DNA of 64,000 nucleotides from Vicinamibacteria bacterium (GTDB taxonomy: Bacteria > Acidobacteriota > Vicinamibacteria > Marinacidobacterales > Marinacidobacteraceae). This document shows positions 1-64,000 of this stretch, piece after piece. Positions within the stretch are counted from its first letter, which is position 1. Each line of letters begins with the position of its first letter. Under the pieces are notes generated by a model. That model worked only from the letters and a program-made list of their open reading frames with translations. It had not been told where the DNA came from and searched no databases. Location: NCBI GenBank assembly GCA_964291235.2, contig OZ219815.1, positions 32,001 through 96,000 on the forward strand. Direction: 5' to 3'. The position numbers and the translations under genes were made by a program.

Positions 1-336
1 AAAGAGGTCGGCAAGCTCGTCAAGTTCTGGGAGCGCGCCGCCGAACCGGTCTTCGACACCGGAATGCTCGAAGAGGAGCAGCCGCTTCCCTTCGTCCGTG
101 CCGGCAACGGCGCGGCCCCGGCGGCCGGCGGAACCCCCAAGGGCGATTCGCTGCTGCCCCAGGCCCGCGACCTCATTATCCGGGAGCAGAAGGCATCCAC
201 TTCCATGCTGCAGACCGAGATGGGCCTCGGCTATCAGCGAGCGCGGCGCATCGTCGCCGAACTCGAACGCCAGGGCGTGGTCGGCCCCGCCCACGGCGCC
301 AAGCCGCGCGACGTCCTGGTCGCTCCCCCCTCCTGA
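1..336 (+). CDS. ftsK: DNA translocase FtsK, C-terminal (gamma domain) end; 5'-truncated by window edge
   Basis: Open frame from base 1 to TGA 334-336; ...DSLLPQARDLIIREQKASTSMLQTEMGLGYQRARRIVAELERQGVVGPAHGAKPRDVL matches the FtsK-gamma winged-helix pattern (ASTSxLQR...GYxRAxR...GVVGP..G.KPR.VL). Confidence 0.9.
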   Translation, partial: KEVGKLVKFWERAAEPVFDTGMLEEEQPLPFVRAGNGAAPAAGGTPKGDSLLPQARDLIIREQKASTSMLQTEMGLGYQRARRIVAELERQGVVGPAHGAKPRDVLVAPPS

Positions 337-343
337 GTTGCCC

Positions 344-2248
344 GTGATCCCCGCGTCCCGCTCCGCCCGCCTTGCCGGGGCGGGCCTCGTCCTGCTCCTG
401 AGCGCCGGGGTGGCGGTGGCCGGTCCGGCTTCCGGCGCCGCGGCGACCAGGAGCGCGGGCGCCGGGCGCGCCCTGCAGACCGCCAAACAGCTCTACGAGG
501 CGGCGCGGCGGGCGGAGGAGTCGCTCCGGGGATCGACGAGCGCGATGCGCAACAAGGACCGGTGGGAGAGCGTCGGCCGGAAATACCGGGCCGTGGTTCT
601 TTCCTATCCCCGCAGCGGCTATTGCGACGACGCGCTCTACTACGCCGGAGGGATCTACGGCGACGCTGCCGAACGCTTCGACGACCGCCGCCTGGCGGTC
701 CGGGCCACCGACGCCTGGGCGCTGCTGGCCCGTGGGTATCCGGCAAGCCGCTGGGCGCCGAAGGCGCTCTACGAGCAGGTGCGCCTCTATGCCGGCCGGC
801 TCGACGACGAGGCCGCGGCGCGGCGCGCGTTCGAACGGCTGAAGCTCCGGGCGGCGCGGGCGGCCGAGACCCGGATGGCGGCCGCGATCCTCGACCCGCC
901 CGAGGCGGCCCCCGAGACGGCCCCCGAGCGGACCGCCGCACGGCCGGTCAAGGTTGCGGAGCCGCCCGCCCCGGCTGGCGAGCCGTCCGCCGGGGCTGGC
1001 AAGCAGGCGGCGCCGGTAAGACCCGAGCCCGCCGATCCGCCGACCACCGTCCGGAACATCCGCCACTGGGTCGGCGATTCGCACACCCGGGTGGTGATCG
1101 ACCTGAGCGGGCCGACGCCGCACACCGAGGGCCGGCTCACGAATCCGGACCGGGTGTTCTTCGACCTCCACGGCTCGACGCCGGACGACGAACTGGAGAG
1201 CCGGGCGTTCCCCATCGAAGGCTCCCACCTCCAACAGATCCGGCTCGGCATTCCCGAGCCCAGCACCACCCGGGTGGTGCTGGACTTTTCGAGCATCCGG
1301 GAGGTGACGGTCTTCGCGCTTCCCGATCCCTACCGGCTGGTGGTGGACATCCACGGAGCGCCCCCGGTGCAGGTGGCGGACGGCTCCGCCAGCGAGGCGG
1401 AGTCCGCTTCCGCCGCGGAGCGCGAAGCCGGCGACGCATCCCGGCCGCCGCCAGCCGGTTCCACCGGCGGCGAAGAGGAGACCTCGGCTTCCGTGCCGCG
1501 CCGCACCGAGGGCGGTTACTCGATGGCGCGCCAGCTCGGGGCCCGGGTGGGCCGCATCGTGATTGACGCGGGCCACGGCGGGAAGGACCCCGGCACCCAC
1601 GCCGGGAGTCTCCGGGAGAAGGACATCGCGCTCGACATCGCCAAGCGCCTCCGCGACGACCTCGAGGGGCGCGGCTTCGAAGTGATCATGACCCGGGACA
1701 AGGACGTCTTCATCCCCCTCGAGCAACGTGCCTTCATCGCCAACAGCCGCGAGGCGGACATCTTCGTTTCCGTCCACGTCAACGCCGCCGGAAACCGGAG
1801 GGCCCGGGGTCTCGAGACCTTCTACCTGAACCTGGCGACCACCGCGGACGCGGCGGAGGTGGCCGCCCGGGAAAACGCCACCACCGGCAAGGTCCGGATC
1901 GCCGATGTCCGGAAGCTGGTGGACCAGATCATGAACCACGACCGGAAAGAGGAATCCCGCGAACTCGCGACGACGATTCAGGCGCAGATCGCCGAGACCA
2001 TTCTGGGCCGGGTCAAGCACCCTCTGAACCGGGGGGTGAAGACCGCCGGGTTCCATGTGCTGCTGGGCGCGCAGATGCCCGCGGTGCTCGTCGAGGTCGG
2101 CTTCGTGAGCAACCGGGAGGAGGCGAGGCAGCTCCGCAGCGCGTCCCACCGGAAGAAAATGGCGGCGGCCATCGCCGACGGGATCGCGCGCTACGCGGAG
2201 ACCCTCGGCCAGGTCGTCCAGACGACCGCCGCCAAGGGCAACGAGTAG
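344..2248 (+). CDS. N-acetylmuramoyl-L-alanine amidase (AmiC-like: signal peptide, TPR-like region, AMIN domain, Amidase_3)
   Basis: IVIDAGHGGKDPG, EKDIAL, FVSVHVNA and PAVLVEVGFVSN Zn-amidase motifs; AMIN-type TRVVIDL..PDRVFFDL and RVVLD..PYRLVVDI; start placed at GTG 344 (TTG 338 alternative) just after the ftsK stop. Confidence 0.88.
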   Translation: MIPASRSARLAGAGLVLLLSAGVAVAGPASGAAATRSAGAGRALQTAKQLYEAARRAEESLRGSTSAMRNKDRWESVGRKYRAVVLSYPRSGYCDDALYYAGGIYGDAAERFDDRRLAVRATDAWALLARGYPASRWAPKALYEQVRLYAGRLDDEAAARRAFERLKLRAARAAETRMAAAILDPPEAAPETAPERTAARPVKVAEPPAPAGEPSAGAGKQAAPVRPEPADPPTTVRNIRHWVGDSHTRVVIDLSGPTPHTEGRLTNPDRVFFDLHGSTPDDELESRAFPIEGSHLQQIRLGIPEPSTTRVVLDFSSIREVTVFALPDPYRLVVDIHGAPPVQVADGSASEAESASAAEREAGDASRPPPAGSTGGEEETSASVPRRTEGGYSMARQLGARVGRIVIDAGHGGKDPGTHAGSLREKDIALDIAKRLRDDLEGRGFEVIMTRDKDVFIPLEQRAFIANSREADIFVSVHVNAAGNRRARGLETFYLNLATTADAAEVAARENATTGKVRIADVRKLVDQIMNHDRKEESRELATTIQAQIAETILGRVKHPLNRGVKTAGFHVLLGAQMPAVLVEVGFVSNREEARQLRSASHRKKMAAAIADGIARYAETLGQVVQTTAAKGNE

Positions 2249-2310
2249 CAGGCGAGGAGCGCCGCAAAGCGCCAGTTCTCCCGGTGTGGGGGGGCGGCCA
2301 GTCCTCCGTG

Positions 2311-2749
2311 ACGCTGGTGGTCCGTTCCGCCGCCCCGCCTGCGGCGGGGCTGTGCCGATCTGGAGATCGGCGTTCCATTGCGGTCGCCCGCCGCCTGCGC
2401 TCGTGGTGGTTCGTCCCGCCGCCCCGCCTGCGGCGGGGCTGTGCCGATCTGGAGATCGGCGTTCCATTGCGGTCGCCCGCCGTTTGCGCTCGTGAGGGTC
2501 CGTCCCGCCGCCCCGCCGGCGGCGGGGCTGTGCCGATCTGGAGATCGGCGTTCCAGTGCGGTCGCCCGCCGTCTGCGCTCGTGCGGGTCCGTCCCGCCGC
2601 CCCGCCTGCGGCGGCGCTGTGCCGATCTGGAGATCGGCGTTCCATTGCGGTCGCCCGCCGTTTGCGCTCGTGAGGGTCCGTCCCGCCGCCCCGCCTGCGG
2701 CGGGGCTGTGCCGATCTGGAGATCGGCGTTCCATTGCGGTCGCCCGCCG
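2311..2749. repeat. Tandem array of ~5 x 89-bp REP-like units (array 1)
   Basis: GATCTGGAGATC recurs at 2357, 2446, 2535, 2624, 2713 (period 89); each unit holds two hairpins, GCCCCGCC-TGC-GGCGGGGC and GCCGATC-TGGA-GATCGGC. Confidence 0.95.
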
Positions 2750-2772
2750 CCCCGGCTGGGGCGGGGCTAAGC

Positions 2773-3024
2773 CAAAAAAACAAATGGTGGCGAACCTCGG
2801 GTTCGCCGCCTGCCTGACCGGGGGAAAGTGTGAAAGGGGGAGCCCCCCCTTTCACAAAAACAACTACTCCCATCGCAACTTGCCGCAGCCCGCCGAAGGC
2901 GGGCAAGGAAGTTCCGATGGCCGACGCGCAGCGTCGGGTGGACCCTGGACGGGGCCCCTACGCAAGGAGAATTGAAGATTCCGACTCAGGCTGCCCGGAG
3001 TTCGGGGCCCCGTCCAGGGTCCAC
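2773..3024 (+). repeat. Dispersed multi-hairpin element, copy A
   Basis: GGTGGCGAAC..GTTCGCCGCC; GGGGAAAGTGTGAAAGGGGG-AGCC-CCCCCTTTCACA; CCATCGCAACTT..CCGAAGG..AAGTTCCGATGG; CCGACGC-GCA-GCGTCGG; perfect 21-bp inverted repeat 2938-2958/3004-3024. Same architecture at four other loci. Confidence 0.85.
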
Positions 3025-3035
3025 TCCGGCCTGGG

Positions 3036-3108
<73 letters not shown>

Positions 3109-3169
3109 TACGGGCGCCCGCTCGCTTACGGGCGCGGTAGTTTGGCACAGCGCGGAGGCCGACCGCCGG

Positions 3170-4234
3170 TCAGCCCTCGGTGGCTTCCTCCTCGTCCTCG
3201 CCGTCGAGGCCGAGCGCCTTCCGCACCCGTGCTTCCACCTCTGCCGCCAGCGGTTCGTCCTCGAGCAGCGCGCGACGGGTCCGCTCGCGCCCCTGACCGA
3301 TCTGTTCGCCCTGGTAGGAGTACCAGGCGCCGCTCTTTTCGATGATCCGCTCGCGGACCGCGAGGTCGATCAGGTCACCGGCCCGCGAAATCCCCTCGCC
3401 GTAGCGGACGTCGAACTCCGCCTGCCGGAAGGGAGGGGCCACCTTGTTCTTGACCACCTTGATCCGCGTCCGGTTGCCGATCACCGCGTCGCCTTCCTTC
3501 AGGGCGCCGATCCGCCGGATGTCCACGCGAACCGAGGAATAGAACTTGAGCGCCCGTCCACCGGTGGTGGTCTCCGGGTTGCCGAACATGACCCCGATCT
3601 TTTCCCGGAGCTGGTTGATGAAAACGAGGCAGGTGGACGACTTGGAGACGATCCCGGTGAGCTTGCGCAGCGCCTTCGACATGAGCCGCGCCTGCAGGCC
3701 CACCTGGGCGTCCCCCATTTCCCCGTCGAGCTCGGCGCGCGGCACGAGCGCGGCGACGGAGTCCACCACCACGACGTCCACCGACCCGCTGCGGACGAGC
3801 GTCTCGGTGATCTCGAGTGCCTGCTCGCCGTCATCCGGCTGGGAAACGAGCAGCTCGTCCGTTTTGACCCCGAGCGCCCGGCAATAGTCCGGATCGAGCG
3901 CGTGCTCGGCGTCCACGAAGGCCGCAACGCCGCCGAGCGCCTGGGCGGAGGCCACCACGGTGAGCGCGAGCGTGGTCTTTCCGGAGGACTCCGGGCCGTA
4001 AACCTCCACCACCCGGCCGCGGGGGAAGCCTCCCACGCCGAGGGCGGCGTCCACGGAGATGATTCCGGTCGGAATGGAGGACACGTCGAGGGCGGACGAT
4101 CCGAGGCGCATGATGGCGCCGCGGCCGTGTTGTTTTTCGATCTGCCCGAGGGCGATGTCGAGGGCGCGGGAGCGCTGGTCGGCGCTCTTTGATTGCTTGG
4201 CGTCTGGCGACGCTTTCCTTGCATTTGGCGACAT
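3170..4234 (-). CDS. recA: Recombinase RecA
   Basis: GPESSGKTT Walker [60 protein letters not shown]. Confidence 0.99.
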
Positions 4235-4370
4235 GGGTGGCGGGAGTCTCCTCGTGGGAAATGGGCGCCCCTGCCCCGGAATGGGCGGTGCGGCTTTACT
4301 GCTCTACAGGCTAAGACGTAATTGAGCCAAATTTTGTCCCACCCTGCGGATCTCGCCCTTCGGAGCGGCG

Positions 4371-5249
4371 CTAACGGCCCGCCGCACCCGAGTAGTCGTA
4401 GAAGCCACGGCCGGTCTTTCGGCCCAGCCGGCCCGCGTCCACGAGCTTCACGAGCAGCGGGCACGGGCGATAGCGGGGGTCGCCGAATCCGTCCTGCAGC
4501 ACCCGCAGGATGTCCAGGACCACGTCGAGGCCGATGAGATCGGCGAGGGCGAGCGGCCCCATCGGGTGGCGCATCCCCAGCTTCATGATCCGGTCGATGT
4601 CCTCCGCGGTCCCCACCCCCTCCATGAGGGCAAAGGCGGCCTCGTTGATCATGGGGATGAGGACCCGGTTCGAGACGAACCCGGGAGCGTCGTTGACCGC
4701 GCAGGGCGTCTTCCCGAGGCGGCGCGCCAGGTCCATGGTGGTCTCGAAGGTGGCGTCGGAGGTCTCCAGACCCCGGATGACCTCCACCAGCTCCATGACC
4801 GGCACCGGGTTCATGAAGTGCATGCCGATGAAGCGTTCGGAGCGGCCGGTCGCGGCTCCGAGCCGGGTGATGGAGATGGACGAGGTGTTCGTCGCGAGGA
4901 TGGCCTGCGGCGGCAGGAGCGGCTCGAGCGCCGCGTAGAGCGAGAGCTTGGCGGCCTCGTTCTCGACGATGGCCTCCACCGCGAATCCGGCGCCGGCGGC
5001 CGCCGCCAGCTCCGTTCCCGGGTGAATCCGGCGAAACGCCGCCTGCGCCTCGGGCTCGGAGAGCGTTCCGCGCTTCACCTGGCGCCCCAGGTTCTTCTCG
5101 ACGGTCGCCATGCCGCGCGCGGTGAACTCTTCCTTGATGTCCACCAGGTCCACCTCGACGCCGGCCACGGCGAAGACCTGGGCGATGCCGTTCCCCATGG
5201 TCCCGGCGCCGACCACCAGCGCCCGCCGCACGGCGTCCGAATCAGGCAC
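4371..5249 (-). CDS. 3-hydroxybutyryl-CoA / 3-hydroxyacyl-CoA dehydrogenase
   Basis: [11 protein letters not shown] Rossmann motif, [39 protein letters not shown]; overlaps the thiolase stop. Confidence 0.93.
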
Positions 5250-6459
5250 GTTCCACTCCCAGCGCCACCCCGTTGCCGCCGCCCAGGCAGAGACTCGCCA
5301 CTCCGCGGTCCAGCTTTCCCTCCCGCAGCAGATAGAGCAGAGTGGTGAGGATGCGAGCCCCGCTCGCGCCGATGGGATGGCCGAGCGCGACGGCCCCGCC
5401 GTTCACGTTCGTCCGCTCGGCCGGAAGCCCGAGTTCCGCCTGCACCGCGACCGCCTGGGCCGCGAACGCCTCGTTGATCTCGAAGAGATCCACCCCGTCC
5501 ACCGTCCAGCCGAGCCGGTCGAGGAGCTTTCGGACCGCGGGCACCGGGGTCATCATGACCCACCCGGGTTCGAGCCCCGAGACCGCCTGCCCGGTGATCC
5601 GCGCGAGACGCGGCAGGCGGTGCCGGCGGACGGCGGCGTCCGAGGCGATCACGAGCGCGGCGGCGCCGTCGTTCACCCCCGGGGCGTTCCCGGCGGTCAC
5701 CCGGCCGCCCGCGCGAAAGACCGGACGGAGCCGGGCCAGCGACTCCGCGTTCGCTTCCGGCCGGATCGACTCGTCCCGCTCCACCACCACCGGACCCTTC
5801 CGCGCCGGTACCTCGACGGGGAGAATCTCGGCGGCGAAGCGGCCGGCCTCGGTGGCGGCGTGGGCGCGGCGCTGGCTTTCGGCGGCGTAGGCGTCCATCG
5901 CCTCGCGGGTCACCCCGTAGCGGTCGGCGACCCGCTCCGCGGTCTCGCCCATGTGGATGTCCTCGAAGGCGTCGGTCAGCCCGTCGTGCACCATCGAATC
6001 CACGAGGCTCCCGTCCCCCATCTTCGATCCCGCCCGCATGCCCGACACGAGGTGGGGAGCGTTCGACATGGACTCCATGCCGCCCGCGACCACCACGTCG
6101 GCATCGCCGGCGAGGATCGCCTGGCGGGCGAGCATGACCGCCTTCAGCCCGGACCCGCACACCTTGTTGATGGTGAGCGCCCCGACCGCGGGGGACAGCC
6201 CGGCGCCGAGCGCGGCCTGGCGCGCCGGGTTCTGACCGATCCCGGCGGTGAGGACGTTGCCGAGGATGACCTCTTCCACCGCATCCGGGGGCGCTCCGGC
6301 CCGTTCCACCGCCTCCCGGACCACCAGGGCCCCGAGTTTCGGGGCGGGGAGCGGCGAAAGTCCGCCGAGCAGCTTGCCGATCGGGGTGCGAACCGCGGAC
6401 GAGATCCAGACCGCGGGCGGCCCGTTCGCTCCGGGCTGCTCCCTGGCCCCCTCGCTCAT
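5242..6459 (-). CDS. Acetyl-CoA C-acetyltransferase (thiolase)
   Basis: [24 protein letters not shown] (catalytic Cys), [19 protein letters not shown]. Confidence 0.95.
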
Positions 6460-6830
6460 GCCGCCGGCCCTCCGGCGGCCTCGTCCCGGGCCAGCGAGAG
6501 GCTCCCGAATTCGACCCGGATCCGCAGGCTGGCGTCCGGAAGGCCGGCGGCGCGCACCAGGTTCCGGGCGATCTCCGTTCGGCGGCGGTGCGCCTCGGCG
6601 CGGATTCGCGGATCGTCGGTGACGATCGTCAGGATGCGCCGCTCGACGCGCACCGGAACGGCGTTCCGGGCAATCCCTTCGGGCACCGCGCGGTCCCAGA
6701 GCGTCTTCAGGAACTCGAGGTCCAGAACCCGGCCCTGCTCCCGGCGCGGCAGCGCCAGCCCGAGAAGCTCCCCGAGCCGGACCGGGTCGCCACCCCGCCC
6801 CGAGGGAGGCGGCGGGGGAACACTCGGCAT
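6456..6830 (-). CDS. DUF721 / DciA-family protein
   Basis: LGELL...[33 protein letters not shown] resembles the DUF721 W..AVG..IA....P...L.V pattern; ATGA overlap with thiolase. Confidence 0.65.
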
Positions 6831-6954
6831 GGAAACATCGTAGCGTGGCGGAGGGCCCCCGGCGCAGCCAGTCTCACCGGGGCGCAAACCTCAAATTCGC
6901 CCGTACGGCTGGTATAGTCGAATGAAATTGGGAACTCGATCCGGAGGGACTTCA

Positions 6955-7635
6955 ATGGCCCAGACCAGGTATCCGAAAACGCCTCCCGGGGATCACCCCG
7001 ACGAGCGCACCGAGACCGCTGAGACCGAGGCGCGGGGACCATTTTCCCGACGCCAGTTCCTGCGGGGAAGCGCCGCCGCCGGCGCCGCCTCCGCGGGGCT
7101 GCTGTCCGGCTTCCTCGACGAAGCCGCGGCTCAGGGAGAGCCGGGGGTCGCCGGCCCGGGCGCCGTGGACATGTCGTTCCGGATCAACGGGAAGGCGTAC
7201 GTCGCCACCCTCGAGCCCCGGGTCACGTTGCTCGACGCGCTCCGCAACCACCTCGACCTGACCGGCGCCAAGAAGGTCTGCGACCGCGGCACCTGCGGCG
7301 CCTGCACGGTGCTGCTGAACGGCGATCCGGTCTACGCCTGCTCGGTGCTCGCGATCGAGGCGCAGGGCGCCGACATCACCACCATCGAGGGCATCGGCTC
7401 GCCGGCGGAGATGCACCCCATCCAGCAGGCGTTCGTGGACAACGACGCCCAGCAGTGCGGCTTCTGCACCCCGGGTTTCGTGGTCGCCAGCGCGGCGCTC
7501 CTGAACCGTCATCCGAACCCCGACCCGGACACCGTCCACCGGGAGCTCGGCGGCAATCTGTGCCGCTGCGGCACCTATGCCGGCGTCCGGGCGGCCGTAG
7601 CCCAGGCGGCCGGAGGAGGAACCACCAATGGCTGA
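6955..7635 (+). CDS. Aldehyde oxidoreductase/xanthine dehydrogenase family [2Fe-2S] subunit with Tat signal (PaoA-like)
   Basis: SRRQFLRG twin-arginine motif; CDRGTCGACTV..C and QCGFC...GNLCRCGTY; RBS GGAGG before ATG 6955. Confidence 0.92.
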   Translation: MAQTRYPKTPPGDHPDERTETAETEARGPFSRRQFLRGSAAAGAASAGLLSGFLDEAAAQGEPGVAGPGAVDMSFRINGKAYVATLEPRVTLLDALRNHLDLTGAKKVCDRGTCGACTVLLNGDPVYACSVLAIEAQGADITTIEGIGSPAEMHPIQQAFVDNDAQQCGFCTPGFVVASAALLNRHPNPDPDTVHRELGGNLCRCGTYAGVRAAVAQAAGGGTTNG

Positions 7636-9751
7636 GTACACCTGGCCCGCCGCTGGCGACCGCCTGCACATCGGCAAACGCATCAGTCGTCTCGACGGCC
7701 CGGTCAAGGCGACCGGACAAGCGAAGTACGCCTATGACATGAACCGGCTCGGAATGCTCTGGGCGATCATGGTTCAGAGTCCGCACGCCCACGCCCGCAT
7801 CACCGGCATCGACACCTCGGCGGCCGAAGCGATGGACGGCGTGGTCAAGGTCCACATCATTCAGGACGTGGGAACCGAGATCCAGTGGGCCCACGACGAG
7901 ATCGTGGTGGTGGCGGCCACCTCCGAAGAGGTGGCGCGCGACGCCGCGGCCGCGGTGAAGATCGACTTCGAGGTGCTCCCGCACTTCGTGAACGAGCGCG
8001 CCGTGGACGAGGCGCCCGACGCCCAGCCCGCCCAGGCGGAGACCACCGGGGATCCGGCCGCCGCGATGGGCTCGGCGGCGCACACGTCGAACGACAGCTA
8101 CCACGCGGCGCAGATCGCCCACTGCTCCCTCGAATCCCACGGCCAGGTGGCCGAGTGGCAGGACGAGGAGACGGTGACGCTCTGGGCCTCCACCCAGGCC
8201 ATTTCCGGCGTGGCCTCGCAGCTTGGCGAGGCCATCGGTATCCCGGCCTCCAACGTCCACGTCGAGACCCAGTACATGGGCGGCGGCTTCGGCAGCAAGT
8301 TCAGCGTGGACCGCTGGGGCGTGGTCTGCGCGGAACTCGCGCGCATGACCGGGCGCCCGGTGAAGCTGATGCTCGACCGCGACCAGGAGGTGAGCGTCGC
8401 CGGCGCCCGCCCGTCCACCCACGCCGAGGTCTCGGCCGGCGCCGACGGCGACGGCAACGTGGTGGCCTGGGATTCGAAGAGCTGGGGATCCGGAGGTCCG
8501 GCCGGCGCCGGATCGCCGCCGATTCCCTACGTGTTCAGCTTCGACAACCAGACCCACGCCCACACCTCGGTGCCGACCAACACCGGACCGGCACGGGCCT
8601 GGCGGGCCCCGAACCACCCGCAGGCGTGCTTCGTCACCATGCGGGCGCTCGAGGACCTCGCCCACACGGCGGGGATGGACCCGCTCGATTTCTTCCTGAA
8701 GAACATCGACAAGACCGGCGAGCGCTCGGGCGTCTATACCGAGGAACTCGAGAAGGGCGCCGAACTCATGGGCTGGCGCGATCGCTGGCGTCCGCGCGGC
8801 TCGGCCACCGGGACCGTGCGGTCCGGACTCGGACTCGCGCTCCACACCTGGGGCGGCCGCGGCCACCGGAGCAACTGCGAGGTACTCGCCTACCGCGACG
8901 GGCTGGTCGAAGCCCGCATCGGGAGTCAGGACCTCGGCACCGGGACCCGCACGATCATCGCCATGGTGCTCGCCGAGACCTTCGGCCTCGGCATCGAGCA
9001 GGTCAAGGTGACCATGGGGCGGAGCGTGCTTCCGGCCTCCGGCGCCTCGGGCGGCAGCACCACGGTGGGAGGGGTCAGCGGCTCGACCCGCCGCGCGGCG
9101 CTCAACGCGGTGGACGCGGTGTGCGAGCGGATCGCGCCGCGGCTCGGGACCGAGATGGCGAACCTCGAGCTCAAGGGCGGCCAGCTCCACTTCAAGGACG
9201 GCTCGATGGCCGCGATGCCCTGGCGACAGGCGGCGGCCCTCATCGGGGTGAACCCGGTGTCGGCGACGGGCGCCAACCCGGGCCCGGGTCAACTGAACGA
9301 CAGCGGAGTGGGCGGCGTCCAGATGGCCGACGTCAGCGTGGACATGGAGACCGGAGTGGTTTCCATCAACCGGCTGGTGGCGGTCCAGGACTGCGGGCTC
9401 GTCCTCGACCTGAAGACAGCGGAGAGCCAGGTGTACGGGGCGCTCATCATGGGCGTCACCTACGCGCTCACCGAGGAGCGGGTCTTCGACCCCCACACCG
9501 GCCTCATGCTGAACGCCGACATGGAGTTCTACAAACTGGCCGGAATCGAGGATGTGGGCGAGATGATCGTCCACATGATGACCGGACCCGGCTACGACGA
9601 GCGGGGCGTGATCGGGCTCGGTGAGCCGCCGGTCATCGCGCCGGGAGCGGCGATCGCCAACGCGGCGTCGAACGCCGCCGGGGTCCCGATCAACGAAATG
9701 CCGATGACGCCCGAGCGAGTGCTCGCGGCAATCAACGGAGGGATGGCCTGA
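7628..9751 (+). CDS. Xanthine dehydrogenase family molybdopterin-binding (large) subunit
   Basis: RLDGPVKATGQAKY, SPHAHARI, MGGGFGSK, WRAP, QDLGTG, GGSTT, GLGEPP (catalytic Glu motif). Confidence 0.93.
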   Translation: MAEYTWPAAGDRLHIGKRISRLDGPVKATGQAKYAYDMNRLGMLWAIMVQSPHAHARITGIDTSAAEAMDGVVKVHIIQDVGTEIQWAHDEIVVVAATSEEVARDAAAAVKIDFEVLPHFVNERAVDEAPDAQPAQAETTGDPAAAMGSAAHTSNDSYHAAQIAHCSLESHGQVAEWQDEETVTLWASTQAISGVASQLGEAIGIPASNVHVETQYMGGGFGSKFSVDRWGVVCAELARMTGRPVKLMLDRDQEVSVAGARPSTHAEVSAGADGDGNVVAWDSKSWGSGGPAGAGSPPIPYVFSFDNQTHAHTSVPTNTGPARAWRAPNHPQACFVTMRALEDLAHTAGMDPLDFFLKNIDKTGERSGVYTEELEKGAELMGWRDRWRPRGSATGTVRSGLGLALHTWGGRGHRSNCEVLAYRDGLVEARIGSQDLGTGTRTIIAMVLAETFGLGIEQVKVTMGRSVLPASGASGGSTTVGGVSGSTRRAALNAVDAVCERIAPRLGTEMANLELKGGQLHFKDGSMAAMPWRQAAALIGVNPVSATGANPGPGQLNDSGVGGVQMADVSVDMETGVVSINRLVAVQDCGLVLDLKTAESQVYGALIMGVTYALTEERVFDPHTGLMLNADMEFYKLAGIEDVGEMIVHMMTGPGYDERGVIGLGEPPVIAPGAAIANAASNAAGVPINEMPMTPERVLAAINGGMA

Positions 9752-10695
9752 TGCGCGCCTTCGAATACACGAGTCCCCGGACCGCCGAGGACGCGGTCCG
9801 GATGCTGTCCACCGAGGGCGCCGTAGCGCTCGCCGGCGGCACGGACCTGCTGAGCCTGATGAAGGACGGGGCGGCGGCGCCGTCGCGCCTCGTCAACCTG
9901 AAGGCGATTCAGGATCTCAGCGGGGCTCACGAGACCGACGGTGGACTCCACATCGGCGCCACCACCCGGCTGGGGCCGCTCGGAGAGCACCGCGCGATCC
10001 GCGAGTCCTTTCCGGCGGTCGCCCAGGCCATCGCCGGAGTCCGCAGCCGACAGGTGCTGTCGATGCGGACCGTCGGCGGCGACCTCTGCCAGCGGCCCCG
10101 CTGCTGGTATTTCCGCGCCGGTTTCGGGCTCGTCCCGATGCACGACGGGGCGTCCATGGCGAAGACGGGCGACAACCGCTACCACGCGATCTTCGGAAAC
10201 TCGGGGGCCGCGGTCTTCGTGAACCCGTCGAGCCTCGCGCCGGCGCTGATCGCGCTGGGCGCGTCGGCGACCGTTCTCGGCCCGGACGGTGAGCGGACGA
10301 TGGCGGTCGAAGACCTCTACCGCACGCCGATGTCGAGCGACGAGAGCGAGTTCACGCTCGGAGCCGCCGAGATCGTCACCGGGGTCACGATCCCGATGCG
10401 GGCGAGCAACAACGCCACCTACGAGGTCCGGAACCGGAAGGGCTTCGACTGGCCGCTCGCCACCGCCTCGGTCGCGATGGGCGACGGCGGCGGCCGGGTG
10501 GTGCTCGGGCACGTTGCCCCGACCCCCTGGATGAGCGCCGCGGCAGCCGGGGCGCTCGCCGGCGGGATCAGCGAGGCCAGCGCCGAAGCGGCGGGTGACG
10601 CCGCGGTGGCGGATGCATCCGCGCTCTCCGGAAACGCTTACAAGATCCAGCTCGCGCGGGTCGCGGTGAAACGCGCCGCGCTCGCTGCCATGTGA
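9751..10695 (+). CDS. Xanthine dehydrogenase family FAD-binding (medium) subunit, PaoB-like
   Basis: AGGTDLL, TVGGDLCQRPRCWYFR, PSSLAPALIAL, RVVLGHVAPTPW, NAYKI; TGATG coupling to the large subunit. Confidence 0.92.
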   Translation: MRAFEYTSPRTAEDAVRMLSTEGAVALAGGTDLLSLMKDGAAAPSRLVNLKAIQDLSGAHETDGGLHIGATTRLGPLGEHRAIRESFPAVAQAIAGVRSRQVLSMRTVGGDLCQRPRCWYFRAGFGLVPMHDGASMAKTGDNRYHAIFGNSGAAVFVNPSSLAPALIALGASATVLGPDGERTMAVEDLYRTPMSSDESEFTLGAAEIVTGVTIPMRASNNATYEVRNRKGFDWPLATASVAMGDGGGRVVLGHVAPTPWMSAAAAGALAGGISEASAEAAGDAAVADASALSGNAYKIQLARVAVKRAALAAM

Positions 10696-10706
10696 GGGGA
10701 TAGACG

Positions 10707-10967
10707 ATGGCCACGAAAACAACCGTTCCGAAGAGCGCCGTTCCGGGAGCCACCGGGCGCGCCGCTTTCTCGCTCTGCCACCGTCTTCGCTCCAAGGCGA
10801 TGTACATGGACGTCGAGTACGACCCGAGCGTGCCCGGCGGAGTCCCCGGCGACGGCTACTTCTGGTGCACGCACACGCAGAACTGCCTCGGCCCCGACGG
10901 GCGGGTGGCCGACCGCGAGCAGTGCACCGAGGGTTCCGGGCGGAGCTGTTTCGAGCGCGCCTGGTAG
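10707..10967 (+). CDS. Small Cys/His-rich hypothetical protein (86 aa)
   Basis: RBS GAGGGG; five Cys in CHRLRSK..YFWCTHTQNCLGPDG..C..C; co-oriented 11 bp after the FAD subunit. Confidence 0.7.
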   Translation: MATKTTVPKSAVPGATGRAAFSLCHRLRSKAMYMDVEYDPSVPGGVPGDGYFWCTHTQNCLGPDGRVADREQCTEGSGRSCFERAW

Positions 10968-11075
10968 GCGGCAGACCTCCGTCCCTGAGCCGCGTGAAGC
11001 GGCGCTTCGCCCCTGTTAGACTGTGCCCTTCGGGCTGGCCGCACCGAGCCGCGGTCTCCCGATGGAGGTAGCGTC

Positions 11076-11756
11076 ATGAAGATTTCCCGTTTCCTGCTGG
11101 CAGCCACGTTCCTCGCCATGGGCGCGATGGCTTTCGCCGCCGGTCCTGGCGAGGCGGACACCTCGCTTGAGGGCCTTTACCTCGAGGCCCGCACCGCCGA
11201 CGTGTACGCCGGTCATTGCTTCGCGAACAGCGAGGTTGGACTGGACGGGCAGGAAGCCGTGCTCGCCTGGAACGTCTCCGCGGGGACGTACGAAGGCGTG
11301 GAGCTGTCCGGCCTGTCGGTGGTTGCCGTGGTGAAGGCGCAGGCCACCCTGGGAGATCCCCATGACAACCCGTATCCGGCGGATTCGGTGCTGATCGTGG
11401 ACGAGAACGCGAACGCCGACCAGCGGAGCGCCCTTATCCAGCTCGCCCACGACATGGGCGGCGAACTGCTCGACAACGTCCTCAACGTCCGTGACGCCGC
11501 GGTGGCCGCCGACTTCGAGAGCCGTCCGGGGCACGCCTCGCTGACCGCGGGCGAACTGGTCGAGATCAAGACGCGGGCGATCACCCACAAGGATCACCTC
11601 TGCGGCAGCGAGTTCGTGTACTACCCGCCGCTGACCGAGATCGCCGACGCGATGCCGGCCTATACCGAGGCCCACGCGTTCCGCGGCGACGACTTCAACA
11701 CCACCTGGAGTTGCCCGCTGAAGCGGAGCGCCTTCCTCGGCACCTTCGTCCGCTAG
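11076..11756 (+). CDS. Secreted DUF1326-like protein
   Basis: GGAGG RBS, Sec signal; YLEARTADVYAGHCFANSE...AWNV..G.Y.GV.L.GL.VVAVV and LIVDENA...QR.AL resemble DUF1326. Confidence 0.7.
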   Translation: MKISRFLLAATFLAMGAMAFAAGPGEADTSLEGLYLEARTADVYAGHCFANSEVGLDGQEAVLAWNVSAGTYEGVELSGLSVVAVVKAQATLGDPHDNPYPADSVLIVDENANADQRSALIQLAHDMGGELLDNVLNVRDAAVAADFESRPGHASLTAGELVEIKTRAITHKDHLCGSEFVYYPPLTEIADAMPAYTEAHAFRGDDFNTTWSCPLKRSAFLGTFVR

Positions 11757-11777
11757 TCCGGACAAGCTCCCCGCGTC

Positions 11778-12437
11778 ATGAGCTTCCCCCGGCGACTGCC
11801 TCGCCTGTTCCTGCCCGCGGGCATCCTGCTCGCCGCCTCGCTTGCTCTCGGTAGCGATCAGCCAACCCTCGCGGCCGCCGACGGCGCCCCGCCCGAAGGC
11901 GTCTCGGACGAAATCCGGGCGGCGGTGAACGCCGACGGCATCCGGGCCACGCTCGGTTCGGGGGTGAACCTCGACTTCTGGCTCCGGACCGATGCTCCCG
12001 GCGGCGGCGGAACGAACCCGGGAGCCACCTTCCCCGACCTCAAGGTGGGGACGCTGGTCGGAGTCGTCCGGATCGACGGCCCCTGGTCCGACTACAAGGG
12101 GAACCCCATCGAGCCGAACGTCTTCACCATGCGCTACGGGAACCGCCCGGAGGACGGCAACCACATGGGCGTCTCCGTCCATCTGGACTACGTGCTGCTC
12201 GTGCCGGTCGCCGAGGACATGACGCTCGACGTCGAGTGGGGACAGGACGACCTGAACATCATGAGCTTCGCGGCCACCGGTATCGGCCACCCCGCGGTGA
12301 TGAGTCTGGCGCCCAACTGGGACGGGATCAGCGAGCCCGCGATCTTCCAGGACGACGCCGGCGGCTGGGCGCTCGGTCATCCCTGGGACGGCGGTCTCAC
12401 CCTTGGCTTCGTCGTGGACGGCGAAGGCGAGCACTAA
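11778..12437 (+). CDS. Secreted conserved hypothetical protein
   Basis: Signal peptide; GTLVGVVRI...DYKG..I.P.VFTMRY..RPEDGNHMGV..DYVLLVP; last gene of the operon. Confidence 0.75.
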   Translation: MSFPRRLPRLFLPAGILLAASLALGSDQPTLAAADGAPPEGVSDEIRAAVNADGIRATLGSGVNLDFWLRTDAPGGGGTNPGATFPDLKVGTLVGVVRIDGPWSDYKGNPIEPNVFTMRYGNRPEDGNHMGVSVHLDYVLLVPVAEDMTLDVEWGQDDLNIMSFAATGIGHPAVMSLAPNWDGISEPAIFQDDAGGWALGHPWDGGLTLGFVVDGEGEH

Positions 12438-12439
12438 GT

Positions 12440-12692
12440 CCGGGCGGACCCGGAAGGGGGCGCGCCACGTGCGCTCGTGGCGTGACGGCCCTCGGACGTT
12501 GTAGTCGCGCCCCCTTCCGGGTCCGCTCGGCGCCCCCCCACCGGGAGAACTGGCGCGCCGGAATCGAAACTCCCTTGCCCGCCTCCGGCGTGCTGCGGCG
12601 AGTTCCGATTTGGGTTGCCATTTTGTGAAAGGGGGAGCACCCCCTTTCACACTTTCCCCCCAATCAGGCGGCCAGCGAACAAGTTCGCTGCC
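12440..12692 (-). repeat. Dispersed multi-hairpin element, copy B
   Basis: Reverse complement: GGCAGCGAAC-TT-GTTCGCTG; GGGGAAAGTGTGAAAGGGGG-TGCT-CCCCCTTTCACA; AATCGGAACTC..GAGTTTCGATT; 25-bp inverted repeat 12440-12464/12506-12530 with 1 mismatch. Confidence 0.85.
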
Positions 12693-12693
12693 G

Positions 12694-13610
12694 GGGACGG
12701 ACCCTCACCAGCGCAAACGGCGGGCGACCGTAACGGAACGCCGGCCTCCAGGCCGGCACAGCCCCGCGAAGCAGGGCGGCGGGACGGCCCCTCACGAGCA
12801 CAAACAGCGGGCGACCGCAACGGAACGCCGGCCTCCAGGCCGGCACAGCCCCGCGAAGCGGGGCGGCGGGACGGACCCTCACCAGCGCAAACAGCGGGCG
12901 ACCGCAAGGGAACGCCGGCCTCCAGGCCGGCACAGCCCCGCGAAGCGGGGCGGCGGGACGGACCCTCACCAGCGCAAACAGCGGGCGACCGCAAGGGAAC
13001 GCCGGCCTCCAGGCCGGCACAGCCCCGCGAAGCGGGGCGGCGGGACGGACCCTCACCAGCGCAAACAGCGGGCGACCGCAAGGGAACGCCGGCCTCCAGG
13101 CCGGCACAGCCCCGCGAAGCGGGGCGGCGGGACGGACCCTCACCAGCGCAAACAGCGGGCGACCGCAAGGGAACGCCGGCCTCCAGGCCGGCACAGCCCC
13201 GCGAAGCGGGGCGGCGGGACGGACCCTCACCAGCGCAAACAGCGGGCGACCGCAAGGGAACGCCGGCCTCCAGGCCGGCACAGCCCCGCGAAGCGGGGCG
13301 GCGGGACGGACTCTCACCAGCACAAACAGCGGGCGACCGCAACGGAACGCCGGCCTCCAGGCCGGCACAGCCCCGCGAAGCGGGGCGACGGGACCGACCC
13401 TCACGAGCGCAAACAGCGGGCGACCGCAACGGAACGCCGGCCTCCAGGCCGGCACAGCCCCGCGAAGCAGGGCGGCGGGACGGCCCCTCACGAGCACAAA
13501 CAGCGGGCGACCGCAACGGAACGCCGGCCTCCAGGCCGGCACAGCCCCGCGAAGCGGGGCGGCGGGACGGACCCTCACGAGCGCAAACGGCGCCGACCGT
13601 AAAGAAACGC
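12694..13610. repeat. Tandem array of 10 full + 1 partial 87-bp REP-like units (array 2)
   Basis: Units start at 12694, 12781, 12868 ... 13564; each carries GCCGGCC-TCCA-GGCCGGC and GCCCCGC-GAA-GCGGGGC hairpins; reverse-complement homologue of array 1. Confidence 0.97.
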
Positions 13611-13622
13611 TCCTCGCGCCCC

Positions 13623-14750
13623 TCAGTGCTCCAGTTCGCAGCGGAGCGGCCAATCCCCCGCGGGCAGCTTTACCTCCACCGAGCGGGAACCGGCCGCCAC
13701 GCCCGACGCCGGCTGCAGAAACCGGCTTTCGGCAACATCCAGACAATCCGGGCGCCCGTGGCCGTAGTAGTCGTCACGGCCCACGTCAATGAAGGTCTCT
13801 CCCCCGCGGGGTTGTCTGTCCACGCCCTGAAACATCAGATCGTTCTCGACGTCGTCCACGTGCGAGCCCTGGATGTAGTTCGGCGAACAGCTCGCCACCG
13901 CGCCGAAGACGTGGAAAAACTCGTGGACCATGATCACCTCGAAGGTGGAGACGGTCTCGTCATCAATGCCGAGTTCCCCGTCGCTGCACCCAAGATACAC
14001 AGCCCCTGCCCGGCCGAAGAGCGGAGCGCTCCCGCAGAGCCCCGCCACTGAACCCTCGTAGTAGATGGCGAGGATCTTGTCGCCGGTGATTTCCAGCCGA
14101 CGCGCCGCGCGCAGGATGTCATTGACTGTGCCCCCCGCGGTGCCATCACCCTCCTGGTGGGTGAACGGCAGCCGCAGGAACGAAACGTCCGGCCGCCCCT
14201 GGTAGGTGTCGAGACGCACGGTCTGCCCGATTTCTTCGGCGAGCCAGTTCTGAATCCCCAGGACGGAGCGCTCGACTTCCCCGAACCGGTCGCGGTTTCG
14301 ATCCTCCACGTCGCTGGGGACGGCGTACACGAAGTGGACCTGGGGGCCGCTGATGTCATCCGGCCGGTCCCTGGTGCTCCGCGGAATCGGATCTTCCACA
14401 CCCATCTCCAGCTCCGCTTCGAAGCCCTCGAAGGTGGCCGTCAGTACCGCAGCCCCGGCCCCGACGCCTACGGCGAAACCCTCCTCGTCGATCTCGACCA
14501 CATCCGGATCGGATGAGGTCCATACGGCGGAAACGGTTCCCGTGGTGCCGTCGTCGTAGTTCCCGTAAACCACCAGCGGGCCGATCCGCTGCCCGACGCG
14601 GAGGTCACTGCGCGGAACGAACGGCTCGAGGCCGGTGAGCTGGCGCGGCGGCCGCGGCGGAGTCGGCGGTGGAGCGGTGGGCGACACCCCGTCTCCGCCG
14701 CAGGAGGCGAAGAAAACAAAGAACGGAAGAAGAAGAGCCGCGCGTCTCAC
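13623..14750 (-). CDS. Lipoprotein with Ig-like (Big_2-like) domain and putative zinc metallopeptidase domain
   Basis: FASC lipobox, Pro-rich linker, VWTSSDPDVVEIDEEG Ig-like motif, MVHEFFHVFG HExxH. Confidence 0.75.
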   Translation of the reverse strand: MRRAALLLPFFVFFASCGGDGVSPTAPPPTPPRPPRQLTGLEPFVPRSDLRVGQRIGPLVVYGNYDDGTTGTVSAVWTSSDPDVVEIDEEGFAVGVGAGAAVLTATFEGFEAELEMGVEDPIPRSTRDRPDDISGPQVHFVYAVPSDVEDRNRDRFGEVERSVLGIQNWLAEEIGQTVRLDTYQGRPDVSFLRLPFTHQEGDGTAGGTVNDILRAARRLEITGDKILAIYYEGSVAGLCGSAPLFGRAGAVYLGCSDGELGIDDETVSTFEVIMVHEFFHVFGAVASCSPNYIQGSHVDDVENDLMFQGVDRQPRGGETFIDVGRDDYYGHGRPDCLDVAESRFLQPASGVAAGSRSVEVKLPAGDWPLRCELEH

Positions 14751-14842
14751 GGTGTTCTAGCCTAGCGTGAGGCGTCTCGGATTCCCGGGAGGACCGGAAT
14801 ACACTCGCCGCTCCCCTCCCCTACCCCCAAGGACCTCCCGAC

Positions 14843-15541
14843 ATTCCCCCGACCGAGCCGCACGCGACGACCGAGGCGACCTCCACGAACGCCGCCGGCA
14901 TCCTCCTCGCCGCCGGCGAGTCGAAGCGGATGCGCCGCGTAAAGGCCCTCCTCCCCCACCCGGACGGCTCCGGCCGCACCCTGATCCGCGCCGCCGCCGA
15001 AACCATGCTGGAAGCGGGCCTCGCTCCGCTGGTGGTAGTGCTCGGCCACGCTCACCGGGAGGTAGCGCCCGAACTCAGGGGGCTCGCGGTGCGGGCGGTC
15101 CCAAACCCCGCCTACCAGCGGGGCATGCTCTCCTCTCTCCAGATCGGGATCCGCGCCCTGGCCGCTGAGCGACAGGTCTTCTGGGCGGTGGTCGCCCCGC
15201 TGGATCAGCCGTTCCTTTCCGCCGTGCTCATCCGACGACTGCTGAGCGCCGCGACGGAACCCACCCGGCCTCCGGCGGCGGCGGTTCCCGCCACCCCGGC
15301 GATGGAGCGCACCGGAACCTGGGGCCTGCCGGTAGTGCTCCGCCGGCGCCTCTTCCCGGAGGTGCTCGAACTCTCGGGGACCCGGGCCACGGACGCCGGC
15401 GGCCGGGACCGTGGCGCCGGTCGCGTTCTCATGCGGCACCGCGGCGACCTGGTGGTGGTCGCCGCATCCGAACGGGAGCTTCTCGACCTCGACGACTGGC
15501 AGAGCTACGAACGGGCGCGGCATTCTTCGGCAGACGCATGA
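14843..15541 (+). CDS. Nucleotidyltransferase, MocA-like molybdenum cofactor cytidylyltransferase (start uncertain, possibly ATT)
   Basis: GILLAAGESKRM lies upstream of the first ATG (14930); also NPAYQRGMLSSL, DQP, GDxGA-like DRGAG and DLDDWQSY. Confidence 0.78.
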   Translation: MPPTEPHATTEATSTNAAGILLAAGESKRMRRVKALLPHPDGSGRTLIRAAAETMLEAGLAPLVVVLGHAHREVAPELRGLAVRAVPNPAYQRGMLSSLQIGIRALAAERQVFWAVVAPLDQPFLSAVLIRRLLSAATEPTRPPAAAVPATPAMERTGTWGLPVVLRRRLFPEVLELSGTRATDAGGRDRGAGRVLMRHRGDLVVVAASERELLDLDDWQSYERARHSSADA

Positions 15542-16248
15542 CGATTCCCCTGCCCCCGCTCCCGGCTCTCGCGCTCAGCTACGGCTCGGTCGGCGCGCTG
15601 GTGCTGGCCGCGGAGCTGCTCCGCCGGGCCGGCAGACTCTCCTCAGACGCGACGCGCAAGGTCATCCACACGGGCGTCGGGCTCTGGATCGTTCCCACCG
15701 TCTTCGTGTTCGCTGACTGGCGGGTGGCGATCGTGCCGCCCCTGACGTTCCTGGTGGCGAACTACGTGATCCACCGCTTCCGGCTGCTGCCCGCACTCGA
15801 CGGCGACCCGGCGAACCTCGGCACCGTCTTCTTCCCCCTTTCCTTCACGCTGTTGCTCGCGGTCTTCTTTCGGCCCGGGGAACCCGGCAACCAGGCATTC
15901 CTGGCGGTGGCCGGACTGCTCACCATGGCGCTCGGTGACTCCGCCGCCGCCATCTTCGGCAAACGCTACGGAACCCGCCGGTACACCATCCTGGGCCATT
16001 CACGGACCATGGAGGGGAGCATGGCGATGTTCCTCGTCACCGGGGTGGTGGTCGCTGCGGTGCTGAACGCCATGGCGGGCTTTTCCTGGCACCCCGCGGT
16101 TGCCTTCGGACTGGTGACCGGCACGGCCGCCGCCGGGATCGAAGCCGTCTGCCCCTTCGGCAGCGACAACCTGTTCGTGCCGCTCGGGACGGCGGGGGTG
16201 CTCTGGGTGCTCGTGGAGGTGAGCGGCGCGGCGCTGGGGGTGGGCTGA
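15538..16248 (+). CDS. Polyprenol/phytol/dolichol kinase family membrane protein (CTP-dependent)
   Basis: RKVIH, GDSAAAIFGKRYG, SRTMEGS, SDNLFVP; multiple TM helices. Confidence 0.85.
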   Translation: MTIPLPPLPALALSYGSVGALVLAAELLRRAGRLSSDATRKVIHTGVGLWIVPTVFVFADWRVAIVPPLTFLVANYVIHRFRLLPALDGDPANLGTVFFPLSFTLLLAVFFRPGEPGNQAFLAVAGLLTMALGDSAAAIFGKRYGTRRYTILGHSRTMEGSMAMFLVTGVVVAAVLNAMAGFSWHPAVAFGLVTGTAAAGIEAVCPFGSDNLFVPLGTAGVLWVLVEVSGAALGVG

Positions 16249-16356
16249 GCGCGCGCGTGGCCCCGGGCGGGGATAGCAACACGCGTGCTTCGTTCCCCCG
16301 CGGGGATCGATACGACGCTTCCCTCCGGTAAGGTTTCCGCTTCGCCGCATCCGGCT

Positions 16357-17458
16357 ATGTCCATCATTTCTCTTGACAAAGGGCGCGCTCTCGGGGCCGC
16401 GGTGGCCAGCGTGACCTGGCGCTCGCTGCAGGTCGCCGCGGCGATCGCGGTGGTGGTGGTCCCGTTCGGCTACGCCATCACCGACGTAAACGACGACGTC
16501 CTGATGGGCGCGCTCGCCGGCCTTACCGTCGGGATCGGGCTCAACCTGCGGATGGGCGCGCGGAACGGCCGGTCCGTCGGCATCCTGATCGGTACGACCG
16601 TCGGAGCCGTGACGGCCCTGATCGCCGGCCTCATTCCGGGGAACCCCTGGGGCGCGCTCATCACGCCGGTCCTGGCGCTCGGCATCGGCTTGACCGACGG
16701 GCTGGGCGAAACACGCATTCGCGGTTACCGGGATGCACTCCAGGAAGCGGCTCTCCTCTCCGGTCTCCTCGGTGCCGGACTGCTGTTCGTGCCGGGCGGG
16801 TTTATCGGTACGTTGGGATGCGTCTTCATGATCGGCCCCAACGCCCTCTACGTGGGGATATTCAACCGCAACCACGAGGGCCGGCGCTATTCGCGTCCGC
16901 CGATCGGGCTCCTGTTCGCCTGGGTGGCCGTACTTGCCTTGGTCACGTATCTGGTGATGCATGAGACCGAACCGCACGGATCCCTGGACGCGAGCCTGCT
17001 CTCCGCCTTCTCCGCGCTGGTGGTAGTGCCCATCCCGACGTTCCTGGCCGCCCGCACCTTCGCGATCTGGATCGAGCCGCGCCTGCGCCTCTACGTCCAG
17101 CTTGCCGACTACCTGCGGGTGATGTGGGTTCCGATCGGCGGCTTCGCCGTCGGCTACCTCGCGATCATCGTGATCTTCTCCGGATTCTTCGGAATGCTCG
17201 AGCGCTTCGTCCCGGAGTCGTTCAACGGCGCCGCGGGCGCGGGTGTGTCTGGACTGGATCGCCTTCTCCTTCTACTCGGCCATTGCCGACCCCAGCTCGG
17301 CGATCCGGGCGACTTCCGGGCTGGCCCGCTTCCTGGTCGGAACCCAGCTCGTCTTTTCCATCGGCTGGGCGCTCGTGGTGTTCGCCGCGGTGATGTCCGC
17401 CATCCAGCCGCAACTGGACGCGATCTCCCGCCGCAGCGCGGAAAACGGCGACTCTTAA
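16357..17458 (+). pseudogene. Multi-TM membrane protein with C-terminal ion-channel pore-like region, frameshifted near 17243-17249
   Basis: Hydrophobic frame runs to ...ESFNGAAGAGV then loses protein-like character; the adjacent frame continues LDWIAFSFYSAIADPSSAIRATSGLARFLVGTQLVFSIGWALVVFAAV to TAA 17456-58; one extra base in GGTGTGTCTG. Confidence 0.65.
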
Positions 17459-17659
17459 CAGCCTGTGGCAAAACCCCCGCGGCCCAGTTCTCCCGGTGGG
17501 GGCTCAAGCGGCGATGCATCCCGTCTGAACCGCGCCGCCGTGCGGCGCTCATCGTTGCGTTTCGGTCGAAATACACCCGGTATTCCTCCCTCACGCGCCT
17601 TGTCAGCCGGGCGCCTCGCCACTCTCGGCGCTCACGGGGGTTTCACCACAGGCTGTTAA
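17455..17659. mobile_element. MITE (197 bp) with 21-bp terminal inverted repeats and TTAA flanks
   Basis: TTAA-CAGCCTGTGGCAAAACCCCCG ... CGGGGGTTTCACCACAGGCTG-TTAA (19/21 match); no transposase inside. Confidence 0.85.
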
Positions 17660-18993
17660 CCCAGTGAGCGGGCGATCAGCGAAAGGAGCGTGCCCGCCTC
17701 GTCCTCGGTCAGCGAGAGGTTCGGACGCACCCGCACCGAGCGCGGGCCGCAGCCGAGAATGAGCAGCCCATTCTCGTAGGCGCGCGCCAGGAAGGCGTCG
17801 CGCTGCCCGGTGTCGGGGAGATCGAAGGCGCAGATCAGCCCCCGGCCGCGCACCGCCGTGATCCGGCCGCCGGCCTCCCGCGCCATTTCGTGGAGGCCGT
17901 CGAGGATCACCTGGCCGACGTGGGCCGCGTTCTCCACCAGCCCCTCCTCCTCGAAAATCTCGAGATAGCGGCCGAAGCGGACCATGTCCACCAGGTTGCC
18001 CCCGAAGGTGGAGTTGATCCGCGAGGACAACCGGAAGACGTTGTCCTCGACCTCGTCCACCCGGCGGCTCGCGAGCATGCCGCAGACCTGGGCCTTCTTT
18101 CCGAAGACGAGGACATCGGGCTCGACCCCGAAGTGCTGGTAGCACCACATCCGCCCCGTCATCCCTACCCCGGTCTGCACCTCGTCGAAAATGAGCAGGA
18201 ATTCGTGCTCGTCGGCGAGCCTCCGAAGTTCCCGCAGGAATTCGGCCCGGAAATGAAGGTCGCCACCCTCGCCCTGGATGGGCTCGATGATGAGGCCGGC
18301 GATCTCGTCGGGACTGTCGGCAACCGCCGCTTCGATCGCCGCCACCGCCCGCGCCTCGGCGGCTTCGGTCTCCGCCAGCCGTTCCGCCTCGGGAAACCGG
18401 ATGTAGGGGTTTTCGATGCGGGGCCAGTCGAACTTCGGGAAGTAGGCCACCTTCATGGGCTCGGTGTTCGTGATGGAAAGCGCGTAGCCGGTGCGCCCGT
18501 GGAAGGCGTGGCGGAAATGGATGATCTTGCTTCCCCGCTCGCCCCTCCCGGCGGCGAGGTTCTTCCGCACCTTCCAGTCGAAGGCCGTCTTGAGCGCGTT
18601 CTCCACCGCCACCGCGCCACCCGCGACAAAAAAAGCGTGCGGCAGGCCCGCCGGAATCGCGAGCCGGGAAAAGGTGTCCACGAAACGCGCCATCTCGACG
18701 GTGTAGAAGTCGGAGTTCGACGGATTGTGGACCGCTACCCGGCCCAGCCGCTCAACGAATGCGGGATCGGTGACCCCCGGATGGTTGTGGCCGACGGGGT
18801 TCGTCGCGAAGTAGGAAAACGCGTCCAGGAACACCCGTCCGGTGCGGGCGCAGCGCATCCAGGCGCCGTGGCTTTCGTCGAGATCGAGGACGAGATCGAG
18901 ACCGTCCGCGAGGAGGTGGCGGCGAAGAATGCCGTGAACTTCGGCGGGGCTCGGCCCCTGTGAAACAGCAGCGGAAATCGAACTCGCGCTCAT
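17656..18993 (-). CDS. lat: L-lysine 6-transaminase (class III aminotransferase)
   Basis: GAVAVENALKTAFDWKVRKN, AFHGRTGYALS, FPKFDWPRI, EPIQGEGGD, FDEVQTG, FGKKAQVCG, SRINSTFGGNLVDM. Confidence 0.9.
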   Translation of the reverse strand: MSASSISAAVSQGPSPAEVHGILRRHLLADGLDLVLDLDESHGAWMRCARTGRVFLDAFSYFATNPVGHNHPGVTDPAFVERLGRVAVHNPSNSDFYTVEMARFVDTFSRLAIPAGLPHAFFVAGGAVAVENALKTAFDWKVRKNLAAGRGERGSKIIHFRHAFHGRTGYALSITNTEPMKVAYFPKFDWPRIENPYIRFPEAERLAETEAAEARAVAAIEAAVADSPDEIAGLIIEPIQGEGGDLHFRAEFLRELRRLADEHEFLLIFDEVQTGVGMTGRMWCYQHFGVEPDVLVFGKKAQVCGMLASRRVDEVEDNVFRLSSRINSTFGGNLVDMVRFGRYLEIFEEEGLVENAAHVGQVILDGLHEMAREAGGRITAVRGRGLICAFDLPDTGQRDAFLARAYENGLLILGCGPRSVRVRPNLSLTEDEAGTLLSLIARSLG

Positions 18994-19054
18994 CCCGAGA
19001 GCCTACCAATCACCAGGGCGAACCGGGCGTCTGCGAACCCATAGACTCCGGGTG

Positions 19055-20005
19055 ATGCACCTAGGCCTGATCCGGCTGCTGGCGGGCGCCGCCCTCCTGC
19101 TCGGGACTACGGCCGGGACTCTTGCCGCCGCGGCTGGGCGGGGCGAAACGCGGCCGTTGGCCGTCGAGGTGCGGGTGTTCGAGGTCCGACGGGTGAACTC
19201 GGACTTCTCCCCCGTCGAAGACCTCTCCTTCCTGGTGAACTCCGACGGGACCGCGGTCCAGGTCTCGGAATGGCTCGCGACGCTCGCGCGGCGGATTCCG
19301 GACTCCTATTTCGCGCAACTCCTGACGCTGGGACCGGCTCCCGTCACTCCCGAAGCGCAGTGGGCAATCAGGCGCCAGGACGGGCGGCGGGGTATCCGAT
19401 TGCGTGTCCGCCCCGCCCCGGAAGAAGCCCCGACAACGCAGCCGACCCCGGACGCGGGCGCCGCGGAACCGGCGCCCCGGTTCCGGCTGGACTTCGATCT
19501 TCTCCGATCCGAAACCCCGGTTCAGGAAATCGACGTTCAGGGAACCATCGAACCCGGGATGACCCGAATGGTCAGCGGGCGCGACTTCGAGGTGTCCCTC
19601 AGCCGGTACCTGTCCTGGTTCCGCGAGCCCGCCGATCTCGCGGCCCGGGAAGAGCTCTACGAGAGCATCCGGAACCAGAACATCTACCTCGCGGTCGGGA
19701 TCACGTTCCGTCACCTCGAGGAGGCCGCTCCCGCGCTGCCGGTGCGGCTTCGGCCACCGCACGATCCGCAGCTCCGCCAACTCCGGTCTCCGCTGATCGG
19801 CAACGCGGCGGGGGCGTTGCGCCTCCGCGTGCTCCTCGACGAAACGGGGGCCGTGGCGCACACGGAGGTGCTCGAGACCACGCTTCCCGAGGTGACTCCC
19901 CGGGTCCTCGGCATCGTCAGGGCATGGCAGTTCCCGCAGGCGGCGGGACGGCAGATCCGGCTGTCCATTCCGGTCCGGAGCGTCCGCCTCATTCCCTCCG
20001 GCTAG
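19055..20005 (+). CDS. Secreted hypothetical protein with C-terminal TonB_C-like domain
   Basis: Signal peptide; C-terminal LRVLLDETGAVAHTEVLE...VRAWQF resembles a TonB C-terminal domain. Confidence 0.6.
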   Translation: MHLGLIRLLAGAALLLGTTAGTLAAAAGRGETRPLAVEVRVFEVRRVNSDFSPVEDLSFLVNSDGTAVQVSEWLATLARRIPDSYFAQLLTLGPAPVTPEAQWAIRRQDGRRGIRLRVRPAPEEAPTTQPTPDAGAAEPAPRFRLDFDLLRSETPVQEIDVQGTIEPGMTRMVSGRDFEVSLSRYLSWFREPADLAAREELYESIRNQNIYLAVGITFRHLEEAAPALPVRLRPPHDPQLRQLRSPLIGNAAGALRLRVLLDETGAVAHTEVLETTLPEVTPRVLGIVRAWQFPQAAGRQIRLSIPVRSVRLIPSG

Positions 20006-20050
20006 CAGCCTGCGGCAAAACCCACGCTGCTCCGGTTCTCCCGGTGGGGG
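20002..20050 (+). mobile_element. Solo left end of the MITE family
   Basis: CTAG-CAGCCTGCGGCAAAACCC...CCGGTTCTCCCGGTGGGGG is colinear with 17455-17502; no matching right end. Confidence 0.7.
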
Positions 20051-20134
20051 CCCGACCGGGACTCGCTTGCCGATAATCGGGGGGTCTGGTACAAGGGTGC
20101 GTTCCCCGCAATTTCTTCAAGGAGAAGACCCTGA

Positions 20135-21796
20135 ATGACTTTCCGAACCCTCTGTAGGCGGGCTGCGCTGGGCGCGGCCCTCCTCGCTCTCGCAGCCTCT
20201 CCCGCACTCGCCCAGTCGAGCGGACTCGGCACCATCGATTTCCCGAACTCCGGCAACGAAGCCGCCCAGAAGGACTTCCTCGACGGCGTCCGCCTCCTCC
20301 ACAGTTTCGAGTGGGAGGACGCCGCCGAGGCATTCCAGCGCGCCCAGGCAGCCGATCCGGACTTCGCGCTCGCCTACTGGGGCGAAGCGCTGAGCCATTC
20401 GGGCGGCCACCACTACCCGCCGGGCCAGGACATGTCGAAAGCGCGGGACGCGCTGTTGAAGCTCGGCAGGACACGCGCGGAGCGGGTGGCGAAGGCCGCG
20501 ACCGACCGTGAAAAGCGCTACCTCGAATCCGTACACGTCCTCTACGGGCCTGGCGACGTCCTGGAACGCAGCGAGGGCTACGAGCAGGTGCTCGCCGAGC
20601 TTTCCGCCGCCTATCCGGAGGATCTCGAGGCCGCCGCCTTCCATTCCCTCGCCCTGATGCGCACCAAGGTGCGGGGCAAGGAGAGCCTGCGGGTGGACAT
20701 GCGCGCGGGCGCCATCGCCCAGCGGGTGTTCCGCGAGAACCCCGACCATCCGGGCGCCGCCCACTACGTGATCCATGCCTTCGACAACCCGGTGCAAGCC
20801 CCGGTGGCGCTCTACGCCGCCCAGAAGTACGCGGACATCGCCCCGGCGGCGGTGCACGCGCTCCACATGCCCTCGCACATCTTCGTCCAGCACGGGATGT
20901 GGGACCAGGTCCGCAGCCTCAACGACCGCTCCTACCAGGCCTCGGTTGATCGCGCCGAGCGGAAGGGACTCTCACCGGCCCGCTACTCCTACCACGCGCT
21001 CTACTGGCTGCTTTACGCCTACCTCGAGGAAGGCCGTTACGACGATGGCCAGAACCTCCTCGACGAGTTCGAAGAGCTGACCAAACGGGACGAGATGACC
21101 TCGGGCATGAGGGAGACGTGGATGCGCATGGACGCGCTGCACACCGTCGAGACCCGGCGCTGGAAGCCCCAGCCGGTGGACGATCTGGTGATGCAGCTCG
21201 ACAGCGACGAGCCGGAGGTCGGCCACCGCACCGCCGGCGCCATGCTGTATGCGCGCGGAGCGAGCGCCGCCGAAACCGGCGACGTGGAGACGGCGATGAA
21301 GGCCCACGAGGGCCTGAAGAAGATCCACGAAATGCTCGCCAGCGACGAGAACCCGCGCGGCGCCGAACAGGCCCAGGTGATGGCCTACGAGATGACGGGC
21401 CTGATCGCCAAGGCGAAGGGCGACAGCGAGGGCGCCATCGCCGCTTTCCGCAAGGCGGTGGACGTCGCGGAGAGCATGGAGCCTCCCTCCGGCCCTCCGG
21501 GCGAATCCCCGATCGATTCGCCGATTCAGCCGGCCCACGAACTGCTCGGCGAAATGCTCCTCGGCACCGGCGACGCCGAGACGGCTCTCCAGGTCTTCGA
21601 GACCTCGCTGGAGCGGACCGCGAAGCGGCCCCATTCGCTCTACGGAGCGGCGCGCGCCGCGGCCAAGCTTGGTGACGACGAGGCCGCGAACCGCTACTAC
21701 CAGCAGCTTCTCGCAACCCCCGAGCGGGGACCGGACCTGCCGGGACTCGCGGATGCGGAAGCCATGATCGGCGAAACGACGATGGGGCAGAACTGA
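20135..21796 (+). CDS. Secreted TPR-repeat protein with His-rich motif
   Basis: Signal peptide; LGTIDFPNSG..AQ..F..G...LHSF.W..A..AF; HPGAAHYVIHAFD...VHALHMPSHIF; helical repeats. Confidence 0.85.
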   Translation: MTFRTLCRRAALGAALLALAASPALAQSSGLGTIDFPNSGNEAAQKDFLDGVRLLHSFEWEDAAEAFQRAQAADPDFALAYWGEALSHSGGHHYPPGQDMSKARDALLKLGRTRAERVAKAATDREKRYLESVHVLYGPGDVLERSEGYEQVLAELSAAYPEDLEAAAFHSLALMRTKVRGKESLRVDMRAGAIAQRVFRENPDHPGAAHYVIHAFDNPVQAPVALYAAQKYADIAPAAVHALHMPSHIFVQHGMWDQVRSLNDRSYQASVDRAERKGLSPARYSYHALYWLLYAYLEEGRYDDGQNLLDEFEELTKRDEMTSGMRETWMRMDALHTVETRRWKPQPVDDLVMQLDSDEPEVGHRTAGAMLYARGASAAETGDVETAMKAHEGLKKIHEMLASDENPRGAEQAQVMAYEMTGLIAKAKGDSEGAIAAFRKAVDVAESMEPPSGPPGESPIDSPIQPAHELLGEMLLGTGDAETALQVFETSLERTAKRPHSLYGAARAAAKLGDDEAANRYYQQLLATPERGPDLPGLADAEAMIGETTMGQN

Positions 21797-21868
21797 CTCT
21801 GCCCTGATTCAACGACAGGCGAGGGCGGCCCCATCCGGGGCCGCCCTCCTTCCGAAAGGGGAAGCGTC

Positions 21869-22186
21869 ATGACCAGGCTCGCCCCGCTGGTTCTGCTTGC
21901 AGCCGCTCTTGGTGGCGGCTGCTCGAAAGCGCCGGCGTTCCCGCCTGAAATGACCTGCGAAGCCCTGGAGGCCGAACGGGAGGACGCGGAGCGGAGGGTC
22001 CGCACGCTCGCCGGCGATACCACGGACCTGGACCAACGCGACCTCATGGGTGATGTTCACGCTCGCTCCAATCAGGGGGACGAAGAGTGGCGTGACGCCA
22101 AGCGGGTCCGGGAGGCTGAGGAGCACCTGGAAGCCGTGAAGGCGGCGATCGCCGACCGCTGCACTACGAACCCGGAAGCCGGGTAA
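21869..22186 (+). CDS. Small lipoprotein, hypothetical
   Basis: LGGGC lipobox, RBS AAGGGG, coiled-coil-like body. Confidence 0.65.
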   Translation: MTRLAPLVLLAAALGGGCSKAPAFPPEMTCEALEAEREDAERRVRTLAGDTTDLDQRDLMGDVHARSNQGDEEWRDAKRVREAEEHLEAVKAAIADRCTTNPEAG

Positions 22187-22294
22187 CGAGTTCGGCTTCC
22201 CGTTCGGGGTCGGCTTCCCGCGGTCCCGAGCGCGGCAGCTCGGGCTGAGCGGACTACGAACTCGACGGACAGCGAACCGGGTTCGCCGCCACGG

Positions 22295-22981
22295 CTACTC
22301 GTCGCCGAGCAGGCCCGACCGCAACAGGTAGTAGAGCAGGGTCACGATGCCGGTAAGGGCGGCGGCCACATAGGTCATCGCCGCCGCACTCAGCACCTTC
22401 GAGACCCCGCGGCGCTCGTCGGGGGTGATGATCCCCGTCTCCCAGACGAGCGCCTTGGCGCGCCGGGAAGCGTTCAACTCGACCGGCAACGTCACCACCT
22501 GGAAGAGCACCACCAGCGAGAAGAGGGCGATCCCGAGCTGCACCAGCCCGAACGCGCCAAGCAGGAAACCACCGAGCAGCAGAATCCAGGAGACGCTCGA
22601 GGCGAAGCTCGCGGGCCGGGCGAGGACCTGGCGGAACATCAGCGGCTGGTAGCCGCTGTGATGCTGCATGGCGTGCCCCACTTCGTGGGCCGCCACCGCG
22701 ACCGCCCCGACGGTCCGGCCGCTGTACACCTCGGGCGAGAGCCGCAGCACCCGCACGCGGGGGTCATAGTGATCCGAGAGCGCACCGGGGTGCTGTTCCA
22801 CGGGGATGTGGATGCTCTGGCGGCGGAGCAACATCTCCGCCGTCTCGCGGCCGCTGCGGCCGCTGGAGACCGGCACGCGGTTGTAGCGGGCGAAGGTCCT
22901 CTTGACCTTGAACGTCGCCCACAGGGTGAGGGCGATCGCCGGGCCGACCATCAGGAAGTAGAGCGGATCGAGGAAAAACAT
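22295..22981 (-). CDS. Putative neutral zinc metallopeptidase (YugP-like membrane protein)
   Basis: LSDHYDPR..LRLS, AVAAHEVGHAMQH, TLPVELNASRRA, VLSAAAMTYVAA. Confidence 0.92.
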   Translation of the reverse strand: MFFLDPLYFLMVGPAIALTLWATFKVKRTFARYNRVPVSSGRSGRETAEMLLRRQSIHIPVEQHPGALSDHYDPRVRVLRLSPEVYSGRTVGAVAVAAHEVGHAMQHHSGYQPLMFRQVLARPASFASSVSWILLLGGFLLGAFGLVQLGIALFSLVVLFQVVTLPVELNASRRAKALVWETGIITPDERRGVSKVLSAAAMTYVAAALTGIVTLLYYLLRSGLLGDE

Positions 22982-23016
22982 CGAGGAAAACAGGCTCCGA
23001 GAGAGAATGACTGCTG

Positions 23017-24312
23017 ATGTCCATAACACTAGACCGCGACGGAACGTTTCCCAAGCGAGACGACTCGACCGAAGCTGCCCTGGAGATCAACGCCGAGCGT
23101 CTCCGCGACTCCCTGATCGCACTCTCCGGCTTCGGGGCCCATCCGGACGGCGGCGCCCGGCGAATCGCTTTTTCGAAAGCGGAACTCGGGGCCCGCACCT
23201 GGATCACCGGCGAGATGGAAAGCGCCGGACTCGCGGTGCGCACCGACCCCGCCGGCAACCTCTTCGGCCGGCGCGAGGGGAAAGAGCCCCTACCCGCCAT
23301 CCTCTTCGGCTCGCACCTCGACACCGTGCCACGCGGCGGCCACTACGACGGAACCCTGGGCGTCCTCGGGGCGCTCGAGGTGCTGCGCGCCCTCGCCGAA
23401 CAACGGGTGGAGACGCGGCACCCGCTCGAGATGGTCGTCTGGTGCGACGAGGAGGGGGCCCACTTCGGGAACGGCCTCTTCGGCAGCCGCGCGGCCACGG
23501 GAGCCGTTCACGACGGCGAACTCGACCGGGTCGGGGAAGACGGGCTGAGCCTCCACGAGTGGATTGAACGCTACGGGCTCGATCCCCGGGCGCTGGAGCG
23601 CGCCATCCTGGATCCGCGACGGGTCCGGGCGGCTTTCGAACTCCACATCGAGCAGGGCGGCAACCTGGAACGCGAGGGCTGCCGGATCGCGGTGGTGGAA
23701 GGCATCGTCGGGATCCACCGGTTCGAGGTGAACGTCGGCGGATTCCAGAACCACGCGGGGACCACCCCGATGGCGGAACGGAAGGACGCCATGCTCGCCG
23801 CCGCGCACCTGATCGTCGCGGTGCACGAGGAGATCCGGGCGCTTCCCGGAGAACAGGTCGGAAACGTGGGCCAGCTCGCGGTCTCCCCCGACGCCGCCAA
23901 CGTGGTGCCGGGCGCCGTGCGGTTCCCGATCGAACTGCGCGACCTGAGGGACGAAGTGGTGGACGACATCATCGAGCGGATCGGGGCGCGGGGAAACCGG
24001 CTGGCGGCGGAAACGGGCTGCACCGTCGGGATCCACCGGATCCTCCGCGAACCTCCCGCCGACCTAGACCCGGGTCTCAGGGCGTTGCTCTACCGGGTCG
24101 CCCGGGAGGCGGGACACGAGCCGCTGTCCCTCCCGAGCCGCGCCGGCCACGACTCCCAAAACACCGCCCGCCACGGCATCCCCACGGCGATGATCTTCGT
24201 CCCCAGCCGGAACGGGATCAGCCATTCACCGGAGGAGTGGACGTCGTGGGAGGACTGCGCCCGCGGCGTGGACCTCCTCCGCCGCGCCGTCCTGGCAGTG
24301 GACGCGGCATAG
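23017..24312 (+). CDS. M20 Zn-dependent hydrolase (allantoate amidohydrolase / N-carbamoyl-L-amino acid hydrolase family)
   Basis: GSHLDTVPRGGHYDGTLGV, EEG, ELHIEQG, HAGTTPM, AGHD, GISHSPEE. Confidence 0.92.
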   Translation: MSITLDRDGTFPKRDDSTEAALEINAERLRDSLIALSGFGAHPDGGARRIAFSKAELGARTWITGEMESAGLAVRTDPAGNLFGRREGKEPLPAILFGSHLDTVPRGGHYDGTLGVLGALEVLRALAEQRVETRHPLEMVVWCDEEGAHFGNGLFGSRAATGAVHDGELDRVGEDGLSLHEWIERYGLDPRALERAILDPRRVRAAFELHIEQGGNLEREGCRIAVVEGIVGIHRFEVNVGGFQNHAGTTPMAERKDAMLAAAHLIVAVHEEIRALPGEQVGNVGQLAVSPDAANVVPGAVRFPIELRDLRDEVVDDIIERIGARGNRLAAETGCTVGIHRILREPPADLDPGLRALLYRVAREAGHEPLSLPSRAGHDSQNTARHGIPTAMIFVPSRNGISHSPEEWTSWEDCARGVDLLRRAVLAVDAA

Positions 24313-24326
24313 CGCCGGAACGCCAC

Positions 24327-25394
24327 CTACACCCGCAGGAACACCTCGCGGCCCAGCGCGCTGGACTCCTGGATCGCCTTCACCACCCGCAGCGACTTGA
24401 GCGCCTCCTCGCCGGTGAGCACCGGATCCCGGCCCTCGCGCACCGCGTCGGCCATGTCCTGAAGCTGGATCCGGTGGCGGGTCTGCGGGTAGGCCCACGG
24501 GTCGTCGGTGTCGAGCCATGCCGAGGTCTCCGGCAGTCCCTCGGGCCCGGGCACCCCATCCACCTCCCAGACGAGGAACTCGTCGTACTGGGCGTTCGCT
24601 ACCACCGTCCCCCGCTCGCCGTGGATCTCGAGCCGGGAACGAAGCGCCGGCCGGACCGCGGTGGTGCTCTCCACCACCCCCATGGCGCCGTTCTCGAACC
24701 GAAGCATCGCGGTGGCCACGTCTTCCACCTCGATCGCGTGCCGCCGGGTCGCCGTCCGCCCGATCACCGAGGTGACCGGCCCCACCAGGTGTTGCAGCAG
24801 ATCAATGATGTGGATGGACTGGGTCATCAGGCAGCCGCCGCCCTCGAGCGCCGCGGTCCCGCGCCACGCCGCGCGCCGATAGTAGGACGGAGCCCGGCTG
24901 CTCTTGTCGAAGGCGTCGGCCAGCCAGATCTCTCCCAGCCCGCCGCTGCCGAGCAGTTCCCGGAGCGCGTCCGCGACCCGTCCGAAGCGCATCTGGAAGA
25001 TGACGCCGAGCCGCACGCCGCGCTTCCGGCAGTGCTGCACCATCCGCTCGCCCGCCTCGACCGTCGCTTCGAGCGGCTTTTCCACCAGCACGTGCCGGCC
25101 GGCGTCCGCCGCCGCCAGAGTCATCTCCGCGTGAAGACCCGTCGGAGACGTGACGATCACCACCTCCACCTGCGGGTCGGCGATCAACTCCCGGTAGTCC
25201 GTGTAGGCGCGCGGACTGCCGTACTCGGCCGCAAAGGCCCGGACCCCGTCGGGATCGCGGGAGCAGACCGCCGCCAGGAACCCGCCCTCGACGAACTTCA
25301 GTTCCTGGGCGCTGAAACCACCCGCCATCCCGGTTCCAATCAGGCCGAACCCGACCGGCTTCCAATCCCGGCGGGTACCCGGGTCGCCACCCAT
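24327..25394 (-). CDS. Gfo/Idh/MocA family oxidoreductase
   Basis: GLIGTG, HVLVEKP, FQMRF, WRGT...GGG.LM.Q.IH.IDL, EVED. Confidence 0.92.
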   Translation of the reverse strand: MGGDPGTRRDWKPVGFGLIGTGMAGGFSAQELKFVEGGFLAAVCSRDPDGVRAFAAEYGSPRAYTDYRELIADPQVEVVIVTSPTGLHAEMTLAAADAGRHVLVEKPLEATVEAGERMVQHCRKRGVRLGVIFQMRFGRVADALRELLGSGGLGEIWLADAFDKSSRAPSYYRRAAWRGTAALEGGGCLMTQSIHIIDLLQHLVGPVTSVIGRTATRRHAIEVEDVATAMLRFENGAMGVVESTTAVRPALRSRLEIHGERGTVVANAQYDEFLVWEVDGVPGPEGLPETSAWLDTDDPWAYPQTRHRIQLQDMADAVREGRDPVLTGEEALKSLRVVKAIQESSALGREVFLRV

Positions 25395-25436
25395 CAGAGC
25401 CCGCTCACCGTCAACAGCCCTCGCATCAACAACCCT

Positions 25437-25481
25437 TCAAGGCGCCCCGACGAGGGCAGAAGGGTCCCGATGGATGGTCAC
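25437..25481 (-). pseudogene. Remnant of PIN-domain (VapC) toxin N-terminus
   Basis: GTGA overlap with the antitoxin stop; reads MTIHRDPSALVGAP-stop, a decayed MxxxLDTSAL PIN start. Confidence 0.5.
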
Positions 25482-25759
25482 CGCTCGGGCCGCAGCGGGC
25501 TTGACTCTCGCCGAGAGGCGCGAATCTCCCGAATCTCGGCGTCAACGCTCTCCTGAGAGCGAATCACGGGCTCCCGGTTCAGTCCGTCCAGCACTTCCAG
25601 CATTCGGAGCCGTTCGCGTTCACCGAGGCGATCCGTGCGAGCCGCGTAGTCGGCAACGGCCTCCCGCACGACATGGCTCTGGGCGATTCCCAGCCGATCC
25701 GCGGTGCGTCGAATCTCTCGAACCGTCTCGTCGGGCAAGGAAAACGCGACCCGTGCCAT
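25478..25759 (-). CDS. Ribbon-helix-helix (CopG-like) antitoxin-type protein
   Basis: RVAFSLPDETVREIRRTADRLGIAQSHVVREAVADY RHH pattern; C-terminal VDAEIREIRASR is typical of VapB-type antitoxins. Confidence 0.8.
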   Translation of the reverse strand: MARVAFSLPDETVREIRRTADRLGIAQSHVVREAVADYAARTDRLGERERLRMLEVLDGLNREPVIRSQESVDAEIREIRASRRESSPLRPER

Positions 25760-25802
25760 AACGCGACCATACCGTAACGACCTGTCCCGGCCGGGCCACG
25801 GT

Positions 25803-26174
25803 TCACCGCTGGAGCTCGAGGACGATGACCTCGATGGGGTCCTCGCCGCGGTTCACGTCCCCGTGCAGTTCACCCGGCGGGTCGGCGTCGAGCCAGTAGG
25901 CCTTGCCGTCCTCCCAGTGCATGGCCTTTTCCTCACCCTCCTCGGTCACCACGTGCAGCGTGCCGCCCCGGATCGCCACGATGGCGCGTCCGTTTTCGTG
26001 ACGGTGCATGGAGAGCGGCTGGTTCGGATAGACGAAGGTCTTCCACACCTTCAGGTGTTCGTTCTCGAACTGCGGCTCGCGCCGGGTGCGCGCCTCCTGT
26101 CCGCCGGCGCGAGCCGATCCGAAGGCGAAACCGACCAGCAGGCCGAGGGAAAGAACGAGCAGAAGACGCAGCAT
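25803..26174 (-). CDS. Secreted cupin-domain protein
   Basis: Signal peptide; FENEHLKVW...MHRH...LHGDVN.G..PIEVIVLEL. Confidence 0.8.
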   Translation of the reverse strand: MLRLLLVLSLGLLVGFAFGSARAGGQEARTRREPQFENEHLKVWKTFVYPNQPLSMHRHENGRAIVAIRGGTLHVVTEEGEEKAMHWEDGKAYWLDADPPGELHGDVNRGEDPIEVIVLELQR

Positions 26175-26212
26175 GGGAATTCCTCCGGGAAGGCCGTTAG
26201 GCTAATCGCATC

Positions 26213-27292
26213 ATGTACTCCGTCCGAAAGAAAGCGTCCCTCGGAATCCTGGCGGCCGGAATCCTTCTCGGCCTGGCCGGGTGCGGCGGCTCGAGCGACA
26301 TCGCGCTGCCCTCCGCCGATCCTCTGACTCCCTACCGTCTCGCCACCTATCGCTCGTCGGACGCCGGCGACGGTTCGCCGCGCCCGGCCATCGTGGTCGG
26401 AGAGACGATCCTGGACCTGGCAGCCGCCGATGCCCTCTTCGCCACCGAGACGGAGGCCTCGCCGTTCGGCTTCGCGGACGACCTGATCGCGGTCATCGCA
26501 GCCGGCGATCCCGCCACTGCCCGGCTGAACCAGATCGCGAACCGCTTCGCCGGCCGCGAGGACGGGTTCCGCTTCCGCGTGGAACCCCATCGTCTGGCCG
26601 CACCCCTGCTCTACCCGGCGAATCTGCTGGCGGCGGCCGCGAACTACCGCTCCCACGCCGCCGAGATGGACGTCGAGCAGGAGGTGGATCCCGACCGGGA
26701 CGCGCCCTACCTCTTCGCCAAGTCGGCGCGTTCCGGAATCATCGGCACGGGCGAGGCCTACCGGATCCCGCCCGGCCGCGACCGGATCGACTGGGAGGGC
26801 GAACTCGGGGTAGTCATCGGCAAGACCGCCCTCCGGGTCTCCGTCGAGGAAGCCCTTGACCATGTATTCGGCTACACGGTGGTCTTCGACGTGAGCGACC
26901 GTGGCGGCCGCCACCGCGAAAACCCGATGCTTCCGGGACCGGACTGGTTCTCCGGCAAGAGCGGCGACCGCGCCGCCCCCATGGGCCCGTACATCACGCC
27001 GGCCGCCTTCCTCCCGGATCCGCAGGCGATCCGCCTGACCACCCGGATCGACGATCGGGTGGTCCAGGACGACACCACCGCCAACATGATCTATTCGGTT
27101 GCCCACCTCGTCTCCTATTCGAGCCAGATCATGACCCTCCACCCGGGCGACGTGATCGCCACCGGCACTCCGGACGGCGTCGGGTCGGCCCGCGAGCCAC
27201 CGGAATTCGTGAGCCCGGGCCAGACGGTCCACATCGAGATCGAGGGGATCGGAACGCTCTCCACCCCGATCGAGGCCAGCCCCGGCTCGTGA
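26213..27292 (+). CDS. Fumarylacetoacetate hydrolase family protein with lipoprotein signal
   Basis: LAGC lipobox; NYRSH, DWEGELGVVIG, DVSDR, GKSGD..PMGP, LHPGDVIATGTPDGVG. Confidence 0.9.
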   Translation: MYSVRKKASLGILAAGILLGLAGCGGSSDIALPSADPLTPYRLATYRSSDAGDGSPRPAIVVGETILDLAAADALFATETEASPFGFADDLIAVIAAGDPATARLNQIANRFAGREDGFRFRVEPHRLAAPLLYPANLLAAAANYRSHAAEMDVEQEVDPDRDAPYLFAKSARSGIIGTGEAYRIPPGRDRIDWEGELGVVIGKTALRVSVEEALDHVFGYTVVFDVSDRGGRHRENPMLPGPDWFSGKSGDRAAPMGPYITPAAFLPDPQAIRLTTRIDDRVVQDDTTANMIYSVAHLVSYSSQIMTLHPGDVIATGTPDGVGSAREPPEFVSPGQTVHIEIEGIGTLSTPIEASPGS

Positions 27293-28329
27293 AGCGGCTG
27301 ACGTTCGCGGCGACGGTCATCGCCGCACTCACCGCGGTGGGCCCGGCGGACGGCTACCGGCTGCGGGACAGGTACCGGTGGATTCCATCCTCCGCCGACG
27401 CGGACCGCTGGCAGAGATCCGACTTCCCGCTCCGTTTCCGGATGCTGGAGAACGACAACGCCCCCATCGGGGTGGAGCTGGGACAGAGCGCCTGGGCGAC
27501 GATCGTTCGCCGCGGTTTCACCCACTGGACCGGTATCCCGACCGCGCAGATCGACCTCATTCTGGAAGACGAGACCGTCAAGCGTTCGGCTGCCGACCAG
27601 GACGACGGCGTCAACACCATCGGGTTCTCTTCGGACGAGGACTTCGTGGATTCGTGGTTTACGGCCTACGCGGCCTGGCGCTGGGACGGCGACCAACTGG
27701 TGGGATGCGACATCGAGGTCAATCCCGACTTCGTAAAGAACTGGGCTCCCCAGGATCCCTACCAGCTCCTGGAGATCGTGGTGATCCACGAAATGGGTCA
27801 CTGCCTGGGACTGGCGCACACCGAGGTGTACCCGATGCCGCTGTGGACCGATCTCCCGGTGAAGGCGGATCCGTCCTTCCTGCCCGACCCCGTGATGTCG
27901 TATTCGAATTCGTACGGGCTGGAGTTGTCCGAGGACGACAGCGTGGCAGTGTCGTTGCTCTACCCCGCCCCCGGGTTCCTGGGATCACGTGGTTCCGTGA
28001 GCCTGGCGGTGGGGGCGGGAGACAATCCATTGGTCTTCGGGTACGTGCAGGCGGTACGGCCCGGCGAACCGGGCATCCCCGCTCGGCCCGGACCGGGAAC
28101 GTTCACCGACCAATCAGGGAACTTCCAACTGGAAGGACTTACCCCGGGTCACTGGATGCTGTGGTTTCACCCGATACTCGTGCCGCGTCGGAACGCCCAT
28201 GGACAAATGCTCGAAATGGCGGATGCATCCAACTCGTCGAGTTTCAATCACTTCTGGACGTGGGTGCGGATCAACGCAGGTCGCAACGTCCAGATCGCGG
28301 CTCCTCCCGCCCGCGGCGCCAGGCCGTGA
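27289..28329 (+). CDS. Secreted matrixin-like (metzincin) metalloprotease
   Basis: HEMGHCLGLAH, Met-turn PVMSY, C-terminal TDQSGNFQLEGLTPG beta-sandwich motif; GTGA overlap. Confidence 0.85.
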   Translation: MKRLTFAATVIAALTAVGPADGYRLRDRYRWIPSSADADRWQRSDFPLRFRMLENDNAPIGVELGQSAWATIVRRGFTHWTGIPTAQIDLILEDETVKRSAADQDDGVNTIGFSSDEDFVDSWFTAYAAWRWDGDQLVGCDIEVNPDFVKNWAPQDPYQLLEIVVIHEMGHCLGLAHTEVYPMPLWTDLPVKADPSFLPDPVMSYSNSYGLELSEDDSVAVSLLYPAPGFLGSRGSVSLAVGAGDNPLVFGYVQAVRPGEPGIPARPGPGTFTDQSGNFQLEGLTPGHWMLWFHPILVPRRNAHGQMLEMADASNSSSFNHFWTWVRINAGRNVQIAAPPARGARP

Positions 28330-28799
28330 GTCTCAGGTCCCTCGCCGGGCGCCGGGGAGGAATCGCCGCCGCCGGATGCTGGTTTCTTCTCGGGTGTGGC
28401 GGGGGCTCCGCTCCCCCCGTTGCTCCAAGCCTCCCGTCGCCGCCGCCACCCATGTGTACCGGCGTCACACTGGAGATGGACTTCCTCGGCCGGGGCGCAT
28501 CGCCCGAGATTTCGCGTGGGAGGCTGACGCTCGATGCAACCCGACTGGACACGTCGCTTCACTTCCTTTCGCCCTACACGATTCTGGAACCGGAGGGCGG
28601 CGCGAACCTGGACGTTCCGGGGCTTCGTCCCACGCTGGGCGTGTTCGTCTCGGACCTCGGGTTCGCGATTCTCGGAAACGGAGCCTACCGGCAGACCATG
28701 ACCCTGGAGTGGCTCTCGGAGCTGGAGTTCTACGCCCTCGAGCCGGATTGTCCGCCGCTGTCCGTCGCCTGCGACGCGTCCGGCTGCACCGGTCCCTGA
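28326..28799 (+). CDS. Lipoprotein, hypothetical
   Basis: GTGA overlap; LLGC lipobox, Pro-rich linker, C-terminal Cys residues. Confidence 0.65.
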   Translation: MSLRSLAGRRGGIAAAGCWFLLGCGGGSAPPVAPSLPSPPPPMCTGVTLEMDFLGRGASPEISRGRLTLDATRLDTSLHFLSPYTILEPEGGANLDVPGLRPTLGVFVSDLGFAILGNGAYRQTMTLEWLSELEFYALEPDCPPLSVACDASGCTGP

Positions 28800-28802
28800 C
28801 GG

Positions 28803-30470
28803 CTAGCGTCCGCGGCGGGGCGCCTGCCGGGACACGATCACCCGGCTGTCGGGAGCGGGAACGTCGAACCGTTCCTCGGCGCCGTCCGGCCAGCGCGCTC
28901 GCAAGCCGGTGATCTCCGCACTGGCCGGAATCCCGAAGTGCGCGACCGGCTCGCTGCTCGTGAGGTAGCCGGCCTCCGGATTCAGGGCGCGCACCAGTTC
29001 CCGGTCCCCGAGTTCGAGCGTCACCACCGCGCCGGGACTGGAGCGTCCGAACTCGCGCGGCTCCACGATCAGGAAGCCTCCGCTCCTTGGCGAGCGGTTC
29101 TCAAAGAGCCGCACCGGTCCACCCACGCCGGTGACCACGAGATCAAGGTCCCCGTCCTGGTCCCAGTCGCCGGTCGCGAGGCCCCTGCCGACCGCGCGGA
29201 CGTCGGTGAACCCCGGGATCACCACTTCCTCGAACCGGCCGTCGCCGTCTCCGACGAACGCCTGCGCCGGCTCGGCATAGGAGCCGAGCCCGCGGGACAC
29301 CGGAACCCCGCCCTCCCGGGCGACCGCCCCGTTCACGAGCACGAGGTCCAGGTCGCCATCCAGTTCGAGGTCGAGGAACCCGGTCCCGAATCCGGTCCAG
29401 GGGAGACTCGGCAATGCCAGCCCCATCGCCGGCGTGTCGTCCAGGAATCCACCGCCGCCCTGATTGCGGTAGAGCGTGTTCGTCTGGGCGCGCAGGTGGG
29501 TCATGAAGAGGTCCAGATCGGCGTCGCCGTCCACGTCGCCCAGCAGCACTCCCATGCTCGCCTCCGAACGTCCCTGGGCGTTCAGCGCCACCCCCAGGAA
29601 GAGCGCCGCGTCCGAGAACGTCCCGTCCTCACCCTGTTCCCAGAGCAGGTTGGGCTCGCCGTCGTTCGCCACGTAGAAGTCGAGCCGGCCGTCCCCGGTG
29701 AAGTCGTGGCAAAGCACCCCGAGCGCGGGCCGGCGTTCGGCGAGGACGCCGGACTCGGCCGAGACGTCCTCGAACGTTCCGTCCCCGAGGTTGCGGTACA
29801 GACTGTCGCGCTCGTAGGGAAGGCTCTGGGGAGAACAGAAGTCGGGCTCGCCGGAGGCCGAAACGCAGTCGCGGTCCGGATCGTTCACCAGGTAACCGCC
29901 GACGTACAGATCGAGGTCCGTATCGCCGTCGTAGTCGCAAAAGGCCACCGAACTGGACCAGCGCTCCCCGAAGACAGCGGAATCCGCCGCCGCGAACCTG
30001 TCACCTCGATTCCGGTAGAGGACATCCGCACCGAAGTTCGCGATCAGGACATCCGGATCGCCGTCGCCGTCCACATCCCCGACGGCGACCCCGGTTCCGT
30101 AGCCGCGGTCGGCGAGACCGAGCGAACCGTCCGTATCGCGAAACGTCCCGTCCGACTGCTGGAGAAACAGGCGGTTTCCGGATATCTCCGCCGCCCGCAT
30201 CCCGCCGCGATCGCCCGGCAGGGGACCTGCCTGAATCAGATATACGTCGAGGCTCCCGTCGCCGTCGGCATCGAAGAGCGCCGCTCCCGAACCCATGATC
30301 GCGGGCAGCGGGAATCGGGCCAGGTCTCCGGGATCGTGGACGAAGCGGACGCCCGAATTCTCGGTGATCTCCTCGAATCGGGGCGCGTCCTGGGCCGCCG
30401 CAGCCGGCGTCCCGAAGATCAGGAGGCTGCCCGCGACGGCCAGGCGGCCGAGGTCTTGCGAACGAACCAA
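28803..30470 (-). CDS. CRTAC1 family protein (FG-GAP/VCBS repeats + ASPIC/UnbV domain)
   Basis: Repeated DxDGDGxxD motifs; YVAND, ASMG, GRGLATGDWDQDGDLD, GYLTSS...HFG, RWPDG; start TTG 30470 is an estimate. Confidence 0.9.
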   Translation of the reverse strand: MVRSQDLGRLAVAGSLLIFGTPAAAAQDAPRFEEITENSGVRFVHDPGDLARFPLPAIMGSGAALFDADGDGSLDVYLIQAGPLPGDRGGMRAAEISGNRLFLQQSDGTFRDTDGSLGLADRGYGTGVAVGDVDGDGDPDVLIANFGADVLYRNRGDRFAAADSAVFGERWSSSVAFCDYDGDTDLDLYVGGYLVNDPDRDCVSASGEPDFCSPQSLPYERDSLYRNLGDGTFEDVSAESGVLAERRPALGVLCHDFTGDGRLDFYVANDGEPNLLWEQGEDGTFSDAALFLGVALNAQGRSEASMGVLLGDVDGDADLDLFMTHLRAQTNTLYRNQGGGGFLDDTPAMGLALPSLPWTGFGTGFLDLELDGDLDLVLVNGAVAREGGVPVSRGLGSYAEPAQAFVGDGDGRFEEVVIPGFTDVRAVGRGLATGDWDQDGDLDLVVTGVGGPVRLFENRSPRSGGFLIVEPREFGRSSPGAVVTLELGDRELVRALNPEAGYLTSSEPVAHFGIPASAEITGLRARWPDGAEERFDVPAPDSRVIVSRQAPRRGR

Positions 30471-30480
30471 GATAACCCCG

Positions 30481-31806
30481 TCAGCGGCCGGGTTCCGGGT
30501 GCTTCTCGCGCAGCGCGGTGAGAAAACCGTCGGGAACCTCGGCCCCCAGAGCCTGCGCTTCGTGGATGGCCGTCCACGCTTCCGTGAAACGGCCGAGTTC
30601 GGCGAGCGCGACCGCCGCCAGCACCCGGGATGGGCCCTCCTCCGGATCGAGCTGGGCGGCTCGCTCCAGGGCGGCAAGCGCGGGCTCGAGGCGGCCCTGC
30701 CGGAGCAGCAACTCGCCAAGCGCGGCGTGGGTCTGCGGCTCTTCCGGCCGCGACTTGAGAGACTCCGAGAACTCGTACTCCGCGGCGGGGAGATTCCCCT
30801 CGCGCGCCCGCAGCACCCCGAGGCCGAAGCGGGCGAGCGCCTGGGCCGGATCGAGCGCCACCGCATCCCGGTAGAAGGCTTCGGCCTCGCCCGGGCGGCC
30901 CCGCTGATCCAGCACGGCGCCGAGTTCGGCCAGCACGCCGGCATCCCGGGGACGAATGCGGGCCAGGTCGCGATAAAGGCTCTCGGCATCGTCGAGCCCG
31001 CCCTCGCTGCGAAACGTCCGGGCCTTCTCGAGCAGTCGTGGAGAGGAGATGTCCCGCTCGCTCATCCGGAAGTGGATGGGATCCTCGATGGACGGCAGGC
31101 CGCCGCCCGGGCGCCCGGAGCCAGCGTCAGCCACCCGCCGCGCCTGGTCCCGGTCTCCCGACGCGCTCAGGGCCCGGACCAGGGCCGAGCGCACCGCATC
31201 GGCGTCGGGCGCCAGCGCCAGCGCCTGCTCGAGGAGCGGGATTGCCGCCGCGGGATCGCCGTTCGCCAGCTCGATCGACCCGGTCCGAAAGAGCGTGAGC
31301 GACGATCCCGGATCGAGAGCGAGAGCCTCCCGATAGGCGTCCTCGGCCCCTGCCCGGTCGCCGATCTCTTCCCGCAACTCGCCGAGAAACACGAGGCTCG
31401 GCGGATATCCCGGATGCTCCGCCACCGCCGCGGCCAGGGTTTCGGCAGCTCCCGCGGGATCGGCTCCGCGGAGCGCGTGCGCCAGCAGGTAGCGCGCCGT
31501 CAACCGGGTCAGGTCACCCGCGGGCAGGCGCCCGAGTGCTTCCCGGTAGCAGCGCGCGGCGTCCTCCACAAGACCGTGGGCGTGCAGCGTTTCCGCGTAC
31601 GCCAGCCAGGTGACGGCGTCCTCCGGCCGCGCCCGGACCTCGCCGGCGCGGCGATCCAGCAGTTCGCGGACCTGGGGTTCCATGTCCGGGCTGACTACTA
31701 CCGGAAGATCCGGTTCCTGCGCGAGCACCGCGCCGGGCGCCATGGCGAGCAGAAGACCCAGCACCCACCACCGCCGGCCGGCAATTGCCGGCGCAAGACC
31801 CCGCAT
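30481..31806 (-). CDS. Secreted TPR-repeat protein
   Basis: Signal peptide then multiple A...Y.EALALDP TPR units. Confidence 0.85.
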   Translation of the reverse strand: MRGLAPAIAGRRWWVLGLLLAMAPGAVLAQEPDLPVVVSPDMEPQVRELLDRRAGEVRARPEDAVTWLAYAETLHAHGLVEDAARCYREALGRLPAGDLTRLTARYLLAHALRGADPAGAAETLAAAVAEHPGYPPSLVFLGELREEIGDRAGAEDAYREALALDPGSSLTLFRTGSIELANGDPAAAIPLLEQALALAPDADAVRSALVRALSASGDRDQARRVADAGSGRPGGGLPSIEDPIHFRMSERDISSPRLLEKARTFRSEGGLDDAESLYRDLARIRPRDAGVLAELGAVLDQRGRPGEAEAFYRDAVALDPAQALARFGLGVLRAREGNLPAAEYEFSESLKSRPEEPQTHAALGELLLRQGRLEPALAALERAAQLDPEEGPSRVLAAVALAELGRFTEAWTAIHEAQALGAEVPDGFLTALREKHPEPGR

Positions 31807-31860
31807 TTCCCTCGAATCGTAGCGATGGAGGAGCCGGCGGGGACAGAAGCCGTGGGTACC

Positions 31861-33921
31861 ATGGCGGCAGCCCTCGGTGCCCCTGTGAACCGCAGTTATC
31901 TGTTCCAACTGTCCGTCGGCGGACTGCTGGCCGCCCCCGCGGCGTTCCTGGCCGGTTCGACGGTACACACCGCGACCTCCGCCGGCCTCCAGAATCCGGC
32001 GCCACGCGAGCTGCTCGGGGAGTGGGATCCGGGCACGCGCCTCGGGGAGACGGTCGGATCCGAGATCTGCGGGGCTTGCCACGCGGAGATCGCGGCGACG
32101 CAGGAGGATCACCCGATGGCCCGCACCGGAGCACCGCTCCCCTCCACGGCCGGCGAGGCCTGGTTTTCCGAGGAACGTCTGGAGGCTTCCGTGCTCTGGA
32201 GAAGCACCGCTCCGGACGGCGCCGAACGACCGCGCTACGCGGCCGACGGGGGCATCGCACTGGTGGATCCGTCGGGCGACCGCGCGGCGGTACACGCGGT
32301 TTTCGGATCTGGTCTCCGGGGCGTGACTCCCGTGCACTTCCGGGAGAACGGAGCGATGCGGGAATTGCGGCTCTCGTGGTCTCACGGGCTCGAGGCCTGG
32401 ATCGAGACCCCCGGGTCGGAAGAGGACCGGGAGCCGCTCGGGGACCTCGATCCTCGGCGGGAGATGCGGAACTGTGTCGGCTGCCACGCCACCTCGGTGG
32501 CCTGGAACGGGCCCGCCCCGGATCTCCACCGGACGGAATGGGGCGTGCGCTGCGAGCGCTGCCATGGACCCGGAGAGGCGCACGCGGGGGCTGCGAATCC
32601 CTCCTCGATCTTCAATCCCGGTCGGCTTACTCCCGCCGAGGAGGTCCGCTTCTGCGGCCAGTGCCACCGGATGCCCACCGATTTCGAGCCGCTCCAGGTT
32701 CTCGGGCGTGACCGGGGCCTCACCCGTCACGCCGCGGCGAGTCTCATGATGAGTGCCTGTTTCCGCACCCCCGCTCCCGAGCAGACGATTTCCTGTACCG
32801 ACTGCCACGACCCCCATCGGGCGGAGGTCTCGGTCGCCGAGCGAAGCCGCGCGGCTTGCCGCCGCTGCCACGAGGATCCGGCGGCCGTCCACGCGTACGA
32901 GCGCGTCACCGCGGCTTCGGACTGTCTCGCCTGTCACCTGCCGCCCCAGGCGGAGGTGTTCCCCGGCGCCGGGTTCACCGACCACTGGATCCGGATCCAG
33001 GGGCTGCCGCCGGCCCCGGGGTCCCCCGAGGAGCGGTCCGGGATCGAATATCTCGAACTGCTCTATCGGAACGAACTCGCCGGAGACCACGATCCGATCG
33101 AGGAAGCGAGGCTGCTGGTCGGTCTTGGAGAATTGCTGTTCGCTCAGGACCTGCAGGGCAGCGCGGTCGAGGCACTCGAGCAGGGACTCGAGGCCGAACC
33201 GGACTACGAGCGGCTGCTCAAGGCGGCGGCGCTCCTGCGGGAGAGCGGGCAGCCGGAGTCCGCCGAGGCGGCGCTGACGCGGGCGACCGCGATGGATCCC
33301 GAGGCGGCGCAGGCCTTTTTCGATCTCGGAGCGCTGCGCCTCGCGGGTAGCGACGGTCCGGGAGCCGTCGTCCCTCTCGAACGGGCGCGCCGACTCGACG
33401 CCGGGTCCGCCGTCGTGGCCTCCAGCCTGGGCGCCGCCTACCGGGAAGCGGGCCGCCTCGATGCGGCGCTCGAGGAAGGATTGGCCGCCGCCGGTCTCGA
33501 TAGCGCCTCGCCTGCGGCCTGGCTCCAACTGGGGCTGACCCGGTGGCGGCGGCGCGAGCTACCGGAAGCACGTGAAGCGCTCCAAAACGCCTTCGAACGG
33601 GACTCCGACGCACCGCCGACCCTCGAGGCCCTCGCGCGCCTGCTCGCGCTCGATCCGGACTCCGAAGTGCGGGACGTGGCGGAGGCGCGGCGGCTGGCGG
33701 AACGTCTGGCCGGCTTCGGCGGCTACCAGGAGCCGCACTCCCTCGATCTGCTGGCGGCGGTGTACGCGGCGGGCGGGGACTTCGAACTGGCCATCCGGAC
33801 CGCCGAGCTGGCGGTCTCGAGAGCGATCGCCGGCGGCGAAGCCGCATTCGCGGGCGAGGTTCGGGAGCGGCTCGCGCTCTACCGGGACGGGCAGGCCTGG
33901 CGGAGCCGCGGCCCGGGATAG
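31861..33921 (+). CDS. Multiheme cytochrome c (7 CxxCH) fused to C-terminal TPR repeats
   Basis: CGACH, CVGCH, CERCH, CGQCH, CTDCH, CRRCH, CLACH; FTDHWIR; TPRs. Start could be 31825, 31861 or 31885. Confidence 0.88.
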   Translation: MAAALGAPVNRSYLFQLSVGGLLAAPAAFLAGSTVHTATSAGLQNPAPRELLGEWDPGTRLGETVGSEICGACHAEIAATQEDHPMARTGAPLPSTAGEAWFSEERLEASVLWRSTAPDGAERPRYAADGGIALVDPSGDRAAVHAVFGSGLRGVTPVHFRENGAMRELRLSWSHGLEAWIETPGSEEDREPLGDLDPRREMRNCVGCHATSVAWNGPAPDLHRTEWGVRCERCHGPGEAHAGAANPSSIFNPGRLTPAEEVRFCGQCHRMPTDFEPLQVLGRDRGLTRHAAASLMMSACFRTPAPEQTISCTDCHDPHRAEVSVAERSRAACRRCHEDPAAVHAYERVTAASDCLACHLPPQAEVFPGAGFTDHWIRIQGLPPAPGSPEERSGIEYLELLYRNELAGDHDPIEEARLLVGLGELLFAQDLQGSAVEALEQGLEAEPDYERLLKAAALLRESGQPESAEAALTRATAMDPEAAQAFFDLGALRLAGSDGPGAVVPLERARRLDAGSAVVASSLGAAYREAGRLDAALEEGLAAAGLDSASPAAWLQLGLTRWRRRELPEAREALQNAFERDSDAPPTLEALARLLALDPDSEVRDVAEARRLAERLAGFGGYQEPHSLDLLAAVYAAGGDFELAIRTAELAVSRAIAGGEAAFAGEVRERLALYRDGQAWRSRGPG

Positions 33922-33988
33922 CGCGGCGGGTGTCAGGGCGTCACCGGGGGAACTCCGTGCCCGGGCGCTGACTGGCTAGGTGGGGGCT

Positions 33989-34124
33989 GTCCCGCCGCCC
34001 CGCTTCCCGGGGCTGTGCCGGCCTGGAGGCCGGCGTTCCCGTGCCGGTGTGCTGAACGGCTGGGGGTGGGCCGTCCCGCCGCCCCGCTTCGCGGGGCTGT
34101 GCCGGTCTGGAGACCGGCGTTCCC
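33989..34124. repeat. Two REP-like units (array 3), same core as arrays 1/2
   Basis: GTCCCGCCGCCCCGCTTC(C/G)CGGGGCTGTGCCGG(C/T)CTGGAG(G/A)CCGGCGTTCCC at 33989 and 34073 (period 84), with a different linker. Confidence 0.88.
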
Positions 34125-34198
34125 TTGCCTGTGCGCCGTGAGGCTGATGGGGGTTTCCTGTGCCTGGGGGCTGTGAGGCTGAGCAGGCGGCTCTCATC

Positions 34199-34448
34199 CA
34201 ACGAGCGAAGAGAAACGGCAGCGAACTCTGTTCGCTGCCTGCGTGACCGGGGGGAAAGTGTGAAAGGGGGGCATCCCCCCTTTCACAAGAAAGCAACGAA
34301 GAATCGGAACTCGCCGCAGTGCGCCGAAGGCGCACAAGGGAGTTGCGGTTCCCGGCGCATTGCGCCGGGCGGTTCGGGGGCGGGGGCCCGAGGCTTCCCG
34401 CGCAACGGCTCCAAGCTGCCCAGCGGGGTGCCCCCGCCTCCGGACCGC
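34199..34448 (+). repeat. Dispersed multi-hairpin element, copy C
   Basis: GGCAGCGAAC-TCT-GTTCGCTGCC; GGGGAAAGTGTGAAAGGGGGG-CAT-CCCCCCTTTCACA; GAATCGGAACTC..CCGAAGG..GAGTTGCGGTTC; CCCGGCGC-ATT-GCGCCGGG; 19-bp stem 34369-34387/34430-34448 with two G-T pairs. Confidence 0.85.
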
Positions 34449-34453
34449 TCGAC

Positions 34454-34485
34454 AAAAAAGGGGGCGGGCCCGAAAGCCCGCCCCC
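34454..34485 (-). terminator. Rho-independent terminator of the TonB-dependent receptor gene
   Basis: Minus strand GGGGGCGGGC-TTTCGG-GCCCGCCCCC-TTTTTT, 23 nt after the stop. Confidence 0.85.
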
Positions 34486-34508
34486 AAAGGTTCTTGGGTT
34501 GAGATCGC

Positions 34509-37500
34509 CTAGAAGGTGATCTTCGCCATGAACTGGAAGGTGCGCGGATAGCCCCGCGTACCCGGGATGCTTCCGAAGGTGGACGATCCCAGGACCGTGC
34601 GTGGCCCGCGCCAGTTCACATGGTTGAAGAGGTCAATGAACTCGAACCGCAGGGTCAGGTTCATGTCCTCGTACATCCGCGTGGTCTTCTCGAGCGCGAC
34701 ATCCCAGTTGATGAGGACCGGGCTGCGCACCGAAGCCGTGTTGTTCGGAGCGTTGCTCAGCGTGAGTCCCTGGGTGAGTTGCGCGTCGCCGGCCGAAAGG
34801 TAGCTGGTGTGGTTCCCCTTCGGGTTGCCGCCGCCGCTCAGGTTCGCACTCGTGGGCCGTTGGTGGTTGAAGCCGTAGGCGCTCAGCGGGTTCGAGTTCT
34901 GCGTGACCACTACCGGGAAGCCGCTCCGCATGATCGCGACCGCCGAAAGCGCCCAGCCACCGAAGATCGGATTGTCACCAGGCGTGCGCCAGGTGCCGTT
35001 CACGTTGAACTGATGCGGCACGTGGACCCGCGACGGTCCGTAGTCGGCATCAAGCACCGGGCACTTGCCGTAAGCGCACTCGTCGGGCGTGTTGTAGATG
35101 ACGCTCGTCTCGTTCTCGAGCAACTGGTTGTTCTCGTAGATGTTGTCCTCGTGCTTCGTGAAGGTGTAGTTGATCCGGGCGCCCCAGTTGCCCCGGAAGC
35201 GCTTCTCGAACTCCACCCGGAGGGCGTTATAGAGCGACTTGCCGGAACTCACGTGGCGGGCGAAGACGTTCCGGAAGTGCGGATACGGACGAAGGAGCTG
35301 GCCGAGCGGCAGCGTTTCCACACCCGAAAAGCTGCCGAAGCGCGGGTCGTTGTAGAAGGGGTTGGGGTATTCGTCGTTCAACCGGTCGCCGAGCGACAGG
35401 TACTGGTCAGCCAGCTGGTTGATGTTGATCGACGAGTTGTTCGTGCCGCCGATACCGAGATCGGCGCCCTGGCTACCGACGTAGCCGATCTTCAGCGCCA
35501 GGTCGTTCCCGATGTCCCGCTGGAAGTCGAGCGACCACTTGTTGATGTACGGCGAGGCGCGGAACTGCTCGTTGAAGTACACGTTGCTGCCAATGTTCTG
35601 CAGGCGGCCGTTGGCGTTGCCGATCGGGTTCGCGATGCCGTTCGGGAACGGGTTCGACGCGGTCGCAGCCGGCGGGGTGATGCCGTCAACGCTGGTCGCG
35701 AGCGAGGTGACGTTCGTGTAGCCATAGGTCCCCAGATGGCTGGCGCCCGTGCCGCTGGGAATGGCGTAGGGCGCCCAGAAGACGGCGTATCCGCCCCGAA
35801 TCACGGTCTCGGGGTTGATCGTGTAGGCGAAGCCGACGCGGGGCCCCAGCTTCATGCCCGGCGGGTCCCACTGGTGGGTGGGGTTGCCGTCCACGCCCGC
35901 GTACATCAGGCCGCCGCGCAGCGGGAAGCCGGGAAGGCTGCCCTCGATGGCCGGGTCAAGCCCGACCTGCATCGGGAACGGGTTGGTCCGGTCCCAGCCG
36001 ACCGCGAAGCCGTTGTCGTCTTCCATGAGGCCGCTTTCGTGCTCCACGCGGAGTCCGAGGTTCAGGACGAGGTTCTGGCTGGGCCGCCAGTCGTCCTGGA
36101 TGAAGCCGCCGTAGTAGTTGATGAAGACATCGGCGGGCTCCGCGATGGTCGCGCTCCCCCCGCTCGGAATGCCGAGGAGCAGATCGGCCATCGCGCTACC
36201 GGAACCGCCGTCCGGCGCGGTGGGGCTCGGTCCCTGGGTGAAGCTCTGGTTGAAGCTCATGGAGAACCCGTTTCCGAAACTCGCGGCGTGCAGCCCCATC
36301 CTCCGGAACTGACCACCGTACTTCACGGTGTGATTGCCGAGGAACATCGAGTAGGTGCCGCTGACCTCGCGCGAGGTCCACTGGACATCGGTGTTGGACC
36401 AGGAACCGTGCGTCGAGCCGCCGTCGCCGAAGTCGGAGACGGAAATGGACGGGAACTGCCCCCCATAGCCGGCCTGCGAATAGAGCTGATCGATGAAGCC
36501 TCCCTGGATTCCGAGGCCCGCGACCTGATCCGCCCCAAACGCCGGGTTGACGACCGAGTCGTTGAAGTACGTCTGGCCGTAGCGCAACGTCAGAACCGAG
36601 GTGCTGCCAACGACGAAGGTGTTGTTCAGGGCAACGGCGTGCACATCGCGGATCAACTCCGCGGCGCCGATCCCGAAATCCGGGGCGCTATCCGCGTTCA
36701 GGAGGTCCGTGTACTGCTGGAACGCCCCTTCGCTGGACGTGTAATAGAGGTAGGTCGCCGTAGCCTGCCAGGAATCCGAGAACGAGTGACTCAGGTTCGC
36801 GGTGGACTGGAGGGCCGTCGTCTTCTGCGCTCCGGACGTACTGATTCCGCCGCCCGGCCCCAGGGTCGTCAGCAACTGGGCCAGGCCGGAGCCCGCCGGA
36901 TCAATCATGTGCGAGGGAATCCGGTTCCCCGCAAACGGTTGGCGGTTGCCGTTCGCGTCGAGGTCGAACGGGTTGTAGATCGTCGTGCCGCTCGCCGAGA
37001 AATCGCCTGCGGCCTCGGCCGCCGTCGGCAGGATGACCTGCGTGTTCTCCGCGAGGAGATCGTTGTTTCCTTCGGCCGAAAACCAGAAGAACGTGCGGTC
37101 CCGCAGGATCGGGCCGCCGAAGGAGCCGCCCCAGAGCCAGAAGGGCTGGCTCGCAAGATCGTCATCGTTGATCTGACCCGAGTCGTACGCCAACTGGTCC
37201 GTATAGGACAGCGCCCGCCAGAGCGTGTTCCGAGTGCCGGGGCGCCGCTGGTACAGGCTGCTGCCGGCCCAGTTGTTCGTGCCGCTGCGGTGGATCACGT
37301 TGAACACGCCACCTCCGGTGCGGCCCATCTCCGCATCGTAGGTGTTGACCTGCACCTTCATTTCCTGCACCGCCTCGAACACCGGGATGATGACGGTGCG
37401 GTTCCGCAGGTCCGTTGTGGAGACGCCGTCCACGGTGTAGTTGTTGCCGCGGAGCGGTCCGCCTCCCAGCGAGAGGAGCGAGGAGTTGGTCTGGTCGGAC

Positions 37501-38021
37501 TGCTTGACCCAGACCGGGTTTCCGGTATGGACCACGTTCGGCGTTCCGACACCCAGAATGAACACGTTGCGGCCCGGGGTGGGAAGCACTTCGAGTTCCG
37601 CCCGGCTCACCGCCGAGGAAACCGAGGCGGTCGCGGTCTCGATCAGCGGCGTCTCGCCGATGACCGTCACCGTTTCCTCAATCCCACCAATGGAAAGACT
37701 GGCGTCCACCACCAGGAACGAGGAGACCCCCACGATGAGGCCCTCGCTCACATACGGCGCAAAACCGCTCAGCTCGGCGCGCAGCGTGTACGTGCTCGGC
37801 TGAATGTTGGCGAAGTTGTACTCACCGACCGCGTTCGTAACCGCGGTCCGCGAAACGCCGGTGTCCTCGTTGTCCAGCGTCACCGTGACGCCGGGCAGGA
37901 CACCGCCGTCGGCGTCCTGAATGACGCCACGGACGCCGCCCTGGAATGTCTGGGCGAAAGCGCCCGACGCGAGTCCCAGAACGCCGAGCACCGCGGCGGT
38001 CCTAAACAAAAGCGATCTCAT
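34509..38021 (-). CDS. TonB-dependent receptor-like outer membrane protein (Oar-like, N-terminal carboxypeptidase-regulatory-like domain)
   Basis: Signal peptide; G.I.D..G.VLPGVTVT, EAVQEMKVQ...YDAEMGRTGGG, FIQDDWR...LNLGLR.E, PRVGFAY, LRFEF..LFNH; C-terminal Phe. Confidence 0.92.
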   Translation of the reverse strand: MRSLLFRTAAVLGVLGLASGAFAQTFQGGVRGVIQDADGGVLPGVTVTLDNEDTGVSRTAVTNAVGEYNFANIQPSTYTLRAELSGFAPYVSEGLIVGVSSFLVVDASLSIGGIEETVTVIGETPLIETATASVSSAVSRAELEVLPTPGRNVFILGVGTPNVVHTGNPVWVKQSDQTNSSLLSLGGGPLRGNNYTVDGVSTTDLRNRTVIIPVFEAVQEMKVQVNTYDAEMGRTGGGVFNVIHRSGTNNWAGSSLYQRRPGTRNTLWRALSYTDQLAYDSGQINDDDLASQPFWLWGGSFGGPILRDRTFFWFSAEGNNDLLAENTQVILPTAAEAAGDFSASGTTIYNPFDLDANGNRQPFAGNRIPSHMIDPAGSGLAQLLTTLGPGGGISTSGAQKTTALQSTANLSHSFSDSWQATATYLYYTSSEGAFQQYTDLLNADSAPDFGIGAAELIRDVHAVALNNTFVVGSTSVLTLRYGQTYFNDSVVNPAFGADQVAGLGIQGGFIDQLYSQAGYGGQFPSISVSDFGDGGSTHGSWSNTDVQWTSREVSGTYSMFLGNHTVKYGGQFRRMGLHAASFGNGFSMSFNQSFTQGPSPTAPDGGSGSAMADLLLGIPSGGSATIAEPADVFINYYGGFIQDDWRPSQNLVLNLGLRVEHESGLMEDDNGFAVGWDRTNPFPMQVGLDPAIEGSLPGFPLRGGLMYAGVDGNPTHQWDPPGMKLGPRVGFAYTINPETVIRGGYAVFWAPYAIPSGTGASHLGTYGYTNVTSLATSVDGITPPAATASNPFPNGIANPIGNANGRLQNIGSNVYFNEQFRASPYINKWSLDFQRDIGNDLALKIGYVGSQGADLGIGGTNNSSININQLADQYLSLGDRLNDEYPNPFYNDPRFGSFSGVETLPLGQLLRPYPHFRNVFARHVSSGKSLYNALRVEFEKRFRGNWGARINYTFTKHEDNIYENNQLLENETSVIYNTPDECAYGKCPVLDADYGPSRVHVPHQFNVNGTWRTPGDNPIFGGWALSAVAIMRSGFPVVVTQNSNPLSAYGFNHQRPTSANLSGGGNPKGNHTSYLSAGDAQLTQGLTLSNAPNNTASVRSPVLINWDVALEKTTRMYEDMNLTLRFEFIDLFNHVNWRGPRTVLGSSTFGSIPGTRGYPRTFQFMAKITF

Positions 38022-38371
38022 GAGTCCCTCCTTAAAAGGTCGAATGAGTTCATGAGCCTGATGCCCGAAGGCAGGCAGTCCACAGCAAATCTGGTTGGCG
38101 GAGAGCGAATAACGGCAAATCCACGTGTCTAGAGGGCGGAACTTTAGGCGATCCGGCCATGTTTCTCCACTGTTACCCCAGTGTCACGGCAGGCAAAGGG
38201 CGGACCGCTTTCGCAGGGCACCGCTCCTGATTCTATAAGTCACTGACTTTACAGGGTATTGTCCGTATTTTCAGTCCCAACGAACACGCGGGTGGCTGCC
38301 AGAGTCGAATTCAAGAAACCGAACGAAATACGGCTGATCAGATCGCTGCCGGGAAACGGACCGCCCCGGAT

Positions 38372-39583
38372 TCACGACCCGGCGTCGCGCGTCGCCATGC
38401 GGTCGAAGAAATCAGCGTGTCCGGCCAGGATCCGATCCTCGGCGTCCCGATTCGGCTCGAGGGACCACTCCCCTCGTTCCCGCGTGCCCCCGAGCAGAAT
38501 GCCGTCGGCCCGCGGCATCATGTAAAGACCCTGATAGAGCGCGATGTAGCGGATCTCGGGCTGCGGCAGCAGGACCGTAAGCTGCCCCTTGAGCGGAACC
38601 AGTTCCTCGTCGCCGACCAGGTCCCGGGCGCCGATCCCCGTGCAGTTGACCACGCGGCGTTCCGGGAGGCCGGCAACCTCGCCCAGGGAGCGGAAGTTCC
38701 GGATGCGGATCCGGCCGCCGGCGAGCCGGAAGTCCTGCATGACGGCTCCGAGGTACACCGGCGGCTCGATCATCATGGTGGTGTACTCGCGGGCATAGCG
38801 GACCGGGAACGGATGGGTTCCGGGCGCCAGATCCCGGGTCTGGGGGAAGAGGTCGGCAAGCCGGTCGGGCTGGCCGGGACCCCCGAACGGCACATCGCTG
38901 AGCGGATAGTTCGGAAGCCAGTGGACGCCGTAACGCGCACCCACCAGATCCTGGAAGATGCGGTGGGAGATGCGGGCGGCCCGCTCGAGCCGATCCTGGA
39001 ACGCGTCCGTGTGAACGCGGGCATCCGAAACCGAGTAGGGACCCCACTGGGCGCAGGCCACGTTCGAGGTCGTGGCCGGGGGCAGATCCTTCGCGTAGAT
39101 GGTCACGTCCACGCCGCGCCGCTGCAGCAGCCGCGCGGTGGCGAGCCCCACCGCGCCGCAGCCGATCACCGCCGCCCGCGCCGGGAGCGAAGCGTCGCCG
39201 AGGAGTTCCTCGACGGCGAGCCAGGCGCTGCCCCAGGAGAGGGTGACCCCAGCGCCGCCGTGTCCGTAGTTGTGGACCAGGATCCGGCCGTCACCGAGGT
39301 CCTGGCGCTCCACCCGGAAACCCGACGGGCGATAGGGCCGGAGGCCGACCACGGTGCGGATGATCCGGTCCCGGGCGACCTTCACCGCCGGGAGCCGGAA
39401 GGCGGGGGCAAGCGGAGGATCGGACCCGGTCCGCGCCGCCGGCAGCGGCCGGCCGGCACAGGCCGCGGCCACCCCCGCCGCGAGCCCCGGAGCAAGTTTC
39501 GCGGCGGTGCCGAGCACGCGCCGCCGGGAGGGAAGGCGGAGCCGGTCCCCGGGGGGAGGCGGGGAGGACAGAGGCGGCGGCAA
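38372..39583 (-). CDS. D-amino acid oxidase-like flavoprotein with permuted motif order and Tat-like/lipoprotein signal
   Basis: SRRRVLG..AAAC; GLRPYR and VHNYGHGGAGVTLSWG precede VIGCGAVG; TTSNVA, VVNCTGIGA, PLKGQ. Start TTG 39583 is an estimate. Confidence 0.85.
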   Translation of the reverse strand: MPPPLSSPPPPGDRLRLPSRRRVLGTAAKLAPGLAAGVAAACAGRPLPAARTGSDPPLAPAFRLPAVKVARDRIIRTVVGLRPYRPSGFRVERQDLGDGRILVHNYGHGGAGVTLSWGSAWLAVEELLGDASLPARAAVIGCGAVGLATARLLQRRGVDVTIYAKDLPPATTSNVACAQWGPYSVSDARVHTDAFQDRLERAARISHRIFQDLVGARYGVHWLPNYPLSDVPFGGPGQPDRLADLFPQTRDLAPGTHPFPVRYAREYTTMMIEPPVYLGAVMQDFRLAGGRIRIRNFRSLGEVAGLPERRVVNCTGIGARDLVGDEELVPLKGQLTVLLPQPEIRYIALYQGLYMMPRADGILLGGTRERGEWSLEPNRDAEDRILAGHADFFDRMATRDAGS

Positions 39584-39675
39584 GAGGTTTTCTATACTAG
39601 GACACGGACGGCTCGCCAAACGCTGATCCAACCAGCGGATCCGGGGCGCACCCGTCAGGCCGGGAGGCGAACGCA

Positions 39676-40401
39676 ATGGATCGCAGACTCTTTCTGAAAG
39701 CGGCGGCCGCGGTGAGCGGCGCCGGCATCGTGGGCGTGAACGATCGGGCGGAAGCGCTCGAACACGAGATGATCCATCTGCTCGAGGCGCCGGAGCGTCC
39801 GCCGCTCTCGAAGTCGGAGGGAGAGGAGCCGCTTTCGGAGATGCCCGCGAAGCCGACGCTGGTGGACTTCTTCAAGCATCGCTTCGCTCCGGCCTCCCAC
39901 GTGTTGCAGAGCGCGACCCGCGCCCTGAAGCACGGGATGAGCGAAGAGATCGTCCTCGCCTGCCTGCTCCATGACATCTCGGTCACCAACCTGGTGCGCG
40001 CCGACCACGGCTGGTGGTGCGCCCAGATGATCGAGCCGTACGTGCCTGAAAAGGTCGCCTGGGGCATCCGCTACCACCAGGCGCTCCGCTTCTTCCCCGA
40101 CCCGTCCGTGGGCTACGAGTACCCCGAGATGTACGTGCGGATGTTCGGTGCCGACCACGAGCCGGAGCCGTACATCAAGGCGGCCCATGACTACGCCAGA
40201 AACCACAAGTGGTACATGGAAGCGCGCTCCATCACCATGCACGACGACTACAGCTTCGAGCGCGGCGTCGAGGTCTCGATCGATCCGTTCGTGGACATCA
40301 TCGGCCGGAACTTCAAGCAGCCCAAGGAAGGGCTCGGGAACGACAACAGCCCCACCGCCCACATGTGGCGGACGATGATCAACCCCCGGCGCCGGCTGTA
40401 G
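39676..40401 (+). CDS. Tat-exported HD-domain protein (PhnZ/MIOX-like metal-ligand spacing)
   Basis: MDRRLFLK Tat motif; HVLQSATRA, ACLLHD, DHG, IRYHQ; RBS GGAGG. Confidence 0.8.
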   Translation: MDRRLFLKAAAAVSGAGIVGVNDRAEALEHEMIHLLEAPERPPLSKSEGEEPLSEMPAKPTLVDFFKHRFAPASHVLQSATRALKHGMSEEIVLACLLHDISVTNLVRADHGWWCAQMIEPYVPEKVAWGIRYHQALRFFPDPSVGYEYPEMYVRMFGADHEPEPYIKAAHDYARNHKWYMEARSITMHDDYSFERGVEVSIDPFVDIIGRNFKQPKEGLGNDNSPTAHMWRTMINPRRRL

Positions 40402-40434
40402 ATCGTCGAGCGGACCTGGAAGGGGGCGCGCCAC

Positions 40435-40716
40435 GTGGCAAAGCGGCCCAGCCTCACCGGTTTGCTCCGCAGGGTTCGACTGGGCGAAACCGTCCTGATT
40501 ACCGACCGCGGCAAACCGGTCGCGAGGATCGAGCCCTGCCAGCCGACAGACGGCGACGACCTCCAGGTAACGGCGCTGCTTGCCCGGCGAGGCATCGCCG
40601 GACCGCCGCGGGCAACTCTCGACGTCCACAGCTTTCTGAAAGCTCCCCGGCCGCGCCTCCGCCAGGGGGTCCGGGCCAGCGATGCGGTCTCGGCGGACCG
40701 GGATGAGTCCCGGTGA
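40435..40716 (+). CDS. Phd/YefM-family antitoxin (N-terminus possibly truncated)
   Basis: LTGLLRRVRLGETVLITDRGKPVARIEP; C-terminal DAVSADRDE; GTGA overlap with the following toxin. Confidence 0.75.
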   Translation: MAKRPSLTGLLRRVRLGETVLITDRGKPVARIEPCQPTDGDDLQVTALLARRGIAGPPRATLDVHSFLKAPRPRLRQGVRASDAVSADRDESR

Positions 40717-40962
40717 AGTACTGGGACTCTTCGGCGCTCGTTTCCCTGTTTGTTGACGAGTAGGAAACGGCGAACCGTCGGGCTCTGTTGCGTGAGGACC
40801 ACCAGGTCGTCACCTGGTGGGGCAGCGCCGTGGAGTGCGCCGCGGCGCTCCATCGGCTCCATCGCCAGAGCGGCCGACCAGAACCCCCCGAACCTGGATC
40901 TCGTTTCAAGCGACGCTCGCCTCTCCGAGGCGGCTTTACGCGAAGGCTTCGCCGTCCATTAG
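40713..40962 (+). pseudogene. VapC (PIN) toxin pseudogene
   Basis: MKYWDSSALVSLFVDE then in-frame TAG 40761-63; continues VVTWWGSAVECAAAL; C-terminal LVSSDARLSEAALREGF is in another frame, and the middle is missing. Confidence 0.82.
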
Positions 40963-40980
40963 CGCGACTTGAACGTCGTC

Positions 40981-41027
40981 GGAGTTTCGCGGCCTGCGGC
41001 CGCGATGCCGGCCGGAGGCCGGCGCTC
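40981..41027 (-). repeat. Single REP-like palindrome
   Basis: GGAGTTTCGC...GCGATGCCGGCCGGAGGCCGGCGCTCC closely matches the arm at 55313-55362. Confidence 0.75.
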
Positions 41028-42335
41028 CTAGCGCTTGGCCACCAGGTAGAGCACCGCGCCGGCGCCCGCGGTGGCAAGCCCAAGGAGCGACTCGCCCGGG
41101 CGTTCCAGCAGGGTGTAACCGAGCGTCCAGCCGCTCATGCCGAGGAAGAAGAGCGGGACCAGGGGATAGAGCGGCGTGCGGAATCGGCCCGGGACCGCAT
41201 CCGGGATCTTTCCGGCACGCAGACGGAAGACCCCCGCGACGGCAGCCGCCGTCATCAGGTTCAGGGTGAACCCGGCGTAGAGCAGGATCTGCTCGAAAGT
41301 CCCGGAATAGAGCAGGACCAGCGTAATGAAAAGCTGGAGGACCAGCGCGCGGTGTGGAATACCTCCCGCGCTGGCCTTGCCGAGGGGCCTCAGAAACGGC
41401 TCGTCCTCTCCCATCGCGCGGACTACCCGCGGGCCGAGGAACACCATCGCGCTCACCGTGGAGGCGAGGACGAGGCCCAGCACCGCAGCCATCACGCGTC
41501 CACCGGTGGCGCCCAGGATGCGCTCCGCCGCCAGGTAGCCGATCTCGATCCTCCCGGCCAGTTCCTCGAGTGGGACGGCGCGCAGGATGACCAAGTTGAC
41601 CAGGAAATAGAGAACGGTGACGAGCAGCGTGCCGGACACCAGCGCCCGGGCCAGGCGCTCGGGATGCCTCAGGTCTCCCACGATGTACACCGCTGCGTTC
41701 CAACCGGTGTAGGCGTAGGAAACGAACACCAGGGACACCGCGAATCCCGGGCTCAGCAACAGTTCAAAATCGCCCGGACGGGGAACGATCGGAGTGGAGA
41801 TTCCCCCGGCCCAGAACCCCATGCAGCAGAACGCGATGACCAGCAGAATCTTGGCGGCGGTGAGGGCGTTGTTGATACCGCTTCCCCAGCCGACCGGCAG
41901 CGAGTGGACTGCCGTGAAGGCCACCACCGTCACCGCCGCGAAGTGGACCGGTTCGATCCCCGGGAACAGCGGCTGCAGATAGGTGGCCATCGCCACCGCC
42001 GCGAGCGCGGTCGGCGCCGCAAACCCCATGGTGGCCGAAACGCAGCCGGCGGCGAACCCCGCGGCCGGATGGAAGCTCCGGCGGAGCAGGTTGTATTCCC
42101 CTCCGGAGCGGGGGAGCGCGGCGCCCAGTTCGCCGTAAACGAGCGCCCCGGCGAGCGCGACCAGGCCGCCGACGACCCAGAGGAGCAGCGCCGGGAAGGC
42201 GGAGGGAACCGCCGCGACCTGGAAACCGAGGCTCGTGAAGACCCCGGTCCCGATCATGTTCGCCACCACGAACATGGCGGCGGTCCAGAGGGAGAGGCCG
42301 AGCCCTCGGCCCCGCCCTCCGTTACCGGGGGTCAT
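41028..42335 (-). CDS. APC family amino acid permease
   Basis: ANMIGTGVF, YGELGAALPRSGGEY, YAYTGWN, GPRV; multiple TM helices. Confidence 0.92.
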   Translation of the reverse strand: MTPGNGGRGRGLGLSLWTAAMFVVANMIGTGVFTSLGFQVAAVPSAFPALLLWVVGGLVALAGALVYGELGAALPRSGGEYNLLRRSFHPAAGFAAGCVSATMGFAAPTALAAVAMATYLQPLFPGIEPVHFAAVTVVAFTAVHSLPVGWGSGINNALTAAKILLVIAFCCMGFWAGGISTPIVPRPGDFELLLSPGFAVSLVFVSYAYTGWNAAVYIVGDLRHPERLARALVSGTLLVTVLYFLVNLVILRAVPLEELAGRIEIGYLAAERILGATGGRVMAAVLGLVLASTVSAMVFLGPRVVRAMGEDEPFLRPLGKASAGGIPHRALVLQLFITLVLLYSGTFEQILLYAGFTLNLMTAAAVAGVFRLRAGKIPDAVPGRFRTPLYPLVPLFFLGMSGWTLGYTLLERPGESLLGLATAGAGAVLYLVAKR

Positions 42336-42394
42336 ACCCTGGACCAGGGGTCAGACCGGCTCCCGCCCGGCCGCGCCAGCCGCCGATCGACCGG

Positions 42395-42880
42395 TCAGCG
42401 GACCGCGATCATGTCGATTTCAAGGAGCGCGCCGAGCGGGATATCGGCCACCGCCACCGTCGTCCGCACCGGCGGAATCGCACCCTCGGGGAAGTAGGAC
42501 GCGTACACCTCGTTCATGGCTCCGAAATCGTTCACATCGGCGAGAAAGACGCCGCTCCGGACCACGTTCTCGAATCCGAGGCCCGCCTCCTCGAGAACGG
42601 CCTGCAGGTTCTGCATGACCTGGTGCGTCTGCTCGGCGATGCCGCCTTCCACGAGTCCCCCGCCCTCATGGTTCAGGGCGATCTGGCCCGCGAGGAAGAC
42701 GAGATCCCCGTACGCGATCCCCGCGGAATAGGGCCCGACGGGCGGAATACGGCCATCCAGGCGCGATTTCTCGGGCTTCGGCGGCTCTGCGACCTCGACA
42801 TTCACCGGGCCGGAGCAGGAAAGACCGAGGAGCGACGCCATGGCGGCGCCCAGAAGCAAGCGGGAACGGAATGAGCGCAT
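42395..42880 (-). CDS. RidA family imine/enamine deaminase with N-terminal lipoprotein signal
   Basis: LGLSC lipobox; VGPYS, FLAGQI, FGAMNEVYASYF, PVRTTV (catalytic Arg), LLEID. Confidence 0.9.
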   Translation of the reverse strand: MRSFRSRLLLGAAMASLLGLSCSGPVNVEVAEPPKPEKSRLDGRIPPVGPYSAGIAYGDLVFLAGQIALNHEGGGLVEGGIAEQTHQVMQNLQAVLEEAGLGFENVVRSGVFLADVNDFGAMNEVYASYFPEGAIPPVRTTVAVADIPLGALLEIDMIAVR

Positions 42881-42937
42881 GAAAAGGATCCTCCGGGAGT
42901 GGCGTCGGATAGTACCCGGCGCCTCCGTTCCCTTACG

Positions 42938-43465
42938 ATGGCGCTCATGTGGAAAAGGCCCCAACCCGACGAGTGCGCCGATTACTACCGGAACTACATC
43001 CGCCTGGTGCCGGAAGGCGACGATCTGCCCGCCGCGGCCCTGCGGGAGATGGAAACGCTCCGTTCGGCCCTTTCGGGTGTCTCGGAGGCGGCGTCAGCAA
43101 GCGGCTACGCCCCGGGAAAGTGGTCCATCCGGGAGGTCGTCGGCCACATCGCGGACGTCGAACGGATCATGTCGGTGCGGGCACTGCGCTTCGCGCGGGG
43201 AGACGGAACTTCGCTTCCGGGGATGGAGCAGGATCCGTACGTCGCGAGCTCCGGCCACGGCAAGCGCTCCCTGAGTTCACTTCTCGATGAACTGGAGACG
43301 ATCCGCAACGCGACGGTGAGCCTCCTGCGCTCCTTCGACGGGGACGCGCTGGGGCGCAGCGGGGAGGCGAGCGGCGCCCGCGCCACCGTACGCGCCATCG
43401 CCTTTCTGACCGTGGGGCACGCCATCCATCACCGCAAGGTGCTGCAGGAGCGGTACCTCGAGTAG
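42938..43465 (+). CDS. DinB family protein
   Basis: YYRNYI, YAPGKWSIREVVGHIADVER, GHAIHH. Confidence 0.9.
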   Translation: MALMWKRPQPDECADYYRNYIRLVPEGDDLPAAALREMETLRSALSGVSEAASASGYAPGKWSIREVVGHIADVERIMSVRALRFARGDGTSLPGMEQDPYVASSGHGKRSLSSLLDELETIRNATVSLLRSFDGDALGRSGEASGARATVRAIAFLTVGHAIHHRKVLQERYLE

Positions 43466-43500
43466 CCCGTGAACCGGGCTCACGTACATCTGGGCTGACG

Positions 43501-44169
43501 ATGCCCCCGGGACTGTTCGCGGCGCTGGCCGTCACAACCCTGGCGCTTCTCGGGATCGGCGGCCGCTACTACGTTCACGGGGATCTGAACACCATCCATT
43601 CCCTGCTGAGCCTGTTCCTCTCGATCAACCTTCTGATCTGCTACTGGGAGGTGTGTCTGTTCCTCCGTCGCGACCTGGTCGAGACGCGCACCGAACACTG
43701 GCGCGAGTGGAGAAAGAGGACGGGCCGGACCCCGGCCGTCGAATTTCTCGGCGCGAAAGTCCCGCTGGCCCGGCTGCTGTCGCCGACGCTCTGGGCCGAT
43801 GTCTGGGCGGCCTACTCCCTGTACGACGGTTCCTACGCGGACCGCCGCACGTTCGGATTCAACGTGGATATCGTCAATGGATTTCTTACTCCGGCTCCGA
43901 CGCTGATCGTGTACGCGGCCTATACGATCGATCTGCTGCCCGCCGTCTTCACGGGAATCGTCGGCGCCATCCTGTTCTGGCAACTGATGTACGGGGCGTC
44001 GGTCTACTGGATCAGCTTCTTCGTGGCCCGGCGGCAGACGCGGATCAGCCGGCGCGAGTTCCACATCTTCATCGGCGCGCCGAATACCGTCTGGATCCTC
44101 GGCCCGCTGCTGGGTCTGTACGTCTCCGTCCGGCTGATCGTGGACGGCAACTACAGCGTGCTGGGTTAG
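43501..44169 (+). CDS. Membrane protein, EXPERA/emopamil-binding-like
   Basis: Several TM helices; W..YSLYDGSYAD and N.VWI..P resemble the EXPERA W..Y...D and N..W...P motifs. Confidence 0.6.
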   Translation: MPPGLFAALAVTTLALLGIGGRYYVHGDLNTIHSLLSLFLSINLLICYWEVCLFLRRDLVETRTEHWREWRKRTGRTPAVEFLGAKVPLARLLSPTLWADVWAAYSLYDGSYADRRTFGFNVDIVNGFLTPAPTLIVYAAYTIDLLPAVFTGIVGAILFWQLMYGASVYWISFFVARRQTRISRREFHIFIGAPNTVWILGPLLGLYVSVRLIVDGNYSVLG

Positions 44170-44192
44170 AGACGCGCAGCAGCGGCGCAGGA

Positions 44193-44234
44193 CCCCCCAC
44201 CGGGAGAACTGGGCCGGCCTCCGGCCGGCGCTCC
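44193..44234 (-). repeat. REP-like palindrome fused to CCAGTTCTCCCGGTGGGGG motif
   Basis: Minus strand GGAGCGCCGGCC-GGA-GGCCGGC-CCAGTTCTCCCGGTGGGGGG in a convergent gap. Confidence 0.7.
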
Positions 44235-44239
44235 TGCCG

Positions 44240-45478
44240 CTAACGCTCGTGCCGTTCCGGCGACGGGTGGCCCGAACTGGCGAGGGCGGCGGTCAGGGAG
44301 ACCGCTCCCAGCGCGACGCAGGCGAACGCGACTTCCCGAAACCCGAACTGCGTCATGAGGAATCCCGAGGTCACGCAGGCGACTCCGGCGCCCAACCAGT
44401 TCAGCGCGTCGGCGAGACTCTGGCGGCGCACCTTGGCCGGGGAATCCGGCCCCTCGGAAATCAGGGTGCTGGCCGCCACGAAGGCGAGACACCAGCCGAG
44501 GCCCACCAGGAAGAGCGCCACCCCGAGTTCGAGTTCCACCCCGCGGCCGGGGCCGAACGCGGCGAGCAGGCCCGCCCCCACCAGCGTCGCGCCTCCGAGC
44601 GCGATGATGGGACGTTCCCCGAAGCGGTCGCACAGCACCCCGACCACCGGTGAGAGGGCGAACATGCCCAGGTTGTGGGCGCCCATCATCGCCCCCAGTC
44701 CGGCCAGGGAACCGCCGCTTCCCATCATCTGGAGCGGCGCCATCGTCATGAGGATCATCATTCCGGCCTGCGCCGAGATCAGCGAAACGACAGCGAGCGC
44801 GAAGGTCCGCCCCAAAGCCGGCGTTTCGGAGGGGGGAGGCGCTTCGACGCGTTCCACCGCGGCGCTCCGAATCCCCAGCGAGCGCCGCGCCCGGAGCGAG
44901 CGGCTCTTCAGGAACAACACCCCTCCCGACCCGTAGAGGACGGCGGCGCACAGGTAGGCGAGCGCGAACGCTTCCCCCCCACTGCCCCCGGCGACGCGTT
45001 CGATCCAGCGAAAGAGGACGGGCGCCACGAAGGCGCCGGCCACCGCGACCCAGACCACGAGTCCGATCGCCCGCCCGCTCCGGCTGGGTGGAACCAGCAG
45101 CGCCGCGGTATAGCGGGTCAGGTGATAGGCGGCGTAGCCGCAGCCGAGCACCAGGCTCGTGGCGAAGTGGACCACGAAACCCGCCTCCGACCACGCCGAG
45201 AGCGCCAGCCCCACCGCGGCAAAACCCGCCAGGGTGAGCCCCAGTCCCAGTGAAAAGGGCCTTCCCCGGCGGGAGAAGAGCCAGGTCAGGAGAGGCGTTC
45301 CCGCCGCCACTCCCAGAATCAGGGCGGCGTTCGGGAGGCCGATCCAGGCCGAGTCCGGGAGATATCTCCGGGAGAGGAGCGGCGTGATCGAAAGAACCAG
45401 CAGATAGGCGGTCGAAGCGAACATGGCGCCGGTGAGCAGGACGCCAAAGGCCCGCGCCGGCCGCTTCCTTCCCACCAC
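44240..45478 (-). CDS. MFS transporter
   Basis: About 12 TM helices; RRGR motif A, GVLCDRFGER, GRAIG.V, FLVGLGW. Confidence 0.9.
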   Translation of the reverse strand: MVGRKRPARAFGVLLTGAMFASTAYLLVLSITPLLSRRYLPDSAWIGLPNAALILGVAAGTPLLTWLFSRRGRPFSLGLGLTLAGFAAVGLALSAWSEAGFVVHFATSLVLGCGYAAYHLTRYTAALLVPPSRSGRAIGLVVWVAVAGAFVAPVLFRWIERVAGGSGGEAFALAYLCAAVLYGSGGVLFLKSRSLRARRSLGIRSAAVERVEAPPPSETPALGRTFALAVVSLISAQAGMMILMTMAPLQMMGSGGSLAGLGAMMGAHNLGMFALSPVVGVLCDRFGERPIIALGGATLVGAGLLAAFGPGRGVELELGVALFLVGLGWCLAFVAASTLISEGPDSPAKVRRQSLADALNWLGAGVACVTSGFLMTQFGFREVAFACVALGAVSLTAALASSGHPSPERHER

Positions 45479-45615
45479 CGACTGTGAACTACCTCTGGTG
45501 AAACCCCGAAGGGGCGTGATTCACGCCACCAACCCGTGGGGAAAGCGCCCCGCACGCAGGCAAACCGCCAGATTCGGAGTCCGGGAGGTCCCGGGGATCG
45601 TGCGAGGCGCGCTCA

Positions 45616-46797
45616 CTACGGGCTGCTTTGGGAGGGATCCCGCAGACGGGCGTCCAGATCCGAGAGAGCCCGGCGAACGTCGAGCGCCAGGCTCCGGCCG
45701 GTGGCGAGCGCCTCGCGGTCCGTTTCGGACAAACCGAGTTCCTCGGCCCACGCCTGAAGTTCCGCGACCGCGTCGTCCTCGGGACCGACCCGCCAGGCCC
45801 CCTCCACGAGGCGCAGCTCGTGAAGCTCCGCCATCCCGGCCGCCTGAACGCGCTCGCGGTAGGAAAGCACCTCGGGCAGCACGAAATCGTCGAGCGTCCC
45901 CACCACCTCGATGACCGGCCGCAGAAGGGACGGGGGGGGCGCCGGCAACACCGGGCTCGGCACCGCGGCCACGGCGTCGTAAAAGGGCCAGAACCGGCTC
46001 CCCTCGGAGCCAACTCCGGCAGCCGACGCGTAGGCGGCAAGGCCGGTCTCGGAAGCCTCCCGGTCCGCCGCGAGGGCGAGCCGGGCCTCGCGCCGACGGG
46101 CCGCTCCCTCGGGATCCCCCAGGGTGGCGGCGATCAGCACCACGCCCGCGAAAGTCTCCTCCGGAGCGGCGGCGGCGTGCCGCGCGAGTCCGCCCCCCTC
46201 TCCATAGCCGAGGAGAATCGTCCGCTCGGGGTCCATCGCGAGGCGCGGCCGGATCTGCTCGAACATCAGCCGGGCGAAGGCCTCGGTGAGCCGGTACCCG
46301 TCCGGCCCCGCCCCGAGCCCGGCACGGTCGAAGCTCGCCCAGGCGAACCCCTGGTCGAGCGCCCACCAGCCCACCAGGTCGTCGAGTTCCGTTTCGCCGC
46401 TCCCGAGTTCGGCGCCGTCCGGGCCGCGCCGGATGCCTCCGAGACCGCGATGGGCGCCAATGACCAGGGCGCCGTTCCAGTCGGGGAAACGAAGGGGATG
46501 CCGGAGGACGAAGCGGCGCGGCGGCTCACCCGGCGGCAGTCCCCGGCCGGGCGGTACCGAAGCGAGGTATCCCTGGGTGATCAGCGCATCGCCGTAAGCG
46601 CGACCGGGGAGCAGGGTCTCGCGGCCCCCGTGGATGTAGAGATAGAGGCGAGCGTCGCAGGAGATCCCGAGCGCGGCGGCCAGCAGGACGGCCGACAGGA
46701 CGCCGCGAGAAAACCCCCGCCGCGGGCGGAAAAAAGAAAACCGCCGCCGGCGGAAAAGAAAAAGCCCCGGGATCCCTGGGCGGCCGCTAGGCCTCAT
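45616..46797 (-). CDS. Alpha/beta-hydrolase-like hypothetical protein lacking the nucleophile Ser
   Basis: RFVLR.P..WNGALVIGAH, ALDQGFAWAS.D, TILLGYGEGG at the GxSxG position, RPVIEVVGTLDDFV. Confidence 0.6.
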   Translation of the reverse strand: MRPSGRPGIPGLFLFRRRRFSFFRPRRGFSRGVLSAVLLAAALGISCDARLYLYIHGGRETLLPGRAYGDALITQGYLASVPPGRGLPPGEPPRRFVLRHPLRFPDWNGALVIGAHRGLGGIRRGPDGAELGSGETELDDLVGWWALDQGFAWASFDRAGLGAGPDGYRLTEAFARLMFEQIRPRLAMDPERTILLGYGEGGGLARHAAAAPEETFAGVVLIAATLGDPEGAARRREARLALAADREASETGLAAYASAAGVGSEGSRFWPFYDAVAAVPSPVLPAPPPSLLRPVIEVVGTLDDFVLPEVLSYRERVQAAGMAELHELRLVEGAWRVGPEDDAVAELQAWAEELGLSETDREALATGRSLALDVRRALSDLDARLRDPSQSSP

Positions 46798-47105
46798 CGC
46801 AGCGCGGAGCCGTGGGGGCGGGCGCTTTCTGCGCCCCGGCCCATTCCGACCGGCCTCGCTTCTGCCGTCAGTGGTCAGGATCCCGGGAACTCGTCCGGTG
46901 AGATCCGTGCCCCGGCGTGGTCCGAAAAGATCGCTCCAGACCCTTCCGGAACCCCTGCCGGGGCCCGGAACAGGAAGTCGTCCGGCGGTGCGGTCATTTC
47001 CGACCCCCTTTCCGAAACTGAGTCGATGACGGTATCTGCTTTGTACCGCCGCTGGCGCGGTATGTCAACCCCGCGCCTGCCCGCGCGCCTCATCCGGCGC
47101 CGCCG

Positions 47106-48935
47106 TTACTCGCCGGAGAGGCTCCCGTGCACGACCTCCCCCTCGACCATGGTGGCGAGGATGCGCTCGCGCATGGTGAAGAGCATTTCGGGGTCTTCCT
47201 CGAGGGCGTCGAGTCCTGCAAGGTCCAGCACCACGAGATCGGCCAGCTTCCCCGGTTCCAGACTCCCCCGCTCACCGTCGTCATGGGTGAGGTAGGCGCC
47301 GTTCCAGGTGTAGGAACGAAGCGCTTCCGCGACGGTGACCGTCTCGTCCTCGCCGTGCGCGACTCCCGATTTCTGGTCCTTGCGGGTGAGCAGGGCATAA
47401 AAGCCCATCCACGGGTTGTGGGTGGTCACGCCGTAGTCGGAACCCGAAGCCATGATCACCCCGCCCCGCATGTAGCTGCGGAACGGCTGGAGCCGCGCCA
47501 TCCGCGCCGGACCGGAGTTCGCGGCGAAAGAAAAGCCCTGCTGCCAGTTGAAGACCGGGTTGGTGGAGGCGACGATGCCGTAGCGGGCCATATCGTCGAG
47601 CACCCGCGTCTTCGGCTCGATGGGGAAGTAGGCGTGGATGACGCTCCAGCGGAGGTCCGGGAGCTCGCCGCGCTCCTGCTGCATTTCGTCAAGCAGCTTC
47701 ATGTAGAGATCCACGGTCTGGCGCATCGCCTGGTCGCCGCAACTGTGGGTGTGGAGATCCCAGCCGTGGCTCCGGATGGCGCGGTACTGCGCCTCGCGCT
47801 CCGGGTAGCTTTCGACCACCGGGTTGCCGAGATTCCGCTCGCCCTCCAGTTCGTCCCACATGTGGAACGGCTCCGACATCCAGGCGCTCCGGGTTCCCAC
47901 CCCGCCATCGCCGTACACCTTCACGCCCCGCCAGCGAAGGAAGCGGTCCCCCAGGTTGTTGACCTTGATGCCGTCGAGGTGGGAGGAGATGGCCTCGGGC
48001 GCGTGACGATTGAACGTGCCCTCGTACACCGCGGCGATCCGGAGCCGCAGGTGGCCGCGGTTCGCGGCCTCCTGATAGACCCGCATGTTGTGCCCCATGC
48101 GGGAAGAGGGATCCACAATGGAAGTGACGCCCAGCGCGAGCATTTCCCCGACTCCCAGCCGGACGCTCTCCACGTCGTCCTCGAAGTCGTCCGGAGGGGG
48201 ACGCTCCGTCACCAGGCGTGAAGCCTGCGAGCCGAGAAAGACGCCGGTCGGAATTTCCCGGGCGACGGATTCGCCGTCCACCATCAGTTCGCGTTCCTCG
48301 CGCAGGATCTGATCCTCGAAGGTGAAGTGGTCCGGGTCTTCGAGCCACCACGCGGGCCAGGTCGACGAATCGCCGTCCTCGATGCCCATCCGCAGGAAGA
48401 CCTCGGTGTTCACCGCGACCCCGCGGTACACGCGGTACAGCGCCACCGGGTTCTCCGGCGCCGCCTCGTCGAGCTGCCAGCGGGTGACCATCTGCGGGTA
48501 CTTGAACTGGTCCCAGCGGCGGCCGACGACCCATTCGCCGGCGGGGATCCGGCTCTCCGCGATCCGGTCGCCCACCCCGGCCACGATGTCTTGGGCCGAC
48601 TCGGCGTAGCTGAGTTCCACCCCGGTCGTGATGTCACGGCCGAGCGACAGGAAGTGGATGTGCGAGTCCTGGATGCCGGGGATCACCGTCTTGCCGGAGA
48701 GGTCCACCGTCCGGGTACGGGAACCGGCGAGCGCGGCGACCTCCGAGGCGGATCCCACCGCCACGATGCGGCCGTCCTTGATGGCGACGGCTTCCGCGAG
48801 CGAGTCCTCGCCATCGACGGTCCGGACCTCGGCTCCGGTGAGCACCAGATCGGGCTCGGGGTACCACTGGGCGGCGGCAATCGCCGGCGCGAAGAGGAGG
48901 ACCGAGCCACTGAAGAACGAACGGAGCTTGCGCAT
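47106..48935 (-). CDS. Secreted amidohydrolase family 3 (YtcJ-like)
   Basis: Signal peptide; DLSGKTVIPGIQDSHIH, KVYGDG, HSCGD, HA, GSD, GSLEPGKLADLVVL. Confidence 0.92.
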   Translation of the reverse strand: MRKLRSFFSGSVLLFAPAIAAAQWYPEPDLVLTGAEVRTVDGEDSLAEAVAIKDGRIVAVGSASEVAALAGSRTRTVDLSGKTVIPGIQDSHIHFLSLGRDITTGVELSYAESAQDIVAGVGDRIAESRIPAGEWVVGRRWDQFKYPQMVTRWQLDEAAPENPVALYRVYRGVAVNTEVFLRMGIEDGDSSTWPAWWLEDPDHFTFEDQILREERELMVDGESVAREIPTGVFLGSQASRLVTERPPPDDFEDDVESVRLGVGEMLALGVTSIVDPSSRMGHNMRVYQEAANRGHLRLRIAAVYEGTFNRHAPEAISSHLDGIKVNNLGDRFLRWRGVKVYGDGGVGTRSAWMSEPFHMWDELEGERNLGNPVVESYPEREAQYRAIRSHGWDLHTHSCGDQAMRQTVDLYMKLLDEMQQERGELPDLRWSVIHAYFPIEPKTRVLDDMARYGIVASTNPVFNWQQGFSFAANSGPARMARLQPFRSYMRGGVIMASGSDYGVTTHNPWMGFYALLTRKDQKSGVAHGEDETVTVAEALRSYTWNGAYLTHDDGERGSLEPGKLADLVVLDLAGLDALEEDPEMLFTMRERILATMVEGEVVHGSLSGE

Positions 48936-48997
48936 AGTGCGGACTCTAACGAGGACGGCCGGCCTCGTTACGCTTCCGGGTTCCACGGAGGAATCCC

Positions 48998-50728
48998 ATG
49001 CGTCTCCTGTCTCGTCTCGCTCTCCTGGCCGCGCCGGCCCTGGCGCTCGGTTGCGGCCCGCAGCCGCCGGACATCGGCGGCCCCGCCGACCTGGTGCTGC
49101 TCGGGGGCCGGGTGGTCACGGTGGACCCCGCGCATCCGGAGGCGGAGGCGGTAGCGGTCCGGAACGGGAAGATCGCCGCGGTGGGCACGACCGCGGAGAT
49201 CGAGGCGACCGCGGGCCCGGACACCGAGGTCATCGAACTCGACGGCCGCCTGGCGATCCCGGGGTTCATCGAGGGCCACGGCCACTTCATGGGCGTTGGC
49301 GACGCCCAGATGATCCTCAAGCTCGGTGAAGCCGACAACTGGAACCGGATCGTGGACATGGTGGCCGAAGCAGTGGCGGAAGCGCCGCCGGGTGGCTGGA
49401 TCGAAGGACGCGGTTGGCACCAGGAGAAGTGGGACGAGATCCCGGGAGGAGCGGTCGAAGGACTGCCGCACCACCTCGGCCTGTCCGAGATTTCTCCCGA
49501 ACACCCGGTGCTCCTCCGCCACGCGAGCGGTCACGCCGCATTCGCGAACGCGCTCGCCATGGAACTGGCCGGGATCGATCGGAACACCCCGGATCCGCCG
49601 GGCGGCACCATCATCAAAGACGCCGACGGCAACCCCACCGGGGCGCTCCGGGAAACCGCGCAGCGCCTCGTCGCCCGGGCGCGTGACCGCGCGCTGGCGG
49701 AGCGGACCGAGGAAGAGATCCGGGCCGAACTGGAACTTCAGCTTGAACTCGCCGCCGAGGAGTCGCTGCGGAAGGGCGTGACCTCCTTCCAGGACGCGGG
49801 TTCCTCCTTCGCGTTGATCGACTTCTTCCGTGAAATGGCCGAAGCCGGGCGCCTCCCGATCCGGCTCTACGTGATGGTCCGGGGCCAATCCAATGAAGAT
49901 CTGGATGCCCGGCTGCCCGACTACCTGATGACGGGCCACGCGGACGGTCTCCTCACCGTTCGCTCCATCAAGCGGCAGGTGGACGGCGCCCTCGGCGCCC
50001 ACGGCGCCTGGCTCCTCGAGCCCTACGACGACATGCCGTCCAGCGACGGGCTGATGATCGAGGAAGTCGAAGACATCGAGGAGACCGCACGCATCGCCAT
50101 TCGCCACGGATTCCAGGTGAACACCCATGCCATCGGCGACCGGGGCAACCGCGAGATCCTGGATGCCTACGAGCGGGCCTTTGCCGCGGCGGGGGTGGAC
50201 GGCGCGGACCTCCGGTTCCGCATCGAACACTCCCAGCACATTCACCCGGACGACATCCCGCGGTTCGGCGAACTCGGGGTGATCGCTTCCATGCAGGGGG
50301 TCCACGCCACCTCGGACGGCCCCTGGGTGCCGGAGAAACTTGGCGACGAGCGGGCCCGGACGGGCGCCTACGTCTGGCGCTCGCTGCTCGACACCGGGGC
50401 GGTGGTAACCAACGGGACCGACGCTCCGGTCGAGGACGTGGATCCCATCCCCAGCTACTTCGCAACCGTGACCCGGGAACTGCCGGACGGAACGCGGTTC
50501 TATCCCGAAGAAGCCCTGACCCGCGAGGAAGCGCTCTATTCCTACACGATGGCGGCCGCCTGGTCGGCGTTCGAGGAGGACGTCAAGGGAAGCCTCTCGC
50601 CGGGGAAGTACGCCGACATCGTCGTCCTCAGCAGGGACATCCTCACCGTGCCGGAGGAGGAGATCCTGGACGCCGAAGTGGCCATGACCATCGTGGGCGG
50701 GAAGGTCGCGTACCGCGCCGGGGAGTGA
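48998..50728 (+). CDS. Amidohydrolase family 3 lipoprotein (YtcJ-like)
   Basis: ALGC lipobox; PGFIEGHGH, K..VDGALG, HAIGDRGN, RIEHSQ, GTDAPVE, GSLSPGKYAD. Confidence 0.93.
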   Translation: MRLLSRLALLAAPALALGCGPQPPDIGGPADLVLLGGRVVTVDPAHPEAEAVAVRNGKIAAVGTTAEIEATAGPDTEVIELDGRLAIPGFIEGHGHFMGVGDAQMILKLGEADNWNRIVDMVAEAVAEAPPGGWIEGRGWHQEKWDEIPGGAVEGLPHHLGLSEISPEHPVLLRHASGHAAFANALAMELAGIDRNTPDPPGGTIIKDADGNPTGALRETAQRLVARARDRALAERTEEEIRAELELQLELAAEESLRKGVTSFQDAGSSFALIDFFREMAEAGRLPIRLYVMVRGQSNEDLDARLPDYLMTGHADGLLTVRSIKRQVDGALGAHGAWLLEPYDDMPSSDGLMIEEVEDIEETARIAIRHGFQVNTHAIGDRGNREILDAYERAFAAAGVDGADLRFRIEHSQHIHPDDIPRFGELGVIASMQGVHATSDGPWVPEKLGDERARTGAYVWRSLLDTGAVVTNGTDAPVEDVDPIPSYFATVTRELPDGTRFYPEEALTREEALYSYTMAAAWSAFEEDVKGSLSPGKYADIVVLSRDILTVPEEEILDAEVAMTIVGGKVAYRAGE

Positions 50729-51159
50729 TGGCGCCGACGAAGCGTGAAACGAACCTCGTCCGGGTCGGCGTTTACGGCACGCTGAAGCGCGGGCACGCGA
50801 ACCACGAGGCATTCCTCGGCGCCAGCGTGCTCGTCGGGGCCGGCGCGGTCCGGATTCCGTATCGCCTGTTCGGAAACCGGGAATACCCGATGCTGGTTCC
50901 TGCAGGCGAGCGCAACCCGGTCGTCGTGGAGACCTACCGGGTGGACACCCGGACCGTCGCCCGGCTCGACGCCTTCGAAGGACAGTTCGGCTACCGGCGG
51001 GTGGAAGTCGTCCCGGAAGGCGAGACCGAATCCCTCGCGCTCTACGTCCACCCCGGCCCGCCACCGTCCGATTTCGTCCCCGCCCCGGGTGGCGACTGGA
51101 ACGGGGAACCGGATGCGTTCGCGGGCGCGCTCGCCCGGGTTCGCTCCCGGGACCGATAG
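50728..51159 (+). CDS. Gamma-glutamylcyclotransferase (AIG2-like/GGACT) family protein
   Basis: VGVYGTLKRGHANH, YP.L, LDAFEG..YRR; TGATG coupling. Confidence 0.85.
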   Translation: MAPTKRETNLVRVGVYGTLKRGHANHEAFLGASVLVGAGAVRIPYRLFGNREYPMLVPAGERNPVVVETYRVDTRTVARLDAFEGQFGYRRVEVVPEGETESLALYVHPGPPPSDFVPAPGGDWNGEPDAFAGALARVRSRDR

Positions 51160-51172
51160 CATCCGGCGCCCT

Positions 51173-52021
51173 ATGCGCTACGCAACCCTGCTCGTTCCCG
51201 GGAGGGGAGAAACCCCCGCTCTCATTTCTCCAGACGGCCTGCGCTACCAGCCGCTCGAGGGCCCGGAGCCGCTCGCCGCGCGGCTCGGCGGTCCCCTGCC
51301 CCGGCCGGACATCGACTGGGAGCAGGCTCCCCCGCTGTCCGGCGTCCGCTTCCTGCCCCTGATCCCGCGTCCCGGCGCGCTCTGGTGCGTGGGTCTCAAC
51401 TACGAGGACCACCGGCTGGAGACGGGCCGGGCGAAGGCCGACTATCCCACCCTCTTTACCCGGTTCCGGGCCTCCCTGCTGGGCCACGGGGAGGCGCTGG
51501 TCCGCCCCGCCGTCTCGCACCAGCTCGACTTCGAAGGCGAGCTGGCAGTGGTCATCGGCCGGAGCGCCCGGCACGTCCCGGAGGAGGCGGCGCTTGACCA
51601 CGTGGCGGGATATGCCTGCTTCAACGACGCCTCGGTGCGCGACTACCAGGGGCACAGCACCCAGTTCGGACCCGGCAAGAACTTCTGGCGGACCGGCGGG
51701 TTCGGTCCGTTCCTGGTCACGCCCGACGAAGTGCCCGACCCTCAGGACCTGCCCATCGAGACCCGGCTGAACGGCCAGGTGGTCCAGCAGAGTCACACCT
51801 CGGTGATGACCTACCCGGTGCGCGAGCTGATCGCCTACCTGTCGCGAATCCATCCCCTCCACCCGGGAGACGTGATCTCGACCGGCACGCCCTCGGGTGT
51901 GGGGGTCGCGCGCAAACCGCAGCTCTTCATGAAGCCCGGCGACGTGGTCGAGGTGGAAATCGGCGGGGTCGGGCTACTGCGGAACGGAGTCGTGGACGAA
52001 GCGGAAACCGCGGGTCAGTAG
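51173..52021 (+). CDS. Fumarylacetoacetate hydrolase family protein
   Basis: CVGLNY..H, DFEGELAVVIG, NDASVRD, GKNF, PGDVISTGTP.GVG. Confidence 0.92.
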   Translation: MRYATLLVPGRGETPALISPDGLRYQPLEGPEPLAARLGGPLPRPDIDWEQAPPLSGVRFLPLIPRPGALWCVGLNYEDHRLETGRAKADYPTLFTRFRASLLGHGEALVRPAVSHQLDFEGELAVVIGRSARHVPEEAALDHVAGYACFNDASVRDYQGHSTQFGPGKNFWRTGGFGPFLVTPDEVPDPQDLPIETRLNGQVVQQSHTSVMTYPVRELIAYLSRIHPLHPGDVISTGTPSGVGVARKPQLFMKPGDVVEVEIGGVGLLRNGVVDEAETAGQ

Positions 52022-53013
52022 CCCCGGCCGCGGTTCACGACGTTCCGCATCCGGCGGCCCGCGAAGAAGCGGGCCATATTCCCGAGGGCGATCCGGAAGA
52101 CCTTCGGCACGTAGTTGTGGATGTCGTCGGCGCCCACGTGGGGGGTGATGAACAGGTTCGGCGCGTCCCAGAGGGTGCTCTCGGGCGGGTGCGGCTCCGG
52201 CCACACGACGTCGAGGAAGGCGCCCCCGAGCCTGCCGCTCCGCAGCCCGGCCTCGAGCGCCGCCTGGTCCATCAACCGGCCGCGGCCCAGGTTCACGATT
52301 CCGGCGCCTTCGGGGAGGTGCGCCAGTTCCCGCGCCCCGAGGATCTCCCGCGTGTCCGAGGTGAGCGGCGCGGCGAGCACCACGTAGTCGGCCCGCGGCA
52401 ACGCCTTCGCGAGGTCGGCGGGTCCGAAGAGCTCGTCCACGAACCGGTGCCGCCGCGCCGTGCGCCGGACCCCGAGAACGCGCATGCCGAGGGTGCGCGC
52501 CGCCTCCGCGGCTCCCGTGCCCACGGCTCCCAGGCCAATGATCAGCGCCGTCTTTCCCGGCAGGGTTCCGGTCTGGATCTTCTTCCAGGTCCGCTCCCGC
52601 TGGTACGCGGCGAGCTGCGGCAGCCGGGTGTGGAGGGCGATGAGTCCCATCAGGACGTACTCGAAGGATTTCTTCGTGTGGACCCCGCTGGCGGTGATCA
52701 ACTTGACCCCGGCCGGCAGCCAGTCGAGGGGGTACAGGTGGTCCACGCCGGCGCCGATGAGCTGCACCCAGCGAAGCCTGGGAGCCCGCGCGGCCAGACC
52801 CGGCCGCGGGAACTTCCAGCCGATGAGCACGTCGGCGTCGCGGACTCCCTGGACAAAGCTGGCCTCGTCGTTCGAGTACGTGGGCCGGAGCCGCCCGAAG
52901 GTGTCCGGGAAGGCTTCCCCCGCGGTTTCAAACCGCTCCCGGTCCAGCCGGTAGTCGTCGGACTCGCTCGGGTCGGTAGCCAGATGAACGCGGAGCGTTT
53001 CGGGGATGCTCAT
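52015..53013 (-). CDS. D-2-hydroxyacid dehydrogenase family protein
   Basis: LRWVQLIGAGVD, IIGLGAVG, PLT..T, VNLGRG, GAFLDV..PEP, ITPH. Confidence 0.92.
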   Translation of the reverse strand: MSIPETLRVHLATDPSESDDYRLDRERFETAGEAFPDTFGRLRPTYSNDEASFVQGVRDADVLIGWKFPRPGLAARAPRLRWVQLIGAGVDHLYPLDWLPAGVKLITASGVHTKKSFEYVLMGLIALHTRLPQLAAYQRERTWKKIQTGTLPGKTALIIGLGAVGTGAAEAARTLGMRVLGVRRTARRHRFVDELFGPADLAKALPRADYVVLAAPLTSDTREILGARELAHLPEGAGIVNLGRGRLMDQAALEAGLRSGRLGGAFLDVVWPEPHPPESTLWDAPNLFITPHVGADDIHNYVPKVFRIALGNMARFFAGRRMRNVVNRGRGY

Positions 53014-53075
53014 GGCGTGGTTTCCTTTCGTTGGCGCGATTCGCCATGAACAGCCTAAGCGAGCACAATGGACTC

Positions 53076-54848
53076 ATGGCCGACAAACTCTCTCCCCCCA
53101 TCTCCCCGCCCCCGCCCGGACCCGAGCGGCTCGCCTGGAACCGGCGCCGCTTCATCGCCGGACTCTCCGGGCTGGGGCTCGGCTCCACGCTGCTCCCCGG
53201 TGCGCTTACGGCCTGCGCCGGAGACGCGGGCGCCGTCTCCGTGGGAATGCTGCGCACCGCCCAGCAACTCGCGGGCCTCGATCTGTCCGACGATGAGTTG
53301 TCCACGGTGGCCGAGCGGCTGAACGGCGAGCGGAACCTGCTGGACGCCTACCGCGGCATCCGGGATCCCGAGATCCACAACCACCTGCCGCCGTCGTTCG
53401 TCTTCCATCCCCTGCCCCCGGGCAAGCCGATGCCGGAGACGGCCGGCGGAATGCAGCCGTCCCGGCCGGAGGCTTCCCGACCCGAGTCCGACACCGAGCT
53501 CGCGTTTCTTCCCGTCACCCACCTGGCGCGACTGGTGGAGTCCCGGCAAGTGACGTCGATGGAACTCACCGAGCTCTACCTGGCGCGGCTCAAGGAGTTC
53601 GATCCGGTCCTGATGTGCGTCGTGAACCTGACCGAGGACCTCGCCCGCGAGCAGGCGGCCCGGGCCGACGAAGAGATCGCCGCCGGGAACTACCGCGGCC
53701 CGCTCCACGGCATTCCCTGGGGAGCCAAGGATCTGCTCGCGGTGAGGGGGACGAAGACCACCTGGGGGGCGTCCCCCTACCGCGACCAGGTGATCGACGA
53801 GGACGCCACCGTTTACACGAAGCTCACCGACGCGGGCGCGGTGCTGGTCGCCAAGCTGACGATGGGCGCGCTGGCGTCGGGGGACCGCTGGTTCGGGGGC
53901 CGGACCCGGAATCCGTGGAACACCGAGCAGGGATCCAGCGGCTCCTCCGCCGGCCCGGGGGCGGCGACCGCCGCCGGCCTGGTGGGTTTCTCGATCGGCA
54001 CCGAAACGCGCGGTTCGATCATCTCGCCGTCAACCCGCAACGGCATCACCGGGCACCGTCCCACCTTCGGCCGGGTCAGTCGGGCGGGCGCCATGGCGCT
54101 CTCCTGGACGATGGACAAGATCGGCCCCATGTGCCGGAGCGCCGAGGACTGCGCGCTGGTGTTCGAAGCCATCCGGGGCGCCGACGACCTGGACCGGGCG
54201 GTTCACGATCCCCCGTTCGCCTGGGACGCCTCCGCCGACGCGGCGGCGCTCCGCGTGGGTTACGACCGGGCGGCCGTCGAAGACGAGATCGAAGACGATC
54301 CGGAAAACCCGGAACGGGCGGCGCTCCAGCGCACCGCGCAGGAGAACACCCGGGCGGCGATCGAAGTCCTCCGCGGGGCCGGTATCACGATCACGCCGTT
54401 CGAACTGCCGGAACTCGACTGGGACGACCTCTCCTTCGTCCTCTCCACGGAATCCGCCGCCGCCCACGACGCTCTCGCCCGGAGCGGGGCCGACCTCAGC
54501 ATGAGGGAGCCTCCGGAGGACAGCCGCTGGCCGGACACCTTCCGCACCTACCGCTTCGTCCCCGCGGTGGAATACATCCAGGCGATGCGGGTACGGACCC
54601 GGATCATGCGGGAATTCGACGAGGCGTTCGGCGACCTGGACCTCTTCATCGGGTCGAACCTGGGCCTGACGAACCTGACCGGACACCCCGAGGTGTGCAT
54701 GCCGAACGGATACCACGAGGGGTCGCCGACCAGCCTGCGGATGACCGGGAAGCTCTACGGGGACACCGAAATCCTCACGCTTGCGCACGCCTACCAGCAG
54801 GTCACCGACTTCCACTCGAGAAAACCCCCGGTCGGCGTCGAGCGGTAA
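53076..54848 (+). CDS. Amidase-signature enzyme with Tat signal
   Basis: NRRRFIAG; GPLHGIPWGAKD, GSSGSSAG, GTETRGSIISPS; start may be 53046. Confidence 0.9.
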   Translation: MADKLSPPISPPPPGPERLAWNRRRFIAGLSGLGLGSTLLPGALTACAGDAGAVSVGMLRTAQQLAGLDLSDDELSTVAERLNGERNLLDAYRGIRDPEIHNHLPPSFVFHPLPPGKPMPETAGGMQPSRPEASRPESDTELAFLPVTHLARLVESRQVTSMELTELYLARLKEFDPVLMCVVNLTEDLAREQAARADEEIAAGNYRGPLHGIPWGAKDLLAVRGTKTTWGASPYRDQVIDEDATVYTKLTDAGAVLVAKLTMGALASGDRWFGGRTRNPWNTEQGSSGSSAGPGAATAAGLVGFSIGTETRGSIISPSTRNGITGHRPTFGRVSRAGAMALSWTMDKIGPMCRSAEDCALVFEAIRGADDLDRAVHDPPFAWDASADAAALRVGYDRAAVEDEIEDDPENPERAALQRTAQENTRAAIEVLRGAGITITPFELPELDWDDLSFVLSTESAAAHDALARSGADLSMREPPEDSRWPDTFRTYRFVPAVEYIQAMRVRTRIMREFDEAFGDLDLFIGSNLGLTNLTGHPEVCMPNGYHEGSPTSLRMTGKLYGDTEILTLAHAYQQVTDFHSRKPPVGVER

Positions 54849-55078
54849 GGAAGCGGGGCGACACCAACGCGACAGGAACGGGAACCACCTGGTCATCAAA
54901 CAGCAGAGCCCCGCTTCCTTACCGCCCGGCGCTTCGCGCCGCGAACCACAACTCCCTTGCGCGCCGTTGGCGCGCGGCGGCGAGTTGCGATTCGTCGTTA
55001 CCGTCTTGTGACAGGGGGTGAACCCCCTTTCACACTTTCCCCCGAACTCGCAGGCAGCGAACAAAGTTCGCTGCCATT
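54842..55078 (-). repeat. Dispersed multi-hairpin element, copy D
   Basis: Reverse complement GGCAGCGAAC-TTT-GTTCGCTGCC; GGGGAAAGTGTGAAAGGGGG-TTCA-CCCCCTGTCACA; GAATCGCAACTC..GAGTTGTGGTTC; CGGCGC-GAA-GCGCCG; inverted repeat GCGGTAAGGAAGCGGGG (from 54842) / CCCCGCTTCCTTACCGC (ending 54926). Confidence 0.85.
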
Positions 55079-55124
55079 GTTCATTGCCGTGGTGGCAACT
55101 CACCAGGCCTTCGGATCCGGGTAG

Positions 55125-55379
55125 CCAGAGGAGCGCCGGCCAGGAGCGCCGGCCTCCGGCCGGCATCGCTCCGCCCAGTGGAGCGAAACTCCCGTCGTCA
55201 ACCGGCCAGGATGGCGCCGCAGCCCAGCAGTGTGGCGCGGCGCCACTCCCGCTCTGGTACGGCGACGCGCCGTCCCCGCTTGGACTGGTGCCGTCGAGGC
55301 TGACTAAGTCAGGGAGTTTCGCCTCGCTGTGCTCGGCGATGCCAGCCGGAGGCTGGCGCTCCGGGCGCTCCTTCTCTGG
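55125..55379. repeat. REPIN-like inverted REP doublet
   Basis: GGAGCGCCGGCCTCCGGCCGGCATCGC..GCGAAACTCCC (55143-55193) faces GGGAGTTTCGC..GCGATGCCAGCCGGAGGCTGGCGCTCC (55312-55362). Confidence 0.8.
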
Positions 55380-55403
55380 AGGTCGGCCCAGTCTCCCCGC
55401 GGA

Positions 55404-56729
55404 CTAGAGATAGTCCGCGGGGTTCGCCGCAATGTGGCGGACGCTCGCGAGCAGCCGGTCCACCTCGTGCGGCATGTTGTAAATGTGGGTCGAGGCCCGC
55501 ACCGCGTTGAGATTCCCCGTGCCCATCGTGCGGATGAACACCCGGTCGCGGTCCAGAATGGCCTCCTGGACGTTCGCCATCGGGAGGTCGTGGACCGAGA
55601 ACAGCGTCAGGCCGGCCGCGAGTTCGTCGCTCGCCGACGTCCAGAGCTTGACTCCGGGGATCTCCCGCAGTCCGTCCCGGAGGCGCCCGGAGAGCATCCG
55701 GACCCGCTTCTCGATGAGTTCCTTCCCGATCACGTTCTGGAACTCGACGGACTTCACCAGTGCAAATTGGCTGGGGACGTGGCGCTGGCCGGTGTTCTCG
55801 TACTTCCGGGAGTCCTCGCGGAAGCGGCGCTCGCCGTCCTGGCGGTAGGTGCCGGCGCCGATCAGGGGCCAGATGTCGCCCATGGTGTCCCGCCGGATGT
55901 ACGAGAGGCCGGTCCCGGTACCCGCCATCAACCACTTCTGGCCGGCGCCCGCATAGTGATGGCAGTCCAACTCCTTCATGTCGAGGGCGATCATCCCGAG
56001 CGGATGGGCGCCGTCCACGGTGAGCATGAGGTTCTTTCGGGCGCAGAGCTCGGCCAGTTCCTTCACCGGCATCAGCAGGCCGGTGACGTAGGTGATGTGG
56101 CTCACCATGATCGCCCGGGTCCGCGGCCCGATCGCATTCTCGTAGATCGAGAGGATCTGGTCTTTGCTCTCCGGGGGAGACGGAATGTCCACCCACTTGA
56201 TCACGGCGCCATAGCGCTCCCGGGCGTGGATGTAGGGCTCGATACCGCCGTTGTGTTCATGCGTGCACATGAGCACCTCGTCGCCCTCGCGCCAGTCGAG
56301 TCCCCGCCCGAAAATATTCATCCCCTCCGTGGTGCTGCGCGTGTACGTGACCTCGTCGGGCTCCGCCCCGATGAAGGAGGCGAGCGTCTGCCGGCGTTCG
56401 TGGAGTTCGTCGCGCCGGTACCCGTTCGTCGGGTCGGCGGCGATCTCGGCGTAGATCCGCGCCTCCTCGTCGGCCACCGCCCGCGGGTTCGGTCCCAGGG
56501 TGCCGTTGTTCATGAACGCCATCCCATCGACCACATTGAACTGCGAGCGCACCTTCCACCAGTAGTCCTCGCCCGGACTCCCTGGCGGAGAAAGGTCACC
56601 AAGTGGCAGCGGCGGAACCGCCCGCTGCGCGGCGGCGGCCGCCAGAGTTGCTCCCGGGAGCGCGGCCGCACCGAACGCCGCGGCGGATGCACCAAGGAAA
56701 CGCCGACGTGAAATTGCCGTGGTTGTCAT
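55404..56729 (-). CDS. Class V PLP-dependent aminotransferase-fold enzyme with Tat signal
   Basis: SRRRFLG; MNNGTLGP, RSTTEG, HEH, SHI...TG, VDGAH, GQKWL..GTG; no cysteine-desulfurase HHC/C loop seen. Confidence 0.88.
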   Translation of the reverse strand: MTTTAISRRRFLGASAAAFGAAALPGATLAAAAAQRAVPPLPLGDLSPPGSPGEDYWWKVRSQFNVVDGMAFMNNGTLGPNPRAVADEEARIYAEIAADPTNGYRRDELHERRQTLASFIGAEPDEVTYTRSTTEGMNIFGRGLDWREGDEVLMCTHEHNGGIEPYIHARERYGAVIKWVDIPSPPESKDQILSIYENAIGPRTRAIMVSHITYVTGLLMPVKELAELCARKNLMLTVDGAHPLGMIALDMKELDCHHYAGAGQKWLMAGTGTGLSYIRRDTMGDIWPLIGAGTYRQDGERRFREDSRKYENTGQRHVPSQFALVKSVEFQNVIGKELIEKRVRMLSGRLRDGLREIPGVKLWTSASDELAAGLTLFSVHDLPMANVQEAILDRDRVFIRTMGTGNLNAVRASTHIYNMPHEVDRLLASVRHIAANPADYL

Positions 56730-56845
56730 GGACTCCCCTTTCCCGCAGGAAAATCGGAACGTAGCGGAACCCGAGGGGGCACTTCAAATGTCGCAGGACG
56801 CGAGCGCCGCGCCCGCCCGTTCCGAAGTGAGATAATTTGAAGTTC

Positions 56846-58006
56846 ATGATTGATCCCTGCACGATCCTGGTGGTTGACGACGAACCCGATCTCGAAACGC
56901 TGATTCGCCAGAGGTTCCGCCGCCGGATCCGCAAGGAAGAAATGCGGTTCGTTTTTGCGCACGACGGTGTGCAGGCGCTCGAAGCTCTTGAAGGCCATCC
57001 GGAAATCGAACTCATCATGACCGACATCAACATGCCCCGGATGGACGGTCTGACCCTGCTGAACGAACTGCGAACCATCCGCCCGAAGTGCCGCGCGGTG
57101 GTGGTTTCGGCCTATGGCGACATGGCGAACATCCGTACCGCGATGAACCGGGGAGCCTTCGATTTCGTCACCAAACCGATCGACTTCAAGGACCTCGAAC
57201 TCACCATCGAAAAGACGATGACCCACCTCGCCATGATGCGCGAGGCCCTCAAGCACCGCGCCCAACTGCTCGCGCTGCACCAGGAGCTGCGAGTCGCCCG
57301 GGACATGCAGATGTCCATCCTGCCGCAGCGGTTCCCGTCAACGCCAAGCACGGATACGCACGCCATCATGACTCCGGCCCAGGACGTGGGCGGAGACTTC
57401 TACGACGTCTTCCACCTCCCCGACAAAAGACTCGGCGTCGTGATGGCGGACGTTTCCGGCAAGGGCGTTCCGGCGGCCCTGTTCATGATGGTCAGCCGGA
57501 CCCTGGTCAAGGGGAACGCCGTGAGCGCCCTCTCCCCAGGGGACGCCCTGACCCAGGTGAACAATCTGCTCGGAGAGGAGAACGAACGGGCCATGTTCGT
57601 CACCCTGCTGTTCGGGATTCTGGACACCCAGGGGGGAAGCTTCACCTACGCCAACGCGGGGCATTGCGCTCCCTACCTGCTGCGCACTGGAGAAAAACCC
57701 CGGGAATTGCCGCTCACCCAGGGAATCGCCCTGGGCGTCATGCCGGACTTCCCTTACAGCGAGGACAAGATCCAGCTCGAAGCCGGAGATCGGATTTTCC
57801 TCTATACCGACGGCGTGCCCGAGGCCGAGGCTCCGGACAAGGAACTGTTCGAGAACCAGCGACTGGAAGAAACCCTCCAGAAGGTCGCCGACCGGTCGCC
57901 GGAGGAGATCAATCGAACCGTCATCGAAGCAGTTCGGGTGTTCTCGGGAGGGGAACACCAGTCCGACGACATCACCTGCCTGACGCTCGCCTATCGCGGC
58001 AACTGA
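56846..58006 (+). CDS. Response regulator receiver + PP2C/SpoIIE phosphatase (RsbU/RsbP-like)
   Basis: ILVVDDEPD, TDINMPRMDG, FVTKP; VGGDFYD, ADVSGKG, NAGH, LYTDG, DDIT. Confidence 0.93.
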   Translation: MIDPCTILVVDDEPDLETLIRQRFRRRIRKEEMRFVFAHDGVQALEALEGHPEIELIMTDINMPRMDGLTLLNELRTIRPKCRAVVVSAYGDMANIRTAMNRGAFDFVTKPIDFKDLELTIEKTMTHLAMMREALKHRAQLLALHQELRVARDMQMSILPQRFPSTPSTDTHAIMTPAQDVGGDFYDVFHLPDKRLGVVMADVSGKGVPAALFMMVSRTLVKGNAVSALSPGDALTQVNNLLGEENERAMFVTLLFGILDTQGGSFTYANAGHCAPYLLRTGEKPRELPLTQGIALGVMPDFPYSEDKIQLEAGDRIFLYTDGVPEAEAPDKELFENQRLEETLQKVADRSPEEINRTVIEAVRVFSGGEHQSDDITCLTLAYRGN

Positions 58007-58012
58007 CTTCCG

Positions 58013-59251
58013 ATGCATCTGCGCGGTTCAGGGTGGGAGGACCGGCTGCCGCCGGTTTCGGATTTCCGGCTCCGGGCGGGCTGGATGTCCGTCCTCTGCC
58101 TTACGGGCGCGGTGGCGGGCGGACCGGCGGCCCTCGCATCCGCCCAGGACGAGACCGCAACCCCGGGCATCAGCCTCGAGCGCGTTCTCTTCGGGCAGTC
58201 GGCGGCCCTCAGCGGCCCGGCCGCGGCTCTCGGACAGGGGATGCGGCTCGGGATCCAGGCCGCTTTTGCCGAGATCAACCGCGGCGGCGGCGTCCACGGC
58301 CGGCGGCTCGAACTGGTCTCGCTCGATGATGGCTACGAGCCCGAGGCCGCCCTCCAAAACACCCGCCGACTGTTGCAGGACGAAGAGGTCTTCGCCCTCA
58401 TTGGTCCGGTCGGCACGCCGACCTCCCGCGCGGTCGAGCCGGTGGCCGCCCAGGCCGGAGCCCCCTACATAGGCCCGTTCACCGGAGCGGAATTCCTGCG
58501 CGAGCCGGAAGAGGCGCCGACCGCGGTGAACGTCCGCGCCTCATATTTCCAGGAAACCGATGAAATGGTCGAGCGGCTCACCGAGGATCTCGGTGTCTCC
58601 CGGATCGCCGTGCTCTATCAGGACGACTCCTACGGAGGCGCCGGGCTTGCCGGGGTTCGACAGGCACTGGCCAGACGAAGGCTGGAACTGACGGGCGTGG
58701 CCGCCTACCAGCGGAATACCACGGCGGTCAAGGTTGCCGTCCTGGAACTGCGCCGGATGCAGCCGGAGGCGGTGATCATCATCGGAGCGTACCGGCCGGT
58801 GGCGGAGTTCGTGCGCTGGGCCAGGCGCATCGATTTCACTCCCATCCTGATGAACATCTCCTTCGTGGGCAGCGAAGCGCTGGCCGCGGATCTCGGGTCG
58901 GCCGGCGAGGGAGTGCTGATCACCCAGGTCGTTCCCTTTCCGGAGGACACCTCGCTCCGCGTGGTGCGCAGCTACCGGGAAGCGCTCCGCCGACAGGAAC
59001 GGGGAGCACCGCCCAGCTTCGTGTCGCTTGAGGGGTACATCGCCGGGCGCCTTACCGGCGAGGTCCTCGAACGGGCCGGGCCGGAGCTGACCCGCGCCGG
59101 TTTCCTGCAGACTCTCACGACGATCCGCAATTTGGACTTCGGCGGTTTCTCGCTCACTTACGGTCCGGGAGACTCGCAGGGTTCCGACCGCGTGTTCCTG
59201 ACCCGTATCGAGGCGGACGGACGACTGAGGCCGCTCACCTCGCTGAGGTAA
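58013..59251 (+). CDS. Periplasmic binding protein (branched-chain amino acid/Leu-binding type)
   Basis: GQSAALSGPAA.LG..M, INRGGGVHGR.LEL...DDGYEP, VGTPT, RASY..E, YQDDSYG, TQVVP; start may be ATG 58085. Confidence 0.88.
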   Translation: MHLRGSGWEDRLPPVSDFRLRAGWMSVLCLTGAVAGGPAALASAQDETATPGISLERVLFGQSAALSGPAAALGQGMRLGIQAAFAEINRGGGVHGRRLELVSLDDGYEPEAALQNTRRLLQDEEVFALIGPVGTPTSRAVEPVAAQAGAPYIGPFTGAEFLREPEEAPTAVNVRASYFQETDEMVERLTEDLGVSRIAVLYQDDSYGGAGLAGVRQALARRRLELTGVAAYQRNTTAVKVAVLELRRMQPEAVIIIGAYRPVAEFVRWARRIDFTPILMNISFVGSEALAADLGSAGEGVLITQVVPFPEDTSLRVVRSYREALRRQERGAPPSFVSLEGYIAGRLTGEVLERAGPELTRAGFLQTLTTIRNLDFGGFSLTYGPGDSQGSDRVFLTRIEADGRLRPLTSLR

Positions 59252-59256
59252 CGGGG

Positions 59257-61689
59257 ATGGCCGAGGAAGACCGGCAGAACGGGACCGCGGCGCGTGATGA
59301 GGAAGAGGTGCGCGAAGAATCCACCGAGTCCGTCGAGGAAACGGAGGAATCCGCCCAGACGACGGAGGAGTCCGCCGGCGTCTCGATAGTCGGAGCCCTC
59401 CGGGAGGCGCTCTCCGGGAAGAAGCCCCTTTCCCCTGAGGAAGGCGGCGGGGCACCCGAGGAGGAGGCCGCCGCCGCGGCCCCGCGAGACGAGCCACCGT
59501 CGGGAGGGGCCGACGAATCCGACCCCGGCGCCGCGGAACGGGGCGGCTGGTTTCGCCGGAAGTTCGCCCTCCGCCAGAGCCTGCGGGTCCAGATCGCGGC
59601 CGGCCTCGGGGCGGCCATCGTCTTCACCCTCCTCGCGAGCATCATCGCCCTCGTCGCGTTCTTCCAGGTCGGTCGGATCCAGCGGGAAATCAACACCGAC
59701 TACGTGCCGGCGCTGACCCGCGCCGTCCAGATCGGGCAACTTGCGACCGATCTGGCGGGCGCCGCTCCCCGGCTGGTGGCGGAAGCCAGGAACCGCCAGC
59801 TCTCCTCCGATGCCTCGCAGGAAGAGAGTCCCGCCGCCGCGGCCGGAAACATCGACCTGCTGGAGAACGCGGCGCGCATCATCGAGCTTTCGTCGGACCT
59901 CGCGGTCGGTGAACGGACGGCCGGGCTCCGGCAGTTCTCCGCCGATCTCGCGAGCAACCTTCGGGACATCCAGGTCTCGGTCGAGGGCGGCGTCGAGTTT
60001 CAGGAACGGCTGGCGCAACTGCAGGAAGAAACGGCCGTGGAGACCCGGGAGTTGAACGAACTCATCGGACCCCTGCTCGACAACCAGGTCTTTTTCATGG
60101 CGACCGGTCTCCGCACGCTCGACGACGAGCCGGCTCCGATCGAGGTGCGGGGTTCGGAAACGGAAGTGATCTACCAGCACGCCCTGAGCGCCATCGATGC
60201 GCGCGGCAACCTCGCCGGCAGCCTCATCAGCGACGTGATCGTGCAGGACGACCTCGAACTGGTCGAAACCCTCGAAGAGAGGTTCCGGGCCGCCACCGCC
60301 GGCACCTTCCGGGCGCTCGACACCCTCGGTGACCGCGCTCCCCCGCAACTGGAGACGACCCTCAACACGATCTACGAACTGGGCCTGGACCCGGAGGGGG
60401 CGTTCCCGGTACGCCGGCGCTATCTCGCCGAACTTCGGAACCAGCTCGCCTACCTGGCGCGGAACGAGTCCATCACGGACTCGCTGGAATCCGCGGTGGC
60501 CAGCCTGACCGTGGGACTCGAGGTGGACGCGCTGGCCGCCACCGAGGAGTCGGAGGCGGCGCTGAATCTCGGGAGATCCCTGCTCGTGGCGCTGAACGTC
60601 CTGGGAATCAGCAGTGCCGCGCTGATTCTGTGGCTCTTTGTGGGCCGGTTCCTGATCGCGCGGCTGACCGCCCTTTCCCGCGCGATGCGCCGGATGGCGG
60701 GAGGCGATCTGGAGACCCGCATCGAGGTTCGCGGCCAGGACGAGGTCGGGGAGATGGCGCAGGCTCTCGAAGTCTTCCGGCAGCACGCCCTCGAGGTGCA
60801 GCGGCTCAACCTGGTGGAGGAACTCGCCACCCGGGTCGAAGCGCAGAACGAGGAATTGGCGAAGACGCTGGAAGACCTGGAAAAGGCGCAGGACCAGATC
60901 GTCATGCAGGAGAAGCTCGCGTCCCTCGGCCAGTTGACGGCCGGAATCGCGCATGAGATCAAGAACCCGCTGAACTTCGTCAATAACTTCGCCGACGTCT
61001 CGAGCGACCTGCTGGAGGATCTCAAGGAAGAGCTGGAAACCGTCAAGGAAAACGTGCCCGAGGAATCACTGGCGGAAATCGACGACATCAGCACCGATCT
61101 CTCCGGGAACCTCGAGCGGATCGTGCACCACGGAAAACGGGCGAGTTCCATCGTTTACGGCATGCTCGAACACGCCCGGAAGGAAGGCGGCGAGACCCGT
61201 CCGACGGAGATCAACGCCATGCTCGAGGAATACATCGCGCTCGCCTTCCACTCGATGCGCGCCGTGGACAACCGCTTCCAGATGACCATCCGGAAGAATC
61301 TGAGTGACGACGTCGGCGCCATCGAAGCCATCCCGCAGGACCTGAGCCGGGTGTTCCTGAACATCGTGACAAATGCCTGCCAGGCGACCTTCGACAAGCA
61401 ACTGGACGAGAGTTCGGATCCCGGCTATCAGCCCGAACTGGCCGTGAGCAGCAGCAAGGAGAACGGCCAGGTGGAAGTGCGCATCAAGGACAACGGTCCC
61501 GGCATCCCGCCAAACCACCTGGCCAAGATCTTCGAGCCGTTTTTCACCACGAAGGACACCGACAAGGGAACGGGGCTCGGCCTCTCCCTTTCGCACGACA
61601 TCATCCGGGGGCACGGCGGCACGCTGGCCGTGAACTCGGAGGTCGGCCAGGGCGCCGAATTCGTGATCACCCTTCCCGCCGCGTCGTAG
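59257..61689 (+). CDS. Sensor histidine kinase (periplasmic helical sensor, HAMP, HisKA, HATPase)
   Basis: Two TMs; HAMP (GDL...I...GQDEVGEMA); EKLASLGQLTAGIAHEIKNPL; N-box; DNGPGI, FEPFFTTK, GTGLGL. Confidence 0.95.
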   Translation: MAEEDRQNGTAARDEEEVREESTESVEETEESAQTTEESAGVSIVGALREALSGKKPLSPEEGGGAPEEEAAAAAPRDEPPSGGADESDPGAAERGGWFRRKFALRQSLRVQIAAGLGAAIVFTLLASIIALVAFFQVGRIQREINTDYVPALTRAVQIGQLATDLAGAAPRLVAEARNRQLSSDASQEESPAAAAGNIDLLENAARIIELSSDLAVGERTAGLRQFSADLASNLRDIQVSVEGGVEFQERLAQLQEETAVETRELNELIGPLLDNQVFFMATGLRTLDDEPAPIEVRGSETEVIYQHALSAIDARGNLAGSLISDVIVQDDLELVETLEERFRAATAGTFRALDTLGDRAPPQLETTLNTIYELGLDPEGAFPVRRRYLAELRNQLAYLARNESITDSLESAVASLTVGLEVDALAATEESEAALNLGRSLLVALNVLGISSAALILWLFVGRFLIARLTALSRAMRRMAGGDLETRIEVRGQDEVGEMAQALEVFRQHALEVQRLNLVEELATRVEAQNEELAKTLEDLEKAQDQIVMQEKLASLGQLTAGIAHEIKNPLNFVNNFADVSSDLLEDLKEELETVKENVPEESLAEIDDISTDLSGNLERIVHHGKRASSIVYGMLEHARKEGGETRPTEINAMLEEYIALAFHSMRAVDNRFQMTIRKNLSDDVGAIEAIPQDLSRVFLNIVTNACQATFDKQLDESSDPGYQPELAVSSSKENGQVEVRIKDNGPGIPPNHLAKIFEPFFTTKDTDKGTGLGLSLSHDIIRGHGGTLAVNSEVGQGAEFVITLPAAS

Positions 61690-62015
61690 GTGGTTTCCGA
61701 ACGGGGCCGTGAGTCCGGTCAGGTCCCGTAAGTCAACCCGAAACCGAGTCGAGGCCCCCTTCGGAAACCACCGGCGCTGCGCGCCGGAAATCGGAACTTT
61801 CCTCGCTGTGGCAAGCCTACGGCGCGCTGTGCGAACCCAAGTTCCGATTTGACGCCGTGTTCTTGTGAGATCGGCGGTGCTTCGGCTGGTCTTGCTGCTA
61901 GCCGGGATTTCTCATACCTCATGGCCCAAGGTGCCGCGCGGATCACACTTTCCCCCCGGTCACGACGACACGGGGCGAACCCAAGGTTCGCTGCCATTTG
62001 TTTTCGCTCGTTCGA
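61689..62015 (-). repeat. Dispersed multi-hairpin element, copy E (central hairpin expanded)
   Basis: Reverse complement AACGAGCGAAAACAAATGGCAGCGAACC-TTG-GGTTCGC; GACCGGGGGGAAAGTGTGA..(longer insert)..TCACAAG; AAATCGGAACTT..AAGTTCCGATTT; CCGGCGC-GCA-GCGCCGG; 20-bp inverted repeat 61689-61708/61753-61772. Confidence 0.8.
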
Positions 62016-62023
62016 AATCCGGA

Positions 62024-63709
62024 CTAGAACCGCGCGGCGGTCAGGACGATGTCGGCGCGGCTCCAGGCGCGCAGAAAGCGGCGCTGCACGCGGTTGGCCT
62101 CGTCGGTCTTGCCCTGGTCGCGGAGCGATTCGAGCAGACCGAAGAGCGACCAGCCGTTTTCGGGCCAGTGGCGGAGATCCTCGCGGAACGCCACCTCGGC
62201 GTGGTCGGGCTGGCCGGCCTCCAGCAGCACCGCTCCCAGCGTCTGCCGCATCGGCATGTACCAGGGCGGAGGCTCGGTATAGGCGAGGTTGTCCTGGATG
62301 TTGATGGCCTCTTCGAGCAACGGGATCGCCTTCGCGGGGGCGTCGTGGCGCGAAACGATGTCGGCTTCGAGCGCCGTGGCGGCGAGCCGCAGCATGTCCT
62401 TGGCGGACACCCGTCCCATGCCCGGCAGGTTTTCGTCCGCCGCAATGGCGGCGACCTGCTTCTGGTGTTCCCGGGCGGTCTCCACCTCCCCGGTGGCCGA
62501 GTGCGCAAGTCCACGCACGTAGTGCCAGATCGCCGTCTCGAAGAGATACTCGGCGCGCGGCTGCGGCTCGCTCATGATGTCATTCCAACGACCGAAGCGC
62601 GCCTGCGCGAACAGCGGAATGGTGAGGAAGAGTTGCGGGCGGGAGGACTCCGCGATCCGGTTGGGGCCGACCTGGACCCGCACCTTGTCGCGCAGCTTGT
62701 AGGCCTGCTGGAGCGCCACGGCGCTCCTGCCCTCGAACTGCGCCGCCGACCAGGCGAAGTGGACGTTGTGCTGATAGGAACCGACCGGGTAGCGGCCCTC
62801 CTGATCGGGCATTCCGATATAGAGCTCGTCCACCGCGGCGGCGTCCAGGTTGAAGTCCGCCGCCTCGTCGTAGTTGCCGGTCTGGATCAGGATGTGCGCG
62901 CCCATGTGGACGAGGTGCGCGGCGCCCGGCATGGTCCGGGGAAGGTTCCGGGCGTGCGGAACCGCGCGCGCGAGATTGTCGGACGCCTCGACCCCGTGGA
63001 TGTAGTAGTGGATGGCGCCGGGGTGGTCCGGGTCCATCTCCAGAGCGCGTTCGATCTGCTCGACCAGCCAGACGGTGCCGTCGTTCAGCGGCTTGCCGCC
63101 ATCGTCCCAGTAGTTCCAGCGGGTGGTGTTCATGTAGGAGGCCGCCGCCATCACCTGGAGGTCGATGTCGTCGGGATAGGCCTCCGCGAGCGCGCGGGCC
63201 TTGTCGTGGTACGCCTTGTCCAGCGGGGCGCGCTCGGACGCGGGATCCTCGGCGTAGCGGGCGGCGAGCGCGTCGATCATCGCCTTTTCCTTGTCGGTAG
63301 CGGTCCCGGACAGCTCCTGGGCCCGGCTGATCGCCTCCCAGGCGGTTGCGAGCTGGTCCTCCGGCGGGTCTCCCTGGTTGAGGTAGGGCCCGTAAGCGAG
63401 CGCCCGGCCCCAGTGGGACATCGCGTTGTCGTCCAGCCGGGCGGCCTCGTCGAAGGACCGCCGCGCCTCTGCCATCCAGAAGGCGTACACCAGCCGCAGT
63501 CCCTGATCGAAGTACTGCTGACCCAGTTCCGACGCGCCGCTCACCGGATAGCTGACCTTGCCGAGCTTCGCGTGCAGCGGAACCGCCAGATCGGTGGTGT
63601 TCGTCTCCTCTTCTTCCCAGGCGGGCGCCGTGGCGGCGAACAGCAGGGCCAGGACGGCCAGCAGGGAGGTACATCGGCTGGTTCGGGACATCTGGGGGTT
63701 TCTCCTCAT
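62024..63709 (-). CDS. Secreted TPR-repeat protein with His-rich motif
   Basis: QQYFDQGLRLVYAF..AEA.RSF, WGRALA.GP..N, HPGAIHYYIH..E, HLVHMGAHI, EPPPW..P.RQ.LG, PENGWSLFGL. Confidence 0.88.
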   Translation of the reverse strand: MRRNPQMSRTSRCTSLLAVLALLFAATAPAWEEEETNTTDLAVPLHAKLGKVSYPVSGASELGQQYFDQGLRLVYAFWMAEARRSFDEAARLDDNAMSHWGRALAYGPYLNQGDPPEDQLATAWEAISRAQELSGTATDKEKAMIDALAARYAEDPASERAPLDKAYHDKARALAEAYPDDIDLQVMAAASYMNTTRWNYWDDGGKPLNDGTVWLVEQIERALEMDPDHPGAIHYYIHGVEASDNLARAVPHARNLPRTMPGAAHLVHMGAHILIQTGNYDEAADFNLDAAAVDELYIGMPDQEGRYPVGSYQHNVHFAWSAAQFEGRSAVALQQAYKLRDKVRVQVGPNRIAESSRPQLFLTIPLFAQARFGRWNDIMSEPQPRAEYLFETAIWHYVRGLAHSATGEVETAREHQKQVAAIAADENLPGMGRVSAKDMLRLAATALEADIVSRHDAPAKAIPLLEEAINIQDNLAYTEPPPWYMPMRQTLGAVLLEAGQPDHAEVAFREDLRHWPENGWSLFGLLESLRDQGKTDEANRVQRRFLRAWSRADIVLTAARF

Positions 63710-64000
63710 TCGGACAGGTTGCGGTACAGAACGCGGATTATCGCGTAGCCCTCGGCCATGTCGGCGGCTTCGAACCGCACCGTGTCCGGGGAAATTCGTT
63801 CGATCTGCGGCAGGAGCGACGCGATCTCCGCCAGGTCGGGGCGGGTGTACTGGATCTCGATGGGGACCGGGGATTCCGGGGCCGGAGGCGGCTCCGGGAT
63901 GGACTGGAGCGCCCTGGTCGCGGCCTCCCGGATCATCCGGGCGGTCACTTGCGGGTGGATCAGCTCGGCCGTGGTTCGGCGGATAGCCCGTTTCACGGCG
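63706..64000 (-). CDS. M55 D-aminopeptidase (DppA-like) C-terminal part; 5'-truncated by window edge
   Basis: AVKRAI....A..IHP.....IREAA.RAL...P..IEI.Y....A...P..ER....VRFEA.DM.E.Y. Confidence 0.7.
   Translation of the reverse strand, partial: AVKRAIRRTTAELIHPQVTARMIREAATRALQSIPEPPPAPESPVPIEIQYTRPDLAEIASLLPQIERISPDTVRFEAADMAEGYAIIRVLYRNLSE

Follow-up and report, generated by a model that had tools for sequence, protein, structure and literature searches.

A Long Terminal Hairpin of Nearly Constant Length in a Structured Extragenic Repeat of Marine Acidobacteria

The Repeat and Its Copies in the Window

The stretch of DNA analysed here, called the window throughout, is 64,000 nucleotides (64 kb) long and belongs to the 3.45-Mb genome of a Vicinamibacteria bacterium. 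It carries five copies (A to E) of a repeated, extragenic unit of ~280 nt that consists of five helices, P1 to P5, with P5 as the hairpin at one end. Read in the orientation of copy A, the unit runs from an A-rich run through P1, a purine tract, P2, P3, P4 and P5 to a tail. P1 is a GC hairpin of 10–11 bp, P2 has the arms TGTGAAAGGGGG and CCCCCTTTCACA, P3 is a bipartite helix with an internal loop, P4 is a 6-bp helix closed by a GNA triloop, and the tail beyond P5 is short and CTCGAC-like. The relevant features of the window are the following.

2319..2749: tandem repeats of an 89-bp, REP-like double hairpin, flanking copy A at its P1 end
2786..2937 (+): scaffold of copy A, with P1 at 2786-2810, P2 at 2829-2856, P3 at 2872-2918 and P4 at 2921-2937
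2820-2829 (+): purine mirror strand of copy A, preceding P2
2936..3026 (+): P5 of copy A, stem of 23 bp with 0 mismatches, loop of 45 nt
12440..12690 (-): copy B, with P5 at 12440-12530, 24/25 paired, loop of 41 nt
12694-13610 (87 bp x 10.6) and 33955-34136: sister REP arrays
34222..34455 (+): copy C, with P5 at 34366-34451, 22 bp including 3 G-T, loop of 42 nt
40404..40437 (+): solo remnant, made of the element tail and one P5 arm
45530..45624 (-): hairpin of a second repeat family, stem of 27 bp, loop of 42 nt, unrelated in sequence
54839..55075 (-): copy D, with P5 at 54839-54928, core 18/18 paired, loop of 48 nt
61689..62000 (-): copy E, with P5 at 61689-61772, 19/20 paired, loop of 44 nt

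A first-pass annotation of this DNA had drawn attention to five terminal hairpins with loops of 41–51 nt. All five, the 87-nt hairpin at 2938-3024 included, are present where it placed them, and they are homologous copies of one terminal helix; its loop lengths are right for copies A (45 nt), B (41 nt), C (42 nt) and E (44 nt), but the loop of copy D measures 48 nt and not 51.

The P5 ends of these copies lie close to gene ends. In copy A, 8 nt separate P5 from the 3′ end of a tRNA-Phe gene on the opposite strand; in copy B, P5 begins 3 nt past the TAA of ORF 11778..12437; in copy E, it starts on the final base of the TAG of ORF 59257..61689. ORF 53031..54848 reads across the tail of copy D and stops at a TAA within the P5 stem. 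A terminator lies between the P5 of copy C and the convergent gene 34509..38021, whose product is outer-membrane-receptor-like, and a marginal Rfam suhB/mmgR match at 34447-34525 on the minus strand (41.1 bits against a gathering score of 41) overlies what appears to be this ordinary terminator. The arm in the solo remnant is 94% identical to that of copy B and lies 3 nt past the TAG of ORF 39676..40401, with unrelated sequence beyond; the translation of 40440-40720, which follows this arm in place of the remainder of the element, resembles by eye a Phd/YefM-type antitoxin.

Some of the copies have additions of their own. The P2 of copy E is expanded by ~75 nt (61868-61943). Contigs from other runs span this part with a normal short P2 loop, and they may represent other copies or strain variants; over 53500-63000, the DNA contigs of four other runs break at repeats and yield no usable junction. 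A small repeat, CCCCCACCGGGAGAACTGG, is inserted in the P4 loop of copy B (12530-12560) and of the copy at G000:C2:1107679 (G000 being the present genome); it has its own inverted pairs and about 10 stand-alone loci. Another repeat, of ~225 nt, sits beside copy D at 55139-55362 and occurs at at least 12 other loci of the genome.

Copy Number and Distribution

Counting exact matches to a 13-mer of P2 gives 30 occurrences in the 3.45-Mb genome, an nhmmer profile recovers 36 full-core copies, and a covariance model of P1–P4 finds 41; whole-element tandem duplications are present as well. The covariance model also matches 19 of the 28 genomes of the family, spread over 3 of its 7 genera. Every one of the 15 other genomes of the genus carries the element, with between 5 and 103 matches per genome. 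A second genus contributes one genome with 78 matches, and two of the three genomes of a third genus have 7–28 weaker ones; no covariance-model match was found in the four remaining genera. Several of the related MAG records are, judging from their isolate names, presumably derived from sponges. Viral contigs gave 0 exact matches to a 20-mer of P2.

Rfam scans of the window, of positions 2200-3120 and of two loci, by gathering score and by E-value, gave no family for the element. Within the window, the gathering score was reached only by tRNA and, marginally, by the suhB/mmgR match on the terminator mentioned above, and the best matches on P5 were chance hits of miRNA-precursor models at 18–26 bits. 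A literature search on Vicinamibacteria, sponges and repeats turned up no description of the element. The element is an uncatalogued structured repeat, REPIN-like but more elaborate.

Pairing and Covariation in the P5 Stem

The P5 hairpins are far beyond what chance would produce. Perfect stems of at least 16 bp with loops of 10–60 nt were sought throughout the 3.45-Mb genome; 38 such inverted repeats were returned, 20 of them in the 36 tabulated P5s and 2 in other P5s, and the same scan of a mononucleotide-shuffled sequence of 1 Mb returned 0. When 19 copies were aligned and folded with RNAalifold, 67 pairs were obtained, 29 of which have changes on both sides; in the P5 columns 221-229, nearly all pairs covary, with a single broken cell out of 171. 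The stems are ungapped and ~94% Watson-Crick (604 Watson-Crick pairs and 22 + 15 wobble pairs).

The first-pass annotation had noted that only a loose frame is shared by stems that pair almost perfectly, and this is confirmed. The arm frame is CGGGCGG-N5-6-G(G/A)(A/G)-N-GGGGC, the base of P5 reads CGGGCGG / CCGCTCG in 17 of the 19 aligned copies, and the stems have 0–1 mismatches over ~20 bp. Identity of the arms among copies is 0.58–0.78, with the frame alone being fixed. The further claim that the stem sequence differs in every copy goes somewhat too far. The stems do differ, by compensated substitutions, but their arms share a common origin, and P5s of recent duplicates are almost the same. 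Such recent duplicates carry fresh, uncorrected mismatches in the stem, which indicates that stem repair is not immediate. Compensation can also be followed at a single locus: at the site of copy E in two relatives (G015 and G010), P5 differs at four arm positions, each matched by a change in the opposite arm, and its loop is alignable. It is thus shown that the arms of P5 evolve by compensated changes, both among paralogues and at orthologous loci.

The P5 Loop

Of the 36 copies in this genome, 33 have a loop of 39–49 nt, and this tight distribution bears out the earlier impression that the loops are similar in length. No excess of secondary structure was found in 34 loops of this genome (mean z −0.04) or in 43 loops of relatives (mean z −0.11). 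As regards sequence, loop identity tracks scaffold identity: it reaches 0.77–0.90 in the most similar pairs and, below a scaffold identity of ~0.9, sinks to that of shuffled sequence (0.47). Among 2926 loop pairs, 50 exceed the null in the forward sense and 0 as reverse complements. The loops had been described as unrelated by eye; this is correct for distant pairs, which are at shuffled identity, but close copies align as ordinary diverged homologues.

It had also been proposed, by analogy to guide/target loops, that the scaffold presents a variable segment. The 36 loops were compared with their own genome, and no match rose above the shuffled controls, bar one to a paralogous P5; the best matches outside P5 reached 26–36 bits, against a mean of 28.6 and a maximum of 36.2 for shuffled loops. 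Searches of phages with hairpins A and E and of plasmids with hairpin A gave nothing beyond E ~0.8. The guide proposal is not supported on this count, as these searches offer no complementary targets above chance. Three findings had been named in advance as speaking against it: loops that align as homologues and the absence of targets, both of which were observed, and a broad range of loop lengths, which was not. Moreover, most of the loop is paired away in some copies. Because the loop has no structure and no targets, and because its identity follows that of the scaffold, we infer that it is a drifting spacer and not a guide, and that it carries no information. A guide RNA scaffold of the CRISPR type or of the TnpB/IscB omega RNA type was considered separately and rejected, since there are no targets, no Rfam match and no TnpB-type domain (PF07282) match in G000, a genome that is 90% complete.

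Hairpin Length and Template Switching

It is worth pointing out that the property of P5 that is held most closely, besides pairing, is its length. Measured from GCGG to CCGC, the hairpin has a median length of 81 nt with an interquartile range of 80–82 (n = 71 copies from several genomes). Longer stems come with shorter loops (slope −1.8), stems ranging over 18–34 bp and loops over 44–13 nt. Six copies with stems above a cut-off of 26 bp, measuring 28–34 bp, have loops of 24–13 nt, and their totals are still 79–83 nt. The same is seen at one tRNA-flanking locus that is orthologous in five species: the GCGG-anchored stems are 19, 19, 28, 32 and 33 bp long and the unanchored arms 26–40 nt, and the apical sequences are unrelated, with totals again of 79–83 nt. 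In the G000 copy at this locus, likeness to the loop end of a relative is seen on the 3′ side of the stem extension and not on its 5′ side, a one-sided resemblance, read by eye at one locus, that is expected of a templated copy from arm to arm.

Template switching between the arms had been named in the first-pass annotation as the simpler alternative to a functional segment. According to PMC8794818, template switching in replication can create and maintain perfect stems in one event, and it would explain both one-step compensation and stem extension at unchanged length. The proposal is partly supported, in that stems at orthologous loci have extended into the loop independently at totals of 79–83 nt; the case consists of a handful of loci read by eye. 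In its strongest form, it would make P5 a passive and functionless DNA palindrome, descended from a founder quasi-palindrome whose stem was kept perfect by template switching and whose length was kept by the rarity of indels. The documented mechanism, the ~94% Watson-Crick stems with their weak strand bias, the symmetric wobble of the second family (below), the independent stem extensions and the fresh mismatches of recent duplicates would all sit well with such a palindrome. What it does not readily accommodate is a length with an interquartile range of 2 nt over several species when the loops are saturated to random identity, or the convergence of two unrelated families on the same stem and loop sizes. 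Spacer inversion, which is said to be a product of template switching (PMC8604942), was found in 0 of the 2926 pairs of P5 loops. For these reasons, we regard a purely passive palindrome as unlikely. Selection on length or on hairpin size is likely, because the spacers are saturated and the length barely moves, and template switching combined with selection for a hairpin fits best.

Placement at Gene Ends and the Acting Strand

The placement of the element is strongly polar. The neighbour on the P5 side, a gene or a tRNA, points at the element in 33 of the 35 copies for which this could be determined; on the P1 side, 16 neighbours point towards it and 15 away. Twenty of the 36 copies lie within 13 nt of the end of the neighbour, while another five are inner members of tandem pairs. 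The genome has 58 tRNA genes, and seven of them are P5-side neighbours; overall, the neighbours are tRNAs and genes that are syntenic across the genus. In several copies, the stop codon ends 5–8 nt ahead of the GCGG anchor, with the first paired base a few nucleotides on, and an ORF that enters the hairpin and stops inside it, as at copy D, is found in G015 and G010 too. A bias by replication direction was rejected by eye, since the orientations of the copies alternate within the 64-kb window. P5 was also considered as an intrinsic terminator and rejected, as it is adjoined by P4 or by the CTCGAC tail instead of a T tract; the helix that fits the pattern is P1. Together with the T-rich run, P1 is terminator-like on the strand co-linear with the host gene, and in copy D, P1 (55053-55075) and its T-rich tail give a terminator-like score on the plus strand.

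Taken at face value, such placement would suit a hairpin that serves the host as RNA. P5 would then act in the host transcript only, by stabilising the 3′ end, stalling the ribosome or directing processing, P1 would be the terminator, and the copies would persist because each locus benefits. A perfect stem of ~20 bp suits RNase III, and the polarity, the closeness to gene ends, the stop codons just before the anchor and the terminator-like P1 all point in the same direction. REPs that lie up to ~15 nt from a stop codon reportedly stall ribosomes in E. coli. That orthologous copies stay paired across species and that the second family is placed likewise would also agree with a host function. 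Seven copies, however, follow tRNAs, where no ribosome terminates, and a benefit at each locus is difficult to reconcile with a copy number that ranges from 5 to 103 among congeners and with sites that are empty in some of them.

The evidence on which strand folds speaks against it as well. In the 19 aligned copies, G-U pairs favour the strand antisense to the host gene by 30 to 5, a count that omits one conserved G-T at the base of P5, and in 70 copies from other genomes by 60 to 16; both counts overstate the number of independent events, as the copies are related and the 70-copy alignment was fitted to a model of the antisense strand. The bias extends over the scaffold and includes P1, the supposed terminator (6:0 and 27:5 for the antisense strand); it is weaker in P5 (22:15 and 28:14). 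The alifold energy is −129.3 kcal/mol on the antisense strand against −110.2 kcal/mol on the other, the single-sequence energy is lower on the antisense strand in 18 of 19 copies, and the GNA triloop of P4 and the covarying tandem G-A internal loop of P3 read on that strand. The two lines of evidence are therefore in conflict: placement and the T tract would have the strand co-linear with the host gene transcribed, while the wobble pairs and the predicted energies would have the opposite strand fold. A hairpin that acts in the host transcript alone seems to us conceivable but doubtful.

Mobility, Islands and Candidate Enzymes

Comparison with relatives shows that individual sites can be with or without the element. 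G007 and G010 have no element at the site of copy D, where their genes are only 73–75 nt apart, and the corresponding intergenic region of G004 has an element in the opposite orientation that faces the other convergent gene. The site of copy E is without the element in G003, G012 and G005, and REP hairpins are found there instead. Three features outside the window bear on how the element may move or be used.

G000:C1:16193-16924 (1096..1827 of locus L144): ORF of a RAYT-like Y1 transposase
G000:C2:1672848-1681052: integrase island of 8.2 kb, integrated in helix P2 of an element copy
G000:C2:514020-569973: integrase island of 56 kb, integrated in helix P2 of an element copy

The RAYT-like gene is the only one of its kind in this genome; its product has 243 aa and an HUH motif and matches PF01797 at 33 bits. 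On either side of the gene stand, instead of P5, inverted arrays of a double-hairpin REP, the same REP that forms the 87–89-bp tandem arrays beside copies A, B and C. The Y1 gene is present in 12 of the 15 genus genomes and was not found in G013, a 91% complete genome that is the richest in copies (103). The reverse transcriptase domain RVT_1 has 0 matches in G000 and is missing from 13 of the 15 genus genomes, on which ground a retron msr/msd origin was rejected. There is no correlation between copy number and the Y1 or the RT gene. Tyrosine recombinases of any type, not IntI specifically, have 14 matches.

The two islands have ends that are 95% identical and related open frames of 418 residues with tyrosine-integrase domains, and both are bounded by the 10-bp direct repeat CCCCCTTTCA. 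Their position in P2, together with this boundary, indicates that the element serves as their attachment site. A group II intron had been considered for these two copies with an interrupted P2, and it was rejected, there being no Rfam match and the interruptions being the islands.

A Second Repeat Family and the Mirror-Repeat Module

The hairpin at 45530..45624 belongs to a second family with 17–22 hairpins in this genome, which have stems of 17–34 bp and loops of 34–51 nt (median 42–43). Its consensus arm, CCCGTGGGGAAAGCGCCCCGCAC, is unrelated in sequence to P5, and the geometry common to the two families speaks against the 20-bp/43-nt design being a chance property of a single founder. The second family is likewise found at gene ends. 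ORF 45616..46797 ends at a TAG inside the arm, the reading frame having been checked for this window copy, and in about 13 of the 22 best rows a triplet resembling a stop codon is found no more than 6 nt from the CCCGTGG core, either just ahead of the core or within the extended stem. Its wobble pairs are symmetric between the strands (21:21). These hairpins are followed by a module of the form GTGGGGAGGGG-AAA-CCCCTCCCCAC-GCCCCTCCCCC, which has the P2-like layout of a mirror repeat and a hairpin.

In the first family, the purine tract before P2 mirrors the purine arm of P2 in every copy, as in GGGGGGAAAG-TGT-GAAAGGGGGG ... CCCCCCTTTC (window 2820-2856), and to judge from this symmetry, the module could form an intramolecular triplex. 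The symmetry is kept in variants in which a third-strand A is changed to T, in L008, which is changed at all three positions, and in the GGGGAGGGG version of the second family, for example at G000:C1:954600-954650. Mirror repeats followed by a hairpin also occur in gut Firmicutes (L027, L042, L044, L062 and L083, all Oscillospiraceae MAG records). In L083, the module lies inside a ~180-nt insertion at the P12 tip of a class A RNase P RNA (249 bits), on that RNA's own strand.

The two families might represent an undescribed class of elements that target 3′ ends, fold on the antisense strand and use a long hairpin as a recognition site that is read by structure and free in sequence. This suggestion builds on three shared features, namely a hairpin of ~81–89 nt flush with stop codons or tRNA 3′ ends, a GNA-triloop hairpin and the purine mirror-repeat module, and we put it forward as a speculative one with the odds well against it. 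The attC sites of integrons have its logic, that of a structure-read site, in a different system.

Interpretation

The explanation we prefer, with a probability of roughly 0.55, is that P5 is a REPIN-like terminal palindrome of an extragenic, lineage-specific repeat and that its structure and length are under selection. Its two arms of ~20 bp and its spacer of ~43 nt would be specified by structure and length and not by sequence. Pairing would be kept through selection for a hairpin in single-stranded nucleic acid, with template switching between the arms helping to repair or extend the stem in one step at unchanged length, and the hairpin would be the structure-recognised end when the element is copied or moved. 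Transcription through from the host gene may then place a stop-codon-flush hairpin in a 3′ trailer that ends at P1 and the T tract. There are points that count against this explanation: no enzyme is tied to the element, the arms keep a frame alone, and the strand evidence is in conflict.

P5 offers a clean natural case of a long helix in which pairing and length are held and the bases are free, at paralogous as well as orthologous loci, and it should be useful for separating selection from template-switch repair in the evolution of stems. The element itself is an uncatalogued structured repeat of marine and presumably sponge-associated Acidobacteria that marks the 3′ ends of genes and provides an attachment site for islands, and if unrecognised it would confuse the annotation and assembly of these genomes.

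Comparison with Known Systems

The first-pass annotation had compared P5 with the variable terminal structures of attC sites, as part of its idea of a conserved scaffold that presents a variable segment. The description is sound, since P1–P4 are conserved and the P5 stem varies with its pairing kept; the guide or attC function attached to it is not supported. The likeness to attC is considerable. An attC site sits at the stop codon of the upstream cassette gene, it is the bottom strand that folds, and the core motifs RYYYAAC ... GTTRRRY stand at the base of the stem. In P5, too, structure is conserved with the sequence free and the central part variable, the hairpin abuts stop codons, the strand that appears to fold is antisense to the adjacent gene, and tyrosine recombinases are present in the genome (the 14 matches above). 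The base of P5, however, is without the RYYYAAC/GTTRRRY (R′/R″) cores, its perfect stems are without extrahelical bases, its length is fixed where that of attC is widely variable, it carries an extra scaffold, and its neighbours are tRNAs and syntenic core genes and not cassettes. With cores, extrahelical bases and cassette context all absent, an attC-like terminal structure is not supported; with no targets found in the searches described above and the loops being ordinary drifting homologues, the reading as a guide or folded recombination site is largely refuted, and we consider it very improbable.

The Correia/NEMIS, ERIC and SMAG repeats are intergenic, are transcribed together with the genes beside them and give rise to long hairpins in RNA. 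In those families, the whole element is a hairpin by virtue of its terminal inverted repeats, whereas here the hairpin is one domain among several and its arms covary. Template switching at quasi-palindromes, as treated in PMC8794818, accounts for compensation in one step and for stems that lengthen while the total stays constant; being a mutational process, though, it is not a function, and it leaves the shared 20-bp/43-nt geometry and the placement unexplained.

This leaves the REPINs. In these, the spacer is less conserved, its length and its capacity to form a hairpin appear critical, and compensatory changes are common, as set out in passages of PMC3116915. P5 has the same inverted arms and spacer hairpin with the length kept and compensatory changes, in an extragenic position, and the element shares with REPINs its vertical persistence and variable copy number. 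The likeness extends to the REP-RAYT system in that a single-copy RAYT-like gene is present and REP arrays occupy the same intergenic regions as the element, although this gene is flanked by another REP type and not by P5. The differences are equally clear: REPIN arms are invariant 16-mers and those of P5 keep a frame alone (identity 0.58–0.78), P5 is fused to a conserved four-helix scaffold, and the element is polar to the 3′ end of the neighbouring gene. Judged by its build, P5 nevertheless has in the REPIN its closest known anatomy.
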